Of a DNA stretch of 64,000 bases, positions 1 through 64,000 are shown one piece after another; position 1 is the first letter of the stretch; every line of letters begins with the position of its first letter. The notes beneath the pieces were generated by a model that made no database searches, was not told where the DNA came from, and was given only the letters and a program-made list of their open reading frames with translations. The stretch is from assembly GCA_050084515.1 (NCBI GenBank), contig CM114271.1, positions 7,626,001 to 7,690,000 of the forward strand, read 5' to 3'. The position numbers were made by a program, and so were the translations under genes. This DNA is from Blasia pusilla (Eukaryota).

Positions 1-855
1 GCTCTTCTCGTTCTCGCATCTCTACCAACAAACCTTCTGCCGTCGCTTGTCGTGTTCGTGCCAATGTAGTACCCTTCGAAAGGGCTAGATCAAGAGGCCC
101 TTCGGCTCGTCGTCCATTTGCCGGAAACGGAGATTCTCCAATTGCGAATGCTTGGTCGAGTTTAAGATTCCGCCATGCTTAGCCACACGACCCAATCGCG
201 TTGATCAAAGACCGACATAATTCCTCAAATCTTGATTCACGATAGAGTTTACCTTTTCGTCTATCCATCCGTGCGTGGGTGGAAAGCCGTCATGAAACTC
301 AGTTTGGTCTTAAACCTTGTGAACAAGTGCTTCGAAAGCTAACACTGGTAAACTTTGGATCGATCTGAAACAATGCTCCTCGGCAAACCATGAGCACGCC
401 ACAGCTATCGAGGAATAGTTGCGCCGCCGATACGCCGTTCGCGGAATCCACCGTCGGCACGAATCTCGCCAACTTGCTAAACCGATCAACAATCACAAGT
501 ATAGCGTTGTATCCCCCAGATTCCGGGAGACTCGTGATGAAATCCATACTCAAACTTTGCAAGGGTCCTTCGGGGATTGGCAAGGGATGCAGCAAGCCCT
601 GTTTCTTATCATAAGAGACTCTATTCGCTTGGCAGGTCACGCAGGTCTTCACATATTGAGCAACATCCTCCTTCATGTTGGGCCAAAAGAACCGCTGAAG
701 ACGAGAGCAGCTAGCGTAGATTTCTCTCCTTTATGTCTTGCCAAGGGCCCGTCGTGACATTCCGCTAACATCTTGGTTCGCGATTCGCCTTGCCCTACAT
801 AGATCCTACTCTGTTTGAACCTTAGTAAACCGTGCCTCAAACTTATGTTGGTCAC
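1..855 (-). pseudogene. Gypsy A integrase (HHCC zinc finger and core), frameshifted
   Basis: ECHDGPLARH...VKTCVTCQ zinc finger; GLLHPLPIP; SMDFITSLP; VIVDRFSK. Confidence 0.9.
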
Positions 856-939
856 CTTCTCACCACCGCTTCAACTTCCTCAGGTATTCCCCTGCTTGAG
901 CATCCTTCATATATCCTTCACGAATCCTTCTCTCCAGAT

Positions 940-2216
940 CTGTTTCCTTAGGGAACATTGCTCTCAAGACTGTGTCGTCGATGGCATGTGTTCCTCCTTG
1001 CGACTTAACGATCCTGGAATCACATTATCTTTACTTGGCTTGTGGATCAACTCTACATCCATCAACGCCAAGGTATCATGCCACCGCAGTTGTTTCGGTG
1101 TCAATCGATCCTGGGTCTCAAAATACTTGAGTGATATATTATCGGTGAATACTCGAGTCCTGTGGAGCCCTAGATAATGCCGCCACTTCCTCAAGCAATG
1201 TACCACCGCGAACAACTCTTTCTCGTGAGTAGTCCATCTCCTTCGGTGTCGCTAAGCTTCTTGCTCTCATATGCCACCGGTCTCCCTTCTTGCACCAACA
1301 TTCCGCAATCGCGAAATCACTAGCATCGGTATGCCGAATGGTTTGTCAAACTCGACTTTAACACTTTGGTTCGTGCGATAGAATCGCTTCACTCGGTTGA
1401 ATGCCTCATTAACTTCCTGGGTCCAAGTCGTGTTGGCAAACTTTGCTGTCCAATCCGTGAGAGGTCTCACAATTCCCGAAAAGTTTTTCACATAAGTACG
1501 ATAAAATTACACCGCACCTATGAACCTCCTCATCCCCTTTACAGTGGATGGGGGTTCCCACTCGGAAATCGCCTTTACCTTTTCCATGTCTGGACTGACG
1601 CCATCTGCATTGACCACGTGACCCAAGAATTTGATCTTACTCAAACCAAATTCGCTCTTCTCTACATTCGCATACAGCTGACTTGCCCTTAGCTTAGACA
1701 AGACCGCTCTCACATGTCGAACGTGCTCCTCTAGTGACTTCGAATAGATAAGTATGTCATCGATATAGATGATAACATACTCATCCATTTCCTTTTGAAA
1801 AATGGAGTTCATCAATGTGGTGAACGTTGGAGGCGCGTTACATAGACCGAAAGGCATCACTACAAACTCAAAGGAAACGTATCTCGTCCTGCACGCAGTC
1901 TTCTCCACATCTGCCTCGGCAATCCGAATCTGGTAATATCCTGACTTCAAGTCAATCCTACAGAAATATCTCGCGCCTGCCAACCTATCAAAGAGATCAT
2001 CTATCCTCGGAAGAGGATAATTGTTCCGAACCGTCATCTTGTTCAGTGCACGGTGCTTTTGAAGGCGGTTGGGAACCGGGTATGATCTCTATCTTATGAT
2101 CTACGGCTCTATGCGGCGGCAATTCAGTCGGAAGCTCATTTGTCAAGACATTCTCAAACTCCTTGACCACTTCCTGGAGTGGTTCTGGGACTCCCCTTGA
2201 AGCAGTGTCCTGATCT
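940..2216 (-). pseudogene. Gypsy A reverse transcriptase and RNase H, frameshifted, with an internal deletion near 2050
   Basis: YPLPRIDDLFD, IDLKSGYYQIRI, MPFGLCNAP, YIDDILIYS; RNase H FAVVHCLRKWRHYL, FTDNISLKY. KAP is joined directly to ALNKMT, so the usual PVLFV...CVDYR block is absent. Confidence 0.92.
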
Positions 2217-2217
2217 C
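2208..2217 (+). repeat. Target-site duplication of MULE copy 1 (partner 14127-14136)
   Basis: Identical TCCTGATCTC at both junctions. Confidence 0.9.
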
Positions 2218-2634
2218 GAGATGCGGTAAGAGGAGAGGAAGAGAGGAGAGAGGAGAGAGGAAGAGAGGAGAGAGGAGAGAGGAAACTACCTTCAACCGAA
2301 ATAGATACTTTTTTTTGAAGAGAGTTTCCGTTACGTTGAAGAGAGGAAACTTTTTGTGTGATTTTTTTTGCAATTTATTGTTCATTTATTAAACAATCCC
2401 ACAGTTTTTTTTCCTCTTCCATATTTTGGCAACCCCTGTGAGTCGGACGAGTTGCAAATTGCACAAAATTTACAAAACTGAAAAATCAGTGGAATCATAA
2501 GTGTGGAACCAATCACTTTTTCCATCCAAGGTCTGGAAAAAATCTATCATTTGCCCAGGGCTGAATAGAGTTCAAGCTCACAGTGAAGGTTGAGAAAAAA
2601 ATAAAAGTACAATCTAAAACCTCATTTTGCATCC

Positions 2635-5600
2635 TCAAAGTGGTTTGTTTAAAATACTTCAAACTTCTTTGAGGGACAAAATTGGTTGGTGGATTCCTAC
2701 TCCTACCTCCGACTCTCTTAAAACTACTAGCAACACATAGTACATGTGCTTACAAGGAAAATACCTTTTGCCACTTGTCTCTCTTTGGACAAAGTCATCA
2801 CATGAACATGTGGGAAAGCAACAGATGTGCACCACATACACCCCTGTGACACTTGAATTTACAGTGTTGTTCCTGACCCAATACATCCTTCCTATTCCAT
2901 TTCCACTCAGGACATCTTTCGTGGCGATGATCTCCATTTTTGCCTCCCGAGCTGCTGCAATTCGTTTTGCTCTCTCCACCGTTGGCCTACACATTTTGTT
3001 TCTCTTCACCCCATTTCTAGACTCAAACAGAAATAATGGATTGAGATCATCCATCTTATCCGGGTACATATTGACATCAATCTTGGGTTGAATACGAAAT
3101 GCGAAGGTCTGTAATCTGAACATGCTCGAACTTCCCCCATCTATGAGTGCAAACCGGCACTTGTAAGATTGTCCACCGTCTTGAGTGCGATTCGTACTGT
3201 GGCGATGGGCCAAATCGTGGGGGTATTCCCGGGAGCTCCAATGGTAGCCGGATAAGACTTCCGGAAAGCGCAAGATTCATTTGGGCAGAAGAAGTACTTC
3301 AATTGATCCCCGGTCCTCGTGAAACGATCAAAGGTTTGGAGTCCCCAAAACCCAGGGTCGTCGTCTAGTCCTTATGCGATTCTTATTTAGGAAAGTGCCG
3401 CATGCTCTCCTAATGCCATCAGATCCTGCCTTGCAAGTGAGTCCACGTCCTGGGTTGCTTCGAGATATATGCCACCGTTTTAGGTTGCAATCCACTTTCA
3501 TTACCGGAATCCCATATTGTTGAACCACCCCAGTGACAGGATGTTGCGAACTTCCAGCAACGGAGGGCTTTTGAAATAAAACATTCACTGATTTTGGAGA
3601 AGTAACTCCATCACGGATTTGGGGACGGGTCCGGTCCCCGAATACCAGGCGGTGTAATTTCCTCATCCAAATCAATCACCGGATTTGTTCCTCGATCTTT
3701 GCCTCTTCACTGCTGAAGTCAAGATACTTATCTGGTCTCCACGAGTCTCGTTCGGACTGCTCCACCACCATCTGTATGGGACGTCTTGAAACCCGCCCAC
3801 AAATATCCCCACCTATGTGTACGTCTTGCTCGAGTGGAGTTCTAGCTACGCACCGGTTGAAGGCTTCGACATACAATTTTTCATCACCAGATCTCACACC
3901 GCCTACGACATAGAGCTCGTAGATCGCGGCCCTTTTCCTTTTGTTATGCCTTTTGTGAGGAAGATATGGGATCTTTTTGCAAAGCGTAGCATTGCTCTTG
4001 CCTGGTCTTGTTGGCATGCCTCCACAAGTGAAATTCGTTGGCATGCTTGTGACGACCTCAAGAGGAATGAACACTTTCGCTCCACTTATGTTGGGGCGAG
4101 GGCATTTTCATGAACGTTCAATCCACGCAACGACGGCAATGTTAGAAGGAGCGAAAATAACCAGGAGTCAAAGAAATAAGCGGCGTGTCGGAACCAAAGC
4201 GGGTTGCAGGCCGAGGCATCCCATGAGCGACTCGTGACCCGTCGGGTCCCGGCGTGTTGTAACCTTAAACCCACCTCGCAACCCGTCGGAACCCGGCGGG
4301 TTGCAAGGCCGAGGCATCCATGAGCGACTCGTGACCCGTCGGGTCCGGCGGGTTGCACACTCGGGGCGACACCAAACATCTGGATGCAACCCGTCGGTTT
4401 CCGTCGGGTTGCACCCCTTTGGGCAACCGTCGGTTTCCGTCGGGTTGCACACTCGAGCAACCCGTCGGTTTCGTCGAGTTGCACACTCGGGCAACCCGTC
4501 GGGTTGCACACTCGCAACCCGTCGCATCCGACTGACTTGCTTGGTTTCTTGGGTTTGAAATCCATATAATTCCCACGCTTCTCACCCCTGAGCTACAACT
4601 TTACAAACAATTCTCAGCGTGAGCTTGACAAGACAAAATATGAACTCACTGCCTGAAGTTTCCCCATTGTCTCATACATACAGTCCACCAACTCAACCAA
4701 GAGCACAACTCTTTGTACTTCCCCTCAATCGCATGCTTCCTCCACCACCCATAAAGTTCTTCTGGCGGGTCCATGGCCTGCTTCAAGGTTTCTTTGTCCT
4801 TGCGGCATTGGAGTAGAGTGACATGCTCTCTCCTCTTATTCTCCTTGATGCAAGATTTGGTGTACCGGGTCACTGATCTGTTGCCAATGGAAAGCATCCG
4901 ACCTTTCCCTCTCGGTTGAACCTCTCCACCCAGAACACTTCCCGGATAGCAATCCACCCAGGTTGTACATTGTCCGCCATGAACCCATAAATTTCGGAGG
5001 TGGCCTTTTGTTTTCCTTCGGCTCAATAAGAGTAACCAAAGACACATCTTCAAAGCGCCAACGTCTTACGCCTTTACTTCACACACAAATATAGTTTTGA
5101 GTCCCTTCTCCACATGGTCATAAACGTGAGCACCCATCGTCAACCATCCGTTCAGCACTCTGTAGCAAATATCAAAGCCGACCAGCTCGTAAAGATCTTC
5201 CCCTTCCCTCATTCGATCTATAAGATCGAGGCCACTCGAGGACTGTGGTTGACATTTTGAAGACATAGGCCTGGATCCCTCGCCTCCTTGGCCCATGAAC
5301 GCCATCTCTCGAATGAATGGAAATCTGGAGTTGGCCTTGATTCAGCGATGGCATCCATTTCGGCCGTCTTTCCATCCAGAACTCGTATCTCACGCAGCAA
5401 ATTCCGGAAGCATTCAGGATCAGCGAGAAATGCGAGATTTTCCCAGAGTTGCTTCTCCTCAACCGTTGTGATCTCGCCCTGTCCAGGGATTCCAAGAAAT
5501 TGTTCACAAATTTGTGATGCCGTTGTGAGCTTGATCCCGGGCTTTGAACCGGAGAGTTTCAAGACCTCGGCTACTTTCTTCGCCACATCCTCCTTGATGT

Positions 5601-6468
5601 GTCTTTGAATTGCATCGGTCACAGGATGAGTGTGGGAGCCAACATGAACTGCCAGCCTTGTATACTACGACGTGGAGCCCAAGTCATGGACAATGAAAAA
5701 TATGTATGCAGGACACGCTCCAACGCAGAAGGGCGATGCCTGACAATGAGGACATCGATGGTCTCCCGGCGGTATTGTGGCACCCACCTCGTATGGAGTT
5801 TCTGCATTCTTGGGGGGGAATTGCGACGTATTGACTCGCCCGTTGCGCTCTAGATACGGGCATGCTGGACTTCTACACTCCAAGGCTCCCACGCATTGGC
5901 GGCGGAAGACAATCCAAGGACCATCTGGGATGGAAGCACTGGTCCGTTGAAGCCTGCACCATCGATGACAATCAGACTTTCTGTCCATACCCTTCAGGCG
6001 TCCTCCATCCTTCTTTTGAGCAGGAGCAGCAAGTGGAGGCAACTCAAAAATGCAATTACCATCGTACGTGGGCAGCAACTTGTCGACAAGAATGTGCTTC
6101 AACATTTTCAAGGGCAGAGACAAAAGCAAACTATTGCCTGATACTCGCAAGAGGAACGAGTAGGCGGACACAGGGCCCGATTGGTGTCAAGCCGGATCCA
6201 TCGAGGTTGATAACATCCGAATCTCTTCAGGAAGAACAACAATGTTACAAGTGTGCGAAGTTGGAGTCGGCCGGATCTGCAGAGCTTGGAGTTGCAAGCG
6301 AGAGCTCGGAGCACTAGGAAATTCTAGACTGTCTACTTGAGAAAGAGGCAATTGAGGGGCATGCCGTAAACTCTGTATTGACCATTTGCTCTGGTAGGAG
6401 ATTCCATACTTTCTGATCGAGGTCACTTGCTGGACCGTCTCACCTATTATGTCTTCCGTACCTTCCAC
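2635..6468 (-). pseudogene. MULE transposase copy 1 (GCM/WRKY-like zinc domain, DDE core, SWIM), frameshifted, one intron at about 4130-4650
   Basis: RQCVGALECRSPAC...CPH...HTHP; FDICYRV (D1); FMADN (D2); DAFHWQQ (C/D-x2-H); AESVH-like (E); C-terminal CSCDDF...PCKH SWIM. Start codon uncertain. Confidence 0.8.
4200..4530. repeat. Cluster of GCAACCCGTCGG-N3-CCGACGGGTTGC-type palindromes in the transposase intron
   Basis: Repeated gcaacccgtcggtttccgtcgggttgca and variants. Confidence 0.9.
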
Positions 6469-6674
6469 CCTAACATCTTTGGATACAAAGATGGTTCCAA
6501 TTTGAAGAAGAAATCGAGCAGCAGAAAATTTTCATCCTTTGCTCGAAAGACTCACGAGCTTGGGGTCGAATGATTTTGATTGAGGAAGGGCCGCGGATGC
6601 GCCACAAGTGAGCTTAACATAATTATCCATTCCAAGAAGATTCCTCAGGAGGAGGCGAGAATGAGAATATTTAA

Positions 6675-6680
6675 TTTATA
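6675..6680 (-). promoter_or_regulatory. Candidate TATA box of the transposase gene
   Basis: TATAAA about 200 nt upstream of the ORF, conserved in copy 2 (~50445). Confidence 0.4.
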
Positions 6681-6829
6681 GTGAATAGGAAACAGATACT
6701 CCTCGATGATTTTTCTTGACAAGATGAATTCGGTGGGGACATTGTGCGACACAATGGATCCATCAGTAACACATTCAATTTCATGTTGCAATATGTTACC
6801 GCATTTGGGAAGCGAGAGGGTTGCGCATC

Positions 6830-7560
6830 ACACTTGGAACCCGTCGGAGTCCTGGTAACTCGAAATTACCCGAAGCTTACGAAGCACGCAACCGTCGGCA
6901 TCGGACGGGTTGCACGCTCGCTAAACATTGTCGGCGAGCAACCCGTCGCTCTCCGACTTCTTGCCGATACCGCTCCTTCTTGCTCGAAGATGCCGGAGGC
7001 GTGCAAACCGTCTGTTCCCGACGAGTTCCGCGGGTGCCTCGCCTTTTAGCCCAAAGACGGCGAGGCGTGCAACCCGTCGCCGTCCAACGGGTTGCGCAAG
7101 GGCCTCGCCTTGTGGTGCACCAGCCGGACTCCGGCGACTTGCACGGGAAGCCATCGTTCCTAACCCTTGATGAGGGAAGCGTGCAACTCCAACAGTCTCC
7201 GACGGATTGCCCAAAATACGTCCCGTTCCCGTCCCAAACACGGCGGAGGCGCGCAACATGTCGGTCTCGGACGGCTTGCGCGGGTACCTCGCGTTGTTTT
7301 CCGAAGATGATGGAGGCGCTCAACCCGTCGGTCTCCGACCGATTGCTTTCGCGCGCGTGGCGGCGTTCGCGGAGGATGGCGAGGCGCGCAACATGTCGAT
7401 CTCAACGGGTTGCGCGGGTACCTTGCGTTCTTTTCCGAAGCGACGGGGCGCTCAACCCGTCGGTCTCCGGCGGGTTGCTCGCGCGCGTGGCGGCGTACCA
7501 GGATGGCGAGCAGCGCGCAACTGTCGGACTCCGGCGGGTTGCGATTTTTCGCGTCGGACT
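6830..7560. repeat. Palindrome cluster in the divergent promoter region of MULE copy 1
   Basis: Ten or more variants of caacccgtcgg...cgggttgc, dispersed and in degenerate tandem units. Confidence 0.85.
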
Positions 7561-7630
7561 TCCGTAACATCCGCACGTCGCCGTCGAAAGGACGAGCGGG
7601 ACCCAACGGTCAGCCCAACGGCTAGAAAAG

Positions 7631-7638
7631 TATAAATA
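7631..7638 (+). promoter_or_regulatory. Candidate TATA box of the cargo gene
   Basis: TATAAATA about 280 nt upstream of ATG 7913, just after the palindrome cluster. Confidence 0.5.
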
Positions 7639-9064
7639 GGGCAGAAATCGCTCATTTCCGGTTTCTCATTTCGCAATCTTCATTCCTCACTCCTCACTCT
7701 CCCGCGCAGCAACTGATCAAATAAGAAGGGGCATTTCACGGGGCGAAACATCGCGAGTCGATAGGAGGGAACGAGAGCGAGACGGTGCGACCAAGCGATA
7801 TCGGGACAATTCGAGCTAACCATCAAGGCGAGACGAGCTCCCATCTCGACATCAGCAAGGCGACTGATCAAGGGATTCGTCGTGGACATAGGTGGAGGAA
7901 TTTCCGGAAAAAATGACGAGGAAAAAAACACAAGCCAACAAGTCTGGGAGCTTCACTCCCAAGTCCATTAGGACTCCTGCGTTAGCTTCTCCTGGGCCTC
8001 GTTCGGCGAATGAAATTAGGCAGCAGGAAATCGAGGAGCGGGAAAGGGAAGCGGAGATGCACAACCAAGTGCTTCTGGCGAGACGTGTTCAAGCGGTGCT
8101 AGATAAACGAACGAAGAGGCCAAGACGTCGCAGGCCTTGAAGAAAAGGATCGCAGGCAAAAAAGAGAGAAAAGAAGCGTGACGGGCGTCGGTGAGGAGGG
8201 GAATTGGCTAAAGCGGCGGGAAAAAGCGATAGCCATTGGCGATAGCCCAACCCGTCCAACCGCAAGTGTTGAGATGCGGAAATGTCCCCACGAAGTCCGG
8301 GACACAATCAACATAGTGGAAACAACACCAGTTCAAATCGATGACGCGAGGTCATGAGGACCGCCCAAAGATGGAGATGGTGGACATGGCGAAGAAGCCG
8401 AGAGCGGTCATTCTCGACTCCAAGCCCGGCGGAGGACATCAACCTCTATCGGATCGACAAGTTCCCAATCGATTTGGCAGCCCCTGTCTCAGACAAGTTA
8501 GCTGGTCAAGAAACCGACTCCATTTTCGAACGGGTAAGAGAGGTTCGGGCTTTTTAATTATGTGAATTGCAATTCATTGGGATTTCGGTGTAGCTTATTC
8601 CTCTTGTCCGGTTCGACGGTGGTAAAGCGAGATGGCACTCATGGAGGGCCACAACGCCCCGAGGATTCCACTCTGCCGATTAAGGACAATGGAATACGTC
8701 CACGAAATACAGTCCGACGAGGACATCGCAAAGCTAAAACAATCAGCGGTGACAGCATCCTACGTGGACAGCTTTCCTCCCTTCTATGTTCAGCCTTACG
8801 ACGAGCATGGAACCCAAGCTCTGGTTACCGAGGAGGACTTGGAAAATCTCGACACATTCTGGAGGATGCGAGACCAGGACTTCAGAAGGCAAGTTGAGGG
8901 CACGGAATTCAGCTGGATGAGGAATCTGCATTTCTTCATCTGGGATGGAAATCACAGGTTCATGGCGTGGACCAAGTTTGCGGAGGAACCTCACGAGTTG
9001 CATTCTTAAAAATACGCCCCAATGAGTTGCATTCTTAAAAAAACAACCTCACAAGGCGGCCTAT

Positions 9065-9430
9065 TGAGCAACCCGTCGAACTCCGACGGTTTGCTTTGGG
9101 CCAAAAACTAGTTAAATCTATGTTCAATCAAACAAGTCGTCGGAGTCCGACGAGTTGCAATCTTAAAAAAACATCCGAAAAAGCGTGCAGTCCAGCAACC
9201 CGTCGGAGTCCGACGAGTTGCAATCTTAAAAAAACATCCGAAAAAGCGTGCAGTCTAGCAACCCGTCGGAGTCCGACGAGTTGCTTACCTGGCATTAGCA
9301 AGTCTGAATGCAAACCGTCGGACTCCGATGGGTTGCATCATTTAGCTTGTTGCTAGAATCCGACCCTGAGCTATGACGACCCGTCGGACTCCGACGGGTT
9401 GCAGGAACCCATGTAATTTCCTGACGGGTT
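9065..9430. repeat. Intronic palindrome array including 63-bp tandem units
   Basis: cgtcggagtccgacgagttgc recurs at 9138, 9201 and 9264. Confidence 0.9.
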
Positions 9431-11369
9431 GAGTTTGGATGTGCAGGATTGTATCGGAGGGGAATGTCACCCACCATTGGATCCAGGACTGCGATCGGGT
9501 GAGGAAGGTGCTTACAACGCACCCGGGAGAGTACAAGGGGTTCTTGGGCGATGCCCTCATCAATCAGATGCTTGCAAAGGGTGCTCAGATTAAGAAGAAA
9601 ACTTGGGCAAACAAGTTTATTTCTCAAGATGGGGCCGTAACCATCCTTTGCTGGTCGAAGATACAAGCCACGAAGAAAAGCGCTGCACTGGAGCTGGAGC
9701 GGAGGGAGAAGGTATCTGCGTCTGAGCACGCCAAATTCATCCAAGCTGCTGTATCTGTTGCAACGAAATACACGGTGAGCAAGATGCAGCGATACATCAG
9801 CATTCTCAACCCCGAACTTGGTCTGGAGTTCTACAAGGAGCTCAAGGCGATTATCAAGCGTCAGCGGAAGAGGGATGAAGATCCGCATGGTCGGATTGGG
9901 GAGAAAGTTTCGCTGGATCGCGTGCATTGTTTTGCGTTATCCGGGATTAGTGAGTTCAGGAGGATACGACTGATGAAAATCAGTCTCGAGGGCTCAGAGG
10001 CCGGAAGAGGGCAAAGACACCATCCTCCGGTGTGTCCGATCCGTGATCTCGCATTGGCTCGTGAATGGTCGTTCGGGACGCGTTGTGGGTAATCGGGAAG
10101 TCCGTCTTTGGGCCGATGCAAGCGGAGCTCAGAAGATTAGAGCCCATTCCGCCGGAAGCAAACCTTGAAAGTTCTGGAGATTACAAGGTTTGGCTCGACG
10201 ACATCCGAGACAAGCCAACCAAGAACCCTGGATTCAAGACCATGTTCAAGGTTTGCGTCCTCCCTCAGGCAGAGCTTGACGAAGAAGTAGAGGGTAACAA
10301 ACGGGATCAAGCGAAGAAGAAGCGAGATCTACAGGAGCAGACGGCCGATAATGTTCGACTAAAAGCTGCCCAACGGATGGTATTCATGTACCTCGTCTAG
10401 TGTAAGAATGCAGGTACGTGGGGAAAATTACCGGTAGCCTTGAAATTGTGGGCTTTGCCGCCGGATGCAGAGACATTCTCCATGTACGACGTGGAGATGG
10501 GTCAGCATATGTCGGATTGGGAGGTGGAGAATTGCCCCATTTGGCTCGACTTCAACGATTCTGAAGACATCACGGATAAGGACTTACGAGTGCTTCATGA
10601 TGCAGTGGCCTCAGGACAACCCGACATCCCCAATTTCGTCCAGCCTGAAGACTTCTTCGGAGGAGATGAAGAAGAGCAGGCCCACGAGACAGCTGAGTTG
10701 GCTTCCAAGGTCCGGACAACCAAAGACAAATCCACAGCGGGTCTCAAAGGCAAGGCGAGGGGAGGGAAAAATTCAGAGGCCGAGACTTCCCAAAGAGAGC
10801 TGAAGATGAGAGGCCGAGGCGAAATCGTCCGACGAGCAGGGAGAGAGCGTCCTCCTTCAGTTCACCTCTTTACAGGATGACCTGAACAGCTTCAGTTCTC
10901 AAGCGTCGACAACTGTCATCGAAAAATTGACAACGTTGGGACGGAAGCTCCAACAAAACGGGCACGCTGCCTGGACGGTGAATGGAGTGGTGGAAGAGGT
11001 TGCGGTGGATCTCTTGATCGCCGATCTGCCCTCGGGGTTGCGACTTTGGGGCAAAAATCCGCGGACGAGGTACTGAGTGGAATCGCCGCTCACTTATGAC
11101 CGATTGCACTTTTGTTCTCCTTTGAAGACGCCTATCCCGAGTGGCGGGGCTGCTTCTTGGTGTTTTGGAGGGAGCGAGGAGGAGCTCTTCAACCTCGGTC
11201 GTCAAGAGGTCGCTAAAGTGGAGGACGGCACAATCGTGGATCATCAAAAACGAGTACCCACTCCGATCCGCGACGAGTCAAATTCGGGTAAAGCTCAATT
11301 CCTGTACAATAATTTCAATTATCTTATAATGATGTGTAGAATGAGAGTCAATCTGGGTTTTTTTTGTCC

Positions 11370-11735
11370 GTGAGCAACCCGTCAGAAGGCGACGGGTTGC
11401 TTGCTTAGAGCAGCCCATGCTAGGCTGAGAGCAACCCGTCGGTTTCCGACGGGTTGCATCTTTCCCACATACACAGGGAAAACCGCGGTGTACGTGCAAC
11501 CCGTCGGAACTCGATGGGTTGCAGTTGATTTTGGTTTTTGGATGCAACCCGTCTAATAGCGACGGGTTGCTCTCAAGCAAGCATGGGCTGGTCTAGGCCA
11601 GCAACCCGTCGCCTTCCGACGAGTTGCATCCGAAAACCAAAATCAACTTGGAAAACCCAAAAGCAATTGCAACCCGTCGGGTTCCGACGGGTTGGTCAGG
11701 GACAAAACAACCCATCGGACTCCGACAGGTTGATC
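11370..11735. repeat. Intronic palindrome cluster inside the methyltransferase-like region
   Basis: About 7 copies, e.g. gcaacccgtcggtttccgacgggttgca at 11431. Confidence 0.9.
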
Positions 11736-14126
11736 CAAAGTCAATTATTGAAAATCTTCTCAAGGCGACTTCTTAAGTTTCTGACATTGTTTCGTCTTGA
11801 TTTCTGAGATGGACCACTCCCTACGTGTCTTTGCCGTTCGGCCCGAGCACAATTTCCAGGTGTTCAAGATCCAGGATCCTGTGGATCCATGCTCAGATGG
11901 GTACAGCTTAGATAGTTTGTACAATTCCCCCCCGGGGATTTACATGCAAAGACAGTACCCCACTTCTGGGAGGAAGGGAAAAGTCGCCAGCCCTGATGCA
12001 AACACTCATTGAGCTCTGCTCAAGGCGGGGTGACTTGGTGTTTGACTTAGTGGGCCTTTCAGGGGCGAGTATCAGAGGCGCCTGGCAGAGTGGCAGGAAC
12101 ATTCTTTGCCTCGAGAGAAGGCAGGAACTGTTTGACCTTTGCAAGGAGGCAAAGGCAGAATACGAAAGGCTCGTTGGGGCGTACAACTCTCCACCGAAGC
12201 CGAGAGCTCCTGTTCCAGAGCCACCCTTGGTAGTGACTCCATCGTCACTTCCAACGATTCCCAAAATCGGGAGGGCAAGGCCGAAAGTGATTTTGCAAGA
12301 GCTCTCGGACGATGACGAGTGAGTTCAAAGAACTCAACGACCCAGATTGATTGCAGAGTTGGAGTAGGGAGTTTTTTGATAATTTGGCAAAAGATTTCAT
12401 AGAATAGATCAAATATACAGTTCCGAGCTTTTTTCGGATGATATAAAGCAAAAGATTTTTTCGATCGATGGTGGTGCTTGTAAATGTTTGCTGATCATTT
12501 TGTCTTTTCGAATGTGATCGTCTATGTACTCCACGGTCTTCTACTTTGCAACCCGTCGGATTTCTCCTGCTTGCAATTTTCACTTTATGACCACTGCAAC
12601 CCGTCGGATTTCTCCTCCTTGCAACTTTTTGCCTTTTGACCACTCGACCCTTTTTACCACCTCGGGCGCTTGATCGATTCCGGACAGATTGCCCGATCGG
12701 ACCCTTTTGGATCAGCGATCTGGCGGGCTTCTTCCTTGGCACCTTCCCGCCTTTCGTAAAAGGCGGCGAGGCTTCTTTTTCTTCTCTCGAGGCGTGTTGG
12801 ATTCCTTCTACTGTCAGGCGGTTGCCATAGTGGTATTACCAGGGGACGGAGCGAGATATTGATTTGGATGGGTGTCACATTGCGAGCGTACAAGGTATCT
12901 TTGCCAAGGAAGGCGGTGGGACTCGAGACAGGTTACATGGGACCGTTATAGTGTACCAAGGGGGGGGCCAAGGCTCTCCAATTCGCCAACATTTTCGATC
13001 CCCGTCTACAATCGGCTAGAGGAGCCACTTGAATCCCAGGACATTCCTTTGGTACTGTCACCGAGGAGAGTTAGGAGTAAATTTGTAGATGACGAGGCTG
13101 AAGAAATCATAGACTAGGTGAAATGTACATTTCCGAGGTTCCTTCGGAGGTAATAAAGGACGAGATTTTTTCAACCCATAATGGTGTTTGTAAAATTTTT
13201 ATGGAATATGTTTTTGGACTTGTGGATTGTGTTCTTTTAGCTACTCAGAATTACAATTCTACAACCCGTATGATTCCGACTTTTTGCTTTTTGCCCACTG
13301 CAAATTTTTAACCATTTCCAGGCAACCTCTCGGATTTCGACAGGTTGATTTCGCTTGAGTGATCGGACTCTATCCCGGTGAGACCAACCGGCGCATTGTG
13401 GCGGGCTTCTTGACTTTTGGCTCGTTCCCCTTCATTCGTCGAACCAGTTGTAGGTTTCTTTTCTTGTCTAAGATGTGCAAGATTCCTACTACCTGTCGGA
13501 TTGCCATTTCGGATTCCCAACCCGTTAGATCGTCGTGGGTGCAGGGTGGAAGAAAATCACTTCTAAAAATCTTTCGTTTCTTATGGTGAGCTTTCTTACG
13601 GGTTGGGAGGGGTGCAGCTTCTCGGTTTCTGAGCCTTAGGATCTGATTTTTTCACATTTCAGAAAGTTGGTCTTGAGCAGACACCATTCATAACCGACAA
13701 AAAGTTGGTTATGGGGCAATTTAGGGGAGGCCATGATGCAGGCAACAATCCGTGCAAAAAGAGAGGTACCCATCCGGGTGGTCCTCCAACAGAAATACCA
13801 AGGGCACTGTTTTTTGTTGACCGAGACAGGGAATGTTGAGAAACTTAGGCTCACATGGACGGTGATGGAAAAATGTTTAGGGTGGTCTTATGATGTCTCC
13901 TTTTTTCTCGCCTCCAGGAAAGAGGAGGTTTTTTTAGGGCCAAATGTGGACCACTACCTACTCTCTTCTAAAGATTTCCTGAATTTGAAAGCAAACGAAA
14001 ATTTTAAATATGTCAAAAAGTTTTGAAGAGAGGAGGCGGATTTGGCCCTTTTTTTTTAAGAGAGACTCTCCTTTCTTCCTCTCTTCCTCTCCCCTCTTAC
14101 TCTCTCCTGCCAGAATACCAGCCCCC

Positions 14127-15769
14127 TCCTGATCTCTGCGTATATTGCTTGTAGCCTCCTCCACTTGTCTCATCAAGCAGAGAAATCCATCCTCCAACCC
14201 AGTCATGCTCCTCCTTGTGATCGAGTTCACCAACTCCATTTTCGCTGGAACCTCACGGACCAACCGCACCTGTAACCGTTTGCCTTTTAGCAAGATGCTC
14301 AACCTCAATGGTCGGCGTCTTAACTCCACCTCATATGCATCTAGGAATGTATTCCCCAAAACTCCGTCCATGCCATCCATTTCGCACACAGTGAAATTCT
14401 CCTTCAACTCGAATACTCCGCATCCTACTGTCAAACCCAAGACCAAATCAGAAGTCCGATGAGACTTGCCTCCTGCAAATCCCACTCGAACAGGCTCGTC
14501 CGCCTTAGAGGTAGACAGCCCCAGTTCCTTCACGATTCTCGGGCTTAGGAAGGAGTGCGAAGCACCTGTATCCACGAGCAACAACACATCGCGATCAGCA
14601 ATCTTGGATCTTAGGTACACCAAATTGTGCGTCCTCTTGGTGACTTGAAGGGACGTCTCGAGATCGCCCGCCAACAGATGCTTAGCAGCAAACGCAATCA
14701 TACTCCCATTACTAACCTTCAGTTTCGAACACCCTTTCGACAGGTGCCCTGGTTCGCCACAGTTGTAGCATACGACCTTGCCGTTCCCTGACTTTGAGTG
14801 TTGGCCTCCTTTTGGTTTTGCATGAAGTTCCACTCGTTTTGCTGCCGCGGCATACGACTCTCCTGGTTCGTGCTGGCCCCCACTCCAGCCTCTTTTGAAC
14901 GCCTCCTTATTTTTCGACTTCTTTGAAAAAACTTTTGGCTCGAAGGGTTTCTGGGTTTGGACCTCATCGTCCCCAATCCGCTCCGCTAGCTTCAGAAGGT
15001 CCGCGCACGTCTCTGGCAATGTCGGCATTCGGTAAAGGGCCTTTTCAGCGCTCGGCTTGAGTCCACTAATGAAGATAGCCTTCTTCGCGTGTTCATCCAT
15101 CTTTGGACTAGAAGTCAGCTTCGCACTAAACTCCCTCACATAGGCGCTTAAGGAACCACTCTGCCGCGTCCGCACGCATTCCACCGTGTCATGCAACCCT
15201 TGGTACTCCGGAGTGAACCGATCCCCAATCAACTCCTTGAACTCCTCCCAACTCAGAGGAGACTCGCCGCCCAGATATTCCTCTCATTGAGCTGTCCACC
15301 ATTGTAGAGCATGATCCTTCAGGAAAGAAACGGCTACCGTCACCTTGTCCTGCTCAGCAGCCCTCTTCGCCTCGAGGTACAGTTCCAGTTCCGTAAGGAA
15401 ATCCTTCACTTTCCGCGAGCGCCCCACTCCCGTGAATGGTGTGGGTAGGTTCGTCTTGCAGAGCTTTTTGCCCACACCCGGGTTTCAAATGGCCTCTAAC
15501 TCTGCAATCCGCTTGCTTTGCTGGGACATCTGCTCCACCAACACCTTCAACAAGTCCAACGTCTGGCTCCACTCCGTCCTTTCCCCTGAGTTTGGGCCCA
15601 CTGGCCCCGCGGAAGGAGTCGCCTCTGGGACGTCCTCACGACTGGCATTCAGCTCTTCGGGAGTCTCCGTCTCCTCTATAGCTTCACGGTCCGGCATTGG
15701 TTCCTCTCTTGGTTCACGTCGCTTGATTCGGCGCTTCTTGGCTTGTTCTCCCTCGATCGCCATTTCCAA
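14127..15769 (-). pseudogene. Gypsy A gag and aspartic protease
   Basis: Gag PTPFTG...FLTELELY...LKDHALQWW; zinc knuckle CYNCGEPGHLSKGC; protease LLVDTGASHSF and VLGNTFL. Confidence 0.92.
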
Positions 15770-15898
15770 GCCAACTCACTCAGATCTCCTCCTCATTTCT
15801 TGCGTCCCTCCTCGAGCGTCCGAGTCTAGCCGCTACCTTGAAATTTCCCAAGCGTCCGGCTAATCCCACGACCCCAAGTTCTCGCTCACCAAGGATAA

Positions 15899-15910
15899 GC
15901 TCTGATACCA
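15899..15910 (-). promoter_or_regulatory. Primer binding site (tRNA-iMet type)
   Basis: Minus strand TGGTATCAGAGC, 2 nt after the LTR terminal CA. Confidence 0.9.
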
Positions 15911-15912
15911 CT

Positions 15913-16914
15913 TGTCGCGCCCCTACTCTCCTTGAACGTCAATCTTTAGTGTTGCGGAAGCGTGCGTTCAGTAGGTCACGAACTCATCGCCGATCTGCAC
16001 CCAAACACGCCCTCTCGTTAGTCGGGTTTGGCCAACCGGCGTTCCAACCCACCGAGTCCTCAACTCGGCGTCTCATCAAGCTCAACCTTCCTTAGTTCCT
16101 AGTTTCCAACACATGGCAAGTCCTTCAAGACTTGGAACAGACTTTCTGGTTAGTCCAAGGATCTGAAACGGCACTTGCGCGCCTAGCGATCCCAACTGTT
16201 CAACGGTCCTCGGGTGAGTTCCGAACCGAGACCCAAGTAATTGAGTCGCGGGGTGGAATCCAAGAGGGATGTCTAAAATCGCCTCACTGGACTTGGTGTA
16301 GGCTTTCCAACCCAACCCCCAAACTCGCGTTCCGTTCCATGCCCTTGAGCCACCCCGCGGCGCCCAAAGTGGGGTTTGGGTTCCAAGCACTCTCGGAGAC
16401 CTTTCCCCTTACTAGTACTTCTGGGGTTCTCCAATAACCCCTCCCCTTTGGGAAAAGAGGGTCGGGCCTTTCATTGTGGCCCTCAACCCGACTCCACTTA
16501 CAGTCGTTTTCGGGTTGTATCTCGGCCGCTGCTTATGTGTTTGCAGCGATCTTTGGTTCGTTTGGACCGGCTCTCCATAAGCTTTCCAACGCACCCTTAT
16601 TTTCTCCAAACGCATCTTGGTGCTAAAAGTTATGGCCATAAATACAGTCGGAAACTCTCAAACGCTAGTGGCGTTCTTAATCCGGATCTTCCTTTTGGCA
16701 ACCCACTTCCTAGACTCGACTTCTTTCAAGTCTCATTCCGCGTTTGGTCCAGGTTTCTCAGTCACCACCATAACACCTGAAACGCGACTCCTCGTTCGCG
16801 TCTCGTATCTTGTCTCCTCTTTGAGACAACTCCAACGCGCAAACCATCTTAGCGTGAGCCCGCTAATGTTCCGATGTTCCGCTTGGCACTTGTTTGGTCA
16901 TGAGGGTCGCGACA
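15913..16914 (-). repeat. 5' LTR of Gypsy A (~1.0 kb)
   Basis: Bounded by inverted termini TGTCGCG...CGCGACA; PBS on one side and satellite DNA on the other. Confidence 0.85.
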
Positions 16915-19900
16915 ATAGATCTAGTTCCAAAAATGAGAATTGAATCCAATTCTTTAAACCATAAACATTCAGAACCCTAGTTCCAATTGACTTTGTTGAC
17001 CTCCAAACTGTATCATAAAAAACCTAAGCGATCAGCCTCTATCGGGACTAACTTATTTTTGGAACTATAGATCTAGTTCAAGAAATGAGAACTGAATCCA
17101 ACTAACTATTGGATGAACATTTGGGACCATACTTCCACTTGACGTGGCTGGACTACAAACTAGTTGTAGAAATGATAAGTTGACCAAAATATCTTAACGA
17201 TGAGCACTCAAGAATCCAAGTTGTGAATGACATCTCCCGCCTCCCAATAAAAAATATGCATCCAATTGCATCGAAATTATAGATCTAGGACTAGTTTGAT
17301 AGCCCTAAATCCAAAAATAAAAACTTGACCCAACGATCTTAACGATGAGCATTCCGAACTCTAGTTCCAAATGACATCGCTGGCCTCCATTGAGACTACC
17401 TCACTATCGAAACTAGAGATCTAGTTCTAGATAAGAGAACGAGGACCAATCAGAATTGTCATTCTGATTGACAACCAAAACATTGCCGCCGTCGGGACTA
17501 ACCAACTATCAGAACTAAAGATCAATTGAAAGGAATGAGAACTCATCCCCAAACTAGGGTTCCATCTCCATAAATGATATTGTTGGCCTCCATCGCCACT
17601 ACCTCACTATCAAAATTATTGATCCAATAAAAAATATACATCCAATTGCATTGGAACTACAAATCTAGTTTCAGAAGAAATCCAACAAGAAGTAAGAATG
17701 TGTGTCAATCGGAAGTCTAGTTCCAAACCCTGAACCCTAAACTCTGACATGAAAAGTAGTTGTATAAATGATAAGTCGACCAAAATACCTTAACCACGAG
17801 CACTCGAGAATCCAACTCTAGATGATATCCTCCGCCTCCTATTAAAAAAATGCATCCAATTGCATCGGAACTATAGATCTAGGACCAATTTGATAACCCT
17901 CAATCCAAAAATGGAAACTCGACCCAATGATCTTAACAATGAGCACTCCGAATGCTTATTGTTAATGAGCATTCCAAATAACATTGCTGGCCTCCATCGA
18001 GACTACCTCACTATTGGAACTAGAGATCCAGTTCCACATATGAGAGCGAGGATCAATCAGAATTATCGTTTGATTGACAACCAAAATATGGCCGTTGTCG
18101 GGATTATAGATCCATTTAAAGGAATGAGAACTCATCCCCAAAATAGGGTTCCATTTCCAAAAATGACATCATTGGCCTACATCGCCACTACCTCACTATC
18201 AAAACTTTTGATCCAGTTCTCAAAATTAGAAGGAGGATCAATTGTTACTCAAGTTCCAATTCCAGGAATGAGAACTAATCCCTACACAGGGCATTCGGAA
18301 TCGTAATCACCAAATGACATTACTGGCCTCTTTCCAGACTACCTCAGAATTGGAATTGTAGATCCAGCTCACGAATTTAGAATGAGGAAGAATCAAAATT
18401 CTAGTTCCTAATGACAACCGGAACATGGCGGTCGTCGGGACTAGCCGACCTTGGAACTACATATCCATATACAAAAATAAGAACTTATCCCAAAACTTTG
18501 GTTCTAGTTTCAAAATGGGAATTGATCCCTAAACTAGGGTTTTCAGTGGAAAACAAGAGGACTTGACCCAACCTTCTAAACGATAAGCATTCAGAACTCT
18601 AGTTCCAAATGATATCTTTGTCAAGACTACCCCACCATCACAACTATAGATCCACTTCTCTAAATGAGAACGGGGATCAATCAGAACTCAAGTTATGATT
18701 CCAAAAATGAGAATTGATCCCTGAACGAGGCCATTGGGAATTGTAGTTCCCAAATGAAATTGCTCGTCTCTTTCTGTGCTACCTCACAATTAGAACTATA
18801 GATCAAGTTCTTGATATGAGAACGATGATCAATTAGAATTCAAGTTCCAATTCCAAAAATGAGAACTAATCCCAAAACGAGGGCATTCTGAAATGTAGTT
18901 CCCAAACAAAATCGCTGGCCTTTTCCCCGGCTACCTCACAACCGGAACTATAGATCCAATTCTTGATATGAGAAAGAGGATCAATTGGAACTCAAGTTCC
19001 GGTTCCAATAATGAGAACGGATCCCTACACTAGGGCATTCCGTAGTTTGCGAGACAAATCACTAGCCTCTTTTCAGAATACCTCACAATCGGAACTATAG
19101 ATCCATTTCTTGATATGAGAAGAAGGATCGATTAGAATACAAGTTCCGATTCCAGAAGTGAGAAGACGTCCCTAAACGAGGCCATTCAAAACTGTAGTTA
19201 CTAAATGAAATTGCTAGCCTCTTTCCCGGCTACCTCACAATCAGAACCGTAGATCTAGTTATGGAAATAAAATCGTAAATAAATTTGTTGGCCTCTTTCT
19301 CGGCTCCCTAACAATCGGAACTATAGATCCTCTTGTGATACCTACAATTTTGCAATTTTCATGATCTATACATTTTTTTAGTAAAAATAGATGATAGATG
19401 TCTTCAAGCATGAAGGTGGAAGACTCTTTGAAGTAAAGTTTGTACATACAAGGCTTTCTTGAATATTTTTTTGTATATTGAAAGAATCTGAATTACGGGA
19501 ATGGATCATGAAGCTTCTAGGAAAAGGCAGAGAGGTGAAACATCAAGGACTTGCCTTGGAGGAGAGAGAAATTAGCTAACGAAGTCGGAAGACCAAGAGC
19601 GAAGCTTGGAAAAGACAACAAAGCACGAATAAAGAACTTATTAATGAAGTACTTCGTTCTTCAATGAAAATGGAAGACAAAGACCAAAGTACTTTGTTCT
19701 TTAACCAAGGACCAAGACAAAACCACAGTACTTCGCGAAGGAACGAAGAGCAAAGCACTTAAAACAAGAGTGAAGAGTAAAGCGCTTCGTGAGTTCACAA
19801 AGAGGAAGATGTCTCGACTTCCTGGCAAAGAGAAGACTGTCCACGATTCCAAGCGACACAAGGTTAGAGTAGTTAGGCTAGGAAGAGGTGTGACTTTTCG

Positions 19901-22000
19901 GACTAGATAGGAAGTTAGAATAGTTATGACCAGCGGATTCCTATGGATCATAGGAAAACTTAAGAGAACCGTAGATCAAAGTAGTTAAAAGATCTCAAGA
20001 GGTGTCTATTTAGCAAGAAGCGCTTCAGATCTTTAGTACTGATACCGTTTGGAAGGATATATAAGGATCATCAACGTAGTTATCAGCATCATTCTCTTAC
20101 AATGTCCTTATGCTATAGAAATGGTCCGAGTAAGGGAGTAGTACCCTCTCATGCTTGTATACACTTTGAAGCCTTCTTGTTCTTGATGGAATAGAAAAGA
20201 ACCCATTTCTTCATTCAGATGTGCGGCGTGTATGCATGAGTAAGCTTATTGGGTTTGTAGAGTGAGGAGTGGATTGGGAGAGCAACTTTCACCAATAGAA
20301 TAATCAACATCAAGATGTGAGAAATCTGTTTGACAGAGAGTAGGCTGCCAGGACGGATTGAGTTCCGAAAGTAGGAGAAGCCATTATGTTGCTGAGATCT
20401 CTGTGAGGTTCTTTGGTGTTGAATGAGGATCTGCTTGAGCGTTCATTTGATTCCACTTGAGAGAATAGAGAAAGGAAAATCTTGGTACTTGTGAGAAGAG
20501 AATGAGCGAAAGAATGTTTGAATATGTTTTGTATCAACATAACACTTTAAATTTTTATTTTGGATAATAGTGATACTCTTGGGGATTGAATTTTATCAAT
20601 ACTTCCCAAAACAATTGCTTTTTAGTATCCTTGTACATTATACGAGTTCTCGATATGAGAAGGAGAATCAATCGGAATTCAAGTTCCGGTTCCAATAACA
20701 AGAATTGATGCCTAAAGGAGGGCATTCGGAAAAATAGTTCCCAAATGAAATCAACGGCCTTTTCCCGTCTCCCTCAAAATTGGAACTAGAAATCGAGTTC
20801 TTGATATGAGAAGGAGGATCAATTAGAACTCAAGTTCCAATTCCAAAAAGGAAAATTGATCCCCATACTAGGACATTCGTAACTGTAGTTCCCGAATGAA
20901 ATTTTTGCCCTCTTTCCCAACTACTTCACAATCAAAACTCTAGATCTAGTTCCAAAACTGAGGAGGAGTATCAATCAAAACTCAAATTCTGGTTCTAGAA
21001 ATGAGAACTGATCCCTAAACAAGGGCATTTGGAAACGTAGTTCCCAAATGAAATCGTTGGCCTCTTTCTTGGCTAACCCACAATCGGCACTATAGATCTA
21101 GTTCTTGATAATAGAAAGAGGATGAATAAGAACTCAAGTTCCGGTTCTAGAAAGGAGAATGCATCCCTATGCTAGGGCATTCAAAACTATAGTTTGCGAA
21201 TGAAATCGTTGGCCTCTTTCCAAGCTACCTCACAATCAGAACTATAGATCCAATTCTCGATATGAGAATGAGGATCAATCAAAACTGGTTCCTAATATGA
21301 GGGAAAGGATCAATCAAAACTGGTTCCTAATATGAGAAGAAGGATCGATCGAAACTTAAGTTATGGTTCCAGAAATGAAAATTGATTCCTAAACAAGGGC
21401 ATTCGGAACTGTAGTTCCCAATGAAATCGCTAGCCTTTTTTCCACCTAACTCAAAATTGAAATTAATTCTCGATATAAGGAGGATAAATCAGAACTCAAG
21501 TTCCGATTCCAGAAAGGAGACATAATCCCTACACTAGGGCATTTGGAACTATAGTTCACAAATGAAATCGCTGGCCCTTTTCCACGCTACCTCACAATCA
21601 GAACTATAGATCCAGTTGTGGATATGAGAATGAAGATCAATCGCAACTCAAGTTCCGGTTCCATAAATGAGAATTGGTCCTTAAACGAGGCCATTGGGAG
21701 CTGTAGCTCCCAAATAAAATTTCTTGCCTCTTGTCGGGCTACTTCATAATTGCAACCATAGATCCATTTCTAGAAATGAGAAGGAGGATCAATCAGAACT
21801 CAAGTTCTTGTTCCAGTAATGATAACTCTTTTGGTTAAAGTAATGAGAACGATGAGAATTCAAAACTCTACTTCCAAACGCTAACGATGGCCTCCGTTGG
21901 GACTATACCACCATCAAATATAGATCCAGTGCTAGAAATGAGAACGAGAATTTACCGCTTACTAGTCCGAAATCAAGTTTGAAATGAACTCGATGAGACC
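16915..22000. repeat. Degenerate tandem satellite, ~152-bp unit
   Basis: acctcacaatcggaactatagatcc-like motif at 18781, 18933, 19080, 19232 and 20923, 21075, 21227; more scrambled toward both edges. Confidence 0.9.
19331..20643. mobile_element. Unclassified ~1.3 kb insertion in the satellite (LTR-like)
   Basis: Satellite unit breaks after ctatagatcc (19330) and resumes at gagttctcgatatgag (20644); purine-rich, with TATATAA near 20058; no convincing TSD. Confidence 0.45.
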
Positions 22001-22850
22001 TCGAACAAGCTTGCTGAACAGACACCATACTAGTTGGATGTTTAGAAAAATAATAAGCGTATTGGATCTTCAAATCAATTAAATGACTTGAGCATTGGAA
22101 TTTTAGTCCCTCCTTATATTCCCTTTATGAATATATCAACACTATATAGATGACATTTTGAAATAGGTTTAGAAATGGGAATTAGTTTCCAATTTGAAAT
22201 GCATACGCATGTGGAAAAACACATACTACGGAGATGCATGCATCAAACGCGTTGCGCCTCGGAGACCCATTAAAAACTCCTAAAGGAAATGGCAGTGTCC
22301 TTAATCTTGACAAGCAATTTTCCTTAAAAGCTAGAAGTTATAGTATCTGAAACCCCTTGACATACATTTTTTTATCCTGCCTCCATTAACATCAAAACGA
22401 GCTTCTCTTATACTCCACCGTAGACCAGATTCAGACCAACACAATTGTTGCATTTGGAAGGAGGGAAAAAAAATTGCCTCACAATATTATTTCCGTGTCG
22501 ACCTACAAAAGATCAACAACCGGGAGCTCCCATTCTTCCCTCATTTCTAAAGCACACGCTCTGCACCTCCGATGCAAAAAGATCGCTAGCAAGAAAATGA
22601 CCTGGGAAAATGTTGCTACTTATACTTGTTTATCATGCCAAACTCGATATTCGACTAGGGGCCCAGATAAGATTGGAAGCAGCTTTTATCATCCGCGGGA
22701 ACACTCGCGAAGATGCTGATATTATGTTTAGTAAGTTTTTTAGAACGTTGTAGCGACACAATGCATACACCTTGAAAGATCTTTTGACATAGTTTTTTAA
22801 CTCCACTCACCGAATCTAGCACAACAAGTGGTTCATGACATTCCCGACTT

Positions 22851-25800
22851 CATTAGAAGAAAAGCTTGGTTGTATAACTGCTTTTTATGACTCGTTAGAG
22901 TTATATATCTCAATCAATGACTACAAATGACTAGTCATTTGTAGTCATTGATTGAGATATATAACTCTATAAGCCAAATGTGTAGGTTGAGCTACAAAAG
23001 CCAAGCCATTTAAGCCAAATGACTAATACAACTCCCTTAGTTAGCTAATGGAGATGACTCAAGCAAGGAGTCATTTCATCGCGACTGCCATATCTTATGA
23101 TGATGTGTAATTATGACACATCATCATATGACATGGGCATGCCATATCAGCTTGAGCACTTAGCGTATGACACATCATCAAGTGACATGGAAAATAAGAC
23201 AATTTATTAAACGTAGTCATTTTTTTTAGAAATAACATGACAACTAACCTAGTCATGAATGAACATATGGGTTGAAGTAATGGAAAATATCCCACACCAT
23301 CTCTTGATATATTCAGAAGTGTACAAAAATATTTATTAGTGAGTCAAATATAACTAAAGCCCACTCATGATCATGTAAGAATGACTTGAGTAGTAATCAT
23401 GTGTTGATTGAAATGACTCGCGTAGTCTTTCATTAAATTAATATCGAATGATTGAGTTGCCTAGTAATGATTGCTCAAGTCATAAAATTGATGGATAACG
23501 ACTAGTTGAGTTATTGGATTATGACTATGTAAGTGATTAAAATGGTAATTTGGAAAATAATGACTCGAAGAGTAATCCATTTACTTCTCATTGAGTAATT
23601 AAATCATTTGTGGTAATTTAGTAATGACTTGTGGAATAATTGCTATATGGTTGATCTAGTCATTTACTTTATGCTTTATGGGCATAATATATGATTCCTT
23701 TAGTTATTATGTAATCACGAATGAAATCATTTTAAATAGAGCTTCGGTGTAATATTTCACATTTATCAATGCTAGCAATAGATGTAGGAGAAGTTTCTGC
23801 AAAGAAAAAATCTAGCAAGACAAAAGAAGGCGTGAATGCAAAAAAATAGAAGTCATCAATATGAGAGCTTAAAGTAAAAAATCTATTCATTCAAGACTAA
23901 ATTATATTCTTGATAAAGACATTGAGCAAAAAAATGGACAAACCTTACTAAATCTTAGTCTCTTATTAAGCGGAGGAATAGATACATCTGAAGTAAATAG
24001 AAATCATTGGGCCATGCATATGATTATAATCAAAAGTTTTTAGAAGTAATGAAAGCATTCAAAATTGTTCCCTATTTTTGTGAAGTTTTTATAGGTCAAA
24101 ACAAAGAAGTCTAATTTATCTAATGCATTGCCTTTCTCATATGTATTTCTGGCCAAATCATGGTCGATCCCAATGCATTAGCAAAAGTTAGTTGTGGCGG
24201 ATCATCTTCTTTATTGGCCAGCCATCATGCTTTGGATCCAAAACTTCAATAAGAGTGATCCGTACCATTCCCATCGGGATGTCCTTCCCATGGAATGTTT
24301 CCTTGCCTCCAAACCCTAAGATTATTTCGGAGCCAAGCACCATCCTACTCAGCTTTGGTTTGGTGAGAAGAACATGATCATCCATTCGTAACTACAACAC
24401 ACCACACCAACAACAAGGACAATGTGTTATAAGTCACGGTAGTTTCAGCTATAAAGATGCTAGACTCACAACCTACATGGGTAAGAACTATAATTTATCT
24501 TCTTGAAGGACCAGCACCACGACAATAGATGATGTGAGGATGTCACTAGTCCTACACGATCAATTAGCTGTCCAAGAAAAATTGATATCAGTCACCTTCC
24601 ATAAGTCGGACTTGCAATAGTTTAAGTAACATAGAAGTAATTTACGTTTGTTTTTCATTTAGATGAACTTGACCTTGTTTCACTTTCTTGTTCACAAGGT
24701 ACATCAGAATGAGGCTTAGACTTCCTCGTCTTCTTGAGAGATGGCTTATGCTTGTTGTCCACGCTTTGACATTCTATGCACGACCAAAATTGTATATTCA
24801 AACAATATAAAATTAAACACGACTAAACTAGCTTGTCTACCTAATCAATAAACTTTAGAATTCATAACTTTTGGTGATGGGAAGCTATGTCCTTATGTGT
24901 ATTCCATGTGGTTGCATACTCCCCATTGTTTGACGAAGACCTTTTCTTCAAACTTGCCATTGGCTCTAGGTAAGGAACATCAAAGAGTTGAACAAAAAAT
25001 TAGCACTCAAGGACATGCAAATACTCAGTTATATCTTGCACGGTCATGATAAATTTTTGTACCAAAAAAATTGTGAATTAAAAGTTTAGATGATGGTATT
25101 GCTTTCTTACCTGTAAATTGTATGGTAGCATCCTCATCATCCTATGTGGAAATACCCCTCTTTCAAAGTCACATTCACCTCTCCATTGGTGTGATTTGGA
25201 CAAGAAACCGTGTCTAGAATGAGTCCAATTATATGAAAAAAAATCCACTCTGAAGATTATTAGCTGCGTGTTCGATATTTTAACACTACTAAAACTAATA
25301 AAAATGTATTCAATGTTGAAGGATGCCTTAACAACAGAAAAAAAATGTTCTTCACATTCACAAAAATTGTCAAATCCTACAACTTAACTTCATCCAGGGT
25401 CAGAACCTATACTAGAACCTGACGTAGACCTCAAAAATCAGATGAGTTTATACCCATCTAACATAACTTTGGAATGTGTGAGAACTTATACCAAAACCCA
25501 ATGTTGATTTAGATGATCCACCTAGCATATGCTTCTCAAAAGTTGCGCAAGAGTAGTGTGAAGACCTTGACTAAAAGCTAATGAAGATTCATAGCTCAAA
25601 AAGCGAAGACTTTCCAAACTTCATTTCAAAAAGTGTATAAACTTGTTCCAAACCTGACATAAATTCAGAAATCAAGGGCTTCTCAAAATATGGATTGAGA
25701 AGTGACAAAACCAATACTAAAACATATTGTAAATTCACAAAAAGGAGGAAATTAATACATGTAACTTTGAAAAGTCAATGAATCTATACTAAAAGCTGAC

Positions 25801-26600
25801 ATAAACTAAGATATATCACCAAGTATATACTTTACAAACTTAATTTCAAAAGGTCCTATAAAAACCTTTTTTTAATCTGACGTAAATTCAGAAATCAAAA
25901 AACATGGGCTTCTATAAATGTGAATTGTGAAGTGACAAAAACCAATACTAAAACTTGATGTAAAATCATAAATCAAAAAGGAGAAAATTAACAAGCTCAA
26001 CTCTAAATAGTCAATGAGCCTATACTGAAACCTGTCGTAAATTCATATATATCATCAAGCATTCAGGTCTCTAACAAAGTTGTGTTTTGTGTAAAAACCG
26101 GAATGCCCTAAAACTTGAGATAAATTCAAACTTGATCACCAAGTGAATACTTCTCTAACCTCATTGTGTGGTGTGTAAAAATCTACATGGACTAAGCGTG
26201 ACGTAAGTGCCGAAACCAATAATCACTTTTTAAAAATTCAACTTTGACAAAAACATATAATCATAGAACTAAGTAATATGAAAAAGAATGTTACAAATCT
26301 TACCTACGTTTGGTTCCTTAATGGTTAGATGAACATAGATGGATGGGTGAAGATCTTGCAATTGTATATAGGATGGGAAGAGCATACGTAGTGGAAATCA
26401 GCATATATAATGGTGCTAGCTTTGAAACCATCTCTATTAGTATCCCCAATATTTTGTTTTGCTGTTCCATTTGGGACTTGACATCATCCAAATCTGCACT
26501 CCACTTCTTCTCTACTTCTTCCAATTGAATTTGTATCTAGTATGAAAGCCAAGAGAGGTGGCACCTATAGCATCATTTACTACCGCCATCACTTTGCCTA
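22851..26600 (-). mobile_element. Probable CACTA/En-Spm remnant (one terminus plus TnpA-like gene fragments)
   Basis: CATTAGAAGAAAA at 22851 resembles the CACTACAAGAAAA TIR and is followed by ATGACT/AGTCAT subterminal repeats. The 24150-24385 peptide (FHGKDIPMGMVRITLIEV...ALGSTMIWP) resembles En/Spm accessory-protein C-termini. Confidence 0.5.
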
Positions 26601-26618
26601 AGGATTTGATTGAAGGAC

Positions 26619-29537
26619 TGTAATGCCCACATTTTTTTAATTTGGTTAGGAAGGTCGTTTTTTGTACAGAATTGTAGTGAAGTCTTCATCGAGTGAAGAC
26701 TAAAGACTCAAGACGGGAAGTAAAGAGGAATGCTTTATAGAAATTGTGTGGGAGCATGAAGAGCTCCGTTGAAAGGACACGAGAGAGTAAGAAATTGAGG
26801 ACTGTCTTGGAGGAGTCAGAACTGTTTAAGAGTAAGAAAAGAGTTGGAAAGAAGAAATTTAAGAGGCGCGAGTACTTCGTGGCGAAGACCGCAAGCAGGA
26901 AAGAGAGTGGAAGATTGTGAACAAAGAACAAAGACGAAGAATGAAGAGCGAAAACCAAGAAATCCAAGAAGTAGGAGAAAGAAGAAGAGGAAATCAAAGA
27001 GTCTTCACAAAGCAGAAAAGATGCATGAAAAGTAGGAATAGAAGGAAAGAAGGGTCGCGAGGAGGACTTCTTCGCGGCGGCAGCAAAAGAAGTATAGTCT
27101 TTGCAAAGATAGGATAAGAGTCTTTACGAAGATAGGATAGGACTCTTTGCAAAGACAGGATGGAAGTTCTTTGTGCCAAGAAAAGACTGTAAATAATGGA
27201 CCGTCGCGGCAGTTTGGAAGGTAAAAATGGAGGGGCGCCATGGATCCATTGGAAGAGGAAGAGACACCAACCGACTTAAGGGAAGTGAAGGGTTGGAGGA
27301 TTTGAACCGTGGGATTGACAGTTAGAAATCTACAAGGAAGTAGAAAGATCAGCAACGAATTATATAAAGACTATTGAAAGAGTAAAGAAGAAGAGTGAGG
27401 GATCATTCCCTTGTGTCATGAGTTCCCAATACTCTTGTTGATTGTGTGAAGAAGCTCTTGAGGGATGATCTGAGCCGAAGAGTCTAGTGCACTGTAATGT
27501 ACAACTCAAGGAAAAAGATACTCTTTCTATCGCAAAGTACTAAGTTTGTTCCCAAAAGACCATTGTTTCCTGAGTAAAGAGAGGTTTTATAAGAAATATC
27601 AAGAATAACTCCTTCTTCACTGATTTTTACTGACTAACTACAACTACACTGTCTTTATAAGTACAAAAGGATAAAAAGATTTTCTTCCCTCTTGGAAAAG
27701 ACTCTTCTCAAGTGCAGACAAAGACTCTTGCGACTCTTGAATAAAAAAGCTCCAAGGAAGACCTCAAGGAGACCTCAAGAATGGCGGCTCGCCCTACTTT
27801 CAGAATTGAATATGTCATTGCAGGTTACTCACTATCTAACAGCTTTCCTACGTTCTTCTTGATTATCTTATGGAATTCCGAAGTCACAAGACTCAACTCT
27901 CATTCCTATTGCAGCCCAGTAAGATTTTACACTCAACTCCGCACATCAGAAAGCATGAGAGAAGACTCTTCTTTTGCATCAAAGAGTGGAAAGAACTAGA
28001 AAGGATTATAAGCTTCAGAAAGTAAAAAGGCTCTTCAGCTTGGATCATCCCCCAACAATCTATCTACACAATCCTCATAAGTACTAGAAAATTCCAGATG
28101 CAAGGGAATGATCTGTCTTCATCCGATTAGTTACAAGTATTTGGGAGATTCAGGGCACTAGGGAATGACCCCGTGCTCTTCTGATATATTCCTTAAATAG
28201 TCTTTTACAATTTGTGATTGGTCTTCCTATTCTACTCTAGATCTCTAAGTGCTAATCCTAACCTCCTCCATTCAAATTCCCAACTCTCCATCTTCCCAAG
28301 ATAGTTGGTTGCCCTGGCGATTCACTTCTGCTCTCTTTTAACCTGCCGCGCCGCTCCATTTTTGGCTTCCAAAACTGCCGCAACGGTTCTGTCTTCACAG
28401 TCTTTGCACTCTTTGTAGTCTTATCTTCGCAATCCTATCTTTGCAATGACTCTTTGATCTTCTCAGTTTCCATAGAGAGTCTTCCCTGCTATTTTTCGTA
28501 ATTTCATTTTCTTCTAACACATCTCCTTTCTATTTCCTAGTCCTTATATACCCTTCCGCGTTGTGAAGACTCTTTAATTCCTCTTCTTCTTCTTCTTCCT
28601 TCTTACATTTCGTAGTCTTCAATCTTTGATCTTCATTCTTCGCTCTTCGTTCCTTATACCGAGTCTTTGCACAAAGACTCGCTTTAGTCTTTTCTTGTAA
28701 AGAAGCCTCTTCCCAGTCTTTGTTGACAATCTTTACCAGTGTTCCTCTTGCGGTCTTCCTTACGAAGTACGAGTGCTTCCTTTTCTAACTTCTTTTCCTA
28801 CTTTTACACAATTCTCACTCGTCCAAGATAGTCCTTAATCTTCTAACATCTCATGTCCTCTCATCAGAGCTCTGTCAGTCACTGTTTTCACACAATTTCA
28901 GTAAAGTACGCCTCTTTACTTCCGGTATTGAGTCTTTAGTCTTCACTCAAGGAAAGCTTCTGTACAAAAATTGCTCTTTTTGTCAAAATTTCAAAATGGT
29001 AGGCACTACATGCACTCTAAATCTTGTACTACTTTCTAGTTTCCTCCACTCTTTGAAGCAGTAGAAGTGTCCTTATTCATTCTTGCTGATGTGTGGAGAA
29101 AATTGTCAATCTTATTGGGCTGCCGTGAGGAGGAGTGTAAAGTCTTTGATTTCAGAATTTCAGAAGGATAATTGGGAAGAGCGCATGAAAGTTGTTAGAT
29201 AGTGAGTAACTTGCCGTGACAGATTAGGTTTTGAAAGTAGGATGAGCCGCCACCTTCTTGAGGTCTCTTTGAGGTCCTTGTTTGAACTTTCGTATCCAAG
29301 ATTCATAGGATTCTTTCCCTGCACTTGAGAAGAGTTGTGCTTGGAGGGAAGAAAACCATTTTAATCTTTTGTACTAGTGAAGACTGCGTTGTTGCAGTTA
29401 GTGAAGTGCTTAGTGAAGAAGAAATTCCTTATAATTCTTATAAAACCTCTCTTTACTCAAGAAACAGTGATCTCTTGGGAATGAACTTAATACTTTACGA
29501 TTAAAAGAGTACTTTTTCCTTGAGTTGTACATTACAG
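26619..29537. repeat. Solo-LTR-like unit (26619-28160) followed by two inverted partial copies (28161-29010 and ~29020-29537)
   Basis: TGTAATGCCC...GGGCACTA ends. The reverse complement of 28920-29010 matches 26619-26730, and that of 29460-29537 matches 27492-27570. Confidence 0.7.
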
Positions 29538-30139
29538 GACATGTCCATGTAGCAAACATGCCTGTGACCATGAGGAGTGTTATAGTTGCCGCATCATTCC
29601 ATGCAGGAGAGGTATCCTTGTGTGGCTCAAGGTAGGAGCTTCAATGCTTCTATAATCTCAACCTTTGTAACTCCTTTTAGGAGTAAACATGTTTTCAGTT
29701 GTGTGTATTAAAAACATGAAATGTGCTATCAAGGATAGGGGGAGAGCAACGTAGTCGAAAGTCATGGTGGAGAAATGTATGGGGAGGGCACTCTCAAGTT
29801 TTTCCATTTGGTGATCCGGTGGTGCTTGTAGTGATCATAATACACATAAGATAATTCATGCCCGAATAATTTACCTTCGAAGGGAATTGAGCTTGGCACC
29901 AATTGATCTGTGCAAGAGGCTTTGGCAATTGTAAGGAAATGACCCTTTTTTTGGCATCCTACTTGTGAAAAAATTTAAACTTCCATAATTTCTTATAAGG
30001 GTATTTAGGATACGTGGCGTGAGCTGAGAGCTTAAAAAAGAAGAGGAGATATTAAAAAAAAAAAAAGATAGAAATCAAAATATGTTAAGTCGAGACTTCA
30101 TGGCATTATAGGAAAATGTTGACAAATCAATAGAATCTT

Positions 30140-30583
30140 GATGTCACGTCTTTTTAGATAGATCGATAAGATCTAGTAGAGTGCCTTCACAGATATAGGA
30201 GGATAGCCTTAGGAGGTCAAGGATGACTTATTGAGGCCACGGATAACCTGAGAGAGCAGGTGTCCCCTTAGTTTAGCTCATTTGGAACCATTTTGAGAAA
30301 CTAACTATTTCGGGTAAATTTCTATTTTGAGTATAAGTGAATTTGCATTTTGTAAAGTGGCCCTTGACCCGCTATAGCAAGTCAAGAGCCAAGAAGGTGA
30401 CCAGCAAGCATAGGTTACCTTAGAGAGCTTGTGAGAGGGAAGGGGTTATACCTCAAGGAGAGAGAGTTTGAGAGCTCCTTCTCTCTTTGTTGAACCACTT
30501 AGCATGAGGCGATGAAACTATGGTCCTCCTTGCTTTATGTGTATGATCCTAGCCTCTCATTAGGAGAGTGGGTTTGGTTTGAC

Positions 30584-30659
<76 letters not shown>

Positions 30660-30680
30660 ACTATGTAGCTCTTTGGTTCG
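30140..30680 (+). repeat. Dispersed repeat, inverted homolog of 60330-60790
   Basis: agatctagtagagtgcc...gaggtcaaggatgac...gctcatttgg shared on opposite strands. Confidence 0.8.
30588..30658. repeat. (GA)35 microsatellite
   Basis: Perfect dinucleotide run. Confidence 0.98.
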
Positions 30681-32194
30681 TGATTTTACAAGTTTGAGAT
30701 TTTCTTTGGGAGAAATGAAGGCACATACACTGCCAAATTTTGTGTAGGAGTGAAGATTGAAGGGTTGCACGACAGTCCTTGCCAATTTTTCATGGAAGGT
30801 TGAATGGAGGAACTGGTTTAATAAGGTCATAGATCAAGAAGATGTGCACGCTGCCAAAGAAATGGTGCACAATTTTGAGATTGAAGCACAAAGTTGTGGT
30901 TGATCTTGCAAGCTGCCATAGCCACCATTCCAATGTGTGAGTGAAATTTCGGTTCATGGTGGTAACTTTTCGTGTGGGGTAGCAAAGTATCAAGTAGTTA
31001 CTTTTTGGGAGGTAAAAAAAGTGGAGTGTCATCTAGTGCCAATTCTTGCCGTTGATGAGCTAATGATCATCATATGGCACCATTTTGCTTGTTTGTTTTG
31101 GGCGCAAAAACTAACAGATGAGTCGTTCTAGTAGCCAATGGCATGGTTGATTAAGGGAATTTCTTGTCGAGCCGACGTCACCAAGAGGGCCAATACAATT
31201 ATGTCGGCATCAAAACAACGTGCACTGCTCTTTTTGTTTACCTTCCAGTGATGGTAGGTGACCTCTTGATGTATGGGTTTTTAATTGTCTTTCCGCTGTG
31301 CTATGCATAGTGTTTAGTAGCCGCTCAACGACGATCGAGTACCGTGCCATGATGCCCATAGCTGCACCATCACAGGGGAGTAAAGCGTGTCTTGCTGATA
31401 GAGGAGGGTATGCCGTTGAGTTCCGCATCCCATCACCGAGTGCCGTGCTATTTGTAATCATTCTGTGCCGCCAGTGCCGTCACATATCGGCAGGTTCCCA
31501 GCACACATCGAGGAGATTTGAGCATCGTCAATACTAGAGGAGTACAACTTGCCTATTAGAGGAGTCTATCTTCATGACCGAGTCAAAGTCAACATTTGCA
31601 CTTGCTAAGGAGCAACATCGATATTTTTTTAGGTAACCCATGCTAGTCTTTTTCCCTACACGTGTTAGGGATTTCCAAGTGTTGGTGCAGTTATTGGGGC
31701 TATTGGGATTTGTGTAGATGTTAAGAGCATCATTGTTGTATGTGGTTTAGGGGATATAGACCTATGTGGGATGTCCAAAATTGAGGGTATGTTCTATCGA
31801 TGAGATGATAGGACAGTACTAGATTTTCCGCATCACGCCCCTTGTTGTAGCACAACACACGTCTCAGTGAGAAAGTTGTCGTGCGCATACGCATCGCTAT
31901 ACAATATACATCGCTGTCATCGAAGATTCACACAAACAAGCATGATCCCATGCTTACTCATGGCATCCAAACAATGAGATAAGAAGTACCAAAATATCTC
32001 CAATCGCCTCCCCTAGCTTGTGGTTAGGTCCCTCTAACTCCAGATACCCATCTATCCCTACCTACCATGACATACATCTCTCGGACGCTAAGAGCAAAAA
32101 GGCCAGGTACTCATGTGGCCCCATCGTTAGTCGCCTTCTTGTCATCCATGTCACAGACACAAGTCAAAATCTAGAAATACCTACTCTATGTACT

Positions 32195-32335
32195 TTGGGA
32201 CTCATCCATCATGCCCGATGAACCCTAGTGAGAGGTGGCGTGAGACATGCCATATGCCACCCTCTTGAACATACATCACAAACTAGCATAGTGGCTGCAC
32301 CACGCGCGGAACCACACAACAAACATCGCAAGCCT
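32195..32335 (-). pseudogene. PHD finger at the C-terminus of element C integrase
   Basis: CLLC...MLVCDVCSRGWHMACLTPPL; last Cys pair decayed. Confidence 0.85.
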
Positions 32336-35259
32336 GCATGAACTACTGCTAAGCTTGGATCAAGTGAACCATCAATGTTAGGAAGATGACATGGCGCAAA
32401 GTTATGCACGTGGTCCTTCCAAACCATACCATCTCCGCACTTCAATAAGAGAACGCCAGATGACAAAACCTCATGCACACTCAAGATAGTGCACCCTGCA
32501 GTTACATCCAACATCATGGGTGTCGTATGCTCCAATTAGACATAGTCTCCTTAATAGACGAATGGCTGTAGGAACTCTGACTCTCAGCCATAAAGTAGCA
32601 AGTACGGTGAGAAAGAGATTAAGGATGCATGCATATTGAATCTGTATCCCATCGCCAACAAGAGGTCCCAATCTCTTTGGTAATCTCTGTGCAAACCATA
32701 CTTGGGTAATCCTCTCTTCACCGTCTGCACAACCCTCTCCGCTAGTCCATCCCCCTTAGGATGATCTCGCAAAGTGGTGCGGTGGTCGATCCGCGCCTGA
32801 TCACATAAGCCCTGAAACTCATCGCGAAACTCTGTACCATGGTCTGTCAACACCTCACGTGGTGCACGGTAATGGCTGAGCACTTGATCTAGGAAGGCAT
32901 ACACTAGTCCCTCACTTGCTTTGTCAGGCAATGCAACCAACTCTATCCACTTCAAGAAGTGCTCCACCATCACCAACACATAACGACTATGGCACTCCGT
33001 CAAAGGTAAAGGTCCTGCAAAATTCAAACTCCATCTTTAACCTAAACCCATGATCGAAAGTTGATGCACCTGTGGAGTTAGAACATTGAACAATGCTTGG
33101 ACCTGATCACACACCATGCACATGGCAACAAACCGTTGAATGTCAGTCTGCATACCTTGCCACCAATACTATATCTGGAGCAAGCTATGCATCTGCTTCA
33201 CTCCAAAATGACCCAACTCCTCGTGGGCATGACGCACCAAACGTGCTCTCTATGAAGAATGAGGCACTAAATGTACTCTACCATCCTCCCAAACTTGCAA
33301 CACATGTGTCCCCTCCCACCAGAACCGTCTTGCTCATTGTAGGATTCGATCCCGCTCTCTAGTACCCACTGTGCTCACGACAGCCAATGGCAGGTACTCC
33401 AAGACTACTCCATTGTTATGGATGTCTCGGCCATCTGTCGTCTCCTCATCGGTCTCTGGATCTAAGGACTCTCCATCATACTTTGCCTTCGAAGTCTCAA
33501 TATTCTAGGTCTCCATAGCCAACGAGCCCAAATAGGTTGACGCGTGCCATCCTTGTAATAACTCCTCATCACTCTCTCCATGCCAACGAGCTCCAGTTGC
33601 ATCCCGCTGGCTCGAGCATGGGTAATGGCTCCAACCATCTGCATCCAAGTTAAGCGTCCCACGTCTATGTACCACGTGGAAGTCATACTCAAGTGACAAA
33701 AGAGCCCACCTCGCAAGCTTCCCTTCAAGCTTGTCGGACTCCATCAACTACTTAAGAGGCTGATGATCAATAACGATGGTAAAGGGATTTCCGAATAGAT
33801 AACATGTAAAATGCACGATAACCCACACTGCAGCCAAGCACTCACCCTCATACAAGCTATACTTTGCCTCTGTAGCATTGTTCGAGCGAGTAGCGTAAGT
33901 GACTACGAACTCTCTATCCTCATCATAATGTTGGGTGAGGACGGCTCCAAGCCCCAACATTCTCCAATCGTTATGCAATTGGAAATGATGCCCCCCGATC
34001 GGTCTCCTCAATATGGGTGTGCACGTTAATTGGTCCTTGAGCAGCTGAAAGGCTCTCTCCTGCTCATCCCCCTAGTTCCACTCTTGATCTACCTTGGTTA
34101 GCGAGGTTAGCGGCTTTGCAATCGCATTGAAACCCTTGACATAGTGTCGATAGAACTTCCCATGAATGCATGAACTTAATAGATAGATGTTCGATAGAGC
34201 CAATTCCATGATAGAACGTTGATAGAGCCAATCCCATGAATGCATGAACTTGACTCACATCTGTAGGGCGTGGAATGCGTGAAATAGCCTCTACCTTTTT
34301 CCGTTGCGCACCAAGGCCACCTGGGCATATGGTATGACCCAAGTACTCAATCTGGTCATAGCAAAACCTGCACTTGCCTGGATGTAGCTTCAACCCATGT
34401 AATAGCAATCGTCGAAACACCTCCTTTAGATGTCACTCATGCTCCTAAACCATGGCGCTAAAGACTACGATGTCATCAACATAACACCTAGAAAACTCCA
34501 GACCTCCCAAGATCCTATCCATGACCCTCTGAAACTCAACCGGGGCGTTCTTTAACCCAAATGGTAAGAACCACCAGTGGTACAAGCAATCCCTTCCATG
34601 AGGATCGATGCCCTAGAATGCCGTCTTCTCCTTATCCTCCAATGGGATAGGTAGCTGATGGTATCATGTTCAAAGATCTAACGAAGTGAAGACCTTTTCA
34701 TGCCCAGTAGCATCAAAGATCTCATCAGGGATGGGCATGGCATACCTATCGGACTTTGTCTCCGATTGATAGGTTGATAACCTCCACACATCCGCCTATC
34801 CGTCTAGTTGCCATGCACATCCTTCTTGGCGGGCATGACTTTGGCAGATGCATACTCTCCATGCAACATCTCCACGAGTCCTACTCCAACCAAGTCGTGG
34901 CTCCTATTATGAATCCAAGCACTCTCCATATCACTTTACTTGTAGGGTCTTCGAAAGATCGGTGTGTCACTCGACAACTCAATGCAGATGTCGGGACCCT
35001 TCAGTGTACCCAAATCATGCATTCTAAATGCAAAAAAGCTCCTATAACTCTTCAAGAACTGATGTATTCGGCGCCACTCTTTCCGTCAACTTACGGCCTA
35101 AATCTCCATTGTGATAACGGTAGGATTCTCCGGGGCGGGTATCGGTGGTTGCTATGGTGCAACCCAGTCTTGGATATAAGAACTCGACTACTCCCCTGCA
35201 GCCAACTACAAACTTTGATCTCCTCCACATGTAGTATATACACAACAGCTGTGATCTGT

Positions 35260-36520
35260 CCCAACCTCAAACACCGCTGCTCATCAACTCCTAAGCTGAA
35301 AATAAATGTCAAGCAGTTCAGGTGCATCGCTTGACCCAAGACATGATGTCGTGATGCCTCTGATAGTGACGGTACTATCGTCACTCCTATGGGGAATCCC
35401 ATCCCTTGCTCTCGCTCATCGGCGTTGGGCTCTACCAAGTGTTGTACCTTGTCATCCTAAACCAAGCCTAGCACGGCCTCCTTGAATGCATAGGAAGCGG
35501 GAAAACTTACAAATGTGGGAAATGGTGCCCATGGCATGCCAATCTTGTTGACCACAGTCAACGGAGGTCGATCATCATGCCGTATTGCTTGTGACCAACA
35601 ACCTCGATCTAGAATAGAATCCACCAACAAATGGAAGGGGCGCTCCACTATCGCATACGCCCTCCTCAAAACCTCATGTGGCACCAAGTTTGTCCACCAA
35701 CAAGGTTGTGTGTGGACAAAGTCCGTGTCCGTGGACTAATGTCCCTCCTATGGAAGAACTTGTCCATATGGGCCCCAGCTTTCCCTTCTTTCTCATTCCC
35801 CTTACTTGCCTTCGTGTTCCATACTCTCCCATTTCTTCCTCCCTCCACCTCCACTCCCTCCTCCCTCATTGCTCCTCTCATCCTTGCCTTGCCTTCCATC
35901 ATGGACTAAAAGTGTGGGTCCCACCTCTCGGAACCCATGTCCGTGGACATATCCAAACTTGTTCGTGCATGTCCGTACTAAGGAAGGACTTGTACTTAGC
36001 AACCATGTCTACCAAAGACACAGGCGATGTGCTCGTGAACCTACACTCGTCGCATCCAACAACATTTCCGGGCCGATCCATGCTCGTACCTGATGTGCAC
36101 TTATCACCACTCACTATCTCAAATCGCCAAAATTGGCACATTCTCCTGAATGTATGTTGGAGAACGGGACTGATGTTCTTCCAAGTGACGCAAGATCTGC
36201 GTCATCTCCCAAAACAACCTAGATTGAGTGTCAGCCAATCCACTACCTCGTCGAGCACTCGACTGGCACAGACACGACCAACCAGCAATGACCAAATCTA
36301 TGGTCCCTATGCGGTCCAAGTTCTATGCCCCCAAAAATGAAATGTCCCTCAGTACGGAACTGTGGTAACCCTAGATGGCGGACGCAGACAACAACTCGAG
36401 AAATTGGAGGCGTAACTGCGCTACATGGTGAAGTGAAGCGCGCCTTCCAACATCATCAATCTCAACGGATAGATACTCTTGCATGCACACTCGTGCCTGC
36501 AAAACAACACCTAAGCTAGT
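35260..36520 (-). pseudogene. DNMT3-like C5 methyltransferase of element C (motifs II-X), disrupted by a ~0.4 kb foreign segment at ~35715-36120
   Basis: YLSVEIDD, DLVIAGWSC, SRLFWEM, YIQENV, EREQGMGFP, SRHHVLGQAM. Confidence 0.8.
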
Positions 36521-36665
36521 TGTCGTGCGCATACATATCGCTACACAACATACATCGCTGGTCACATCTACACCATACAACACCGATCTTCCCCACACAC
36601 GGGTTGATCCACACATATACAAAAATCAACTCATACATGTACATGGAGATCACACAACCTCTCCC

Positions 36666-39591
36666 CTAGCTGGCGCCATCTACGTTTGGCACATGACATG
36701 GCGCACATGGCGTACCATTGCGCACATGATCCTTCCAAACCATACCATCCGGTCCCTCCAACATGAGGACTCCGGTCGGTAATACCTCGTGCACACGTAG
36801 GATCGTGCGTTCTGTAGTGACATCTAGCGTCGTGGGTGCCGCCTGCTGTAAATACACGTAATCTCCAAGATCAAACCTCCTAATCCTCTGGACGATAAGT
36901 TCCTCCACGAATGGTCACGTACCTCAATGTATCTCTATGCTGAGCAATAGCTAAGTTCTCAAAGGCCATAGGCATAACTCTACAAAAAACCTCCGCCCTC
37001 TCAGAACATGCTTGTACCCACACATCTGGATCATCAAGATCTAACACCTCCGCCATGTCACGTCAAATGGCTGCAGGTAAACCTGGCTCTCTCCCAAAGA
37101 GCAAAAAGTATGGTGAAAATGACGTCAAGGATGCCTGCCGACTAAAGCGATAACCCATAGCCAACCATGGCAACTGTAGGTCCCACTCCCTCAACTGTCC
37201 CCGCTGCAAGCCATACTTGTGCAACCCTCTCTTCACCGTCTCTACCACTCTCCCCGCCAACCCATCCGCCTCAGGATGATCTCTGGACGTGGTGTGGTGA
37301 TCTATCAGCGCCTGATCACACAAGGCTTGAAACTCTCCAATGAACTCGGTACCCTGGTCAGTCAACACCTCTGCCGTTGCACCAAGGTGACTAAGCACAT
37401 GATCTAGAAACACATAAGATGTTCCCTCGCTCGCCTTGTCCGGTATTGCCACCAACTCTATCCACTTGGAGAAATGCTCCACCATGACCAACACGTACAT
37501 GTGATGACGCCCCGTCAATGGCAAAGGTCCCGCAAAGTCTTAACTCCACCGATAACCTAAACCCATAATCGGAAAAGGATGTAAGTGCGGAGTGGGAGCA
37601 TTGAAGGATGTTCGCACTCTGTCATATACCATACATCTGGCCATAAACTGCTGTACCCCAATATGCATGTCGCGCCACCAATACTGAACTTGGAGTAAGT
37701 TGTAAGTATGCTTTACTCCAAAATGTCCCAACTCCTCATGGGCATGTTGCACTACAGGTGCTCGCTAGGAAGGATGAGGTACCACTCATTTCCTACCATC
37801 TCCCCATACCCGCAAAATGTGAGTCCCCTCCCACCTGAACCTCCTCGCTCGCTGTAGGATCCAATCCTGCTCCCTAGCACTCACTATGCTTGCTTTGACG
37901 CCAGTGCGCAAGAACTCCACAACCTCCATGTCGTCATGGATATCACGACCACCTGTCGCCTCCTCACTGACCTCTGGATCCAAAGACTCATCATCCAACC
38001 CCACCACTAGAGTCATCACCTCTGGCTGACCTACCATAATCAACCAACAAAGATAGGCAGATGCATGCCACCCGGGCACCATCTCCTTATCACTCTCTTC
38101 GTGCCATCGAGCTCCTATGTGGTCTCTCTGACTTGGACGGGGGTTTTGACTCAACCCATCCACATCCCGGTTCAGCCAACCTGGCCTATGAACCACCTCA
38201 AACTCATACTCTTGTAGTAATAGAGCCCACCTAGCAAGCTTTCCCGTAAGCTTGTCGGACTCCATCAACCACCTCAGCGGCTGATGATCAGTGATAAGTG
38301 TGAAAGGGTTGCCAAATAAATAGCACCTAAAATGTGCCACGGCCCACACTGCAGCCAAGCACTCTCCATCGTAGGAGCTGTACTTTGCCTCTCTAATGTT
38401 GTTTGATTGGCTTGCGCAAGCCACCACCAACTCCCTCTCCTCGTCATCCCTTTGAGTAAGCACTACTCCTAGACCCAACATGCTCCAATCCGTATGTAGC
38501 TGGAATGGGTGACCCCTAATCGGTCTCTGTAAAATGGGTGAGGACATCAACCTGTCCTTGAGCTCTTGAAATGCTCGCTCCTGATCATCTCCCCACAACC
38601 AAACCTGATCAAGTCTCGTCAACAAGGTCAAAGACTTTGCGATCGCACTAAAACCCTTGACATACCGTCAATAGAAGTTTTCCAGTCCAAGAAATGCTCA
38701 GACTCGACTCACATCTCTAGGGCGTGGAATTTGCGCAATTTGAGCCTCTACCTTCATTTTCTGAAGGCCTTACCCACTTGGATATATGATGTGTCCCAAG
38801 TACTCAATCTGCTCCTGAAAGAATCTGCACTTGCCTGGATGTAACTTCAGTCCATGTAACTACAATTGCCAAAACACCTCCTTCAGGTGTCGCTCATGCT
38901 CCTCAACCGTGGAATTGAAGATAAGTATATCATCTATGTAACATCGTATAAAATCCAAGCTAGCTAGAATCGTATCCATCACTCTCTGAAACTTTGCAGG
39001 CACGTTTTTCAACCCAAATGGTTTTTATCCGACTCCCAACACCTTCACATCTCATGGTTAATCTAACCTCCACATATTGGACTTACAAGCTCGAAGCCGA
39101 TGATAGCTAGCACAGAGATCTAAAGAACTGAAGATCTTTGCATGCCCTACCGCATCAAAGATCTCCTGAGGAGTAGGCATGGCGTACCAATCTTACCTCG
39201 TCTGTCGATTGATAGGACGGTAATTTCCACACATCCGCCTATCTGTCCAATTGCCATACATATCCTTCTTCGCCGGCATGACTGTGGCTGATGCATACTC
39301 CCCATGTGATAACTTCACAAGTCCTGCCTCCAACAAGTCCTGACTCCTGTTCTGAATCAAGGCTCGCTCCATATCGAAATATCTTTAGGGTCGACGAAAG
39401 ATCGGCGTATCACTAGCCAACTCAATCCGTATCCCGTGACCCTTCAGCGTACCCAAGTCTCTCATACTAAAGGCAAAACAACTGACATGCCCTCTAAGAA
39501 ACCTATAAACTCGCCATTGCTCTCCTCCTATCAACTTGAGACCAATCACAGGCTCCCAAGTCTCCATCCTTACCTCACTCGGAGAGAACAC
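36666..39591 (-). pseudogene. Element B RT, RNase H and integrase
   Basis: IRIELASDTPIFRRP; CYIDDILIF (~38930); FQLHTDWS, YDGECLAAVWAV, ITDHQPL; HEELGHFG; VMVEHFSKW; VLTDQGTEF. Confidence 0.92.
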
Positions 39592-39849
39592 AACCTCCGG
39601 CTTTGGTTGCTATGTAACAACCCTAGCCACCTCCGCAACACCTACTCCACTCTAACCTCCTACACCATGCTCCACATCCAAAAAATGAACATGTCCTACT
39701 CTAGCGGCCTTTGCACTCTCTGCTCGAACAATGTTCCAAGAAGTCCATGGGTGTCTATCTCTCCTCGTCCCGCCCCCAGCCAATGCTTGTACGGACCCTG
39801 TAGGCAATGGTCCAACTCATGGACATGATGGCATGGATGACACTCGCAT

Positions 39850-40830
39850 CCGTCTCTGCTCAGCCATACCTAGGCTGACTATCCATGTGAGACACTTGAG
39901 GTCCATCGCCTCCCCCAACAGCTGTCTCCGGGATGCCTCAGTCATCCCTGGCACCGCCGTAGTACCAGTAGCGAACCCCATGGCGCGCTCACACTCATCT
40001 TCTGTAGGCTCCTCCAATGCTCGGGTCACCTCATCCCAAATCATGCCTGGCCCTCCCTGACGAAAGGCATGGGATGCTCGGAAGCTCATCAACGTAGGTA
40101 AGGCTGCCCTCAACTCCCCCACCCTATTAGCCATGGCCAATGGTAGTCTATCATCCCGTGTCACCACCTGAGATTGACGCCCTGAGCCCAAAATAGCATC
40201 CACTGTGAGATGTGGTGCTCTCTGGACTCCGTTGTATGCTCGACTCAGTACCTCTGATGGTATCATATTTTTCCACCACAGTCGTGGACGATGGGCACGT
40301 GACCCAACTCTCGCTGCATCTAACAACCCAGCACGTCGCAACGAGGACCTCACTTGATGCACACTCGTCATCACACGTGCACGAGTGTCTCCCAAAAATA
40401 GCACGTTCTCCAAAATGTACGCTGGAGAACATGTCAGACTCTCTTGCAAGTGTCGTACTACTCATAGTATCTCCCAAAACATCCCTGACCTCGCATCTTG
40501 CAATCCAAATCCTCAGCCAACTGACGAATGACCCTGACATGGCCATCCAGCAATCACCACATGAACGGTGCCAACTCTGTCCAGATCCTGCGCCCCCACC
40601 AAAGAGATGTCGGTGGGTAGTGTATGCTGATATCCCCGTACTTCAGATATCGGCAACAACTCATGATACCTCTTGACCAATCTTGCCACGTGACGTAATG
40701 ATACTTCCCGCGCGGTCTCATCTCTCTCCACATAAAGATACTGATGCACTCATATGCCCGCTTGCAATATTCTAGCCAATCCGGTGCTAATCCCTCCAAA
40801 GAGATCTAACACCCTAACACCCTCCTCTTG
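39850..40830 (-). pseudogene. DNMT3-like C5 cytosine methyltransferase of element B (most complete copy)
   Basis: Motif I VLDLFGGISTG; II YLYVERD; IV VIAGWPCQG; VI YILENV; VIII RAHRPRLWWKN; IX ECERAMGF; X RRQLLGEAM; at least one in-frame stop and one frameshift. Confidence 0.9.
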
Positions 40831-40965
40831 ACACTGCCACACAACGGGTGTGGTATCCAGTGGGATCAACGTCTCCACTCCAGGAGCCCGATCGCCACCT
40901 GACTCTTGCTGCTCCGGGATAAAGGCATGACTCCACGCCTGCCTCATGAGGTCGTCGGCACTCCT

Positions 40966-42010
40966 CTATAGCTCTCCAATCGTACTCCACAATGGTGAAG
41001 AGTTCTCGCCAACATGGGAAGAGACACCCGCCATGGCTTGTCTCTCCGTGGGACTATCCGCTACACAGACATCCTCCGCATGTGCGTTCCCCTCCAACAA
41101 GTCTCCAGGCCAGCTAGCACTACCTGTGAAAGCTGCCAACGTGATTACACACTCGCCTCGTGATCGACCACCTCGTCCCGCAAAGTGCACGGGTAACTGA
41201 CTCATCCGCCCGTCACTTGACCGCCACCGTGGCCGATAAGCAACGGTCTCCTCCCAAAAGTCAAGGATGAATCCTAGGGGATATAACACTGTACTCCCCA
41301 CCAACATATCATACGACTTAGCTGGTGTCGTAATCGCTTGTGTGCGCACCATAGCACTATCCATCGCATGCTCTGGCTAGACTCAGAAAACTATCTCCTC
41401 TTGAGTCATATACTGTGTGGGTGACACGCCCCCAATCGAGGTCTGTATCTGGAAGGGACAAGGCTCAATGTCCGCCTTCCGTAACCCCAACGCTAAACAT
41501 GCCGCCTTCCCTAACATCAAGGGTTGCGCTCTCGCATCAAGTAGGACGCGCTGTGGGTGGTATATTGTCCCCGTAGGATTAATCAAGCGAAATACTCCAG
41601 CTCGGCTATTCAGTAACACTACTCCAAGTGTCACCACTACTCGCTCTATGGCCGGTCGAGCTGGCATATCTACCAACTTTGCCGCCGCCGCATGCCATGA
41701 CTCTGTGGGAAACGTCCCAAGCACCGGCTCTAAGGGCAAGTCCACCACCTCGTCAACTACCTCTGAACAAGAAGCTATCACCACTCCATGCTCACACAAT
41801 GTGGCGGCAAGCCGAAACACCTCAGCTTGTCCAACTCCCAACGTCGCCAACTTTGTGGCAGAAAATAGCGGAGTTTGACTCACTCTGGTGGCCACCTCCA
41901 ACACTATGGTCGACACTGACTCCACTCGATCCAGCATAGGAGTTGTCACTCCAACTCCTCGTGATGTCAACGTACTTGCCTGAGCTATACACACCGCTGG
42001 TCGTCGAGGC
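40966..42010 (-). pseudogene. Element B gag-protease linker and aspartic protease-like domain
   Basis: RVLLDARAQPLML (paralog D: VLLDLGAQPLML) and SYDMLVG. Confidence 0.7.
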
Positions 42011-43926
42011 AGGGGGTTGGTATTCTGGCATGAAAGAGCAAGAGAGGAGAGTCTCTCTTCAAAAAAAAGGGCCAAATCTGCCTCCTCTCTTCAAAAAAAT
42101 TTGACATATTTGAAATTTTTGTTTCCTTTCAAATTCATGAAATCTTTAGAAGAGAGTAGGTAGTGGTCCACATTCGGGCCTAAAGAAACCTCCTTTTTCC
42201 AGTGGGCGGAAAAAAAGTAGACATCATAAGACCATTACAAACATTTTTCCATCACTCTCCATGTGAGCCTAAGTTTCTTAACATTTCTTGTCTCGCTCTA
42301 CAATAAGCAATGCCCATGGGTATTTTTGTTGGAGGACCACTGATGGATCTTGATCGATGCACGATGCCAACCTCTCTTTTTGCAGGGATTGTTGCCTGCA
42401 TCATGGCCTCCCCTAAATTGCCTCATAACCAACTTTCTCTTGGTTATGAATGGTGTCTGCTCAAGACCAACTTTGTGAGAATGTGAACACATTAGATGAT
42501 AATTGAACCAAAAGATTGTTAGATGTCTGGAGTAAAGAGGAGTTGATGTCCCTTCATTCAGATCCTAAATGTGAGAAACCGAGAAGCTGCACCCCTCCCA
42601 ACCCGTCGGAATTTTACAGGTTGCAACTCTTGCAATCCGTCGGAATCAGACGGCTTGCACCCCTTGCAAGCAAGCTCACCATAAGAAAGGAAAGATTTTG
42701 AGAAGTGATTCCATTCCACCCTGCACCCACAAAAATCCAACAGGTTGGGAATCCGAAATGGCAATCCGACAGGTAGTAGGAATCCTGCACATCTTAGACA
42801 AGAAAAGAAGCCTACAATAGGTTTGACAAATCTAGGGGAACGAGCCAAAAGTGAAGAAGCCAGCCACAATGCGTCAGAAGTTGGTCTCACAGGGAAAGAG
42901 TTCGATCACTCAAGCAGCTAACCTGTTGGAATCCGACACCTTGCCTGGAAATGGTTAAAAAGTTGCAGTGGTCAAAAAGTGAAAAGTTGCAACCCTTTGG
43001 AATCATACGGGTTGCAAAATTGTAATTCTGAGTAGCTAGAAGAGCACAATCCACAAGTCCAAAAACAATATTCAACAAACTTTTACAAACACCATTATCG
43101 GTTGAAAAAATCTCGTCCTTTATTACATCCGAAGGAATCTTGGAAATGTACATTTGACCTAGTCTATGATTTCTTCAACCTCGTCATCTACAAATATACT
43201 CCTAACTCTCCTAGGTTCATGTACAAAAGGAATGTCCTGGGATACAAGTGGCTCCTCTGGCCGATTGTAGACGGGGATCGAAAATGTTGGCAAATTCGAG
43301 AGCCTTGGCCCCCCCCTAGGAACACTGTAACGGTCCCATGTAACCTGATTTGAGTCCCACCGCCTTCCTTGGCAGTATATCTTGTACACTTTGCAATGTG
43401 ACACCCATCCAGTATCAATATGTGCTCCGTCCTTGGAAATACCATGATGGCAATCCAACAAGTAGTAGGAATCCAAGATGTCTTAGAGAAGAGAAGAAGC
43501 CTACGCCTTGTTTGACGATACTAGGGGAAGGTGCCAAAGTGAAGAAGCCCGCCAAAATGTCTCTAAAGAGTCCGAAAGAGTCCGATCACTCACGCAGCCA
43601 ACTTGTCGGAATCCGACTGGTTGCTTGGAAGTGGTTAAAAAGGTGCAGTGGTCAAAAAGTGAAAAGTTGCAAGCCGTGGAAATCCGGCGGGTTGCAAAAT
43701 AGAAGTCCTCGGAGTACATAGACGATCACATTCGACAAGACCAAAAAAGATATTCAACAAACTTTTACAAACACCATCATCGTTCGAAAAAATCTTGTCC
43801 TTTATTACATCCGAAAGAAGCTCGGAACTGTACATTTGATCTATTCTATGAAATATTTTGCCTCATCATCAAATAAATCCCTACTCCAAACGTTGCAGTC
43901 AAGCTGGGTCCTTGAGTTCTTTGAAC

Positions 43927-46900
43927 TCACTCATCATCATCCGAGAGCTCTTCCAAGATTACTGTCGGCCTTGCCCTCCCGATTTTTGGAATCGTGGGAA
44001 GTGACAATGGTGTCACTACCAATGGTGGGTCTGAAACCGGAGCTCTCGGCTTTGGAGGAGAGTTGTACGTCCCAACTAGCCTGTCATAATCTGCCTTTGC
44101 CTCCTTGCAAAGGTCAAACAGTTGCTGCCTTCCCTCAAGGCAAAGAATGTTCCTGCCACTCTGCAAGGCGCCCCTGATACTCGCCCCTGATACTCGCCCC
44201 TGAAAGGCCCACTAAGTCGAACACCAAGTCACCCGGCCTTGAGCAGAGCTCGATGAGCGTTTGCATCAGGGCTAGCGACTTTTCCCTTCCTCCAAGTAAT
44301 GGGGTACCGTCTTACATGAAAATTCCTCGGGGGGAATTGTATAAACTATCTAAGCTGTACCCATCGGAGCATGGATCCACAGGATCCAGGATCTTAAACA
44401 CCTGGAAGTTGTGCTCGGGCCGAACAAAGGAGTAAACATAGGAGTGTTCCATCTGTAAAGAAGCACGTTGGAAACAATGTCAGCAACAACAAAGAGCAAC
44501 TTGGCCATTGGTCTACTCTCAGTATGGTGATATAATGTGCAACACGTCCCCAAAGAACTTCGCTTAACCCCAGAGAACTTCTTTATAATCCTAACATTGG
44601 AGCAACCTGTCGGAGTCCGACGGGTTGTTTTACAAGTGGCTTGTGATTTTTTTGTCCATGAGCAACCCATCGGAAGGCGACAGGTTGCTGGCTTAAAGCA
44701 GCCCATGGTTGGCTAAGAGCAACCCGTCGCTTTCAGACGGATTGCAAACAGACCCAGCTCAAACAATCCGACGGGTTGCATGTAGAGATGCAACCCGTCA
44801 GAGAAAGATAATTTGGATACAAATTTAGAGCCCTTACCCGAATTTGACTCGTCACGGATCGGAGTGGGTACTCGTTCTTCATGACCCACGATTGCGCCGT
44901 CCTCCACTTGAGGGACCTCTTGACGTACTTGAGGTTGAAGAGCTCGTCCTTGCTCCCTCCAGTCAAAACTAAGAAATAGCCCCTGTCACTGAGATAAGCG
45001 TCTGCAAAGGAAAACAGGAGCACAATCTGGTCATAAGAAAGAGGGACATTCCAATCTGGGACCCCGTCGGACAGATTCTCGTCCCACAAGCGCAACACCG
45101 AGGGCAAATCAGCAACGAGGAGATCCACCACCACCTCTTCGACCTCCCCATGGACCGTCCAAGGAGTGTGGCCGTTTTGTTGAAGCATTCGTCCCAGGGT
45201 TGTCAATTTTTTGATGGTGGGTGTCGACGATTGGGAACTGAAACTTTTCAGCTCATCTTGAACATTTGTGCAGTGAAGGATGACGCTTGTCCGGGTCGTT
45301 GTTTCTCTATGTCTTCCCAAGGATGATGGAGTGTATTCCACATCCTGGTCTGCTCCTTGGGACAACCATGGCGCCTATCGCTTTCACTTCTCCCGAGTCT
45401 GCGGTCTCTATGACCTCAGACTCTGGTGGCGTTTTCTTTGCGGAGGACCTGGTCCGACCCTCTCTCTCTGCTCGCCCGAACGACTCCGGCTTTCGCCTTG
45501 AATCTCTAGCCTCTCTTTGGGAAGACTCGGCCTCGGAATTCTTCGATCCCCTTGCCTTGGCTTTGAGACCCGCTGTAGATTTGTCCTTGGCAATGACGAC
45601 CTTGGACACCAACTCCGCTGTCTCGAGGGCTTGCTCCTCCGTATCTCCTTCAAAAAAGTCTTCAAGCTGCACAAAATTGGGGATGTCGTCCCTACCTACG
45701 GCCACTGCATCATAGAGCAGGCGTAGATCTTTCTCAATTATGTCCTCAGGGTCGTTGAAGTCCAGCCAAATTGGGCAATTCTCCACCTCCCAATCGAACA
45801 TGCTTTGAGCCATCTCCATGTCGTACATGGAAATTGTCTCTCCATCAGGCAGAGAAGCCCACAATTTGCAAGCTGCCGGTATTTTTTGCCATGTACCTGC
45901 ATTCTTACAATGGACGAGGTACCTGAACACCATGCGTTGGGAAGCTCTTAGTCGAGATGCATCGGCCGCCTGCTCTTGAAGATCTCGCTTCTTCTTTGCG
46001 AAATCCTTTTTTTTCACCTCTATTTCTTCGTCAAGGTCTGCCTGAGGGAGGATGCGATCCTTGAACATTGTCCTGAAACATTTTTATGGGCTTGTCCCAC
46101 ATGTCATCAAGCCAAAGTTCAAAATTTTCAGCACTCTCCAAGTTTGCTTCCTCCGGAACTGGCTCTTTTCTTTTTAGCTCCGCTTGGAGACCCACGAGCA
46201 TGGACTTCCCGAGAAGCCGCAACGCGTCCCAGAATGACCATTCATGGAGCCAATGGGAGATCACTCGATCAGAGACACTCGGAGGATGGTGTGCCGCCCT
46301 CTTTTGGGCCTCTGTGCCCTCGAGACTGATTTTCATCAGTCGGATTCTCCTAAATTTGCTAATTCCAGACAAGGCAAATCGATGCACGCAATCGAGAGAC
46401 ACTTTCTCCCCAATCTGATTTGCGGATCTTCATCCCTCTTCCGCTGGCGCTTGATGATCGCCTTCAGCTCCTTGTAGAAATCGGGGCCAAGTTTGGGGTT
46501 AAGAATGGCGATGTAGCGCTGCATCTTGCTTGCCGTATACTTCGTAGCTATAAATACTGCAGCATGGATGAACTTTGCACGCTCAAACATAGACACTTTC
46601 TCCCTCCTCTCCAGCTCCAATGCACTCCTCTTCTTGGCGGCCTGTATCTTCGACCAGCAAAGGATTGTCACGGCTGCATCTTGGGAAATAAACTTATTTG
46701 CCCAAGTCTTTTTTTATATTTGATCACCCTTTGCCAGCATCTCATTTACAAGGGCGTCGCCCAAAACCCCTTGTACTCTGTCGGGTGCATCGTTAGCACT
46801 TTCTTCACCCTATCGCAATCCTTGATCCAGTGGTGGGTGACATTCCCCTCCGATACAATCCTGCACATCCAAACTCAATATTAGAAATTTTGCAAGGTAC

Positions 46901-48821
46901 ATGGGTTCCTGCAACCCGTCGGACTCCGACAGGTCGTTATTGCTCATGGTCGGAATGGAAGCAACGAGCTAAATTTTGCAACCCATCAGAATCCGACGGA
47001 TTGCATTCAGATTTGTGATTGCCTGGTTTCAACCCGTCGAACTCGGACGGGTTGTCAGATTATCTGTATTTAGAGAGTGGTTTCCGCGAGAAAAGTGAAC
47101 ATATCAACCCGTCGGAGTTCGACAGGTTGCGCAATTTCAATTAAAGTTGCAATTTGACCCAAAAAAATGTAGCTCCCCTACTTCGGAATGCAACTTGTCG
47201 GACTCCGACAAGTTGCTTTCAGCCAGAAACATCAAAAAACATCCCAAAACAGCTTCGAGTCAAGCAACCCGTTGGACTCTGACGAGTTTCTTTCTTCAAA
47301 AAACATCCAAAAATAGCGGTGAGTCGAGCAACTCATCGGACTCCAACGAGTTGCTTTCGGCCAAAAACATCCTAAACCAGTGATCAGTCGAGCAACTCGT
47401 CCGAGTCCGACGAGTTGCTTTTGGCCAAAAACATCCTAAACCAGAGATCAGTCGAGCAACTCGTCGGAGTCCGACGAGTTGCTTTCGGCCAAAAACATCC
47501 TTAACCAGTGATCAGTCGAGCAACTTGTTGAAGTCCGACGAGTTTCTTTTGGCCAAAAACATTCCAAAAATAGTGGGGACTCAAACAACTAGTCGGAGTC
47601 CGACGGTTTGCAGCAAGAGGAAACTTACGGCATGCATGGCCATCTCCACCGTCGCCATGTGGTGAGGGTATGGATGTAGCACCACTGCCTTCACCCAAAA
47701 ATGTGCCTCCAATGAGTTTGGGCGCTCCTCTGCAAACTGGGTCCACGCCATGAACCCGTGGTTTCCATCCCAGATGAAGAAATACAGGTTCCGCATCCAG
47801 CTGAATTCCGTCCCCTCTGTCGCCCTTCTGAATTCCTGATCACTCATCCTCCGGAATGTGTCGAGCGCTTCCAAGTCCTCCTCCATAACCAGCGCTTGGG
47901 TTCCAAGGTCATCGTAAGGCTGAACATAGAACGGAGGGAAGCTGTCGACGTAGGATGTTGTCGCTGCCGATTGTTTCAGCTTCGCAATATCCTCGTCAGA
48001 CTGAATTTCGCGGATGTACTCCATAGTTCGCAATCGGCAAAGTGGAATTCTCGGGGTGTATTGGCCCTCCATCAATGCCATCTGCTTTACCACCTATCAC
48101 AACGGGGACAAGGTCAATAAGCTACACTGAATTGCCAATGAATTGCAACATGGGCCTTCACATAATTCAATGAACACAGATCCTCTCTTACCCGCTCAAA
48201 GATTGGGTCGGTGTCTTGGCCAGCCAACTGCTCTGGGACAGCAACTGGCAAGTCCACTAGAAACTCGTCGATCCGATAGAGGTCAATTTCTTCCGCCGGG
48301 CTTAGGGACGAGGATGACTGCTCTGCTGCTTCTTCAGCGATGTCCACCATCTCCACGCTGGCGGTCCTCATGACCTCATTGTCCGTCACTTGAACTTCGG
48401 CCGTTTCCGCTATATTGATTGTGTCCCGGGACTTCATTGCGGACATTTCCTGCATCTCAACACTTTTGGTTGGACCGGCAAGGCTTTTTTCAATGGCAAT
48501 TTCTTTTTCCCTCCGAGCTTTTTCCAATTCTGCTCTCCTCACCGACGCCTCCAGACGCTTCTTTTCACGCTTTTTGTCGGCGACCCTTTTCTTCAAGGCC
48601 TGCGACGCCTCAGCATCTGCGTTCTATTTTTCGAGCGCCTCATTTACACGCTTTGCAAGAAGCTCCTGCTTGTGCATCTCCGCTTCCCTTTCCCGCTCCT
48701 CGATTTCTTGCTGCCTTATCTCATTGGCCGAACGAGGCCCTAGAGATGGTGAAGCAGAAGTCCTCATGGACTTGGGAGTGAAGCTCCCAGGCTTGTTTGC
48801 TTGAGATTTTTTCCTCGTCAT
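43927..48821 (-). pseudogene. Cargo gene copy 2 (ParB/Srx-like plus N4/N6 methyltransferase-like), multi-exon
   Basis: MTRKKSQANK start; FFIWDGNHG; VDLLVADLPSV...FADAYLSDRGYFLVL; ...QSGRNILCLEGRQQLF; GT donors near 47628 and 44837. Confidence 0.7.
47190..47615. repeat. Intronic tandem array of ~64-bp palindrome-containing units (about 7 copies)
   Basis: gagcaact recurs at 47326, 47390, 47454 and 47518. Confidence 0.9.
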
Positions 48822-50675
48822 TGTTCCCGAAAATGCCTCCTATGGACAAGGAAATTGCTCTCTATGCACGATGAATCGGCTCAAGGAATCGCCTTTATGA
48901 GTCGCCTTGCTGATGAGGCGATGAGTCCCCTTGATGAATCGGCTTGCTGATGTCGCGATGAGTCGCCTTGATGAGTAGCTCGAATCATCTCGCGATCGTT
49001 CGCTCGAATCGTCTCGCGATCGGCTGATGAGTGGCCGTGTAAAGCACCCCTTGGTATCTGGTCAGCTGTTGTGCGGAAGAGCAATTGAGATCTTGAAACG
49101 AAAAACCGGAAATGAGCGAACCTTCCCCTATTTTTACTTTTCGAGCCGTTGGGCTGACCGTTGGGTCGCATCGTCCTTCCGACGACGACGTGCCGGCCAT
49201 TATGGAAGTCTGGACGTGAAAAAAACCAACCCAACAGCTTCGACACATTGCACGCTTCCCGAGGGTTCAAGGCATCCGTCCTCGTGGCAACCCGTCGGAG
49301 ACCGACAGGTTGAGCGCCTCCGTCGTCTTCAAACAAGAACACAAGGTACCCGCGCAATCGTCGGAGACCGACAGGTTGCACGCCTATGTCGTCTTCGGAC
49401 AAGAATGCGAGGTACCCGCGCAACCCGTCAAATTCTGATGGGTTGCACGCGTCCCTCGTCTTGGGATAACAAGCCAGGCTTCCCGCGCAACTCGTCGGAG
49501 GCCGACGGGTTGCGCGCCTCCTTCGGAAGGACGATGCGACCCAACGGTCAGCCCAACGGCTCGAAAAGTATAAATAGGGGAAGGTTTGCTCGTTTTCGGT
49601 TTTTCGTTTCGCAATCTCAATTGCTCTTCCGCGCAGCAGCTAACCAGATACCAACGCTTACAAGGCGAGGCACTTGCGCAACCCGTCTGAGGTCGACGGG
49701 TTGCGCGCCTCCACCGTCTTTGGGCAAGAAGGTGTGGCCCGTGCAGCTCATCGGAAACATACGTGTTGCACCCTTCCTTAATGTAAGTGTAACAAGGTGA
49801 GGCAATTGCGCAACCCGTCTGAGGCCGACAGGTTGCGCGCCTCCCCCGTCTTCGGGCAAGAAGGCGCAGCACCCGCCCAACTCGTCGGAGATTGACGGGT
49901 TGCACGCTTCCTTCATGTTAGCGTTACAAGGTGAGGCAGAAGCGTGCAACCCGTCCGAAGCCGACGGGTTGCACGCTTTGCTTATCTTGGGTTAATAGGC
50001 AAAGTACTAGGGTTCCCTGTCGGTTATTGACAGGTTGCACGCTTTTCTATCCCTCGGGTAACAATGCGACAACGCATAGTTCCGAGGCAACCCATTGCAA
50101 TCCGACGGGTCACAAGATCTACCTTGAGTTGGACAATCCCGCAAAAGTCCCCAACGATTGGTTGCCTTAGCATATGCAAGCGATATCTTGTGTTTGGTGC
50201 TAGAAAAATCGACTCAAAAAACCTTTGGTCGGCAAGAAGGGGGTACCAACCCAACGGACTCCGACGGGTTCCAACAAAATGAAGTGCATGCTTCGAAACC
50301 AACATCTTTGATTCCCAAATTCTGCAACCAACCTAACTCCAACAGGTTGCAACAGAATTGAATCCATTGTGTCAAACATTTTCAACTACCAAACTTCATC
50401 TTGTCAGTCAAATTCTGTCAGGAGAATCTGAAACCCTATTCACTATAAATTAAACATTCTCATTCTCATACCAATTCTCTCTCTCCTCCCAATGGAATCT
50501 TCTCGGAATGGACAATTATGTGAAGCTCACTTGTGGCGGTCATCTAGCAGCCCTTCCTCAATCAGAAATCGTTCGACCGCAAGCTCGTGAGTCTTTCATA
50601 GCAGTGGATGAAAATTTTCTCTCAGTTTGATTTCTTCTCCAAATTGGAACCATCTTTGTATCCAAGGATGTTAGG

Positions 50676-53600
50676 GTGGACGATACGGAGGACATTATAG
50701 GTGAGACAGTCCAACCACTGATTGTAGACCGTAAAGTATGGAATCTCCTACCTCTAGCAAATGGTCAATACAAAGTTTACGGCTTGCCCCTGAATTCCTC
50801 TGTTTCCCAAGTAGACGGTCGAGAATTTCCTACTGCACCAAGCTCTACATTTGCAACTCCTAGCTCAGTAGATCCGGCTTCGACTCTAACTTGACACGCT
50901 CGTAACAATGTTGTTCTTCTTGAAGATATTCCGGATGTTGTCAACCTCAGTGGATCTGTCGGACACCAACCGTGCCCTCTGTCCGCCTACTCGTTCCTCT
51001 TGCGAGTATCAGGCAATAGTTTGCTATCGTCTCTGGCCTTGAAAATGTTCAAGCACATTCTTGTCGATGAGTTGCCGCCCACGTACGATGGTAATTGCAT
51101 TTTTGAGTTGCCTCCACTTGCTGCTCGTGCTCAAAAGAATGATGGAGGATGCTTGAAGGGTATGGAGAGAAAGTCTGATTGTCATCGATGGTGCAGGCTT
51201 CAACGGACTAGTGCTTCAATTCCAGATGGTCCTTGGATTGTCTCCTGCCGCCAATGCGTTGGAGCCTTGGAGTGTAGAAGTCCAGCATGCCTGTATCTAG
51301 AGCGCAACGAGCGAGTCAATACATCGCAATTCCCCCCCAAGAATGCAAAAACTCCATATGAGGTTGGTGCCACCATACCGCCGGGAGGCCATCAATGTCC
51401 TCATTGTCAGGCATCCCCCTTCTGCGTTTGAGCGTGTCCTGCATACATAATTTTCATTGTCCATGACTTGGGCTCCACGTCAGAGTACACAAGGTCGGCA
51501 GTTCATGTTGGCTCCCACACTCATCCTGTGACCGATGCAATTCAGAGACACATCAAGGAGGATGTGGCAAAGAAAGTGGCCAAGGTCTACAGAAACTCTC
51601 CGGGTTCAAAGCCCGGAGTGTTCAAGCTCACAACAACATCACAAATTTATGAACAATTTCTTGGAATCCCTGGACAGGGCGAGATCACGGCTGCTGAGGA
51701 GAAACAATTATGGGAAAATCTCGCATTTCTCGCTGATCCTGAATGCTTCCGGAATTTGTTGCGTCAAATACGAGTACTGGATGGAAAGACGGCCGAAATG
51801 GATGCCATTGCCAGAATCAAGGCCAACTCCAGATTTCCATTCATTCAGAGGTGGCAGTTCATGGGCCAGGGAGGCAAGGGATCCATGGCCTATGTCTTCA
51901 AAATGTCAACCACAGGTCCGTCGAGTGGCCTCGATCTTATAGATCGAATGAGGGAAGGGGAAGATCTTTATGGCACCTGGGTAAGCTTTGATATTTGCTA
52001 CAGAGTGCTGAACGGATGGTTGACAATGGGTGCTCACGTTTATGACCATGTGGAGAAGGGACTCAAAACTATATTTTTCTGTGAAGTAAAAGCAGAAGAC
52101 GTGTTGGTTACTCTTATTGGAGGTGGTGAAGGAAAACAAAAGGCCACATCCGGAAATTTATGGGTTTATGGCGGACAATGCACAACCTCGGTGGATTGCT
52201 ATCACGGAAGTTCTGGGGTGGAGAGGTTCAACCGGAGAGGGAAAGGTCGGATGCTTTCTATTGGCAATAGTCTGTGACCCGGTACACCAAATCTTGCATC
52301 AAGGAGAATAAGAGGACAGAGCATGTCACTCTACTCCAACGCTGCAAGGACAGCAAAACCTTGAAACAGGCCATGGAATGCCGAGAAGAACTTCATGGGT
52401 GGTGGAGGAAGCATGCCATTGAGGGGAAGTACAAAGAGTTGTGCTCTTGGCTCAGTTGGTGGACTGTACGTATGAGACAATGGGGAAACTTCATGCGGCA
52501 GGTGAGTTCACTATTTTGTCTTGTCAAGCTCACGCTGAGAATTGTTTGAAAAGTTGCAGCTCAAGTTGAGAAGTGTGGGAACTATAGGGATTTCAAACTG
52601 AAGAAACCAGGCAATTTGTCGGATGTGACGGGTTGCTTGAGTGTGCAACCAGTCGGAAAGCGACGGGTTGCATCCAGAATTTTGGTGCAACCCGTATACA
52701 AGTATGCAAGTCGCATGCATACAAGGCCTGCAAATAGTTCGACCTAGATGGGTTTCGGATGACTTGCACTTGGATCTTCTAGCCCGGAGTGGCCAAAGGT
52801 TCTTGCAACCCGTCGGAATCGGACGGGTTGCAGTAGGTGTTTCCTGGGTGTAACAACACGTCAGGACCCAACGGGTCACAGAGTCATTCGTGGGATGCCT
52901 CGGCCTTGCAACCCGTCTGGTTCCGACAGGTACCTTATTTCTTTGACTTCTGAGCTATTTTCGTTCCCTTCTAACATTGCCCTCGTTGCAGGGATTGAAC
53001 ATTCATGAAAATGCCCTCTGCCCCAACACAAGTGGAGCAGAAAGTGTTCATTCCTCGTGGAGGCCGTCACAAGCATGCCAACAAATTTCACTTGTGGAGG
53101 CATGCCAACAAGACCAGGCAAGAGCAATGCTCTGAGTCTCTGACATCCCATATCTTCCTCACAAAAGGCATAACAAAAGGAAGGGGGCCTTCGATCTATG
53201 AGCTCTATGTCAGGGCGGCTGTGAGATCTGGTGATGAAAAACTCTATGTGGAAGCCTTCAACCGGTGCGTAGCAGGAACTCCCCTCGAGCAAGACGTACA
53301 CATTGGTGGGAATATTCGTGGGCGGGTTTCAAGACGTCCCATACATATGGTGGTAGAGCAGTCCGAGCAAGACTCGTGGAGACCTGAAAAGTATCTTGAC
53401 TTCAGGCAGGTGAAGAGGCAGCATCGAGGAATTAATCCGGTGATTGATTAGGATGAGGAAATTACGCCGCCCAGGTATTCGGGAACCCCGGACCGCTCCC
53501 AAATCCGTGATGGAGTAACTTCTCCAAAAGCAGTGAATGTTTTATTTCAAAAGCCCTCCGTTGCTGGAAGTTCGCAACATCCAGTCGGTGGGTTGGTTCA

Positions 53601-54495
53601 ACAATATGGGATTCTAGTAATGGAGGTGGATTGCAACCTAAAACGGTGGCATATATCTCAAAGCAACCCAGGACGTGGACCCACTTGCAGGGTAGGGTCT
53701 AATGGCATTAGGAGAGCATGCGGCACTTTCCTAAATAAGAACTGTACAAGGACTGGACGACCACTGCCTGGGTTTTCGGGACTCAAAACCTTTGATCGTT
53801 TCACGAGGACCGGGGATCAATTGAAGTACTTCTTCTGCCCAAATGAATCTTGTGCTTTCCGGAAGTCTTATCCGGCTGCCATTGGAGCTCCGGGGAATAC
53901 CCCCACGATTTGGCCCATCGCCGCAGGTACGAACTGCACTCAAGACGAAGTGGACAATCTGACAAGTGACGGTTTCAGACTCGTAGACGGAGGAAGTTCG
54001 GAGCATGTTTGCATTACAAAGACCTTCGCATTTTGTATTCAACCCAAGATTGACGTCAACATGTACCCGGAGAAGGTGGATAATCTCAATCCACTATTTC
54101 TGTTTGAGTCTAGAAATGGGATGAAGAGAAACAGAATGTGTAGGCCAATGGTGGAGAGAGCAAAGCGGATTGCATCACCTCGGGAGGCAAAAATGGAGAT
54201 CATCGCCACGAAAGATGTCCTGAGTGGAAATGGAATAGGAAGGATGTATTGGGTTAGGAACAACACTGTAAATTCAAGTGTCACAGGGGTGTATGTGGTG
54301 CACATATGTTGCTTTCCCACATGTTCATGTGATGACTTTGTCCAAAGAGACACAAGTGGCAAAAGGTATTTCCCTTATAAGCACATGTACTATGTGTTGC
54401 TAGTAATTTTAAGAGAGTCGGAGGTAGGAGTAGGAATCCACCAACCAATTCTGTCCCTTAAAGAAGTGCGAAGTATTTTAAACAAACCACTTTGA
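50676..54495 (+). pseudogene. MULE transposase copy 2, intron 52502-52991
   Basis: GCM-like Cys/His pattern, WVSFDICY, GFMADN, AESVH (~53040), SWIM CSCDDF...YKH; cag|GTGAGT...TTGCAG splice sites. Confidence 0.82.
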
Positions 54496-54907
54496 GGATG
54501 CAAAATGAGGTTTTAGATTGTACTTTCATTTTTCCATAACCTTCACTTTGAGCTTGAACTCTATTCAACCTAGGGCAAATGATAGATTTTTTCCAGACCT
54601 TGGATGGAAAAAGTGATTGGTTCCACACTTATGATTCCACTGATTTTTCAGTTTTCTAAATTTTGTGCAATTTGCAACTCGTCGGACTCAGAGGGGTTGC
54701 CAAAATATGGAAGAGGAAAAAAAAACTGTGGGACTGCTTAATAACTGAGCAAAAAAGTGCAAAAAAATTCACACAAAAATTTTCCTTTCTTCAACCCAAC
54801 GGAAAATCTCTTTAAAAAAAAGTCTCTATTTTGGTTGAAGGTAGTTTCCTCTCTCCTCTCTCCTCTCTTCCTCTCTTCCTCTCCTCTTACCGCACCTCGT
54901 CGAGGCA

Positions 54908-56600
54908 CCATCAATGGTGTGTGTAGTGCCTCCGACAATGTGAATGACTGTGGAACCGTGGATTGCCGCCCATCAGTCCCCCATGGTGGGTCAATCTCAA
55001 CTCCACCTCTCGATGGCTCGGTGCCTCTCGCAGCACCCCGAGCTGCCTCAACCTGGAGTGCACTACACATAAACCCCATATTGGCGAGATCCTCACCCGG
55101 GTCAGGGTAAGAGGTAGAAGTTGGAGCCACACTAGCTGCTCGCGGCTCCGTGCCTTCCCTGAGCTGTATCATCATCATGGCAGCAATCCTCTGCTCCAAC
55201 TCATCAATGCGTGAGAGAAGTGTCGGCTCTGGTGCTCCTGCTCCATCTCCTCTCGCTGGTGGTGGTCCTCTACCACCACGTCCAGGAAGAACTCCCCAAC
55301 CTCCTCCAAGACGACCGTCCCCAGACCCTCGGCCTACCTCTGGACGTGCCTCTCGGCGAAGGTCAAAACACCTATCCCTAGTGTGACCATATATGTGGCA
55401 ATAATCACACTAGTGTTGTGGTGGGGCCATCCTCTATGTCTCCAGAGCAATGGAAGGTGCTCGTGGTCCTCTCCCATGTTGTGGGCAGTCTCTCTGCCTA
55501 TGGGCCCCTCCACACGTCCAACAAGACCACATCGGTGCCTGCTGGGCAACATATGTAGGTATGGGTCGTTGCCTCATAGGCTCACTTCACTGTACCTGAC
55601 GTGCTCTCTGGGCACACCGGCCCGATCCTGTGGTACTGGTGCTCGCTGAGGCACCTGTGGGATCACCGTCGCTCGTGGACCCATCGACTCTCGAGAAATC
55701 TAGCGGTCACTATCTCCTCCTCACTCATGTTGAGCTCAATACGCTCAGACAACTCAAAGACCACCTTCAATGTGGGCTTCGGTGTGTGAATTAGCATCGC
55801 ATCTCGGACGCTCCTCCATAGTTCTCGATCTAGAACCCTGTACCAATACTGGACTGACTGCGCCTCAGTCACTCCATACATAGCAATAATCAGCCTCCTG
55901 ATGGGCATGAATCCCTCTCTCAGACTCTCACCCGATCTTTGTTGAAAATCTTGTAGACTTGTCAGCTTGTCAGTGCGTACGCCCTGGTAGCTCTTCCCCA
56001 ACTGTCGGAAGAACTCCACTGTGGGGCTCAAGCTAGATGGCCCTCTACCACATTGCCTATCTCACTGCCCTCCTCTCCATCTAGTCTCCGGGCTAATGGT
56101 GTGGGTCTCTCTCCTCTCACGATCCCATTATATGCCTCGCGACCACTAGTGGACACATACCCTGGAGCCCAAAACATCCTCTAGGCATCGATCTCTATTG
56201 AATATAGTGATCGAAACTCCATATAATCATCCATGGGGGGACCCTCCAAGTGCTAGAACAACCCCTTCCATGCCATGAAAGGATTGAATTGTGTCGGGGT
56301 CCGTATCTACTAGAAGTCGCACCACGTGTCAAACTCCTAGATAAAATCATCTAAGTCGATGGTGCCCACTGCACCCGAGAAATGACACATGCCCCGATGG
56401 CCCATGTCGTCCATCTCCTACCAAGTGATACTACCTTCATCTACAATCTCGTCACCAAACCCAATGTCTAATGATGACAATCCAGCCACCCCTGGATGTC
56501 GAGGTAGCTCCTCACTCGTAATCCCTTGGTATCTACGTCCACTCCATGTCACACCACTACTACTGCTCGCACTAACCCGTTCTTCTGAATCCTAGAAGAA
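54908..56600 (-). pseudogene. Element B gag (decayed)
   Basis: LQDFQQRSGESLRE retrotransposon-gag motif; joins 42010 in frame (LMVPRR|PAVCIA); FNPF-x-AW and PQSFTL blocks shared with D and C. Confidence 0.75.
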
Positions 56601-58407
56601 TGCCGTGATAACAACCCTGTCTCACCCGCTCAAGCACTCAGACTCACCGGGAGTCTCCCACGCTCCTCACTAGCTCACCTATGCTAGCGTCAATCCCGTG
56701 ATGACACACCCGGCCTCACACACACTCAACACTCGGGCTCACCATGAGCCTCCCAACTAACTCACCTAACCTAGCGACACTCTCGGGTCATACATGCGAC
56801 CCCTACGCGGAAACCGCCGTATATCCACAAACATGCTACACATGAAAAGAATCTACACTCGTCACCATCAGTGCACCCACCTAGCACCAGCTACTACCCG
56901 ATATCCAGCACTCTCAATCACACACGACAAGTGCGGGAAAAGGGACTCGAATGGGTAACCTGATCACGCCCTCCAACCTACATACCATCAGCACTCACTC
57001 CTCCATGTGGTACAGCAACCTCTGCAACACGACACTCTCCTCGACCAACACGTCGAACTTCCTGATCAACATGGGCCTGTGTGTCTCCATCACAACCCTC
57101 GTGCCCATATCGGTCAAGTACTACTGCGTCGGCCCCAATCGACTCGTAATGACTGCCAACTCTCGTCTCAAATCCCGTCCACGCTCACGAATCACCAAAT
57201 GCAAAAACGAGCTCCCACTGCACAACTCGCCTCAACCACATCCAACTGCTCAACCTCGTAGCCTGAGTCATCCTGGTCTCGCTCCACTCCTACCACATAC
57301 ACCATTTCCGACCATGTCAACATGATCCCGAACACATCCAGCCTTGCTCGACCACATCCGGACTCTCAACCATGTCTGCCCTGCCATTACCACGTTGCCC
57401 ATATGTCTTAAATGCAAAAAAGGGAGGGGCCTTACCGGCCCGCACCCCTATGGGCTATAAATGCAAGGGATGGGGGACCCTCCCAAACTGCGTTGGAAGA
57501 GGACGGGGGGCGTCTGGCACGTACCCCTATGAGGGTGTAAATACGGGGGGTTGCGGGCCTCCTCACAGTGCGGGGCCGTCGGCGCTTATCCGTGCCCTTC
57601 CACCCGTCGCTGCCCGTCCGCCCACTTCCGCCCATCTGGGCCCTAACCCTAGCTCTAGACCCCTAGCTAGCCGCTTTTACTTGACAGTCCCCCAGAGGCT
57701 GCAAGACCCAAACCTGCTCTTTTTCTTCTCTCTCCCGACGCCCCACCACACACTACACTCGGCTGCTGTCCCCCGTCAATTCGCACCAGAAAAATCTGAG
57801 AAAAATGGAGAGCGCTTCCGCCCACGGCCTTCCGAACAGAAAAATGACCAACACCCGCAACACACGCGTCTCTAGGGACTCCCGACCAAGGCAACTCGCT
57901 TGCCTACCTACAAACAACGAATTCCCACCAACCCCTTGACATCTTTCTCATGTAAAAATAAAGAGTAGTAAAAACGGCACACCCAGCCTAAAACTCCACT
58001 CCTCAATCTACATCGGCATCCTAGTCCGATCTCACACACATCCTAGTCTTATCTCACACACATACAAGAGAGGTGCTCCAACGGCCCAACATGAGAAAGA
58101 TGACTTAGGAAATCCGTCTTCCTCTCTTATATAGGGTTGGGAAGAGCCAAAAGGCTCTTCCCCTAAAAATAGCTATCCCCTTGGTAACCCGCGCGTATAG
58201 GTTACTAGGGGCAGGTGACCTAGTCAACAAGTCACTCGACTGTGAAAGACCTCAACATGAAAGTTGTCAAACACGATGTTCCTGACACAATGGACCTATC
58301 TTCAACCTCATCCGACACCGTGGGACAAAGTTACATTCAAGATAGTCCGTTGGCTCCTACGCCCTATCCACGATAGATCTCGGCCTATCGGCCACTCAGA
58401 TGTGACA

Positions 58408-60300
58408 TAATGTTGATCCCTCCAAAGAGATCCAACACACGCATACCCTCTTGTGGGATACGCCACACAATTGGTGTGATGTCCAAAGGGGTCATAGTAG
58501 CACGCACGGCTACCTCGGGTCCCTTTGACCCGGCATGCTCTGGTGCAAACGCCTCATTCCACGCTGTTTGCTTGTGCTCATCACCGAAGCGTCGGAGCTC
58601 CTGACTCGAGCCCCACAGTGGCACCTCTCCTCAAGGGAATGATGCGGCTACCATAACGCTCCTCTCCCTATAAGTGTCAGGCGCGGGGGTGTCCTCTGCA
58701 TAGACAAGCCCCTCAATCAAATCAGAAGGCCACGTGATGGTGCTCCTAAATGCTGCTAAAGTCGCCATCTCTCTTGGTCGTCGTTCGATCACTCCATCCA
58801 TGAATTGAACAGGTAATGAGCTAAGTCACCCATCACCGGACTGCCATCCTAGTTTGTAGGATGTTGATTCCTCCCAATAATCCAGAGAAAACCCAATAAT
58901 CGGGTACAACACTTCTCCACCAACCAAGATGTCGTAGGACTCTACATCGGTCACGATCGCCTTGGCTTGCACCACGGACTCATCTGTAGGATGTCCAAGG
59001 CAAATCCTCACCACAACCTTCTATTGGGTGATAAACTGTGTGGTACTTACTCCACCCAAGGATGTGTGTATCCTGAATGGACAACGCTCCACATCGGCCC
59101 TCGTCAGGCCCAACCCTGTAAATGCCGCTTTCCCCAACATCAGGGGTTGCGCTCCTAAATCTAACGAGACACAAGCAAAAAAGTCTACCTCGTGGACTCA
59201 CCAACTGGAAGATCTCTCCCCAGTTATCTAGCAACACAGCACCTCAAGCAACCATGGCATGCTCTATCGCGGGTCTAGCGGGCATCTCCACCATCCTAGC
59301 AGCCGCAACTTGCCATGAATTTGAGGTGGACGGCCCCAGCATCGGCTCTAAGGGCAGGTCCATCACCTCCTCTGCAATCACCTATGAACGTGATGCAAGA
59401 ACACCATCTCCACGCTCATATAGCGTAGCGGCCCGCCAGAAGACCTCGGCGGGCATACCTCCCAACGTCATAACATCGGAAGCAGAAAAAAACGGAGCAC
59501 GGTACACCATCATGGCGGCTCCCAACATCGTATTGGACACATGCTCCTCCCGAGCATCACCAATAGGAGTCATTGCACTCGCTTCTCCCATTTCCCTCCG
59601 TGCCTTCACACCAACAACATCAACTCTCCGGGAACTCTGATCAGGATCCATCGATGGGGTCCTCATCCCCTCAATCAACGTGAAAGACTGAGGAAGCCTG
59701 GTGTGTTTCCAAGCCTCCCCTCTTTGTGGATCCAACTCTGCCGCGGCTCCACATGTGACAATAGCGGCTGCCCCCAACAAGACAGTCGCGCACATCCAGC
59801 CAGGATCTTCCATATCTCCGGCTCCTCTATAAGACGTCGATGCCACGGATCTGGCATCAAGTAACCTCAATGCCATAGCGGCAATCTACAGTTGTAGCTA
59901 TTGTATCTTAGCAGCCATCCCAGTCTCACGCCCGACATCTCCCTCAACGCATCTAGGTGGTGGAACTCTACCTCCTCCATGGGAAACTCCACCACCCCCT
60001 CGGGAAAATCCAGCTCCTTATCCCCCAAGGAGACCACCTTGTGCATGACCTCTAGGCCCACCCAAACCGCAACTCGCTCTGCTGCCCTCTGGCCCTCGGT
60101 CCCGAAAAAACTCAGGGTGTAGGCTCAAACACCTGGGGCATGTGTGACCATACCTGTGACAATAGTCACACTCATAAAATCCTTGTGCAGCACCATCTCC
60201 TCCTCTACGCTAAGGCACACATCCATGACCCTAACTAGTGTAATCGCGCTGGTGATGGGCTCCACCACATGCCCAACAAATAATCGTAGGCGGTTACTAC
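58408..60300 (-). pseudogene. Element C 5' part: gag remnant, protease and DNMT motif I
   Basis: PQSFTLIEG; ESYDILVGG; TPIVWRIPQEGMRVLDLFGGIN ending abruptly at 58408. Confidence 0.82.
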
Positions 60301-60329
60301 TTATCAATGAAATCTCTCATCACATCTCA

Positions 60330-60790
60330 TACCAAGCTCTCCATGGTGTGCACTCTCTCTCATGTCAAACCAAGCCCATTTTCTTGATAAGAGGCTTGGG
60401 TAACACACACAAGGCAAGGAGGACAATAGCTCCACTGCCTCATGCCAAGAGGTTCATCAAAGAGAGAATGAGCTTTCAAGTTTTCTCTCTTGGAGGTATA
60501 TCCCCTTCCCTCTCCCAAGCTCTCTCCTTGGTAGCCTATGCTTGCAGGTCACCTCCTTGGCTCGTGACCTCTTGTAGTGGGTCAAGGGCCACTTCCCAAA
60601 GTGGAAATTCAACTATACCAAAAATGGTAAGTTCCTCAATATGGCTCCAAATGAGCCAAAACGAAGGAGAAACCTTCTCTCGTAGGTTACCCATGGCCTC
60701 AACAGGTCATCCTTGACCTCTTGAGGCTGTCCTCTAGTAAATCTTGGAGGCACTCTACTAGATCTCGCCAATCTATCCCAAAAGACGTGA
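60330..60790 (-). repeat. Dispersed repeat, inverted homolog of 30140-30680
   Basis: Reverse complement aligns by eye with 30140-30680; separates elements C and D. Confidence 0.8.
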
Positions 60791-63700
60791 CAAAGTTCAA
60801 CCCTTTCACAGCATGGAACGGCATGTTTCAGAAATTTGAGGGGGCATCCATGGAAAAATGCATATCTCTAGGAAAATCCCATGATTTTCCTAGAGATATG
60901 CACCTAAGATTGAGGCCTCAAGACTTTACAATGACCCACATTATGTGTCATGAACAAAGCCATTTCTAGATGAGGAGGAGGAGCTAGGAGAGGCTACTTC
61001 TTCTACTACTAGTGATGTGCTAAGAGGGGTGAGTCGGACTAGGGAAGTTGCATCGTCCACTCGGGTTCATCTTAGGTTCAACCTGTGGTTGAGTTCTCTG
61101 CACAATTGCAAAGGAACTACCAAGCAGTACGGACTGAGAAGTTGCAGAGCATCCACAACTTTCATAGGCACACGGGTGAGAGTTTGCGTGAGGAATTCAT
61201 TCACTTGCGTCGGTTGATTAGCATCACTCAAGGGGTGATGAGGGCCCAAGCTGTCTAGGCATGGTACACGATGCCGAAACAAGACTTGAGGAGATGGATG
61301 AGGGATGCCGTACTTTTGATGCTCATCTCACCTACATTGAAAGATGTTTTAAGATGGCAGAGTATATTGAGCGCAACATGGTTGAGGAGAGCGTAGCAGC
61401 CATGGGTCATCCGCTAGAGCAATCACAATTGCTTGCACCACCAATACAAAAATGTGGATTCTTAGAGAGGACTGTGGCACCACGAGCTCAAGAAGGATTT
61501 TTGGAGCATATGCCAAGGAGACCTACGCCATCATATGCGATGCAACAACTACCAAGGATTATTTGTTGGGCATATGATGGAGCCCATCATCAATGGGATT
61601 GCACCCTTCATTGTAGTGGATGCGTGCCTCAGCTTGGAGGAGATGGATCTGCACCAAGAGTATCCCAGTCTGATCATTGTCAGAGGTATGGTCATACGCG
61701 CATCAAGTATTTCAGCCTACACCCTAATCGAGTTATGCCCGAATCGAGGACGCCAAAGAGGGCACTAGAGAAATTTTGAGGTCCAAGTGAGCCTAGAAGT
61801 CAAGCACTAGGTAGTCTCGTTGGGGAACGAGGAGTTGGATTTTCCCATAGGGATGGTAGATATACCCGCGGAGGAGGTAGAGGTCTGCCACCTAAATGCA
61901 TCAAGGGAGACGCAAGGCGTGAGGCTAGGATGGTTGCTCAAATAGAGCAATTGCAACAACAGATTTTTGTTATGGCACTGAGGTTACCCGATGTCGGATC
62001 ATTGGCATCGATATCATATGGAGGAGCAAAGACATGGAGGATCTTGGTTGGATGTGTGGGGCTACACAAATAGAGGAAACTCATGTCATTACTCGTGGAA
62101 TAGCTATAGAGTTGGATCCGCGGCGAGGGAAAGCCAGGAAACAAACCAGGCTTCCTTAGTCTTTCACGTTGTTTGAGGCGATAAGGACCGCATCGATGGG
62201 TCCTAATCAGAGTTCTCGAAGAGTTTATGTATGTTGTTGGTGTGTAGGCATGGAGGTCGATGGGAGAAGCAAGCGCAACCACTTCTATTGGGGATGCTCA
62301 AGTGGAGCATGTGTCGAGTACATTGTTGGGGGTGTCCACTGCAATATACCACGCCCCATGGTTTTTTTCTTTTGATATTACAACATTGGGAGGTACACCC
62401 GTCGAGGTTTTCCACTTGGTTGCTGCGCTATGTGACCATGGAGTTGGTATTCTTGCATCACGTTCAGAGATGATTGCAAAGGAGGCAATGGACTTGCCCT
62501 TGGAGCCTATGCTCGGGCATTCCACCTCATATTCATGGAAGTTTACGGTTGCTAGGATGGCGGAGATGCTTGCTGGATCCGCGATAGAGTGTGCCATGGT
62601 TTTGATAGATGTTGTTTTGCTAGATAAGCAAGGAGAGCTATTCTATTTTGTGAGTATAGAAGGTAGAGTGTTTTGTTCGCAACGCGTCTTGTTGGATTTA
62701 GGAGCGCAACCCCTGATGTTGGAGAAGGCGGCATTTACAGGATTATGCCTGACAAGGGCCAATACGGAGTGTTTTCCATTCGGGATACATACATCCTTGG
62801 GCGGAGCAAGTATGATGTAGTTTACCACCTGACATGAGGTCATGGTAAGGATTTTCTAGGGACATCCGTCAGATGCATCCGTGGTGCGAGCCAAGGTGAT
62901 AGTCACCAATGTCGAGTCCTATGAGTCCTTGTTGGAGGAGCAATGTTGTACCGGATGGGATTTTCCTTGGATTATTGAGAGGAATCAACATCCTATAGAC
63001 CAAGATGGTAGTCAAGTGATAGGCGACTTAGTTTATTACCTGTTGGATTCACCGATGGAGTGATCGAGCGATGACTAGGCGAGATGGCAACGTTAGCAGC
63101 ATTCAATAGCGCAATCACTTGGCGTGATGATTTGATTGAGGGGCATATCCATGCAAAGGAAACACCCGCGCCTGAAACTTCTACATAGAGGAGAGTTATG
63201 GTAGCCACATCATTCCCTGGAGGAGAGGTGTCGTTGTGGAGCTCAAGTGAGGAGCTTCGACCCTTGGCCGATGAGCACTTGCAGACAACGTGGAGCCAGA
63301 TATTTGCAACAGAGCATGATGGGTCAGACAAGCCCAAGGTAGCCAGGAGTGCTACTATGACATCCTTAGACACCACACCCATTGTGTGGTGCATCCCAGA
63401 GGAGGATATTCAAGTGTTGGATCTCTTTGGAGGGATCAGCAGCTCGTTGGCTACTATTTTGCACGCAAGAGTGCGCGTACAACAATATTTGTATATTGAA
63501 ATTGATGAGATTTTGAGGCGTGTTTCACTACAACATATGACGCAATTACGCCTCCGTTTTCTTGACTTGTTGTCTACGTCAACCGTATAGGGATACCAAA
63601 GTTCCCTACCGAGGGACATTTCATTATTGGGATTGCAAGACTTGGAGCGGGTATGGACCATTGATTTGGTCATTGCTTGTTGGCCATGCCAGGGCCAGTC

Positions 63701-64000
63701 GAGTGTTGGACAAGGTAGTGGATTGGCTGACGCTTGTTCTAGGTTCTTTTGGGAGATGAGGAGGATTTTGTGAAATTTTCAAGAGCATCTATCCGGTTCT
63801 CCAACTTACATCCTAGAGAATGTGATGATTTTGGGTCAGGCGATAGAACGGAACTGCTTGACCTGGATCATTAACTTAGGAGTAGTTGAGTAGCATCGGA
63901 TAAGGTTGCAATAGGTCACAGTTGCTGCATGGTTGAGTCCCATGCTTACCGAGATGGTTGAGGTAGTGGTTGCGGGCGAGATCCGAGGAGATCGACATAC
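60790..64000 (+). mobile_element. DNMT-carrying Gypsy element D (gag, protease, DNMT; runs off window), decayed
   Basis: KFNPFTAW gag block; HCQRYGH knuckle; VLLDLGAQPLML; VLDLFGGISSSL, YLYIEID, DLVIACWPCQG, YILENV, then a direct jump to LGQAI (internal deletion ~63830). Confidence 0.85.

Follow-up and report, generated by a model that had tools for sequence, protein, structure and literature searches.

Self-recognition, in which a transposon-encoded protein reads motifs in its own element, is already known from a few transposons. In En/Spm and Ac, terminal or subterminal motif clusters are read by an element-encoded protein (the transposase or TnpA), and the VANDAL21/VANC21 anti-silencing system of Arabidopsis was reportedly the subject of work by Sasaki et al in 2023. 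Mutator-like elements (MULEs) without terminal inverted repeats (TIRs), such as VANDAL, are also known. In bacteria, ParB, Noc and KorB read palindromic sites of 13–16 bp; the N-terminal domain of ParB is the nucleotide-binding part, with GERRxR as the arginine-rich CTP-binding motif, and parS is read by a helix-turn-helix instead. According to the accessible text of Hosaka et al (2017; PMC5735166), VANC21 motifs are found in introns and upstream regions, in tandem repeats whose unit number changes dynamically by gain and loss, and the accessible part of a report on AtMu1c describes a transposase that reads a repeated motif of its element and regulates transcription and methylation (10.64898/2026.08.24.746577). 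In the red alga Bostrychia moritziana, Plavaka/Mutator accessory genes include PAG2, with PF01555, and PAG3, with an N-terminal ParB-like domain; tandem inverted-repeat arrays adjoin the ParB-like gene, and its protein was proposed to bind its own transposon (10.1101/2025.02.11.637652, accessible sections). As far as those sections go, the idea of ParB-like accessory genes binding their own transposon is therefore not itself new. Finally, ParB modules are associated with PF01555-type or Dam-type methylases in phages and bacteria, and N6/N4 DNA methylases have been transferred independently into eukaryotes; the available text of that survey makes no mention of ParB-methylases carried by a land-plant-type transposon (Iyer, Zhang & Aravind, 2016; PMC4738411).

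The window analysed here, a 64-kb stretch of DNA, had been read from its sequence alone as holding two copies of a mobile element, and both are indeed bounded by 9-bp target-site duplications (TSDs). Copy 1 (2218–14127, plus strand, 11,910 bp), delimited by blastn of copy against copy, end sequences, TSD and excision, lies between duplications of CCTGATCTC at 2209–2217 and 14128–14136. It is nested in a Ty3/gypsy retrotransposon (gag/protease Pfam matches on 13961–15283), and its excision in silico restores an open Ty3/gypsy pol frame. Copy 2 (42011–54897, minus strand, 12,887 bp) is inverted relative to copy 1, with CGTCGAGGC (plus strand) at 42002–42010 and 54898–54906. The flanks of the two copies of this ~12-kb element differ, and its ends are imperfect purine-rich subterminal inverted repeats whose outermost bases differ. 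Long TIRs, sought at the ends of both copies, were not found; since TIR-less MULEs exist, this does not exclude MULE membership, and 9 bp in both copies lies within the 9–11 bp of MULE TSDs.

Transposase ORF blocks occupy 2662–6186 on the minus strand of copy 1, from a Cys/His-rich N-terminal block (5668–6186) to a SWIM-like C-terminal block (2662–3276). They are broken by an in-frame stop at 5665–5667, and the RNA strand agrees with minus. In copy 2 the blocks lie at 50895–54492 (plus strand) and are broken by a TGA at 51429–51431. Pfam searches, PF10551 included, gave no match to the transposase ORFs at E up to 0.1–1, also with a 460-aa read-through carrying X at the stop, and P0089, the one homologue that turned up (26% identity), likewise lacks any Pfam domain; possibly the transposase has diverged beyond the reach of the Pfam Mutator model. 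For SWIM (PF04434) the E value was 0.013 and the score 15.5 bits, short of the cut-off of 19.6; the nearest Atlas clusters, a lead only, have SWIM in 12–49% of their members (scores 0.82–0.83). The earlier assignment to the MULEs was backed by the TSDs, the finger being SWIM-like at a score below the cut-off, but not by any Pfam MULE model. Both copies are dead.

The 27-bp palindrome first noticed by the sequence-only reading, GCAACCCGTCGG-N3-CCGACGGGTTGC (12-bp arm, 3-bp spacer, 12-bp arm), was confirmed by counting. With at most three mismatches, 33 full palindromes occur in the 64-kb window (16 in copy 1, 17 in copy 2), whereas 100 dinucleotide-preserving shuffles contained none (0 expected). 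Allowing three mismatches per arm raises the count to 58 (26 in copy 1, 32 in copy 2, none outside). The 11-mer half-site with at most one mismatch matched 86 times, against 0.61 ± 0.80 expected, and the 12-mer with at most two mismatches 121 times (60 in copy 1, 61 in copy 2) and not once in the ~39 kb of the window outside both elements, the window being the scope of this confinement scan. No exact palindrome was found in the prokaryote genomes scanned. The 3-bp spacer is exact in 41 of 42 head-to-head half-site pairs less than 10 bp apart, and comparison of the 58 palindromes limited the information content to 27 bp, the flanks falling to ~0 bits. Conservation covers the full length of both 12-bp arms and is strongest in the outer GCAAC/GTTGC blocks, which stand about two helical turns apart, as we would expect of sites for a symmetric dimer. 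CCGAC/GTCGG cores are central in every palindrome, which therefore holds two inverted CCGAC.

The palindromes are grouped in four arrays per copy, at positions that the earlier reading had located correctly. Array A (4234–4525 in copy 1, 52625–52934 in copy 2) places palindromes and half-sites between blocks of transposase ORF; the stretch 4125–4653 is skipped by four RNA reads that derive from sister copies, with ends that are not GT-AG in copy 1. The largest arrays are those of array B (6836–7542, with units of ~65–67 bp, and 49287–50350), which are intergenic, between the divergent transposase and cargo genes. Array C fills the space that follows the cargo's ParB-like exon in copy 1 (9068–9432, 63/64-bp units), and in copy 2 (46911–47611) begins 11 nt past the GTAAGT that follows this exon, its 64-bp units inverted relative to copy 1. 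Array D holds seven palindromes with mostly non-repetitive spacers ahead of the methylase motif-I exon in copy 1 (11374–11733), where it is in part an inverted duplication, and three palindromes plus half-sites in copy 2 (44602–44801). Three arrays are therefore inside genes, A among the transposase blocks and C and D among cargo exon blocks. Their description as intronic was partly upheld: the blocks around C and D are collinear with a full-length relative, and A is known by its ORF blocks and the four skipping reads. In copy 1, downstream of the cargo gene, two direct half-sites on the plus strand (12548–12607, at 12548 and 12596, 48 bp apart) both have a degenerate partner arm, and copy 2 has its own site at about 42600. 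The claim that the motif is absent outside the elements held throughout those ~39 kb; that it is absent from recognisable exons did not quite, one weak half-site of the 121 (45059, two mismatches) falling in one.

With palindromes masked, spacer similarity appeared only in the four orthologous array pairs (E 2e-5 to 0.004), and the 24 other pairs showed none (best E 0.19). The arrays of the two copies differ in unit number and even orientation, with an identical consensus. Conservation attaches to the palindrome rather than to the repeat unit.

The cargo, or accessory, gene is oriented divergently from the transposase. In copy 1 (7894–12319, plus strand) it comprises a ParB/Srx-like exon (8626–9006), middle exons (9433–10877), the N-terminal part of a methylase-like region (~10846–11291) and a motif-I exon (11912–12319); this copy is defective, lacking the end of the ParB-like exon. 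In copy 2 (44183–48623, minus strand) the ParB/Srx-like exon, the one whose fold was modelled, lies at 47584–48093 and the methylase N-terminal part, with a motif IV-like DLPSV, lies at 44736–45374 (minus strand). Synonymous divergence between the copies is 0.48 for the cargo and 0.13 for the transposase. With dN/dS of 0.25 across the gene (0.14 for the ParB-like exon), the cargo is under purifying selection and is a real, constrained gene. It has 83 relatives, and one liverwort has 32 long paralogues; all named relatives come from a liverwort. The accessory protein starts with a ParB/Srx-like domain, continues through a long helical stretch and ends in a methylase-like part that resembles PF01555.

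The earlier description of this protein as ParB-MTase-like survives in outline. The N-terminal domain was modelled with pLDDT 88.6 and pTM 0.82, and its ten best PDB fold matches are all ParB or Noc, with KorB and sulfiredoxin next; the scores are weak, with a best Foldseek E of 7e-3 (no match reached 1e-3) and TM of 0.35–0.44, and sequence and profile searches of the PDB with the cargo did not find ParB. At the position of the nucleotide-binding motif the family has an invariant-like W-D-G-N-H-R; GERRxR was not found there, and DGNHR comes nearer to DG(Q/H)HR, the form in other members of ParB/Srx. A fold search with the whole model gave nothing convincing beyond the N-domain and no recognisable DNA-binding domain (best ParB match probability 0.69, the remainder noise), and residues 273–386 of the relative P0005 are confidently helical, without a convincing DNA-binding match. 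At the C-terminus, PF01555 scored 22.0 bits for the window exon and 23.7, 24.8 and 26.2 for relatives, below the Pfam cut-off of 26.7, and the alignment covers only the last 50–56 profile positions; one Riccia paralogue has a precomputed PF01555 match, and 26 of the 30 nearest named Atlas clusters (score 0.94), phage and bacterial, are PF01555. The SAM-binding motif I (FxGxG) reads DFAGGWGAT in five relatives, with variants in two more, and DLVGLSGAS in the window. Canonical methylases have (D/N/S)PP(Y/F/W) as catalytic motif IV; here it is D[LM]P[ST]G in 14 relatives and DLPSV in the window, conserved but non-canonical, which makes methylase catalysis doubtful.

Set beside the known systems, the element resembles VANDAL21 in being of Mutator type, with weak or absent TIRs, a transposase and an accessory gene, and a short motif enriched in its own non-coding DNA as dynamic tandem repeats (PMC5735166, accessible text). 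The comparison with VANDAL/VANC made by the sequence-only reading thus fits the anatomy, as motif arrays in introns and upstream regions are dynamic there too (PMC5735166, same text). The VANC motif, however, is described in that text as 9 bp, non-palindromic and in one orientation, with binding and hypomethylation demonstrated (PMC5735166), whereas we have a 27-bp palindrome as putative binding site and a ParB/Srx-like, methylase-like accessory protein whose detected resemblances are to ParB/Srx and PF01555, none of them to VANC. The red-algal elements, as far as their accessible description goes, are likewise large DNA transposons with PF01555 and ParB-like accessory domains and inverted-repeat arrays, and 7BNR_B, the best template of PAG3, is also among our fold matches. 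The likeness is by description, this template and PF01555 being the only links; PAG2 and PAG3 are moreover two proteins, fused to SET and 2OG oxygenase domains, whereas both domains stand in one protein here, in which neither SET nor 2OG oxygenase was detected, and their hosts are red algae whereas ours is related to liverworts. With ParB, Noc and KorB the cargo shares the N-domain fold and many palindromic sites on the encoding replicon, but no helix-turn-helix was recognised in it, its motif is DGNHR and not GERRxR, and the palindromes, at 27 bp and 26–32 per 12 kb, are longer and far denser than parS. Phage and bacterial ParB-methylases, in the survey's available text, combine a ParB module with a PF01555-type methylase; in the cargo ~700 unassigned residues separate the two, and motif IV is non-canonical. 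En/Spm, Ac and AtMu1c also repeat a short motif, direct and inverted, within the element, but in terminal or subterminal clusters, whereas the arrays here are internal, in introns and in the intergenic centre of the element, and the motif is missing from the ends.

The reading that we favour, at a probability of roughly 40%, is that the accessory protein of the element binds the palindromes, which would form arrays of its sites, as in VANDAL/VANC. They would be cis-acting sites, crowded into the non-coding DNA of a Mutator-like transposon and recognised by a sequence-specific, dimeric protein that the element encodes, most plausibly the accessory protein. By binding to the promoter region that both genes share, and to their introns, this protein might mark copies of the family, and copies so bound might stay transcribed or be shielded from silencing, by analogy with VANC of VANDAL and TnpA of Spm; it might also bring a methylase-like module to the DNA. 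We infer all three: the binding, the binder and the effect. The self-contained system proposed by the sequence-only reading likewise stays putative, as does confinement of the motif to the family beyond this window. The same consensus is kept in lineages with dS from 0.13 (transposase) to 0.48 (cargo), which supports this proposal. Counting against the cargo as binder, the ParB-like part is a nucleotide-binding N-domain, no DNA-binding domain was recognised in the protein, and its ParB matches are weak. The motif is also unchanged between two cargo lineages with dN of 0.09–0.2, so that no covariation of motif and protein is seen, and both copies being dead, decay after insertion cannot show selection on the sites. 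A narrower version, to which we give long odds, would cast the protein as the eukaryotic equivalent, carried by a transposon, of the ParB/KorB nucleotide switch, its dimer loading at palindromes, then spreading or sliding from the four zones and carrying the methylase-like module over the copy to mark it or shield it from silencing. If true, this would be ParB-parS-like self-recognition on plant chromatin, probably of phage or bacterial origin, with protein and site free to co-diversify among dozens of paralogous liverwort lineages.

A different explanation, unlikely in our judgement, dispenses with a dedicated protein: the palindrome would be a self-propagating minisatellite or recombination-prone structure, spread by slippage, unequal exchange, inversion and gene conversion and tolerated in non-coding DNA. 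The arrays do grow, shrink and invert between copies, and DNA contigs contain array-length variants (4181>4535 and 4405>4441, public run) as well as joints with both breakpoints in palindromes (2428>9260 and 9282>2455), which makes the palindromes recombination hot spots. Judged by eye, orthologous palindromes in these dead copies also seem to have diverged roughly as far as their flanks. Slippage, however, copies whole units, and the four arrays have only the 27 bp in common and not the spacers, which are mostly non-repetitive in arrays A and D; nor would it account readily for an exact 3-bp spacer and one consensus across lineages with dS up to 0.48.

A role for the transposase instead of the cargo as the binder also strikes us as rather improbable; its Cys/His-rich N-terminal domain would then act on arrays that are internal transposase-binding or trans-activation sites, comparable to the subterminal motif clusters of Ac and En/Spm or to the sites of the AtMu1c transposase. 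Zinc-finger DNA-binding domains of Mutator transposases are Cys/His-rich, and the N-terminal ORF (5668–6186 and 50895–51428) is rich in both residues. A degenerate single palindrome (2429–2455) lies ~210 bp inside the left end of copy 1 and is conserved in copy 2 at 54674–54700, and single palindromes stand 0.8–1.6 kb from the right end. The motif is constant between copies whose transposases are close (dS 0.13) and whose cargos are far apart (dS 0.48). The AtMu1c transposase alone, in the accessible account, binds and activates its element (10.64898/2026.08.24.746577). Against this, the purine-rich ends themselves contain no palindrome, most palindromes are central, kilobases from the termini, and Pfam searches of the transposase detected neither a DNA-binding nor a MULE domain.

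We consider it quite improbable that the palindromes act as RNA or single strands, their hairpins feeding or decoying small-RNA silencing or their cruciforms affecting transcription. Arrays A, C and D are within transcribed gene regions, and array D of copy 1 folds as RNA at -230 kcal/mol (z = -18.7 against shuffles), but this long foldback arises because units were duplicated in inverted orientation and is present only in the lineage of copy 1. Arm changes were one-sided in 144 cases and compensated in 8, against 6.6 ± 2.4 expected (666 of 2000 shuffles reach 8); lacking a compensatory excess, they do not support a conserved hairpin, and independent change fits two half-sites rather than a selected stem. 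By established standards a 12-bp stem is also short for Dicer-type processing, and intergenic bins 6110–7753 have zero depth in three RNA runs at very low coverage (44, 66 and 41 reads, from sister copies and uninformative on binding).

Least probable of all is a host transcription factor that binds the arrays and so gives the element a bidirectional promoter or enhancer under host control, for instance one responsive to stress: every palindrome centres on CCGAC/GTCGG, CCGAC being the core of DRE/CRT elements, and the largest arrays lie between two divergent genes, but conservation spans 12 bp per arm and peaks in the outer GCAAC, outside CCGAC, and three arrays are within genes, not upstream.

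Besides the sites listed by the sequence-only reading, degenerate palindromes are present at 2429, 13261 and 13322 in copy 1 and at 42989, 43598, 43669 and 54674 in copy 2.

The 27-bp palindrome, GCAACCCGTCGG-N3-CCGACGGGTTGC, was found 33 times in the window at up to 3 mismatches, and not once in any of 100 dinucleotide-preserving shuffles, while the 11-base half-site gave 86 matches at up to 1 mismatch as compared with 0.61 expected. All 121 matches to the 12-base half-site (up to 2 mismatches) fell within 2.4–13.3 kb or 42.6–54.7 kb, with none in the other ~39 kb. With the limit set at 3 mismatches in each arm, we counted 58 palindromes, of which 26 belong to the first block and 32 to the second, leaving 0 elsewhere in the window. 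The half-site and palindrome scans recovered every cluster listed by the sequence-only reading at its position, and its claim that the motif is absent outside the two elements was borne out within the window. Its list lacked several degenerate single palindromes, located near the element ends in copy 1 (2429, 13261, and 13322) and at 42989, 43598, 43669, and 54674 in copy 2. The whole palindrome is the unit of the motif. Head-to-head half-site pairs less than 10 bp apart had a spacer of exactly 3 bp in 41 of 42 cases, and most of the 39 "solo" half-sites lie beside a decayed partner arm. Information content was high over the 27 bp, peaked in the outer GCAAC/GTTGC and fell to about zero directly beyond the edges. 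Decay of CpG was rejected as the main source of motif variants, since CpG transitions account for 37 of the 176 substitutions (96 transitions and 80 transversions). The exact palindrome had no match in the prokaryote genomes scanned. A metagenome pattern scan with 17 specified bases returned 117 stretches (median GC 67%), 115 with a single half-site and 2 with two, which showed no similarity to the element except for one 29-bp match; we rejected these as relatives of the element and regard them as chance matches in unrelated, apparently bacterial contigs.

Both blocks are copies of a single element in opposite orientation, with a piecewise identity of 74–91%. Copy 1 (2218–14127) carries the 9-bp duplication CCTGATCTC on both flanks, and copy 2 (42011–54897) is flanked by a 9-bp duplication unlike that of copy 1. 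Copy 1 interrupts, between protease and RT, a Ty3/gypsy-type retrotransposon on the minus strand (302–2374 and 13961–15283; gag, zinc-knuckle, and protease Pfam matches at 13961–15283, together with ORFs resembling RT and integrase), and in silico removal of copy 1 plus one duplication left the pol frame uninterrupted over the junction. The target duplications and the restored frame therefore indicate true insertions of a mobile element. Its ends are purine-rich and form imperfect inverted repeats only; at 2229–2284 and 14066–14105 they consist of (GA)n-like tracts with tandem AGAGGAG units, unlike classical long terminal inverted repeats. The transposase ORF blocks lie on one strand and encode a Cys/His-rich N-terminal part plus a SWIM-like finger (PF04434 at E 0.013, under the cut-off). 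As no Pfam MULE model matched the transposase ORFs, the assignment to Mutator, already made in the earlier reading, depends on the 9-bp duplication together with the SWIM lead. A homologous-protein search with the transposase gave one match, which is unannotated. A separate premature stop interrupts the transposase in each copy, and the end of the ParB-like exon is missing from copy 1; judging from their sequences, both copies are dead. A DNA run yielded 81,183 contig pieces matching the element, and the family is thus highly repetitive in the sequenced organism.

Both copies carry four palindrome arrays: A between ORF blocks of the transposase, B in the intergenic region that separates the divergent genes, C after the ParB-like exon of the accessory (cargo) gene, starting in copy 2 11 nt past a GTAAGT, and D before the last cargo exon. 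This anatomy matches the placing of VANC21 motifs shown for VANDAL21 (PMC5735166). Spacing is mostly 63–67 bp in arrays B and C, and the observed/expected CpG ratio is 0.78–1.44 in the arrays versus 0.64–0.86 in the exons. With the palindromes masked, spacer similarity was detected only when orthologous arrays were compared between copies (E 2e-5 to 0.004) and in 0 of the 24 other array pairs (best E 0.19), and the palindrome is thus the sole feature common to the four arrays. Between the copies the number of units per array varies, and parts of the arrays are inverted. Word depth in the DNA run was lowest in array bins, which fits array variation among family copies. In array D of copy 1, palindrome-plus-spacer units are duplicated in inverted orientation at 11354–11630, an arrangement lacking in copy 2.

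One long palindrome of fixed geometry persisting amid unrelated spacers, arrays that turn over between lineages with the consensus unchanged, and arms that decay independently (the 176 deviations from the consensus include 144 confined to one arm and 8 shared by both) are the reasons for proposing that active lineages would maintain the palindromes by selection, with a symmetric dimer reading each as two half-sites. Because a constrained accessory gene resides on the same element, its protein is the first candidate binder. We put at roughly 40% the probability that the palindromes are binding sites for a symmetric dimer, with the accessory protein as the predicted binder. A recombinogenic minisatellite without a protein partner would also account for arrays that turn over. 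In DNA contigs of run X1, joints 2428/9260 and 9282/2455 show that some genomic copies fuse the subterminal palindrome 2429–2455 to the palindrome 9258–9284, in both arrangements; the palindromes thus appear to mediate internal deletions or inversions, which could give rise to non-autonomous derivatives. Set against the unchanged consensus amid unrelated spacers, we consider this explanation unlikely, if still worth attention. If no protein binds, the arrays would be an instructive palindromic minisatellite driving deletions and inversions within a transposon.

The constraint on the cargo gene bears on which protein could read the palindromes. Its exon blocks in both copies are collinear with P0086, a liverwort protein of 1207 residues, and dN/dS between copies is 0.25 at a dS of 0.48 (0.14 and 0.66, respectively, for the ParB-like exon), and therefore the gene is constrained. 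For the transposase half, dN/dS is 0.44 at a dS of 0.13. The dS values of 0.13 versus 0.48 make the copies mosaics of differently aged halves, suggesting module exchange between family sub-lineages. Binding by the transposase, for which the AtMu1c transposase offers a comparison (10.64898/2026.08.24.746577) and which its Cys/His-rich N-terminal part might allow, ranks just below the minisatellite among the unlikely explanations.

Searches with the ParB-like exon returned 83 relatives at E ≤1e-3, the best 36% identical, and a query for longer homologous proteins found none. When 20 relatives were looked up, 13 had an organism name, in all 13 cases Riccia sorocarpa, and the other seven were ENA, JGI, or Logan records. 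A further search gave 32 long cargo paralogues, all from Riccia sorocarpa, with 38–95% identity. Four of the Riccia sorocarpa relatives P0013, P0086–P0088, and P0105–P0132 are labelled "Trimethylguanosine synthase" by a source, a label without support from our analyses. No Pfam family matched ten long cargo relatives, and PDB sequence and profile searches with the ParB-like exon, its alignment, the methylase N-terminal exon, and the relative P0087 gave nothing significant. An AlphaFold model of the window's ParB-like exon (49 aligned sequences) reached a pLDDT of 88.6; its top ten PDB matches were without exception ParB or Noc, with KorB and sulfiredoxin next, as weak fold matches (best E 7e-3, TM ~0.4). 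The model of a 570-residue relative was confident over 95–390, comprising a ParB/Srx-like domain and a helical region, and the fold search with it gave noise besides weak ParB matches, with no DNA-binding fold recognised.

At the C-terminus, the cargo matched only the SAM-binding end of PF01555, at 22.0–26.2 bits and always under the 26.7 cut-off, and in the Atlas it was placed among phage/bacterial PF01555 clusters (26 of the 30 nearest, score 0.94). The methylase-like motif I is retained. In place of the catalytic (D/N/S)PP(Y/F/W) of PF01555 enzymes, 14 Riccia sorocarpa relatives carry a family-specific D[LM]P[ST]G and the window has DLPSV. Given this non-canonical motif, methyl transfer by the cargo protein appears doubtful. 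The ParB/Srx-like fold and the PF01555-like C-terminus of the ParB–methyltransferase-like cargo claimed earlier held up, with PF01555 scores under the cut-off and a non-canonical catalytic motif. The proposed element-encoded dimeric binder is favoured by the VANC21-like anatomy and the constrained cargo, and weakened by the failure to recognise a DNA-binding fold in the 570-residue relative; taken together, that interpretation seems plausible and partly supported, though unproven.

A conserved hairpin was rejected, since compensatory arm changes were not in excess: 6.6 ± 2.4 two-armed changes were expected after shuffling of partner arms, and at least 8 occurred in 666 of 2000 shuffles. Two-armed changes at chance level leave selection for pairing without support. 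Folded as RNA, array D of copy 1 forms a long foldback (−230 kcal/mol, z = −18.7), and such very stable single-strand folding follows trivially from the palindromes themselves and the one lineage-specific inverted duplication. An RNA-hairpin or small-RNA role, to which this folding lends itself and the substitution pattern does not, is in our view improbable. Three raw RNA runs labelled as the same species yielded 44, 66, and 41 reads on the element, a number insufficient to define a gene model or the ends of transcripts. Nearly all were 95–99% alike to the window copies and hence derived from sister copies; their strand pattern agrees with copy 1 transposase RNA on the minus and cargo RNA on the plus strand. 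At the single RNA joint, 4124>4654, four reads skip 4125–4653, which contains array A and has ends without GT–AG in copy 1; this may reflect either splicing in a sister copy or a copy without array A. Host-factor sites are very unlikely.

Related accessory genes have been described elsewhere. A 2025 red-alga genome preprint reports the transposon accessory genes PAG2, with a PF01555 methylase domain, and PAG3, with a ParB-like N-terminal domain (template 7BNR_B); tandem inverted-repeat arrays adjoin PAG3, homologues occur in Chondrus Mutator elements, and the authors propose self-binding (10.1101/2025.02.11.637652). Phage ParB-associated methylases and transfers to eukaryotes are also described (PMC4738411). 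A full-text literature search, which did not extend to the red-alga supplements (these may hold comparable repeats), found neither a single-protein ParB/Srx-plus-methylase-like cargo nor these palindromes in a land-plant-type element. If the cargo reads the palindromes, this would be the second plant transposon with a sequence-specific regulator and its own target sites, after the structurally unrelated VANDAL/VANC, and bryophyte elements would be linked to the ParB-like and PF01555 accessory genes of red-alga transposons. It would also provide a compact and directly testable pair of protein and 27-bp site, perhaps usable for targeted chromatin or methylation work. A natural test of protein–site covariation would be possible with the numerous diverged paralogues (38–95% identity) of a single liverwort genome.

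The window contains further repeats outside the two elements. A 152-bp tandem satellite occupies several blocks (4.2, 4.2, and 2.3 copies, 74–76% matches) of an AT-richer stretch at 17240–21880. Two direct retrotransposon copies, 71–78% identical and ~4.5 kb apart, lie at 32389–35040 and 36705–39483, with RNase H and integrase Pfam matches on the minus strand. Finally, ~1.2-kb inverted repeats at 58411–59620 and 62231–63441 are 76–80% complementary and ~2.6–4 kb apart.

What the first reader, a model, noticed from the sequence alone, without database searches (positions are those of the whole stretch)
7913..12322. Mutator-like transposon carrying a spliced ParB/Srx plus prokaryote-type N4/N6 DNA methyltransferase-like gene
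Seen: both MULE copies carry a large intron-containing second gene, divergent from the transposase. It has a ParB/Srx-like block (IAKLKQS...PPFYV...IWDGNHR..AW). Its C-terminal half has motifs in the beta-class amino-MTase order: motif-IV-like VDLLIADLPS, then (copy 2) FADAYLSDRGYFLVL, then X-I-II-like KSLALMQTLIELCSRPGDLVFDLVGLSG...QSGRNILCLE. Established: the N6_N4_Mtase family has D/S-PP-Y early and GDxVLDPFxGSG...GR...IE late; ParB-MTase fusions occur in phages; horizontally acquired 4mC methyltransferases are known in bdelloid rotifers and Marchantia. Inference: this is a eukaryotised bacterial or phage-like module mobilised by a DNA transposon, possibly a self-marking or anti-silencing system. 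I do not know a described MULE family with this cargo.
Basis: partly seen in the sequence, partly recalled or inferred. Interest (0 to 1): 0.92.

Follow-up and report, generated by a model that had tools for sequence, protein, structure and literature searches.

The report
Transposon-borne ParB–DNA-methylase-like gene, decayed
Two old, broken copies of a 12-kb jumping gene each carry, besides their transposase, a large spliced gene that joins a ParB-type DNA-handling domain to a bacterial-type DNA methylase-like domain, a kind of transposon passenger recently reported in algae and here found in a land-plant-like genome.

Summary
Coordinates 7913-12322 run exactly from the ATG to the stop of a 4-exon gene that points away from the transposase. 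The carrier is an 11.9-kb DNA transposon, 2218-14127, with a perfect 9-bp target duplication. A second, inverted copy lies at 42011-54897 and has its own 9-bp duplication.

The N-terminal exon folds confidently (pLDDT 89). Its fold matches are ParB/Noc/sulfiredoxin only, but weak (best E 6e-3), and Pfam sees nothing.

The C-terminal part is a permuted beta-class N6/N4 DNA-methylase fold. Pfam, PHROGs, PADLOC and PDB profiles hit motifs X-I-II. Foldseek on a relative's model returns only such enzymes first (E 8e-10). The catalytic motif is D-L-P-S/T rather than (D/S)PPY.

Full-length relatives occur in a liverwort (1,191 and 1,207 aa), and a truncated relative (605 aa) in a fern.

Both window copies are pseudogenes. 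Even so, the gene evolved under purifying selection (dN/dS 0.11-0.26), and related copies are transcribed and spliced.

New here: 68 copies of a 27-bp palindrome fill the introns and spacers of the element, and none lies outside it.

ParB-plus-methylase passenger proteins on algal transposons are already in print (Ectocarpus, 2025). This is therefore a new land-plant member of a known kind. Self-marking remains an inference.

The parts
2218..14127 (+). Copy 1 of the transposon (11,910 bp), inserted between pieces of a Ty3-type LTR retrotransposon
   Evidence: The 9-bp direct repeat CCTGATCTC lies at 2209-2217 and 14128-14136. Homology to copy 2 starts and stops at these ends. The flanks hold gag-protease, RT and integrase, all on the - strand.
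42011..54897 (-). Copy 2 of the transposon (12,887 bp), inverted relative to copy 1
   Evidence: The 9-bp direct repeat CGTCGAGGC lies at 42002-42010 and 54898-54906. Identity to copy 1 is 75-90%.
2659..6186 (-). Decayed transposase gene of copy 1, ending in a SWIM-like zinc finger (2659-3276)
   Evidence: ORFs are listed. SWIM PF04434 gives E 0.013, 15.5 bits, under its cut-off. No MULE-domain Pfam hit was found. The Atlas features of the copy-2 ORF 51432-52277 resemble MULE/ZSWIM clusters at 0.90-0.92, which is a lead only. dN/dS against copy 2 is 0.26-0.47.
6761..7912 (.). Spacer between the two divergent genes, holding 9 copies of the palindrome
7913..8533 (+). Cargo gene exon 1 (charged, low-complexity N-terminus); frameshifted in copy 1, and with an in-frame TAG in copy 2
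   Evidence: The pairwise alignment shows the lesions and the donor GTAAGA at 8534. dN/dS is 0.23.
8632..9009 (+). Cargo exon 2: ParB/Srx-fold domain with DGNHR. Its 3' end and donor are lost in copy 1. The copy-2 equivalent is 48087-47629.
   Evidence: The AlphaFold model has pLDDT 89.4. Foldseek top hits are ParB/Noc/Srx, best E 5.7e-3. D, G, N and H are invariant and R is at least 90% conserved in 40 sequences. dN/dS is 0.15.
9447..11287 (+). Cargo exon 3: central region without a known domain, then the N-terminal half of the methylase-like domain (motif IV-like VDLLIADLPS near 11000). Copy 1 has 1-nt deletions, an in-frame TAG at 10398-10400 and indels after 11061.
   Evidence: Structure and lesions come from the alignment. 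Four reads in run X20 carry the exon-2 3' end directly before 9447. dN/dS is 0.14-0.26. P0114 aligns collinearly.
11809..12322 (+). Cargo exon 4: C-terminal half of the methylase-like domain (motifs X, I, II: EKSPALMQTLIELCS..GDLVFDLVGLSG..GRNILCLE) plus tail. Copy 1 has a frameshift at about 11946-11969. Copy 2 has a 13-nt duplication in motif I.
   Evidence: Hits: PF01555 E 1.7e-4, phrog_3008 E 1.2e-5, PDLC03371 E 1.3e-5. Two reads in X20 join 11287 to exon 4. dN/dS is 0.11-0.21.
9031..9446 (.). Intron 2 with 6 palindrome copies spaced about 63 bp apart
11288..11808 (.). Intron 3 with 7 palindrome copies
   Evidence: Palindromes. RNA depth is zero in 11441-11774.
43927..48821 (-). Cargo gene of copy 2, with the same exon order and its own stops and frameshifts. 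DGNHR reads DGNHG here.

Best explanation
SHOWN
- The window holds two decayed, inverted copies of a roughly 12-kb cut-and-paste DNA transposon, probably of the Mutator superfamily.
- Besides the transposase, each copy carries a divergently oriented 4-exon accessory gene of about 1,150-1,200 codons.
- Its product has three parts: an N-terminal ParB/sulfiredoxin-fold domain with a near-invariant WDGNHR..AW motif; a central region of roughly 600 residues with no recognisable domain; and a C-terminal permuted (beta-class) N6-adenine/N4-cytosine DNA-methylase fold.
- The methylase-like fold keeps the SAM-binding motifs X, I and II. Its catalytic motif IV reads D-[LM]-P-[ST]-G instead of (D/S/N)PP(Y/F/W).
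- The gene was kept by purifying selection while the two subfamilies diverged. Related copies are still transcribed and spliced. Full-length relatives exist in a liverwort and a truncated relative in a fern.
- The non-coding parts of the element carry 68 copies of a 27-bp palindrome, GCAACCCGTCGGA-N-TCCGACGGGTTGC, which occurs nowhere else in the window.

INFERRED
- The ParB-like domain, possibly nucleotide-gated through the DGNHR arginine, recognises these palindromes in the way ParB recognises parS.
- This concentrates the protein on its own element.
- There the methylase-like domain either marks the DNA (6mA or 4mC) or, if inactive, binds or shields it. Either outcome would help the element escape host silencing or assist transposition.

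My odds: domain identities and transposon-accessory status about 0.85. Self-targeting through the palindromes about 0.35. Real methyl transfer about 0.3.
For: Element:
- Perfect 9-bp target duplications flank both copies.
- Copy 1 sits between gag-PR and RT-INT pieces of one retrotransposon.

Gene model:
- GT-AG sites are shared by both copies.
- Four X20 reads carry the exon-2 end directly before 9447, and 2 X20 reads join 11287 to the start of exon 4.
- Liverwort protein P0114 aligns collinearly on both copies, from ParB to the C-terminus.

ParB:
- AlphaFold gives pLDDT 89.4 and pTM 0.83.
- The PDB hit list is ParB/Noc/KorB/Srx/SbnI, with probabilities up to 1.0.
- The viral library returns phage ParB-like proteins, including a phage DNA methylase at rank 25.
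- DGNH is invariant in 40 sequences.

Methylase:
- PF01555 matches the window exon (E 1.7e-4) and relatives (E 9.4e-6 to 5.2e-5).
- 4 of 26 liverwort relatives carry a precomputed PF01555 hit.
- PHROGs gives E 2e-7 to 1e-5, and PADLOC alignments span residues 1000-1166 of P0114.
- The family profile hits beta-class M1.HpyAVI/DpnA at E 0.004.
- Foldseek on the relative's model puts beta-class enzymes at all of the first 34 ranks shown. These are M1.HpyAVI (8e-10), CcrM, MboIIA, BceJIV, rotifer N4CMT and RsrI.

Selection:
- dN/dS is 0.11-0.26 in 8 of 9 in-frame segments, against 0.9-3.2 in 6 shifted-frame controls.

Palindrome:
- 37 of 37 pattern matches lie inside the copies, with 0 expected by chance.
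- 68 of 68 PWM sites lie inside the copies, and 0 lie in cargo exons.
- Information content is 0.8-2.0 bits at the 26 arm positions of the 27-mer and about 0 at the central N and in the flanks.

Precedent:
- The same self-binding and self-modifying idea is proposed for algal ParB-methylase and ParB-oxygenase accessory proteins, the latter with adjacent inverted-repeat arrays (passages; section 8).
Against: - No Pfam, PHROGs or PADLOC model detects the ParB domain, and the family profile finds no ParB-type chain among PDB sequences. No Foldseek match reaches E 1e-3.
- The window's own methylase exon stays under Pfam's cut-off (22 against 26.7 bits). The N-terminal half of the domain, with motif IV, gets no profile hit at all.
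- The methylase model is of low confidence (pLDDT 54, pTM 0.55) and is of a liverwort relative, not of the window's protein.
- Motif IV lacks the second proline and the aromatic residue in all 21 relatives in which the script found it, so classical amino-methylation may be lost.
- Both window copies are dead.
- RNA support is thin. Only 28, 52 and 54 reads were laid, and only 2 of those 134 were at least 99% alike. They therefore come from other copies, and strandedness assumes a dUTP-type library.
- Nothing ties the palindromes to the ParB domain rather than to the transposase. Only 2 of the 68 are perfect palindromes.
- No MULE transposase profile hit was found.
Confidence: 0.6

Rival explanations
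1. The methylase-like domain is a pseudo-enzyme. It keeps the fold and perhaps SAM or DNA binding but transfers no methyl group. The protein then works as a ParB-like DNA clamp or bridge for the element, for example in end pairing, nuclear retention or recruiting host factors. This overlaps with the best explanation except for the chemistry.
For: Motif IV reads D-[LM]-[PS]-[ST]-G in all 21 relatives in which the script found it, and D-L-P-S in both window copies. None has PP plus an aromatic residue. The fern relative P0090 has D-V-P-F, which suggests drift away from a canonical ancestor. The domain is nevertheless under purifying selection (MT-N 0.26, MT-C 0.20), as expected for a retained non-catalytic role. 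Non-catalytic partners such as METTL14 are a known precedent; that is recalled, not tested here.
Against: The motif I and II residues that bind SAM look intact (D-F-A-G-G-W-G, then E at the end of strand 2). The altered motif IV is itself conserved between distant lineages, which could equally mean a changed substrate rather than loss of activity. No assay has been done.
Confidence: 0.3
2. The 27-bp palindromes have nothing to do with the cargo protein. They are transposase-binding subterminal or internal repeats, or a hairpin-forming mini-satellite or small-RNA source that spread within this family. The ParB-methylase protein acts elsewhere.
For: Copies also lie near both ends of the element: 2427 and 13259-13320 in copy 1, and 54672 and 42596-42630 in copy 2. 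Five lie inside the transposase gene body. Arrays have a regular period of about 63-67 bp, typical of satellite expansion. Subterminal inverted-pair binding sites for transposon proteins are known from En/Spm; that is recalled.
Against: Most copies are internal, with 22 of the 32 in copy 1 in the inter-gene spacer and the two cargo introns. The 27-mer is conserved while the rest of the repeat unit carries about 0 bits, which points to a site under constraint rather than a whole-unit satellite. The red-alga preprint reports inverted-repeat arrays next to another ParB-type accessory gene.
Confidence: 0.3
3. The gene is a captured host gene (Pack-MULE style) of no use to the element.
For: Mutator-like elements often capture host fragments (passage of PMC6431247).
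Against: The gene is complete, with its own start, introns and stop, and it points away from the transposase in both diverged copies. It shows dN/dS of 0.11-0.26 between transposon subfamilies. Relatives in the liverwort are multi-copy: 26 proteins in one search, many of them fragments. The same architecture is a transposon passenger in algae.
Confidence: 0.05
4. The carrier is not a Mutator-like element but belongs to another DDE superfamily.
For: Eighteen transposase ORF queries in 3 calls gave no PF10551, PF00872 or PF03108 hit; the loosest went to E 10, although HMMER's filters drop most matches above about 0.1. The terminal inverted repeats are short, imperfect and GA-rich. Red-algal Plavaka elements were first misfiled as MULEs because of shared accessory genes (passage).
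Against: Both copies have a 9-bp target duplication, which is typical of Mutator as recalled. There is a C-terminal CxC...CxH SWIM-like finger (E 0.013). All ten best named Atlas clusters share a family or clan with the best of them, and the rows shown carry MULE, ZSWIM or ALS2CR8 (a lead only).
Confidence: 0.1

Closest known systems
ParB-like + N4C/N6A DNA methyltransferase accessory protein of the Sola1-1_Ec32 transposon of Ectocarpus (PMC12477816; passages read). [quoted passage not shown]
   Same: One large protein (1,104 aa there, about 1,150-1,200 here) with a ParB-like domain and an N4/N6 methylase domain. It is encoded on a giant DNA transposon on the strand opposite the transposase, and is proposed to bind and modify its own element.
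   Different: The carrier superfamily differs (Sola1 against probable Mutator), as does the host (brown alga against a land-plant-like genome). Sequence homology to the algal protein was not tested because no sequence was at hand. Here motif IV is non-canonical and a palindrome array is documented. I could not see the paper's supplements or Fig. 1C.
Plavaka accessory genes PAG2 (PF01555 + SET) and PAG3 (ParB-like + 2OG oxygenase) of red algae, also on Chondrus Mutator and Bangiophyceae Zisupton elements (10.1101/2025.02.11.637652; section 8 and passages read).
   Same: Transposon passengers that combine ParB-type and PF01555-type modules. Arrays of inverted repeats lie next to the ParB gene. 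Copies are mostly degenerate and expression is low.
   Different: There the two modules sit in separate genes with other partners (SET, oxygenase). Here they are fused in one polypeptide with no SET or oxygenase.
Phage and prophage ParB-CTPase-fold / N6_N4 methylase (PF01555) fusion proteins (10.1101/2025.10.10.680097; passages read).
   Same: The domain order is the same, with ParB fold N-terminal and a beta-class methylase C-terminal. A phage 'DNA methylase' appears among the fold matches of the ParB model (rank 25).
   Different: The phage proteins are compact, without introns and without a roughly 600-residue spacer. No close sequence relative was found in IMG/VR (0 confirmed of 101 pattern matches). 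Descent from a phage gene is therefore plausible but not shown.
Beta-class N6A/N4C DNA methyltransferases with solved structures (M1.HpyAVI 5hfj/5hek, CcrM 6pbd, M.MboIIA 1g60, M.RsrI 1eg2, rotifer N4CMT 8s9m-o, M.PvuII 1boo).
   Same: Same permuted fold and motif order, IV ... X-I-II. The QKSLALMEKII...DIVLDPF.GSG block of DpnA parallels EKSLALMQTLI...DLVFDLVGLSG.
   Different: Motif IV is D-L-P-S/T rather than (D/S)PPY. Identity is 15-18% over the fold match.
Marchantia MpDN4MT1a/b 4mC methyltransferases (10.1101/2021.02.12.428880; passages read).
   Same: Beta-class amino-methylases of prokaryotic type in a bryophyte lineage.
   Different: MpDN4MT1 has TSPPY, no extra domains and is a host gene expressed in sperm.

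Membership tests
N6_N4_Mtase (PF01555), beta-class amino-methyltransferases | Score at or above Pfam's gathering cut-off (26.7 bits) | tested here: not met
   The window exon 11912-12322 scores 22.0 bits, E 1.7e-4. The copy-2 pieces give no hit. Relatives score 23.7-26.2 bits. 4 of 26 liverwort relatives carry a precomputed PF01555 hit.
N6_N4_Mtase (PF01555), beta-class amino-methyltransferases | Permuted order: catalytic motif IV region N-terminal, motifs X-I-II C-terminal, on a Rossmann-like fold | tested here: met
   The order is seen in the family alignment A3. The PADLOC PDLC03371 alignment spans residues 1000-1166 of P0114. Foldseek of the P0115 model gives beta-class enzymes only at the first 34 ranks shown, best E 8.1e-10 with 211-274 aligned columns. 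The model is of low confidence (pLDDT 54) and is of a relative.
N6_N4_Mtase (PF01555), beta-class amino-methyltransferases | SAM-binding motif I (D-P-F-x-G-S-G-T) and an acidic residue ending strand 2 (motif II) | tested here: met
   The window has D-L-V-G-L-S-G-A-S ... N-I-L-C-L-E. The liverwort proteins have D-F-A-G-G-W-G-A-T ... C-I-V-A-E. These are variant forms, aligned by HMMER to DpnA and RsrI.
N6_N4_Mtase (PF01555), beta-class amino-methyltransferases | Catalytic motif IV (D/S/N)-P-P-(Y/F/W) | tested here: not met
   It reads D-L-P-S in both window copies and D-[LM]-[PS]-[ST]-G in 21 relatives. No [DSN]PP[YFWH] was found in any stored protein. The fern P0090 has D-V-P-F.
ParB/Srx fold (ParB N-terminal, CTPase-type domain) | Profile match to PF02195 or a related model | tested here: not met
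   No hit in Pfam at E up to 1-5, PHROGs or PADLOC. The PDB sequence-profile search gave only an unrelated eL24 row at E 0.14. An Atlas ParB_N cluster scored 0.92 at rank 19, a lead only.
ParB/Srx fold (ParB N-terminal, CTPase-type domain) | Three-dimensional fold | tested here: met
   The model has pLDDT 89.4. The PDB matches are almost all Noc, ParB, KorB, sulfiredoxin or SbnI, with E 5.7e-3 to about 1, probability up to 1.0 and TM 0.37-0.47 on the query. The viral library gives phage ParB-like proteins, best E 1.3e-3. The E-values are weak, and none reaches 1e-3.
ParB/Srx fold (ParB N-terminal, CTPase-type domain) | Box II / P-motif arginine in a G-x-x-R..A context | tested here: met
   In W-D-G-N-H-R-x-x-A-W, D, G, N, H and W are invariant and R is at least 90% conserved in 40 sequences. 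Copy 2 has G in place of R. The equivalence to Box II is by position in the fold and by recall; it was not superposed.
ParB/Srx fold (ParB N-terminal, CTPase-type domain) | Following helix-turn-helix and dimerisation domains of partition ParB; nucleotide binding | not tested
   The central 600 residues have no Pfam hit.
Mutator superfamily (MULE) transposon | 9-11 bp target-site duplication | tested here: met
   Perfect 9-bp repeats flank both copies. The chance per junction is about 4e-6.
Mutator superfamily (MULE) transposon | MULE/MuDR DDE transposase domain (PF10551 or PF00872) | tested here: not met
   No hit in any transposase ORF; the loosest call asked for E up to 10, although HMMER's filters drop most matches above about 0.1. 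Atlas feature similarity to MULE/ZSWIM clusters is 0.90-0.92, a lead only. The ORFs are decayed and split by introns, so this failure is weak evidence.
Mutator superfamily (MULE) transposon | C-terminal SWIM zinc finger; terminal inverted repeats | tested here: inconclusive
   SWIM gives E 0.013, 15.5 bits, under the 19.6 cut-off. The ends share only a short imperfect AGG(T/G)G..GGTA motif plus GA-rich runs.
ParB-methylase accessory proteins of eukaryotic DNA transposons (algal class) | A single protein with ParB-like and N4/N6 methylase domains, on a DNA transposon, opposite the transposase | tested here: met
   The description of the class comes from passages of PMC12477816.
ParB-methylase accessory proteins of eukaryotic DNA transposons (algal class) | Sequence homology to the algal proteins | not testable with these tools
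   No algal sequence was retrievable.

The most novel reading that the evidence does not exclude
Land plants (a liverwort, a fern and the source of this window) harbour an old lineage of Mutator-like transposons with their own 'parS-ParB-methylase' system. The ParB-like domain loads on 27-bp palindromes strewn through the element's introns and promoter spacer. The fused beta-class methylase, with its conserved non-canonical D-L-P-S/T site, then writes a non-5mC mark (4mC or 6mA) or an unusual modification on the element itself, as an epigenetic self-label that counters host silencing. Transposon-borne genes of this kind could also be the reservoir from which bryophyte host 4mC enzymes (MpDN4MT1) were recruited.
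Probability: 0.12. Interest if true: 0.85.

Novelty: new member of a known kind. Interest (0 to 1): 0.5.

Why it matters
Transposon passengers that could write or read DNA marks on their own element are a newly recognised class. So far they are described from brown, red and green algae.

This locus, with its liverwort and fern relatives, extends the class to land plants and to a probable Mutator carrier.

It also offers a concrete, testable cis-element. That is a 27-bp palindrome present 68 times inside the two copies and never outside them.

A conserved departure from the catalytic motif raises the question of whether these proteins methylate at all.

In bryophytes, 4mC made by a prokaryote-type beta-class enzyme is essential for sperm. 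A transposon-borne pool of such domains there is a plausible, untested source for that enzyme.

The two copies in this window are dead, so the value lies in the family rather than in this locus.

Tried and rejected
- No whole genome is held for this window, so family copy number and intact copies could not be surveyed.
- Word-based homologue searches found nothing with the window's ParB exon (longer proteins) or with its C-terminal exon (near lengths). The relatives came only from the HMMER scan.
- The family ParB profile against PDB sequences gave only an unrelated eL24 row at E 0.14.
- IMG/VR scan with the ParB alignment: 101 pattern matches, 0 confirmed.
- No listed holder of the stretch is on record as RNA. 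RNA evidence comes only from laying three raw-read runs that carry the same species label.
- The first dN/dS run used wrong frames for two segments, exon 1 and MT-C. It was redone, and the wrong-frame values serve as controls.
- One search was an empty script.
- Excising copy 1 in silico did not restore one long retrotransposon frame (455 against 441 aa). 'Inserted into a retrotransposon' therefore rests on the order and orientation of the flanking domains only.
- Earlier-findings look-ups gave nothing on this genome or sequence. By words they returned only prokaryotic ParB-plus-methylase defence pairs, which were not used.
- A trimethylguanosine-synthase reading (a UniRef automatic name for some relatives) was rejected. 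The protein ends about 60 residues after motif II, the catalytic-side strands lie upstream, and every profile and fold hit is to permuted DNA methylases.
- Iyer et al. 2011 (PubMed 21507349) is not held. It is cited only as listed in PMC12477816.

Full report
WHAT IS THERE

Self-BLAST of the window shows two inverted copies of one long element. Positions 2242-14082 (+) match 54887-42035 (-), at 88-90% identity on the transposase side and 75-82% on the other side.

Reading the ends gives exact limits:
- Copy 1 is 2218-14127, flanked by the direct repeat CCTGATCTC at 2209-2217 and 14128-14136.
- Copy 2 is 42011-54897, flanked by CGTCGAGGC at 42002-42010 and 54898-54906.

Two independent perfect 9-bp target-site duplications show that this is a transposon, inserted twice.

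Copy 1 lies between gag-protease on one side and reverse transcriptase and integrase on the other. All are on the minus strand and belong to a Ty3-type retrotransposon (Pfam).

The ends share only a short imperfect AGG(T/G)G..GGTA motif followed by GA-rich runs.

THE CARRIER

The transposase gene of copy 1 runs on the minus strand from about 6186 to 2659. It ends in a CxC...CxH finger that Pfam scores as SWIM at E 0.013, under the cut-off.

No transposase ORF hit the MULE, MuDR or FAR1 models in three Pfam calls, the loosest of which asked for E up to 10. The only other pointer is feature similarity of the copy-2 ORF 51432-52277 to MULE/ZSWIM clusters in the ESM Atlas (0.90-0.92, a lead).

With the 9-bp duplication, which is typical of Mutator by recall, I call the element a probable Mutator-like transposon. 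I do not treat this as established. Red-algal Plavaka elements were at first misfiled as MULEs for carrying similar passengers.

THE CARGO GENE

The finding's coordinates are exact. The ATG is at 7913 and the stop at 12320-12322.

I aligned the two copies and used read ends from three RNA runs that carry the species label of the best DNA holder. This gives four exons:
- exon 1, 7913-8533
- exon 2, 8632 to about 9030
- exon 3, 9447-11287
- exon 4, 11809-12322

Donor and acceptor sites are shared by both copies.

Read-level support for the splicing:
- Four reads of run X20 carry the end of exon 2, as it reads in copy 2, directly in front of 9447.
- Two reads of X20 join 11287 to the first bases of exon 4.
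- Depth is zero in 11441-11774, inside intron 3.

The reads are few: 28, 52 and 54 laid. Only 2 of those 134 are at least 99% alike, so they come from other family copies, not from this locus. They lie mostly with the first mate on the minus strand. That means sense transcripts only if the library is of the usual dUTP type.

Both window copies are pseudogenes:
- Copy 1 has frameshifts in exon 1 and has lost the end of exon 2. It has four 1-nt deletions near 10029-10078, an in-frame TAG at 10398-10400, indels after 11061 and a frameshift in exon 4.
- Copy 2 has an in-frame TAG in exon 1 and G in place of R in DGNHR. It has several frameshifts in exon 3 and a 13-nt duplication inside motif I.

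RELATIVES

A profile of the two ParB exons, scanned by HMMER against 1.84 billion representatives, found 111 proteins at E up to 1e-3, 37 of them at up to 1e-10.

I looked up 30 of these 111 representatives:
- 18 are Riccia sorocarpa (liverwort) proteins.
- 2 are Adiantum nelumboides (fern) proteins.
- 10 are unnamed environmental or assembly proteins.

P0011 (1,191 aa) and P0114 (1,207 aa) are full-length. P0114 aligns collinearly on both window copies from the ParB block to the C-terminus at 23-38% identity. This independently puts both domains in one gene.

A search with the C-terminal fragment P0115 found 26 more liverwort proteins. Four of them carry a precomputed PF01555 hit. Several carry UniRef automatic names, either 'DNA methylase N-4/N-6 domain-containing' or 'Trimethylguanosine synthase'.

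THE ParB-LIKE DOMAIN

No sequence profile sees it. That covers Pfam, PHROGs and PADLOC and PDB sequences (where the only row at E<=10 was an unrelated eL24 at E 0.14).

With a 40-sequence alignment, AlphaFold gives a confident model of the copy-2 exon, with pLDDT 89.4 and pTM 0.83.

Its Foldseek matches are homogeneous:
- In the PDB they are almost all Noc, ParB, KorB, sulfiredoxin and SbnI, with probability up to 1.0.
- In the viral library they are phage ParB-like proteins.

They are also weak. The best E is 5.7e-3 in the PDB and 1.3e-3 in the viral library, and none reaches 1e-3. TM on the query is 0.37-0.50.

The motif W-D-G-N-H-R-x-x-A-W is the family's signature. D, G, N, H and W are invariant and R is at least 90% conserved. 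It sits where ParB has its Box II arginine. In a recent survey that arginine was needed for nucleotide binding in diverse ParB-fold proteins (passage).

I accept the ParB/Srx fold. I leave open whether it is a CTP-type clamp, an ATP-binding module or a nuclease-like version.

THE METHYLASE-LIKE DOMAIN

The window's exon-4 ORF hits several libraries:
- the last 56 positions of PF01555, at E 1.7e-4 and 22 bits, under the 26.7-bit cut-off
- phage DNA-methyltransferase PHROGs, at E 1.2e-5 to 4e-5
- PADLOC type II methylases, at E 1.3e-5

The liverwort relatives score a little higher, at 23.7-26.2 bits.

The family profile hits beta-class M1.HpyAVI/DpnA (E 0.004), M.RsrI (0.13) and CcrM (0.3) among PDB sequences.

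Two PADLOC alignments run from the DDRGCLIIL strand to motif II. They cover residues 1000-1166 of P0114 and 105-271 of P0117.

The upstream half, with the motif IV-like block, gets no profile hit on its own.

An AlphaFold model of the relative P0115 is of low confidence, with pLDDT 54 and pTM 0.55. Its Foldseek list is nevertheless unambiguous:
- Ranks 1-34 as shown are all beta-class N6A/N4C DNA methylases. These are M1.HpyAVI (8.1e-10), CcrM, M.MboIIA, M.BceJIV, the rotifer N4CMT (2.5e-7), M.RsrI and TTHA0409.
- METTL3 follows at ranks 36-39 and M.PvuII at rank 41.
- Each match aligns 211-274 columns of the 273-residue query.

The catalytic tetrapeptide does not:
- It reads D-L-P-S in both window copies.
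- It reads D-[LM]-[PS]-[ST]-G in the 21 relatives where a script found it.
- No stored protein has (D/S/N)PP-aromatic.
- The fern protein P0090 has D-V-P-F. Its C-terminal block matches this region at BLASTP E 9e-4 and hhalign E 1.8e-4 with probability 48%.

SELECTION

I compared in-frame codons between the two copies.

| Segment | dN/dS |
|---|---|
| ParB exon | 0.15 |
| Exon 3, first part | 0.14 |
| Exon 3, later part | 0.22 |
| Methylase N-half | 0.26 |
| Methylase C-half | 0.20-0.21 |
| Start of exon 4 | 0.11 |
| Exon 1 | 0.23 |
| Short charged stretch | 0.61 |
| Six shifted-frame controls | 0.9-3.2 |

Most of the divergence therefore built up while the protein, including the methylase-like domain, was under constraint.

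Synonymous divergence is uneven across the element:
- 0.64-0.73 in the main segments of exons 2 and 3 (the short charged stretch gave 0.29)
- 0.15-0.32 in exon 4
- 0.12-0.20 in the transposase

This suggests recombination between subfamilies.

A NEW FEATURE: THE PALINDROMES

The odd repeated peptides in the six-frame translations come from one DNA motif, GCAACCCGTCGGA-N-TCCGACGGGTTGC.

- A 23-nt core pattern with up to 3 mismatches occurs 37 times. All 37 are inside the two copies, and 0 occurred in 100 shuffles.
- A weight matrix at 12 bits or more finds 68 sites, 32 in copy 1 and 36 in copy 2. None lies in the roughly 39 kb outside the copies.
- None lies in the cargo exons.

In copy 1 the sites are distributed as follows:

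| Location in copy 1 | Sites |
|---|---|
| Spacer between the two genes | 9 |
| Cargo intron 2 | 6 |
| Cargo intron 3 | 7 |
| Transposase gene body | 5 |
| 3' region | 4 |
| Near the left end | 1 |

Information content is 0.8-2.0 bits at the 26 arm positions of the 27-mer and about 0 at the central N and in the flanks. The site, not the surrounding 63-67-bp unit, is what is kept.

Only 2 of the 68 are perfect palindromes, and arm complementarity is 73%. That fits old, decaying copies.

HOW IT MOST LIKELY WORKS

Shown: this is a transposon accessory protein with a ParB-type module and a DNA-methylase-type module. The transposon lineage maintained it, and the element is studded with a private palindrome.

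Inferred, by analogy with ParB-parS and with what is proposed for the algal proteins:
- The ParB-like module recognises the palindromes and concentrates the protein on its own element.
- The methylase-like module then marks the DNA or, if inactive, binds it.
- The effect would be on host silencing or on transposition.

Nothing here tells ParB binding from transposase binding of the palindromes, and nothing shows methyl transfer.

WHAT IS KNOWN

The literature library was searched.

- Passages of the Ectocarpus transposon paper (PMC12477816) describe the same architecture on a Sola1 element. It is a 1,104-aa ParB-like plus N4C/N6A methylase protein opposite the transposase. The paper states that similar proteins are reported from green and red algal transposons.
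- The red-alga preprint (section 8 and passages) describes PF01555+SET and ParB+oxygenase passengers on Plavaka, Mutator and Zisupton elements. It also reports inverted-repeat arrays beside the ParB gene.
- Iyer et al. 2016 (passages) note ParB-HTH fusions to Dam-type methylases in chlorophytes and chytrids.
- ParB-PF01555 fusions are common in phages.

No paper in the held library describes such a gene on a land-plant transposon. The searches combining ParB with transposon and bryophyte or Marchantia returned only the red-alga preprint and unrelated bacterial papers. Repbase, Dfam and the papers' supplements could not be checked.

VERDICT

The domains, the fusion and the mobility are real, but the claim of an undescribed cargo is overtaken by 2025 papers, and enzymatic activity is doubtful.

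This is a new land-plant member of a known, recently recognised kind. It adds two useful points: a candidate cis-site, and a conserved non-canonical catalytic motif.

Noticed in passing
window 299-2088 (-) and 13958-15283 (-): Pieces of one Ty3-type LTR retrotransposon flank copy 1 in the same orientation. Integrase zinc-binding domain and RT lie to the left, and gag, zinc knuckle and aspartyl protease to the right. Copy 1 therefore seems to have landed between protease and RT. Removing it in silico did not give one continuous frame.
   Followed up: partly
copy 1 against copy 2, whole element: Synonymous divergence is mosaic: 0.64-0.73 in the main segments of cargo exons 2-3, 0.15-0.32 in exon 4 and 0.12-0.20 in the transposase. 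This suggests recombination between transposon subfamilies.
   Followed up: partly
window 47629-48093 (-), ParB-like exon: The best ESM Atlas feature matches are eukaryotic clusters in which 31-47% of members carry DUF3723 (Ascomycota), at scores 0.94-0.96, and an unnamed Cnidaria-rich cluster at 0.95. The DGNHR-type ParB-like domain may be far more widespread in eukaryotic mobile elements. By recall, DUF3723 is a frequent passenger of fungal Starship elements.
   Followed up: no
window 17157-21827: An AT-rich region (GC 0.35-0.40) holds long arrays of a roughly 150-bp tandem repeat, seen as many self-BLAST hits at 70-80% identity.
   Followed up: no
window 32561-35035 against 37066-39478, and 58411-60285 against 63441-61557: There are two further long repeat pairs: a direct pair at 71-72% identity and an inverted pair at 76%. 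They are probably other mobile elements.
   Followed up: no
window 2229-2284 and 14066-14105: Both ends of the element carry GA-rich simple repeats (AGAGGAG units) just inside the termini.
   Followed up: no
window 7600-12600, DNA run X1: 23,678 contig pieces of one DNA run were laid on this 5-kb stretch at 92% identity or more. Of these, 6,839 were at 99% or more. This fits a very abundant family in that species, although it is not a copy count.
   Followed up: no

Follow-up and report, generated by a model that had tools for sequence, protein, structure and literature searches.

Results

Three methyltransferase-bearing Gypsy copies

Within the window, i.e., the whole 64,000-nucleotide stretch of DNA analysed here, three copies of a Ty3/Gypsy retrotransposon have a C5 cytosine methyltransferase (DNMT) encoded directly after the protease and in frame with it; copies B and C are on the minus strand and copy D is on the plus strand. 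All three copies are old, diverged, nested and dead. An earlier note, made from the letters alone, had described these diverged copies with methyltransferase motifs behind the protease, and tblastn and read-through translation bore out both the positions and the motifs that it gave. The features are as follows.

36524..58411, minus strand: copy B as a whole, a Gypsy-DNMT3 element that interrupts the DNMT of copy C and is in turn divided by the 12.9-kb repeat X2; the DNMT of copy C breaks off at 58412 and picks up, with the same residue, at 36523 (tblastn)
54903..56414, minus strand: gag of copy B, with two CCHC-like knuckles and 19 stops in 504 codons (tblastn of P0121, aa 1-490, and read-through)
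42035..54887, no strand assigned: the 12.9-kb repeat X2, which separates gag from protease in copy B but is unrelated to the DNMT element and does not belong to it (the P0121 alignment breaks here at aa 484/490)
41240..41560, minus strand: aspartic protease region of copy B, with a degenerate D-S/T-G motif read as VLLDARAQ and the C-terminal LVGSTVLYPLGFILDF (read-through; aligns to the protease part of P0121 and P0142)
39823..40902, minus strand: DNMT3-like C5 cytosine methyltransferase domain of copy B, with three TGA stops (motifs, Pfam and structure-database matches)
39610..39612, minus strand: in-frame TAG of copy B between gag-PR-DNMT and RT-RH-INT, in the context TAG CAA CCA (39612-39604); the same site is seen in relatives
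38784..39480, minus strand: reverse transcriptase (RT) of copy B (RVT_1 at 1e-18 on the 39609-36526 read-through, residues 154-275; wider limits from tblastn of P0150)
38205..38595, minus strand: RNase H of copy B (RT_RNaseH 4.4e-32, RT_RNaseH_2 5e-29)
37272..37773, minus strand: integrase of copy B, H2C2 zinc domain and catalytic core (Integrase_H2C2 2.8e-11, rve 7.8e-12)
58412..60285, minus strand: 5' half of copy C, with a gag remnant, the protease and the first ~39 DNMT residues (58412-58531) (tblastn)
31874..36523, minus strand: 3' half of copy C, with the remaining DNMT (35253-36523), RT, RNase H, integrase and a PHD finger (32212-32535) (tblastn; PHD 1.3e-7 and 2.3e-6)
60700..64000, plus strand: copy D, with gag, protease (~62314-62934) and DNMT (63354-63911), extending past the end of the window (tblastn)

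From 42033 to about 36900, the minus strand of copy B is one frame encoding the protease, a linker of about 100 residues, the C5 methyltransferase, RT, RNase H and integrase, and only point stops interrupt it. A methyltransferase out of frame with pol, which the earlier note had named as a finding that would speak against its reading, is not what copy B shows, as protease to integrase share a single frame. The order PR-RT-RNaseH-INT, with a Gypsy-type RNase H and an H2C2 integrase, is found in copy B, in copy C and in L038, a relative from a metagenome, and identifies these elements as Ty3/Gypsy. Stops occur in 8 of 807 codons of the protease-DNMT part (the TAG at the boundary excluded), in 13 of 903 codons from RT to integrase and, as listed above, in 19 of 504 in gag; from protease to integrase there are 24 in 1,784 codons (11 TGA, 7 TAG and 6 TAA), one of them the conserved TAG. 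The read-through of gag gave no Pfam match at 1e-3, and Asp_protease_2 did not match copy B itself; this Pfam domain is present at the equivalent place in the relatives P0138, P0142, P0146 and L038.

The methyltransferase of copy B (minus strand, 40902-39823) translates in a single frame, through three TGA stops, into 360 aa (P0001). Motifs I (VLDLFGGISTG), IV (GWPCQGHS), VI (ILENV), VIII (RAHRPRLWWKN), IX (ECERAMGF) and X (RRQLLGEAMD) follow each other in canonical order and are not rearranged. Pfam DNA_methylase (PF00145) matches P0001 at 2.1e-8 (34.4 bits against a cut-off of 22). When the region is cut at its stops, no piece matches Pfam, and the domain of copy B is therefore visible only on read-through.

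Without X2, copy B is about 9.0 kb long, compared with about 9.1 kb between the LTR ends in the relatives L063 and L006. Its frame changes near 36900, and it ends ahead of the PHD finger that copy C and the relatives carry; many genomic reads diverge from it at 36557/36560. The PHD finger and most of the 3' LTR thus appear to have been deleted from copy B. A recognisable LTR pair was not found in it, only a 66-nt GT-rich match, and its last 30 nt had no match in its 5' region. A possible 4-bp duplication, CAAC, at its ends is ambiguous.

Nesting could be followed with P0121, a Marchantia gag-PR-DNMT protein. Its aa 1-490 align to 56414-54903 and its aa 484-1260 to 42033-39667, both on the minus strand of copy B; since the alignment is broken across 42035-54887, X2 has inserted into copy B. 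A second repeat, X1 (2242-14082), matches X2 in inverted orientation at 75-90% identity. P0121 spans protease and DNMT in single pieces in all three copies (B, 42033-39667; C, 59176-58412; D, 62790-63836). A tblastn search of the window with P0001 found copy D at 63354-63851 on the plus strand (57% identity, 2e-54); query residues ~176-328 are absent there through an internal deletion, and the tail lies at 63828-63911. The same search found copy C on the minus strand at 36523-36125, 36131-36012 and 35717-35253 (46-55% identity, 4e-35 and 1e-42), with its N-terminal piece at 58531-58412 (1e-8) and frame changes along the domain. As had been claimed, the catalytic PCQ is intact in B and in D, which retains WPCQG and ILENV, and ENV is present in all three; in copy C, PCQ is degraded to SCLCQ and ENV is retained. 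The 5' half of copy C (58412-60285) mirrors copy D at 61557-63441 with 76% identity, in inverted orientation.

By sequence, the methyltransferase is of the DNMT3 type

Compared with solved structures, P0001 alone was closest to DNMT3B and DNMT3A (3.6e-8), followed by M.HhaI (3e-3), a DRM (1e-2) and DNMT2 (0.2). A profile built from 13 family members sharpened this order: DNMT3A/B/C came first at 1e-19 (~74 bits), DRM followed at 1.5e-11 to 1.7e-9, M.HhaI at 1.5e-6 and DNMT2 at 1e-5, and DNMT1 was not among the matches at 0.01 or better. The likeness to DNMT3 noticed from the motifs is thus upheld, and by these comparisons the methyltransferase of this family classifies as DNMT3-type, closer to DNMT3 than to DRM, M.HhaI, DNMT2 or DNMT1. 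Pfam scans of copy B, L038 and 40 relatives showed no PWWP, ADD or plant DUF.

The catalytic residues bear on what the domain may do. Four of them, namely Cys, the ENV Glu and the two Arg of motif VIII, are jointly retained in 145 of 146 sequences in which RT precedes the DNMT and in 69 of 89 in which the DNMT precedes RT (these two groups are described below). In 83 of the 146 sequences of the former group, the Pro of the PC dipeptide is replaced by Glu. This replacement would suit a domain kept by selection for something other than methylating the DNA of the element, such as methylation of genomic or host RNA, as by DNMT2, or service as a binding module that recruits or titrates the host methylation machinery. 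The position of the DNMT next to the RNA-binding Gag in ORF1 would suit it as well. Likewise, the domain of the Klebsormidium nitens Gypsy-DNMT3 gave no methylation in yeast, in the only published assay of a Gypsy-DNMT3, a result that the text of the paper terms inconclusive, and its authors raise RNA methylation for another transposon-borne DNMT (PMC5890265). However, a pure binding module needs none of the four catalytic residues, which are nearly invariant, and the nearest solved relatives are the DNA enzymes DNMT3A/B/C and DRM, with DNMT2 far lower. We therefore regard a role apart from DNA as quite unlikely and prefer action on the DNA of the element.

The methyltransferase is a feature of the family

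Genomic DNA reads of the host, of at least 85% likeness, cover the entire 5.6 kb of copy B. Summed over both strands, the DNMT bins have a depth of ~1,000-1,200 and those of RT-RNase H one of ~630-1,800. As the DNMT is covered about as deeply as RT, nearly all copies this similar must carry it. In the host, the family is abundant, the depth of ~1,100 coming from about 1 in 100 of the reads of one DNA run.

Relatives were sought in metagenomes, where 421 stretches matched a pattern, 256 of them encode a relative and 80 were retrieved. Most of these loci are decayed, and a plus-strand ORF of at least 500 aa is present in 6 of the 80. A search for intact copies, which the earlier note had proposed as a check, yielded L038. 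Its ORF1 (1369 aa) encodes gag, protease (708-757) and DNMT (from 940) and is followed by a TAG and, in the same frame, by an ORF2 of 1047 aa with RT, RNase H, integrase and a PHD finger (990-1034). The protein clusters nearest to copy B contain members of 1322 and 1329 aa. Direct repeats flank the DNMT in L063 (337 bp, 91%) and L006 (307 bp, 94%), ~8.75 kb apart.

Over the DNMT, copy B compared with 27 relatives gave a pN of 0.244 and a pS of 0.706 (raw proportions); over RT-RNase H, 14 pairs with copy B gave 0.213 and 0.738 (raw proportions). This comparison is rough because pS is saturated, and a Jukes-Cantor corrected dN/dS could be computed in 3 pairs only; roughly, the DNMT seems constrained about as much as RT. 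The proposal that a DNMT3-like methyltransferase between protease and RT is a fixed feature of this Gypsy family is supported by its in-frame order in B, C and D, by intact relatives of like order, by the equal read depth and by the profile match to DNMT3.

The window invites a more trivial account, in which the DNMT is foreign to the element and is a pseudogene of a host DNMT3, a foreign insertion nested there or a chimera of the assembly, caught by chance in one Gypsy copy, as the region is indeed a nest of insertions (B in C, and X2 in B). Nevertheless, three copies share the same in-frame order, DNA depth over the DNMT equals that over RT, 256 of the 421 pattern-matched metagenome stretches encode a relative, L038 is open across PR-DNMT, and the DNMT and RT trees (see below) share one split. 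The shared order, equal depth, open L038 and concordant trees refute the pseudogene or chimera reading, to which we give next to no credence, and leave the DNMT as a resident of the element.

A conserved stop codon follows the methyltransferase

When the sequence upstream of the RT start was followed in 57 metagenome loci, 35 showed a stop in the context TAG/TAA-CAR-YYN (28 TAG and 7 TAA) at the site homologous to that of copy B; the remaining 22 loci are mostly distant or otherwise decayed. Among 17 aligned stop sites, TA[G/A]CA is invariant in all 17, and the flanks differ. The TAG CAA CCA of copy B is in frame with both flanks. A TAG closes the gag-PR-DNMT ORF of L038 and L037, with RT-RH-INT continuing in the same frame, and predicted proteins from three subgroups terminate at this stop. 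One protein with the domain order of copy B, P0170, has no stop and is a single open ORF of 2188 aa.

Murine leukaemia virus makes its Gag-Pol by UAG read-through, and the read-through context of tobacco mosaic virus is UAG-CAR-YYA. What the present elements share with these viruses is a UAG in frame, with CAA or CAG after it, at a boundary of the gag/pol type. Because the stop and its context are conserved, and in view of these viral contexts, the arrangement suggests stop-codon read-through. The likeness has limits: the boundary lies after protease and DNMT rather than after gag as in murine leukaemia virus, and after CAR most loci have CCC rather than the YYA of tobacco mosaic virus. A conserved RNA structure was not found downstream of the stop, where 3 invariant pairs without covariation were seen.

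Two architectures and the hosts of relatives

A profile search of 1.84 billion representatives gave 9,342 matches at E <=1e-3 and 429 at <=1e-30. The best 150 of the 9,342 are all of transposon type and score above 220 bits each; among them are many polyproteins, 1,000-3,456 aa in length. Among 20 long representatives, 18 have the order RT-RNaseH-DNMT-integrase (with a PHD finger after integrase in 17 of the 18), one is CCHC-DNMT-RT-RNaseH-integrase and one has the DNMT only. Similarly, in a set of 346 DNMT-bearing proteins, RT precedes the DNMT in 99, the DNMT is directly followed by integrase in 23, the DNMT precedes RT in 17, and neither RT nor integrase is present in 207. The sister group with the DNMT between RNase H and integrase is thus much larger than the group of copy B.

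The two architectures are separated in the trees. In a FastTree of 235 DNMT domains, a clade of 89 tips holds all 13 rows with the DNMT before RT and none of the 118 of the other kind. IQ-TREE with 61 DNMT rows recovered the split with an SH-aLRT of 98. An RT tree, likewise proposed earlier as a check, was built from RT-RNase H of 34 rows and rooted on the unrelated Gypsy element of the window; it places the elements with the DNMT before RT in one clade (SH-aLRT 96). As the DNMT and RT trees give the same split, the DNMT has travelled with its element since that split and one event moved it. The direction of this relocation may have been either way. Inconsistent positions of the DNMT, the other finding that was to count against a family feature, exist only between these two deep sister lineages; within each of them the order is consistent.

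In the 61-row tree, a 16-row clade with 100% support contains the rows from Marchantia, Calypogeia and Sphagnum, its only named members, and copies B and C occupy its base, each on a long terminal branch. The earlier note had held the family to be of interest should the host be a land plant, and this setting is supported indirectly by a clade whose named members are all bryophytes; going by this tree, the host would itself be a bryophyte. Named relatives with the domain order of copy B come from Marchantia polymorpha (many ORFs of ~950-1,330 aa), M. paleacea, Riccia sorocarpa, Calypogeia fissa and several Sphagnum species; the best identity of copy B to any relative in the protein searches is 66%. 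The other architecture has named relatives in Scenedesmus sp. (annotated 'pol') and Tetradesmus deserticola (a complete transcript ORF). In the elements of this architecture, chlorophyte ones included, the DNMT is homologous to that of copy B (33-40% identity), as are RT, RNase H and integrase, and a PHD finger follows integrase; they differ in having a single long ORF with the DNMT placed after RNase H and before integrase, and the best-supported split of both the DNMT and the RT trees sets them apart from the group of copy B.

The enzyme could also act in trans, on host DNA or on other transposons, either by spreading heterochromatin around the insertion or by holding transposition in check, which would let the family persist in many copies. 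The abundance of the family in the host (depth ~1,100 from ~1 in 100 of a DNA run's reads) and the Gag-like amounts of DNMT expected if the stop is leaky would be consistent with this notion, and self-restraint is named as a possibility in the text of the 2018 study (PMC5890265). On the other hand, the enzyme is delivered inside the polyprotein in both architectures, and such conserved delivery better fits action in the particle or the pre-integration complex. Action in trans is thus unlikely in our judgement, and action on the cDNA or insertion DNA of the element itself remains the preferred reading.

Decay and transcription

At 233 sites, the reads have C or G where copy B has T or A, and at 111 sites the reverse is true. 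Observed/expected CpG ranges from 0.57 to 0.68 across the three copies, which also show a TpG/CpA excess of ~1.3; in X1 the ratio is 0.94. Such C-to-T and G-to-A change and CpG loss fit the decay of methylated copies.

The family is transcribed in the host. In each of three RNA runs, 1,388-1,558 reads align to copy B, nearly all on one strand (e.g., 53 vs 0.6), which would be sense, provided that the libraries were made by the usual dUTP method. Most of these reads are less than 95% alike to copy B, and as only 9-11 reads per run are at least 99% alike, copy B itself is probably silent. RNA depth is several-fold lower over PR-DNMT (1.4-20) than over RT-INT (15-60).

Discussion

Relation to known elements

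Gypsy elements with a DNMT3 are an already known kind, described from Klebsormidium; here they are found in a new setting in which the nearest named relatives are bryophytes. The Klebsormidium nitens element, KnitGypsy-Dnmt3, is a Gypsy element with a DNMT3 domain that was acquired within its lineage and is under purifying selection (de Mendoza et al. 2018, PMC5890265). As far as the text of that paper goes, it resembles the present family in having an intron-less DNMT3-related domain with non-rearranged motifs in the Gypsy coding region, under purifying selection, and its copies are methylated and silent (PMC5890265). It differs in that the DNMT is said to share an ORF with RT and RNase H, and its repeats are described as DIRS-like (PMC5890265). 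In the clade of copy B, by contrast, the DNMT stands before RT, in the Gag-PR ORF ahead of the conserved stop; relatives of copy B have ordinary direct LTRs, and the named hosts of the nearest ones are land plants. By its sequence, the family of copy B falls under the definition of a Gypsy-DNMT3, i.e., a DNMT3-related domain inside a Gypsy polyprotein that appears to be kept by selection. K. nitens was not found among the named matches of the word-based protein searches, in which up to 8,000 candidates were scored, which is weak evidence of absence. New features of the present elements, as read from their sequences, are the DNMT in the Gag-protease ORF ahead of a conserved stop and the PHD finger after integrase.

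Other transposon-borne methyltransferases are less alike. SymbioDIRS-Dnmt3 of Symbiodinium dinoflagellates also has a DNMT3-type domain in a retrotransposon polyprotein, and it is the only transposon-borne DNMT3 that the text reports to methylate CG de novo, in yeast (PMC5890265); however, it is a tyrosine-recombinase DIRS element without a Gypsy integrase and is held to be an independent capture (PMC5890265). The EpiLTRs of Cymbomonas and Euglena are LTR elements with a cytosine methyltransferase and a chromatin reader, but according to the preprint text their DNMT is sister to DNMT4 and is at the 3' end of pol in Cymbomonas, they also have an adenine methyltransferase, and their reader is a chromodomain, not a PHD finger (bioRxiv 10.64898/2026.05.21.726589). 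Cellular DNMT3 enzymes (animal DNMT3A/B/C and, from the text of PMC6453930, Physcomitrium PpDNMT3b) give the best match to the catalytic domain and share its unrearranged motif order, whereas the copy B family has no PWWP, ADD or plant DUF, has a longer VIII-IX region and is embedded in a transposon polyprotein.

Neither Marchantia nor Sphagnum was found in the supplementary files searched, species tables included, of the surveys PMC5890265 and PMC12344493; the species table of PMC5890265 does contain Physcomitrella. In the available text of Sarre et al. 2025 (PMC12344493) and of the preprint 10.64898/2026.05.21.726589, streptophyte retrotransposon DNMT3 enters only by citation of the 2018 paper, and the text of Morozov et al. 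2019 (PMC6338049) calls such transposons absent from land plants such as tracheophytes. In the text of the literature searched, we found no description of a land-plant Gypsy-DNMT3 or of a Gypsy element with PHD finger and integrase.

Proposed mechanism

The window holds dead members of a Ty3/Gypsy family with a DNMT3-type enzyme after the protease, and we consider it rather probable that the second ORF of this family would be made by read-through and that its enzyme, where active, would mark the cDNA or insertion DNA of the element with 5mC. ORF1, seen in relatives and presumably the same in the host family, would encode Gag-protease-DNMT and end at the conserved in-frame UAG (UAG-CAR-YYN). 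ORF2 would encode RT-RNase H-integrase-PHD finger in the same frame and would be reached, most likely, by read-through of this stop. Because of such read-through, the methyltransferase would be made in Gag-like amounts, and it would enter the virus-like particle within Gag-PR-DNMT. There, an active de novo methyltransferase could place 5mC on the new cDNA of the element or on DNA at or around the insertion, and the PHD finger linked to integrase might read histone tails and so influence the choice of chromatin. The copies of the window have decayed since, mainly by C-to-T and G-to-A change.

A wider reading is tentative and, on balance, somewhat doubtful: an ancient Gypsy clade of the green lineage, with a DNMT3 writer and a PHD reader, would have survived into land plants and be abundant and transcribed in bryophytes, including Marchantia. 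On the bryophyte branch, the writer would have moved into the Gag-protease ORF ahead of a leaky stop, be made in the amounts of a structural protein, and mark the cDNA or landing site with 5mC before the host does. If this were true, early land plants would owe a real share of their de novo methylation to transposon-borne DNMT3.

Plants silence transposons mainly through cytosine methylation, and a transposon carrying a de novo methyltransferase is therefore a paradox. The organisms of both published cases are difficult to manipulate; the named relatives described here are in liverworts and peat mosses. For Marchantia polymorpha, mutants, transformation and methylomes exist; with many long annotated ORFs in this species, the puzzle of a silencing enzyme carried by a transposon would become testable in a model land plant. 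The DNMT in the Gag-protease ORF before the stop, the sister DNMT before integrase and the PHD finger after integrase offer handles on how such an enzyme is dosed and aimed.

Other elements in the window

A second Gypsy element, with gag-PR at 13961-15283, RT at 1510-2088 and integrase at 302-730, has an RT only ~30% identical; no DNMT was seen in it. An inverted terminal repeat was considered for 30142-30596 against 60353-60792 and rejected, as the pair more plausibly marks the 5' region of another copy. For repeat X, a protein-atlas look-up with its largest ORF yielded weak leads only (0.83, SWIM zinc finger).

Repeat X and the Gypsy elements that it interrupts

A repeat of 12-13 kb, which we refer to as X, is present in two copies in the window, and both copies sit as insertions within Gypsy elements. 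X1 lies between the gag-protease and reverse transcriptase (RT) portions of a Gypsy element unrelated to the DNMT3-carrying family. X2 separates the gag region of copy B, one of the decayed members of that family, from its protease.

Repeat X and parts of the unrelated Gypsy element
302-730: integrase of the unrelated Gypsy element
1510-2088: RT of the unrelated Gypsy element
2242-14082: X1, inverted relative to X2 (75-90% identity between the copies)
11912-12319, plus strand: ORF within X1 with an N6_N4_Mtase-like match
13961-15283, minus strand: open gag-CCHC-protease ORF of 441 aa, unrelated Gypsy element
42035-54887: X2, inverted relative to X1

The RT and integrase of the unrelated element are found 12 kb from its gag-CCHC-protease ORF, on the far side of X1, and this element shows no DNMT. 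The GA/CT-rich ends of X look like terminal inverted repeats. X1 has a CpG observed/expected ratio of 0.94, meaning that it is without CpG depletion, and the largest ORF of X yielded a SWIM-finger lead that is only weak.

The N6_N4_Mtase match of the ORF within X1 scored 22 bits, below the cut-off of 26.7, and spans the C-terminal AdoMet-binding part; the ORF carries GDLVFDLVGLSGAS where D-P-F-x-G-S-G is usual. This ORF would be what is left of a DNA methyltransferase of another kind, within the nest of transposons that also holds the DNMT3-like one. A bacterial 4mC methyltransferase has reportedly been acquired by liverworts.

Arrangement of the Gypsy-DNMT3 copies

The 5′ half of copy C (minus strand) and copy D (plus strand) form a head-to-head palindrome (58411-63441; centre near 60880-60920) with arms of about 2.5 kb that are 76% identical, and inside it there is a 44-nt near-perfect palindrome at 60859-60902. 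The segment at 30142-30596 matches the 5′ region of D (60353-60792) at 78% identity but runs the opposite way, and is probably the 5′ end of another copy of this family.

Arrays of a 152-bp tandem repeat occur within a low-GC stretch (GC of 0.35-0.39):
18627-21822: 152-bp tandem repeat arrays

Relatives outside the window

In the sister group, where RT precedes the DNMT, 83 of the 146 sequences compared have glutamate instead of proline in the catalytic PC dipeptide (ECQ), and the Cys, Glu and Arg residues are invariant. In one sister-group polyprotein, P0278, the DNMT is followed by an additional G-patch domain that lies ahead of the integrase. In the 61-row DNMT tree, the Sphagnum and liverwort rows are joined by short paths of about 0.4 changes per column, which is short for such old lineages and means that the sequences have been under strong constraint or else that elements have passed from one bryophyte to another.
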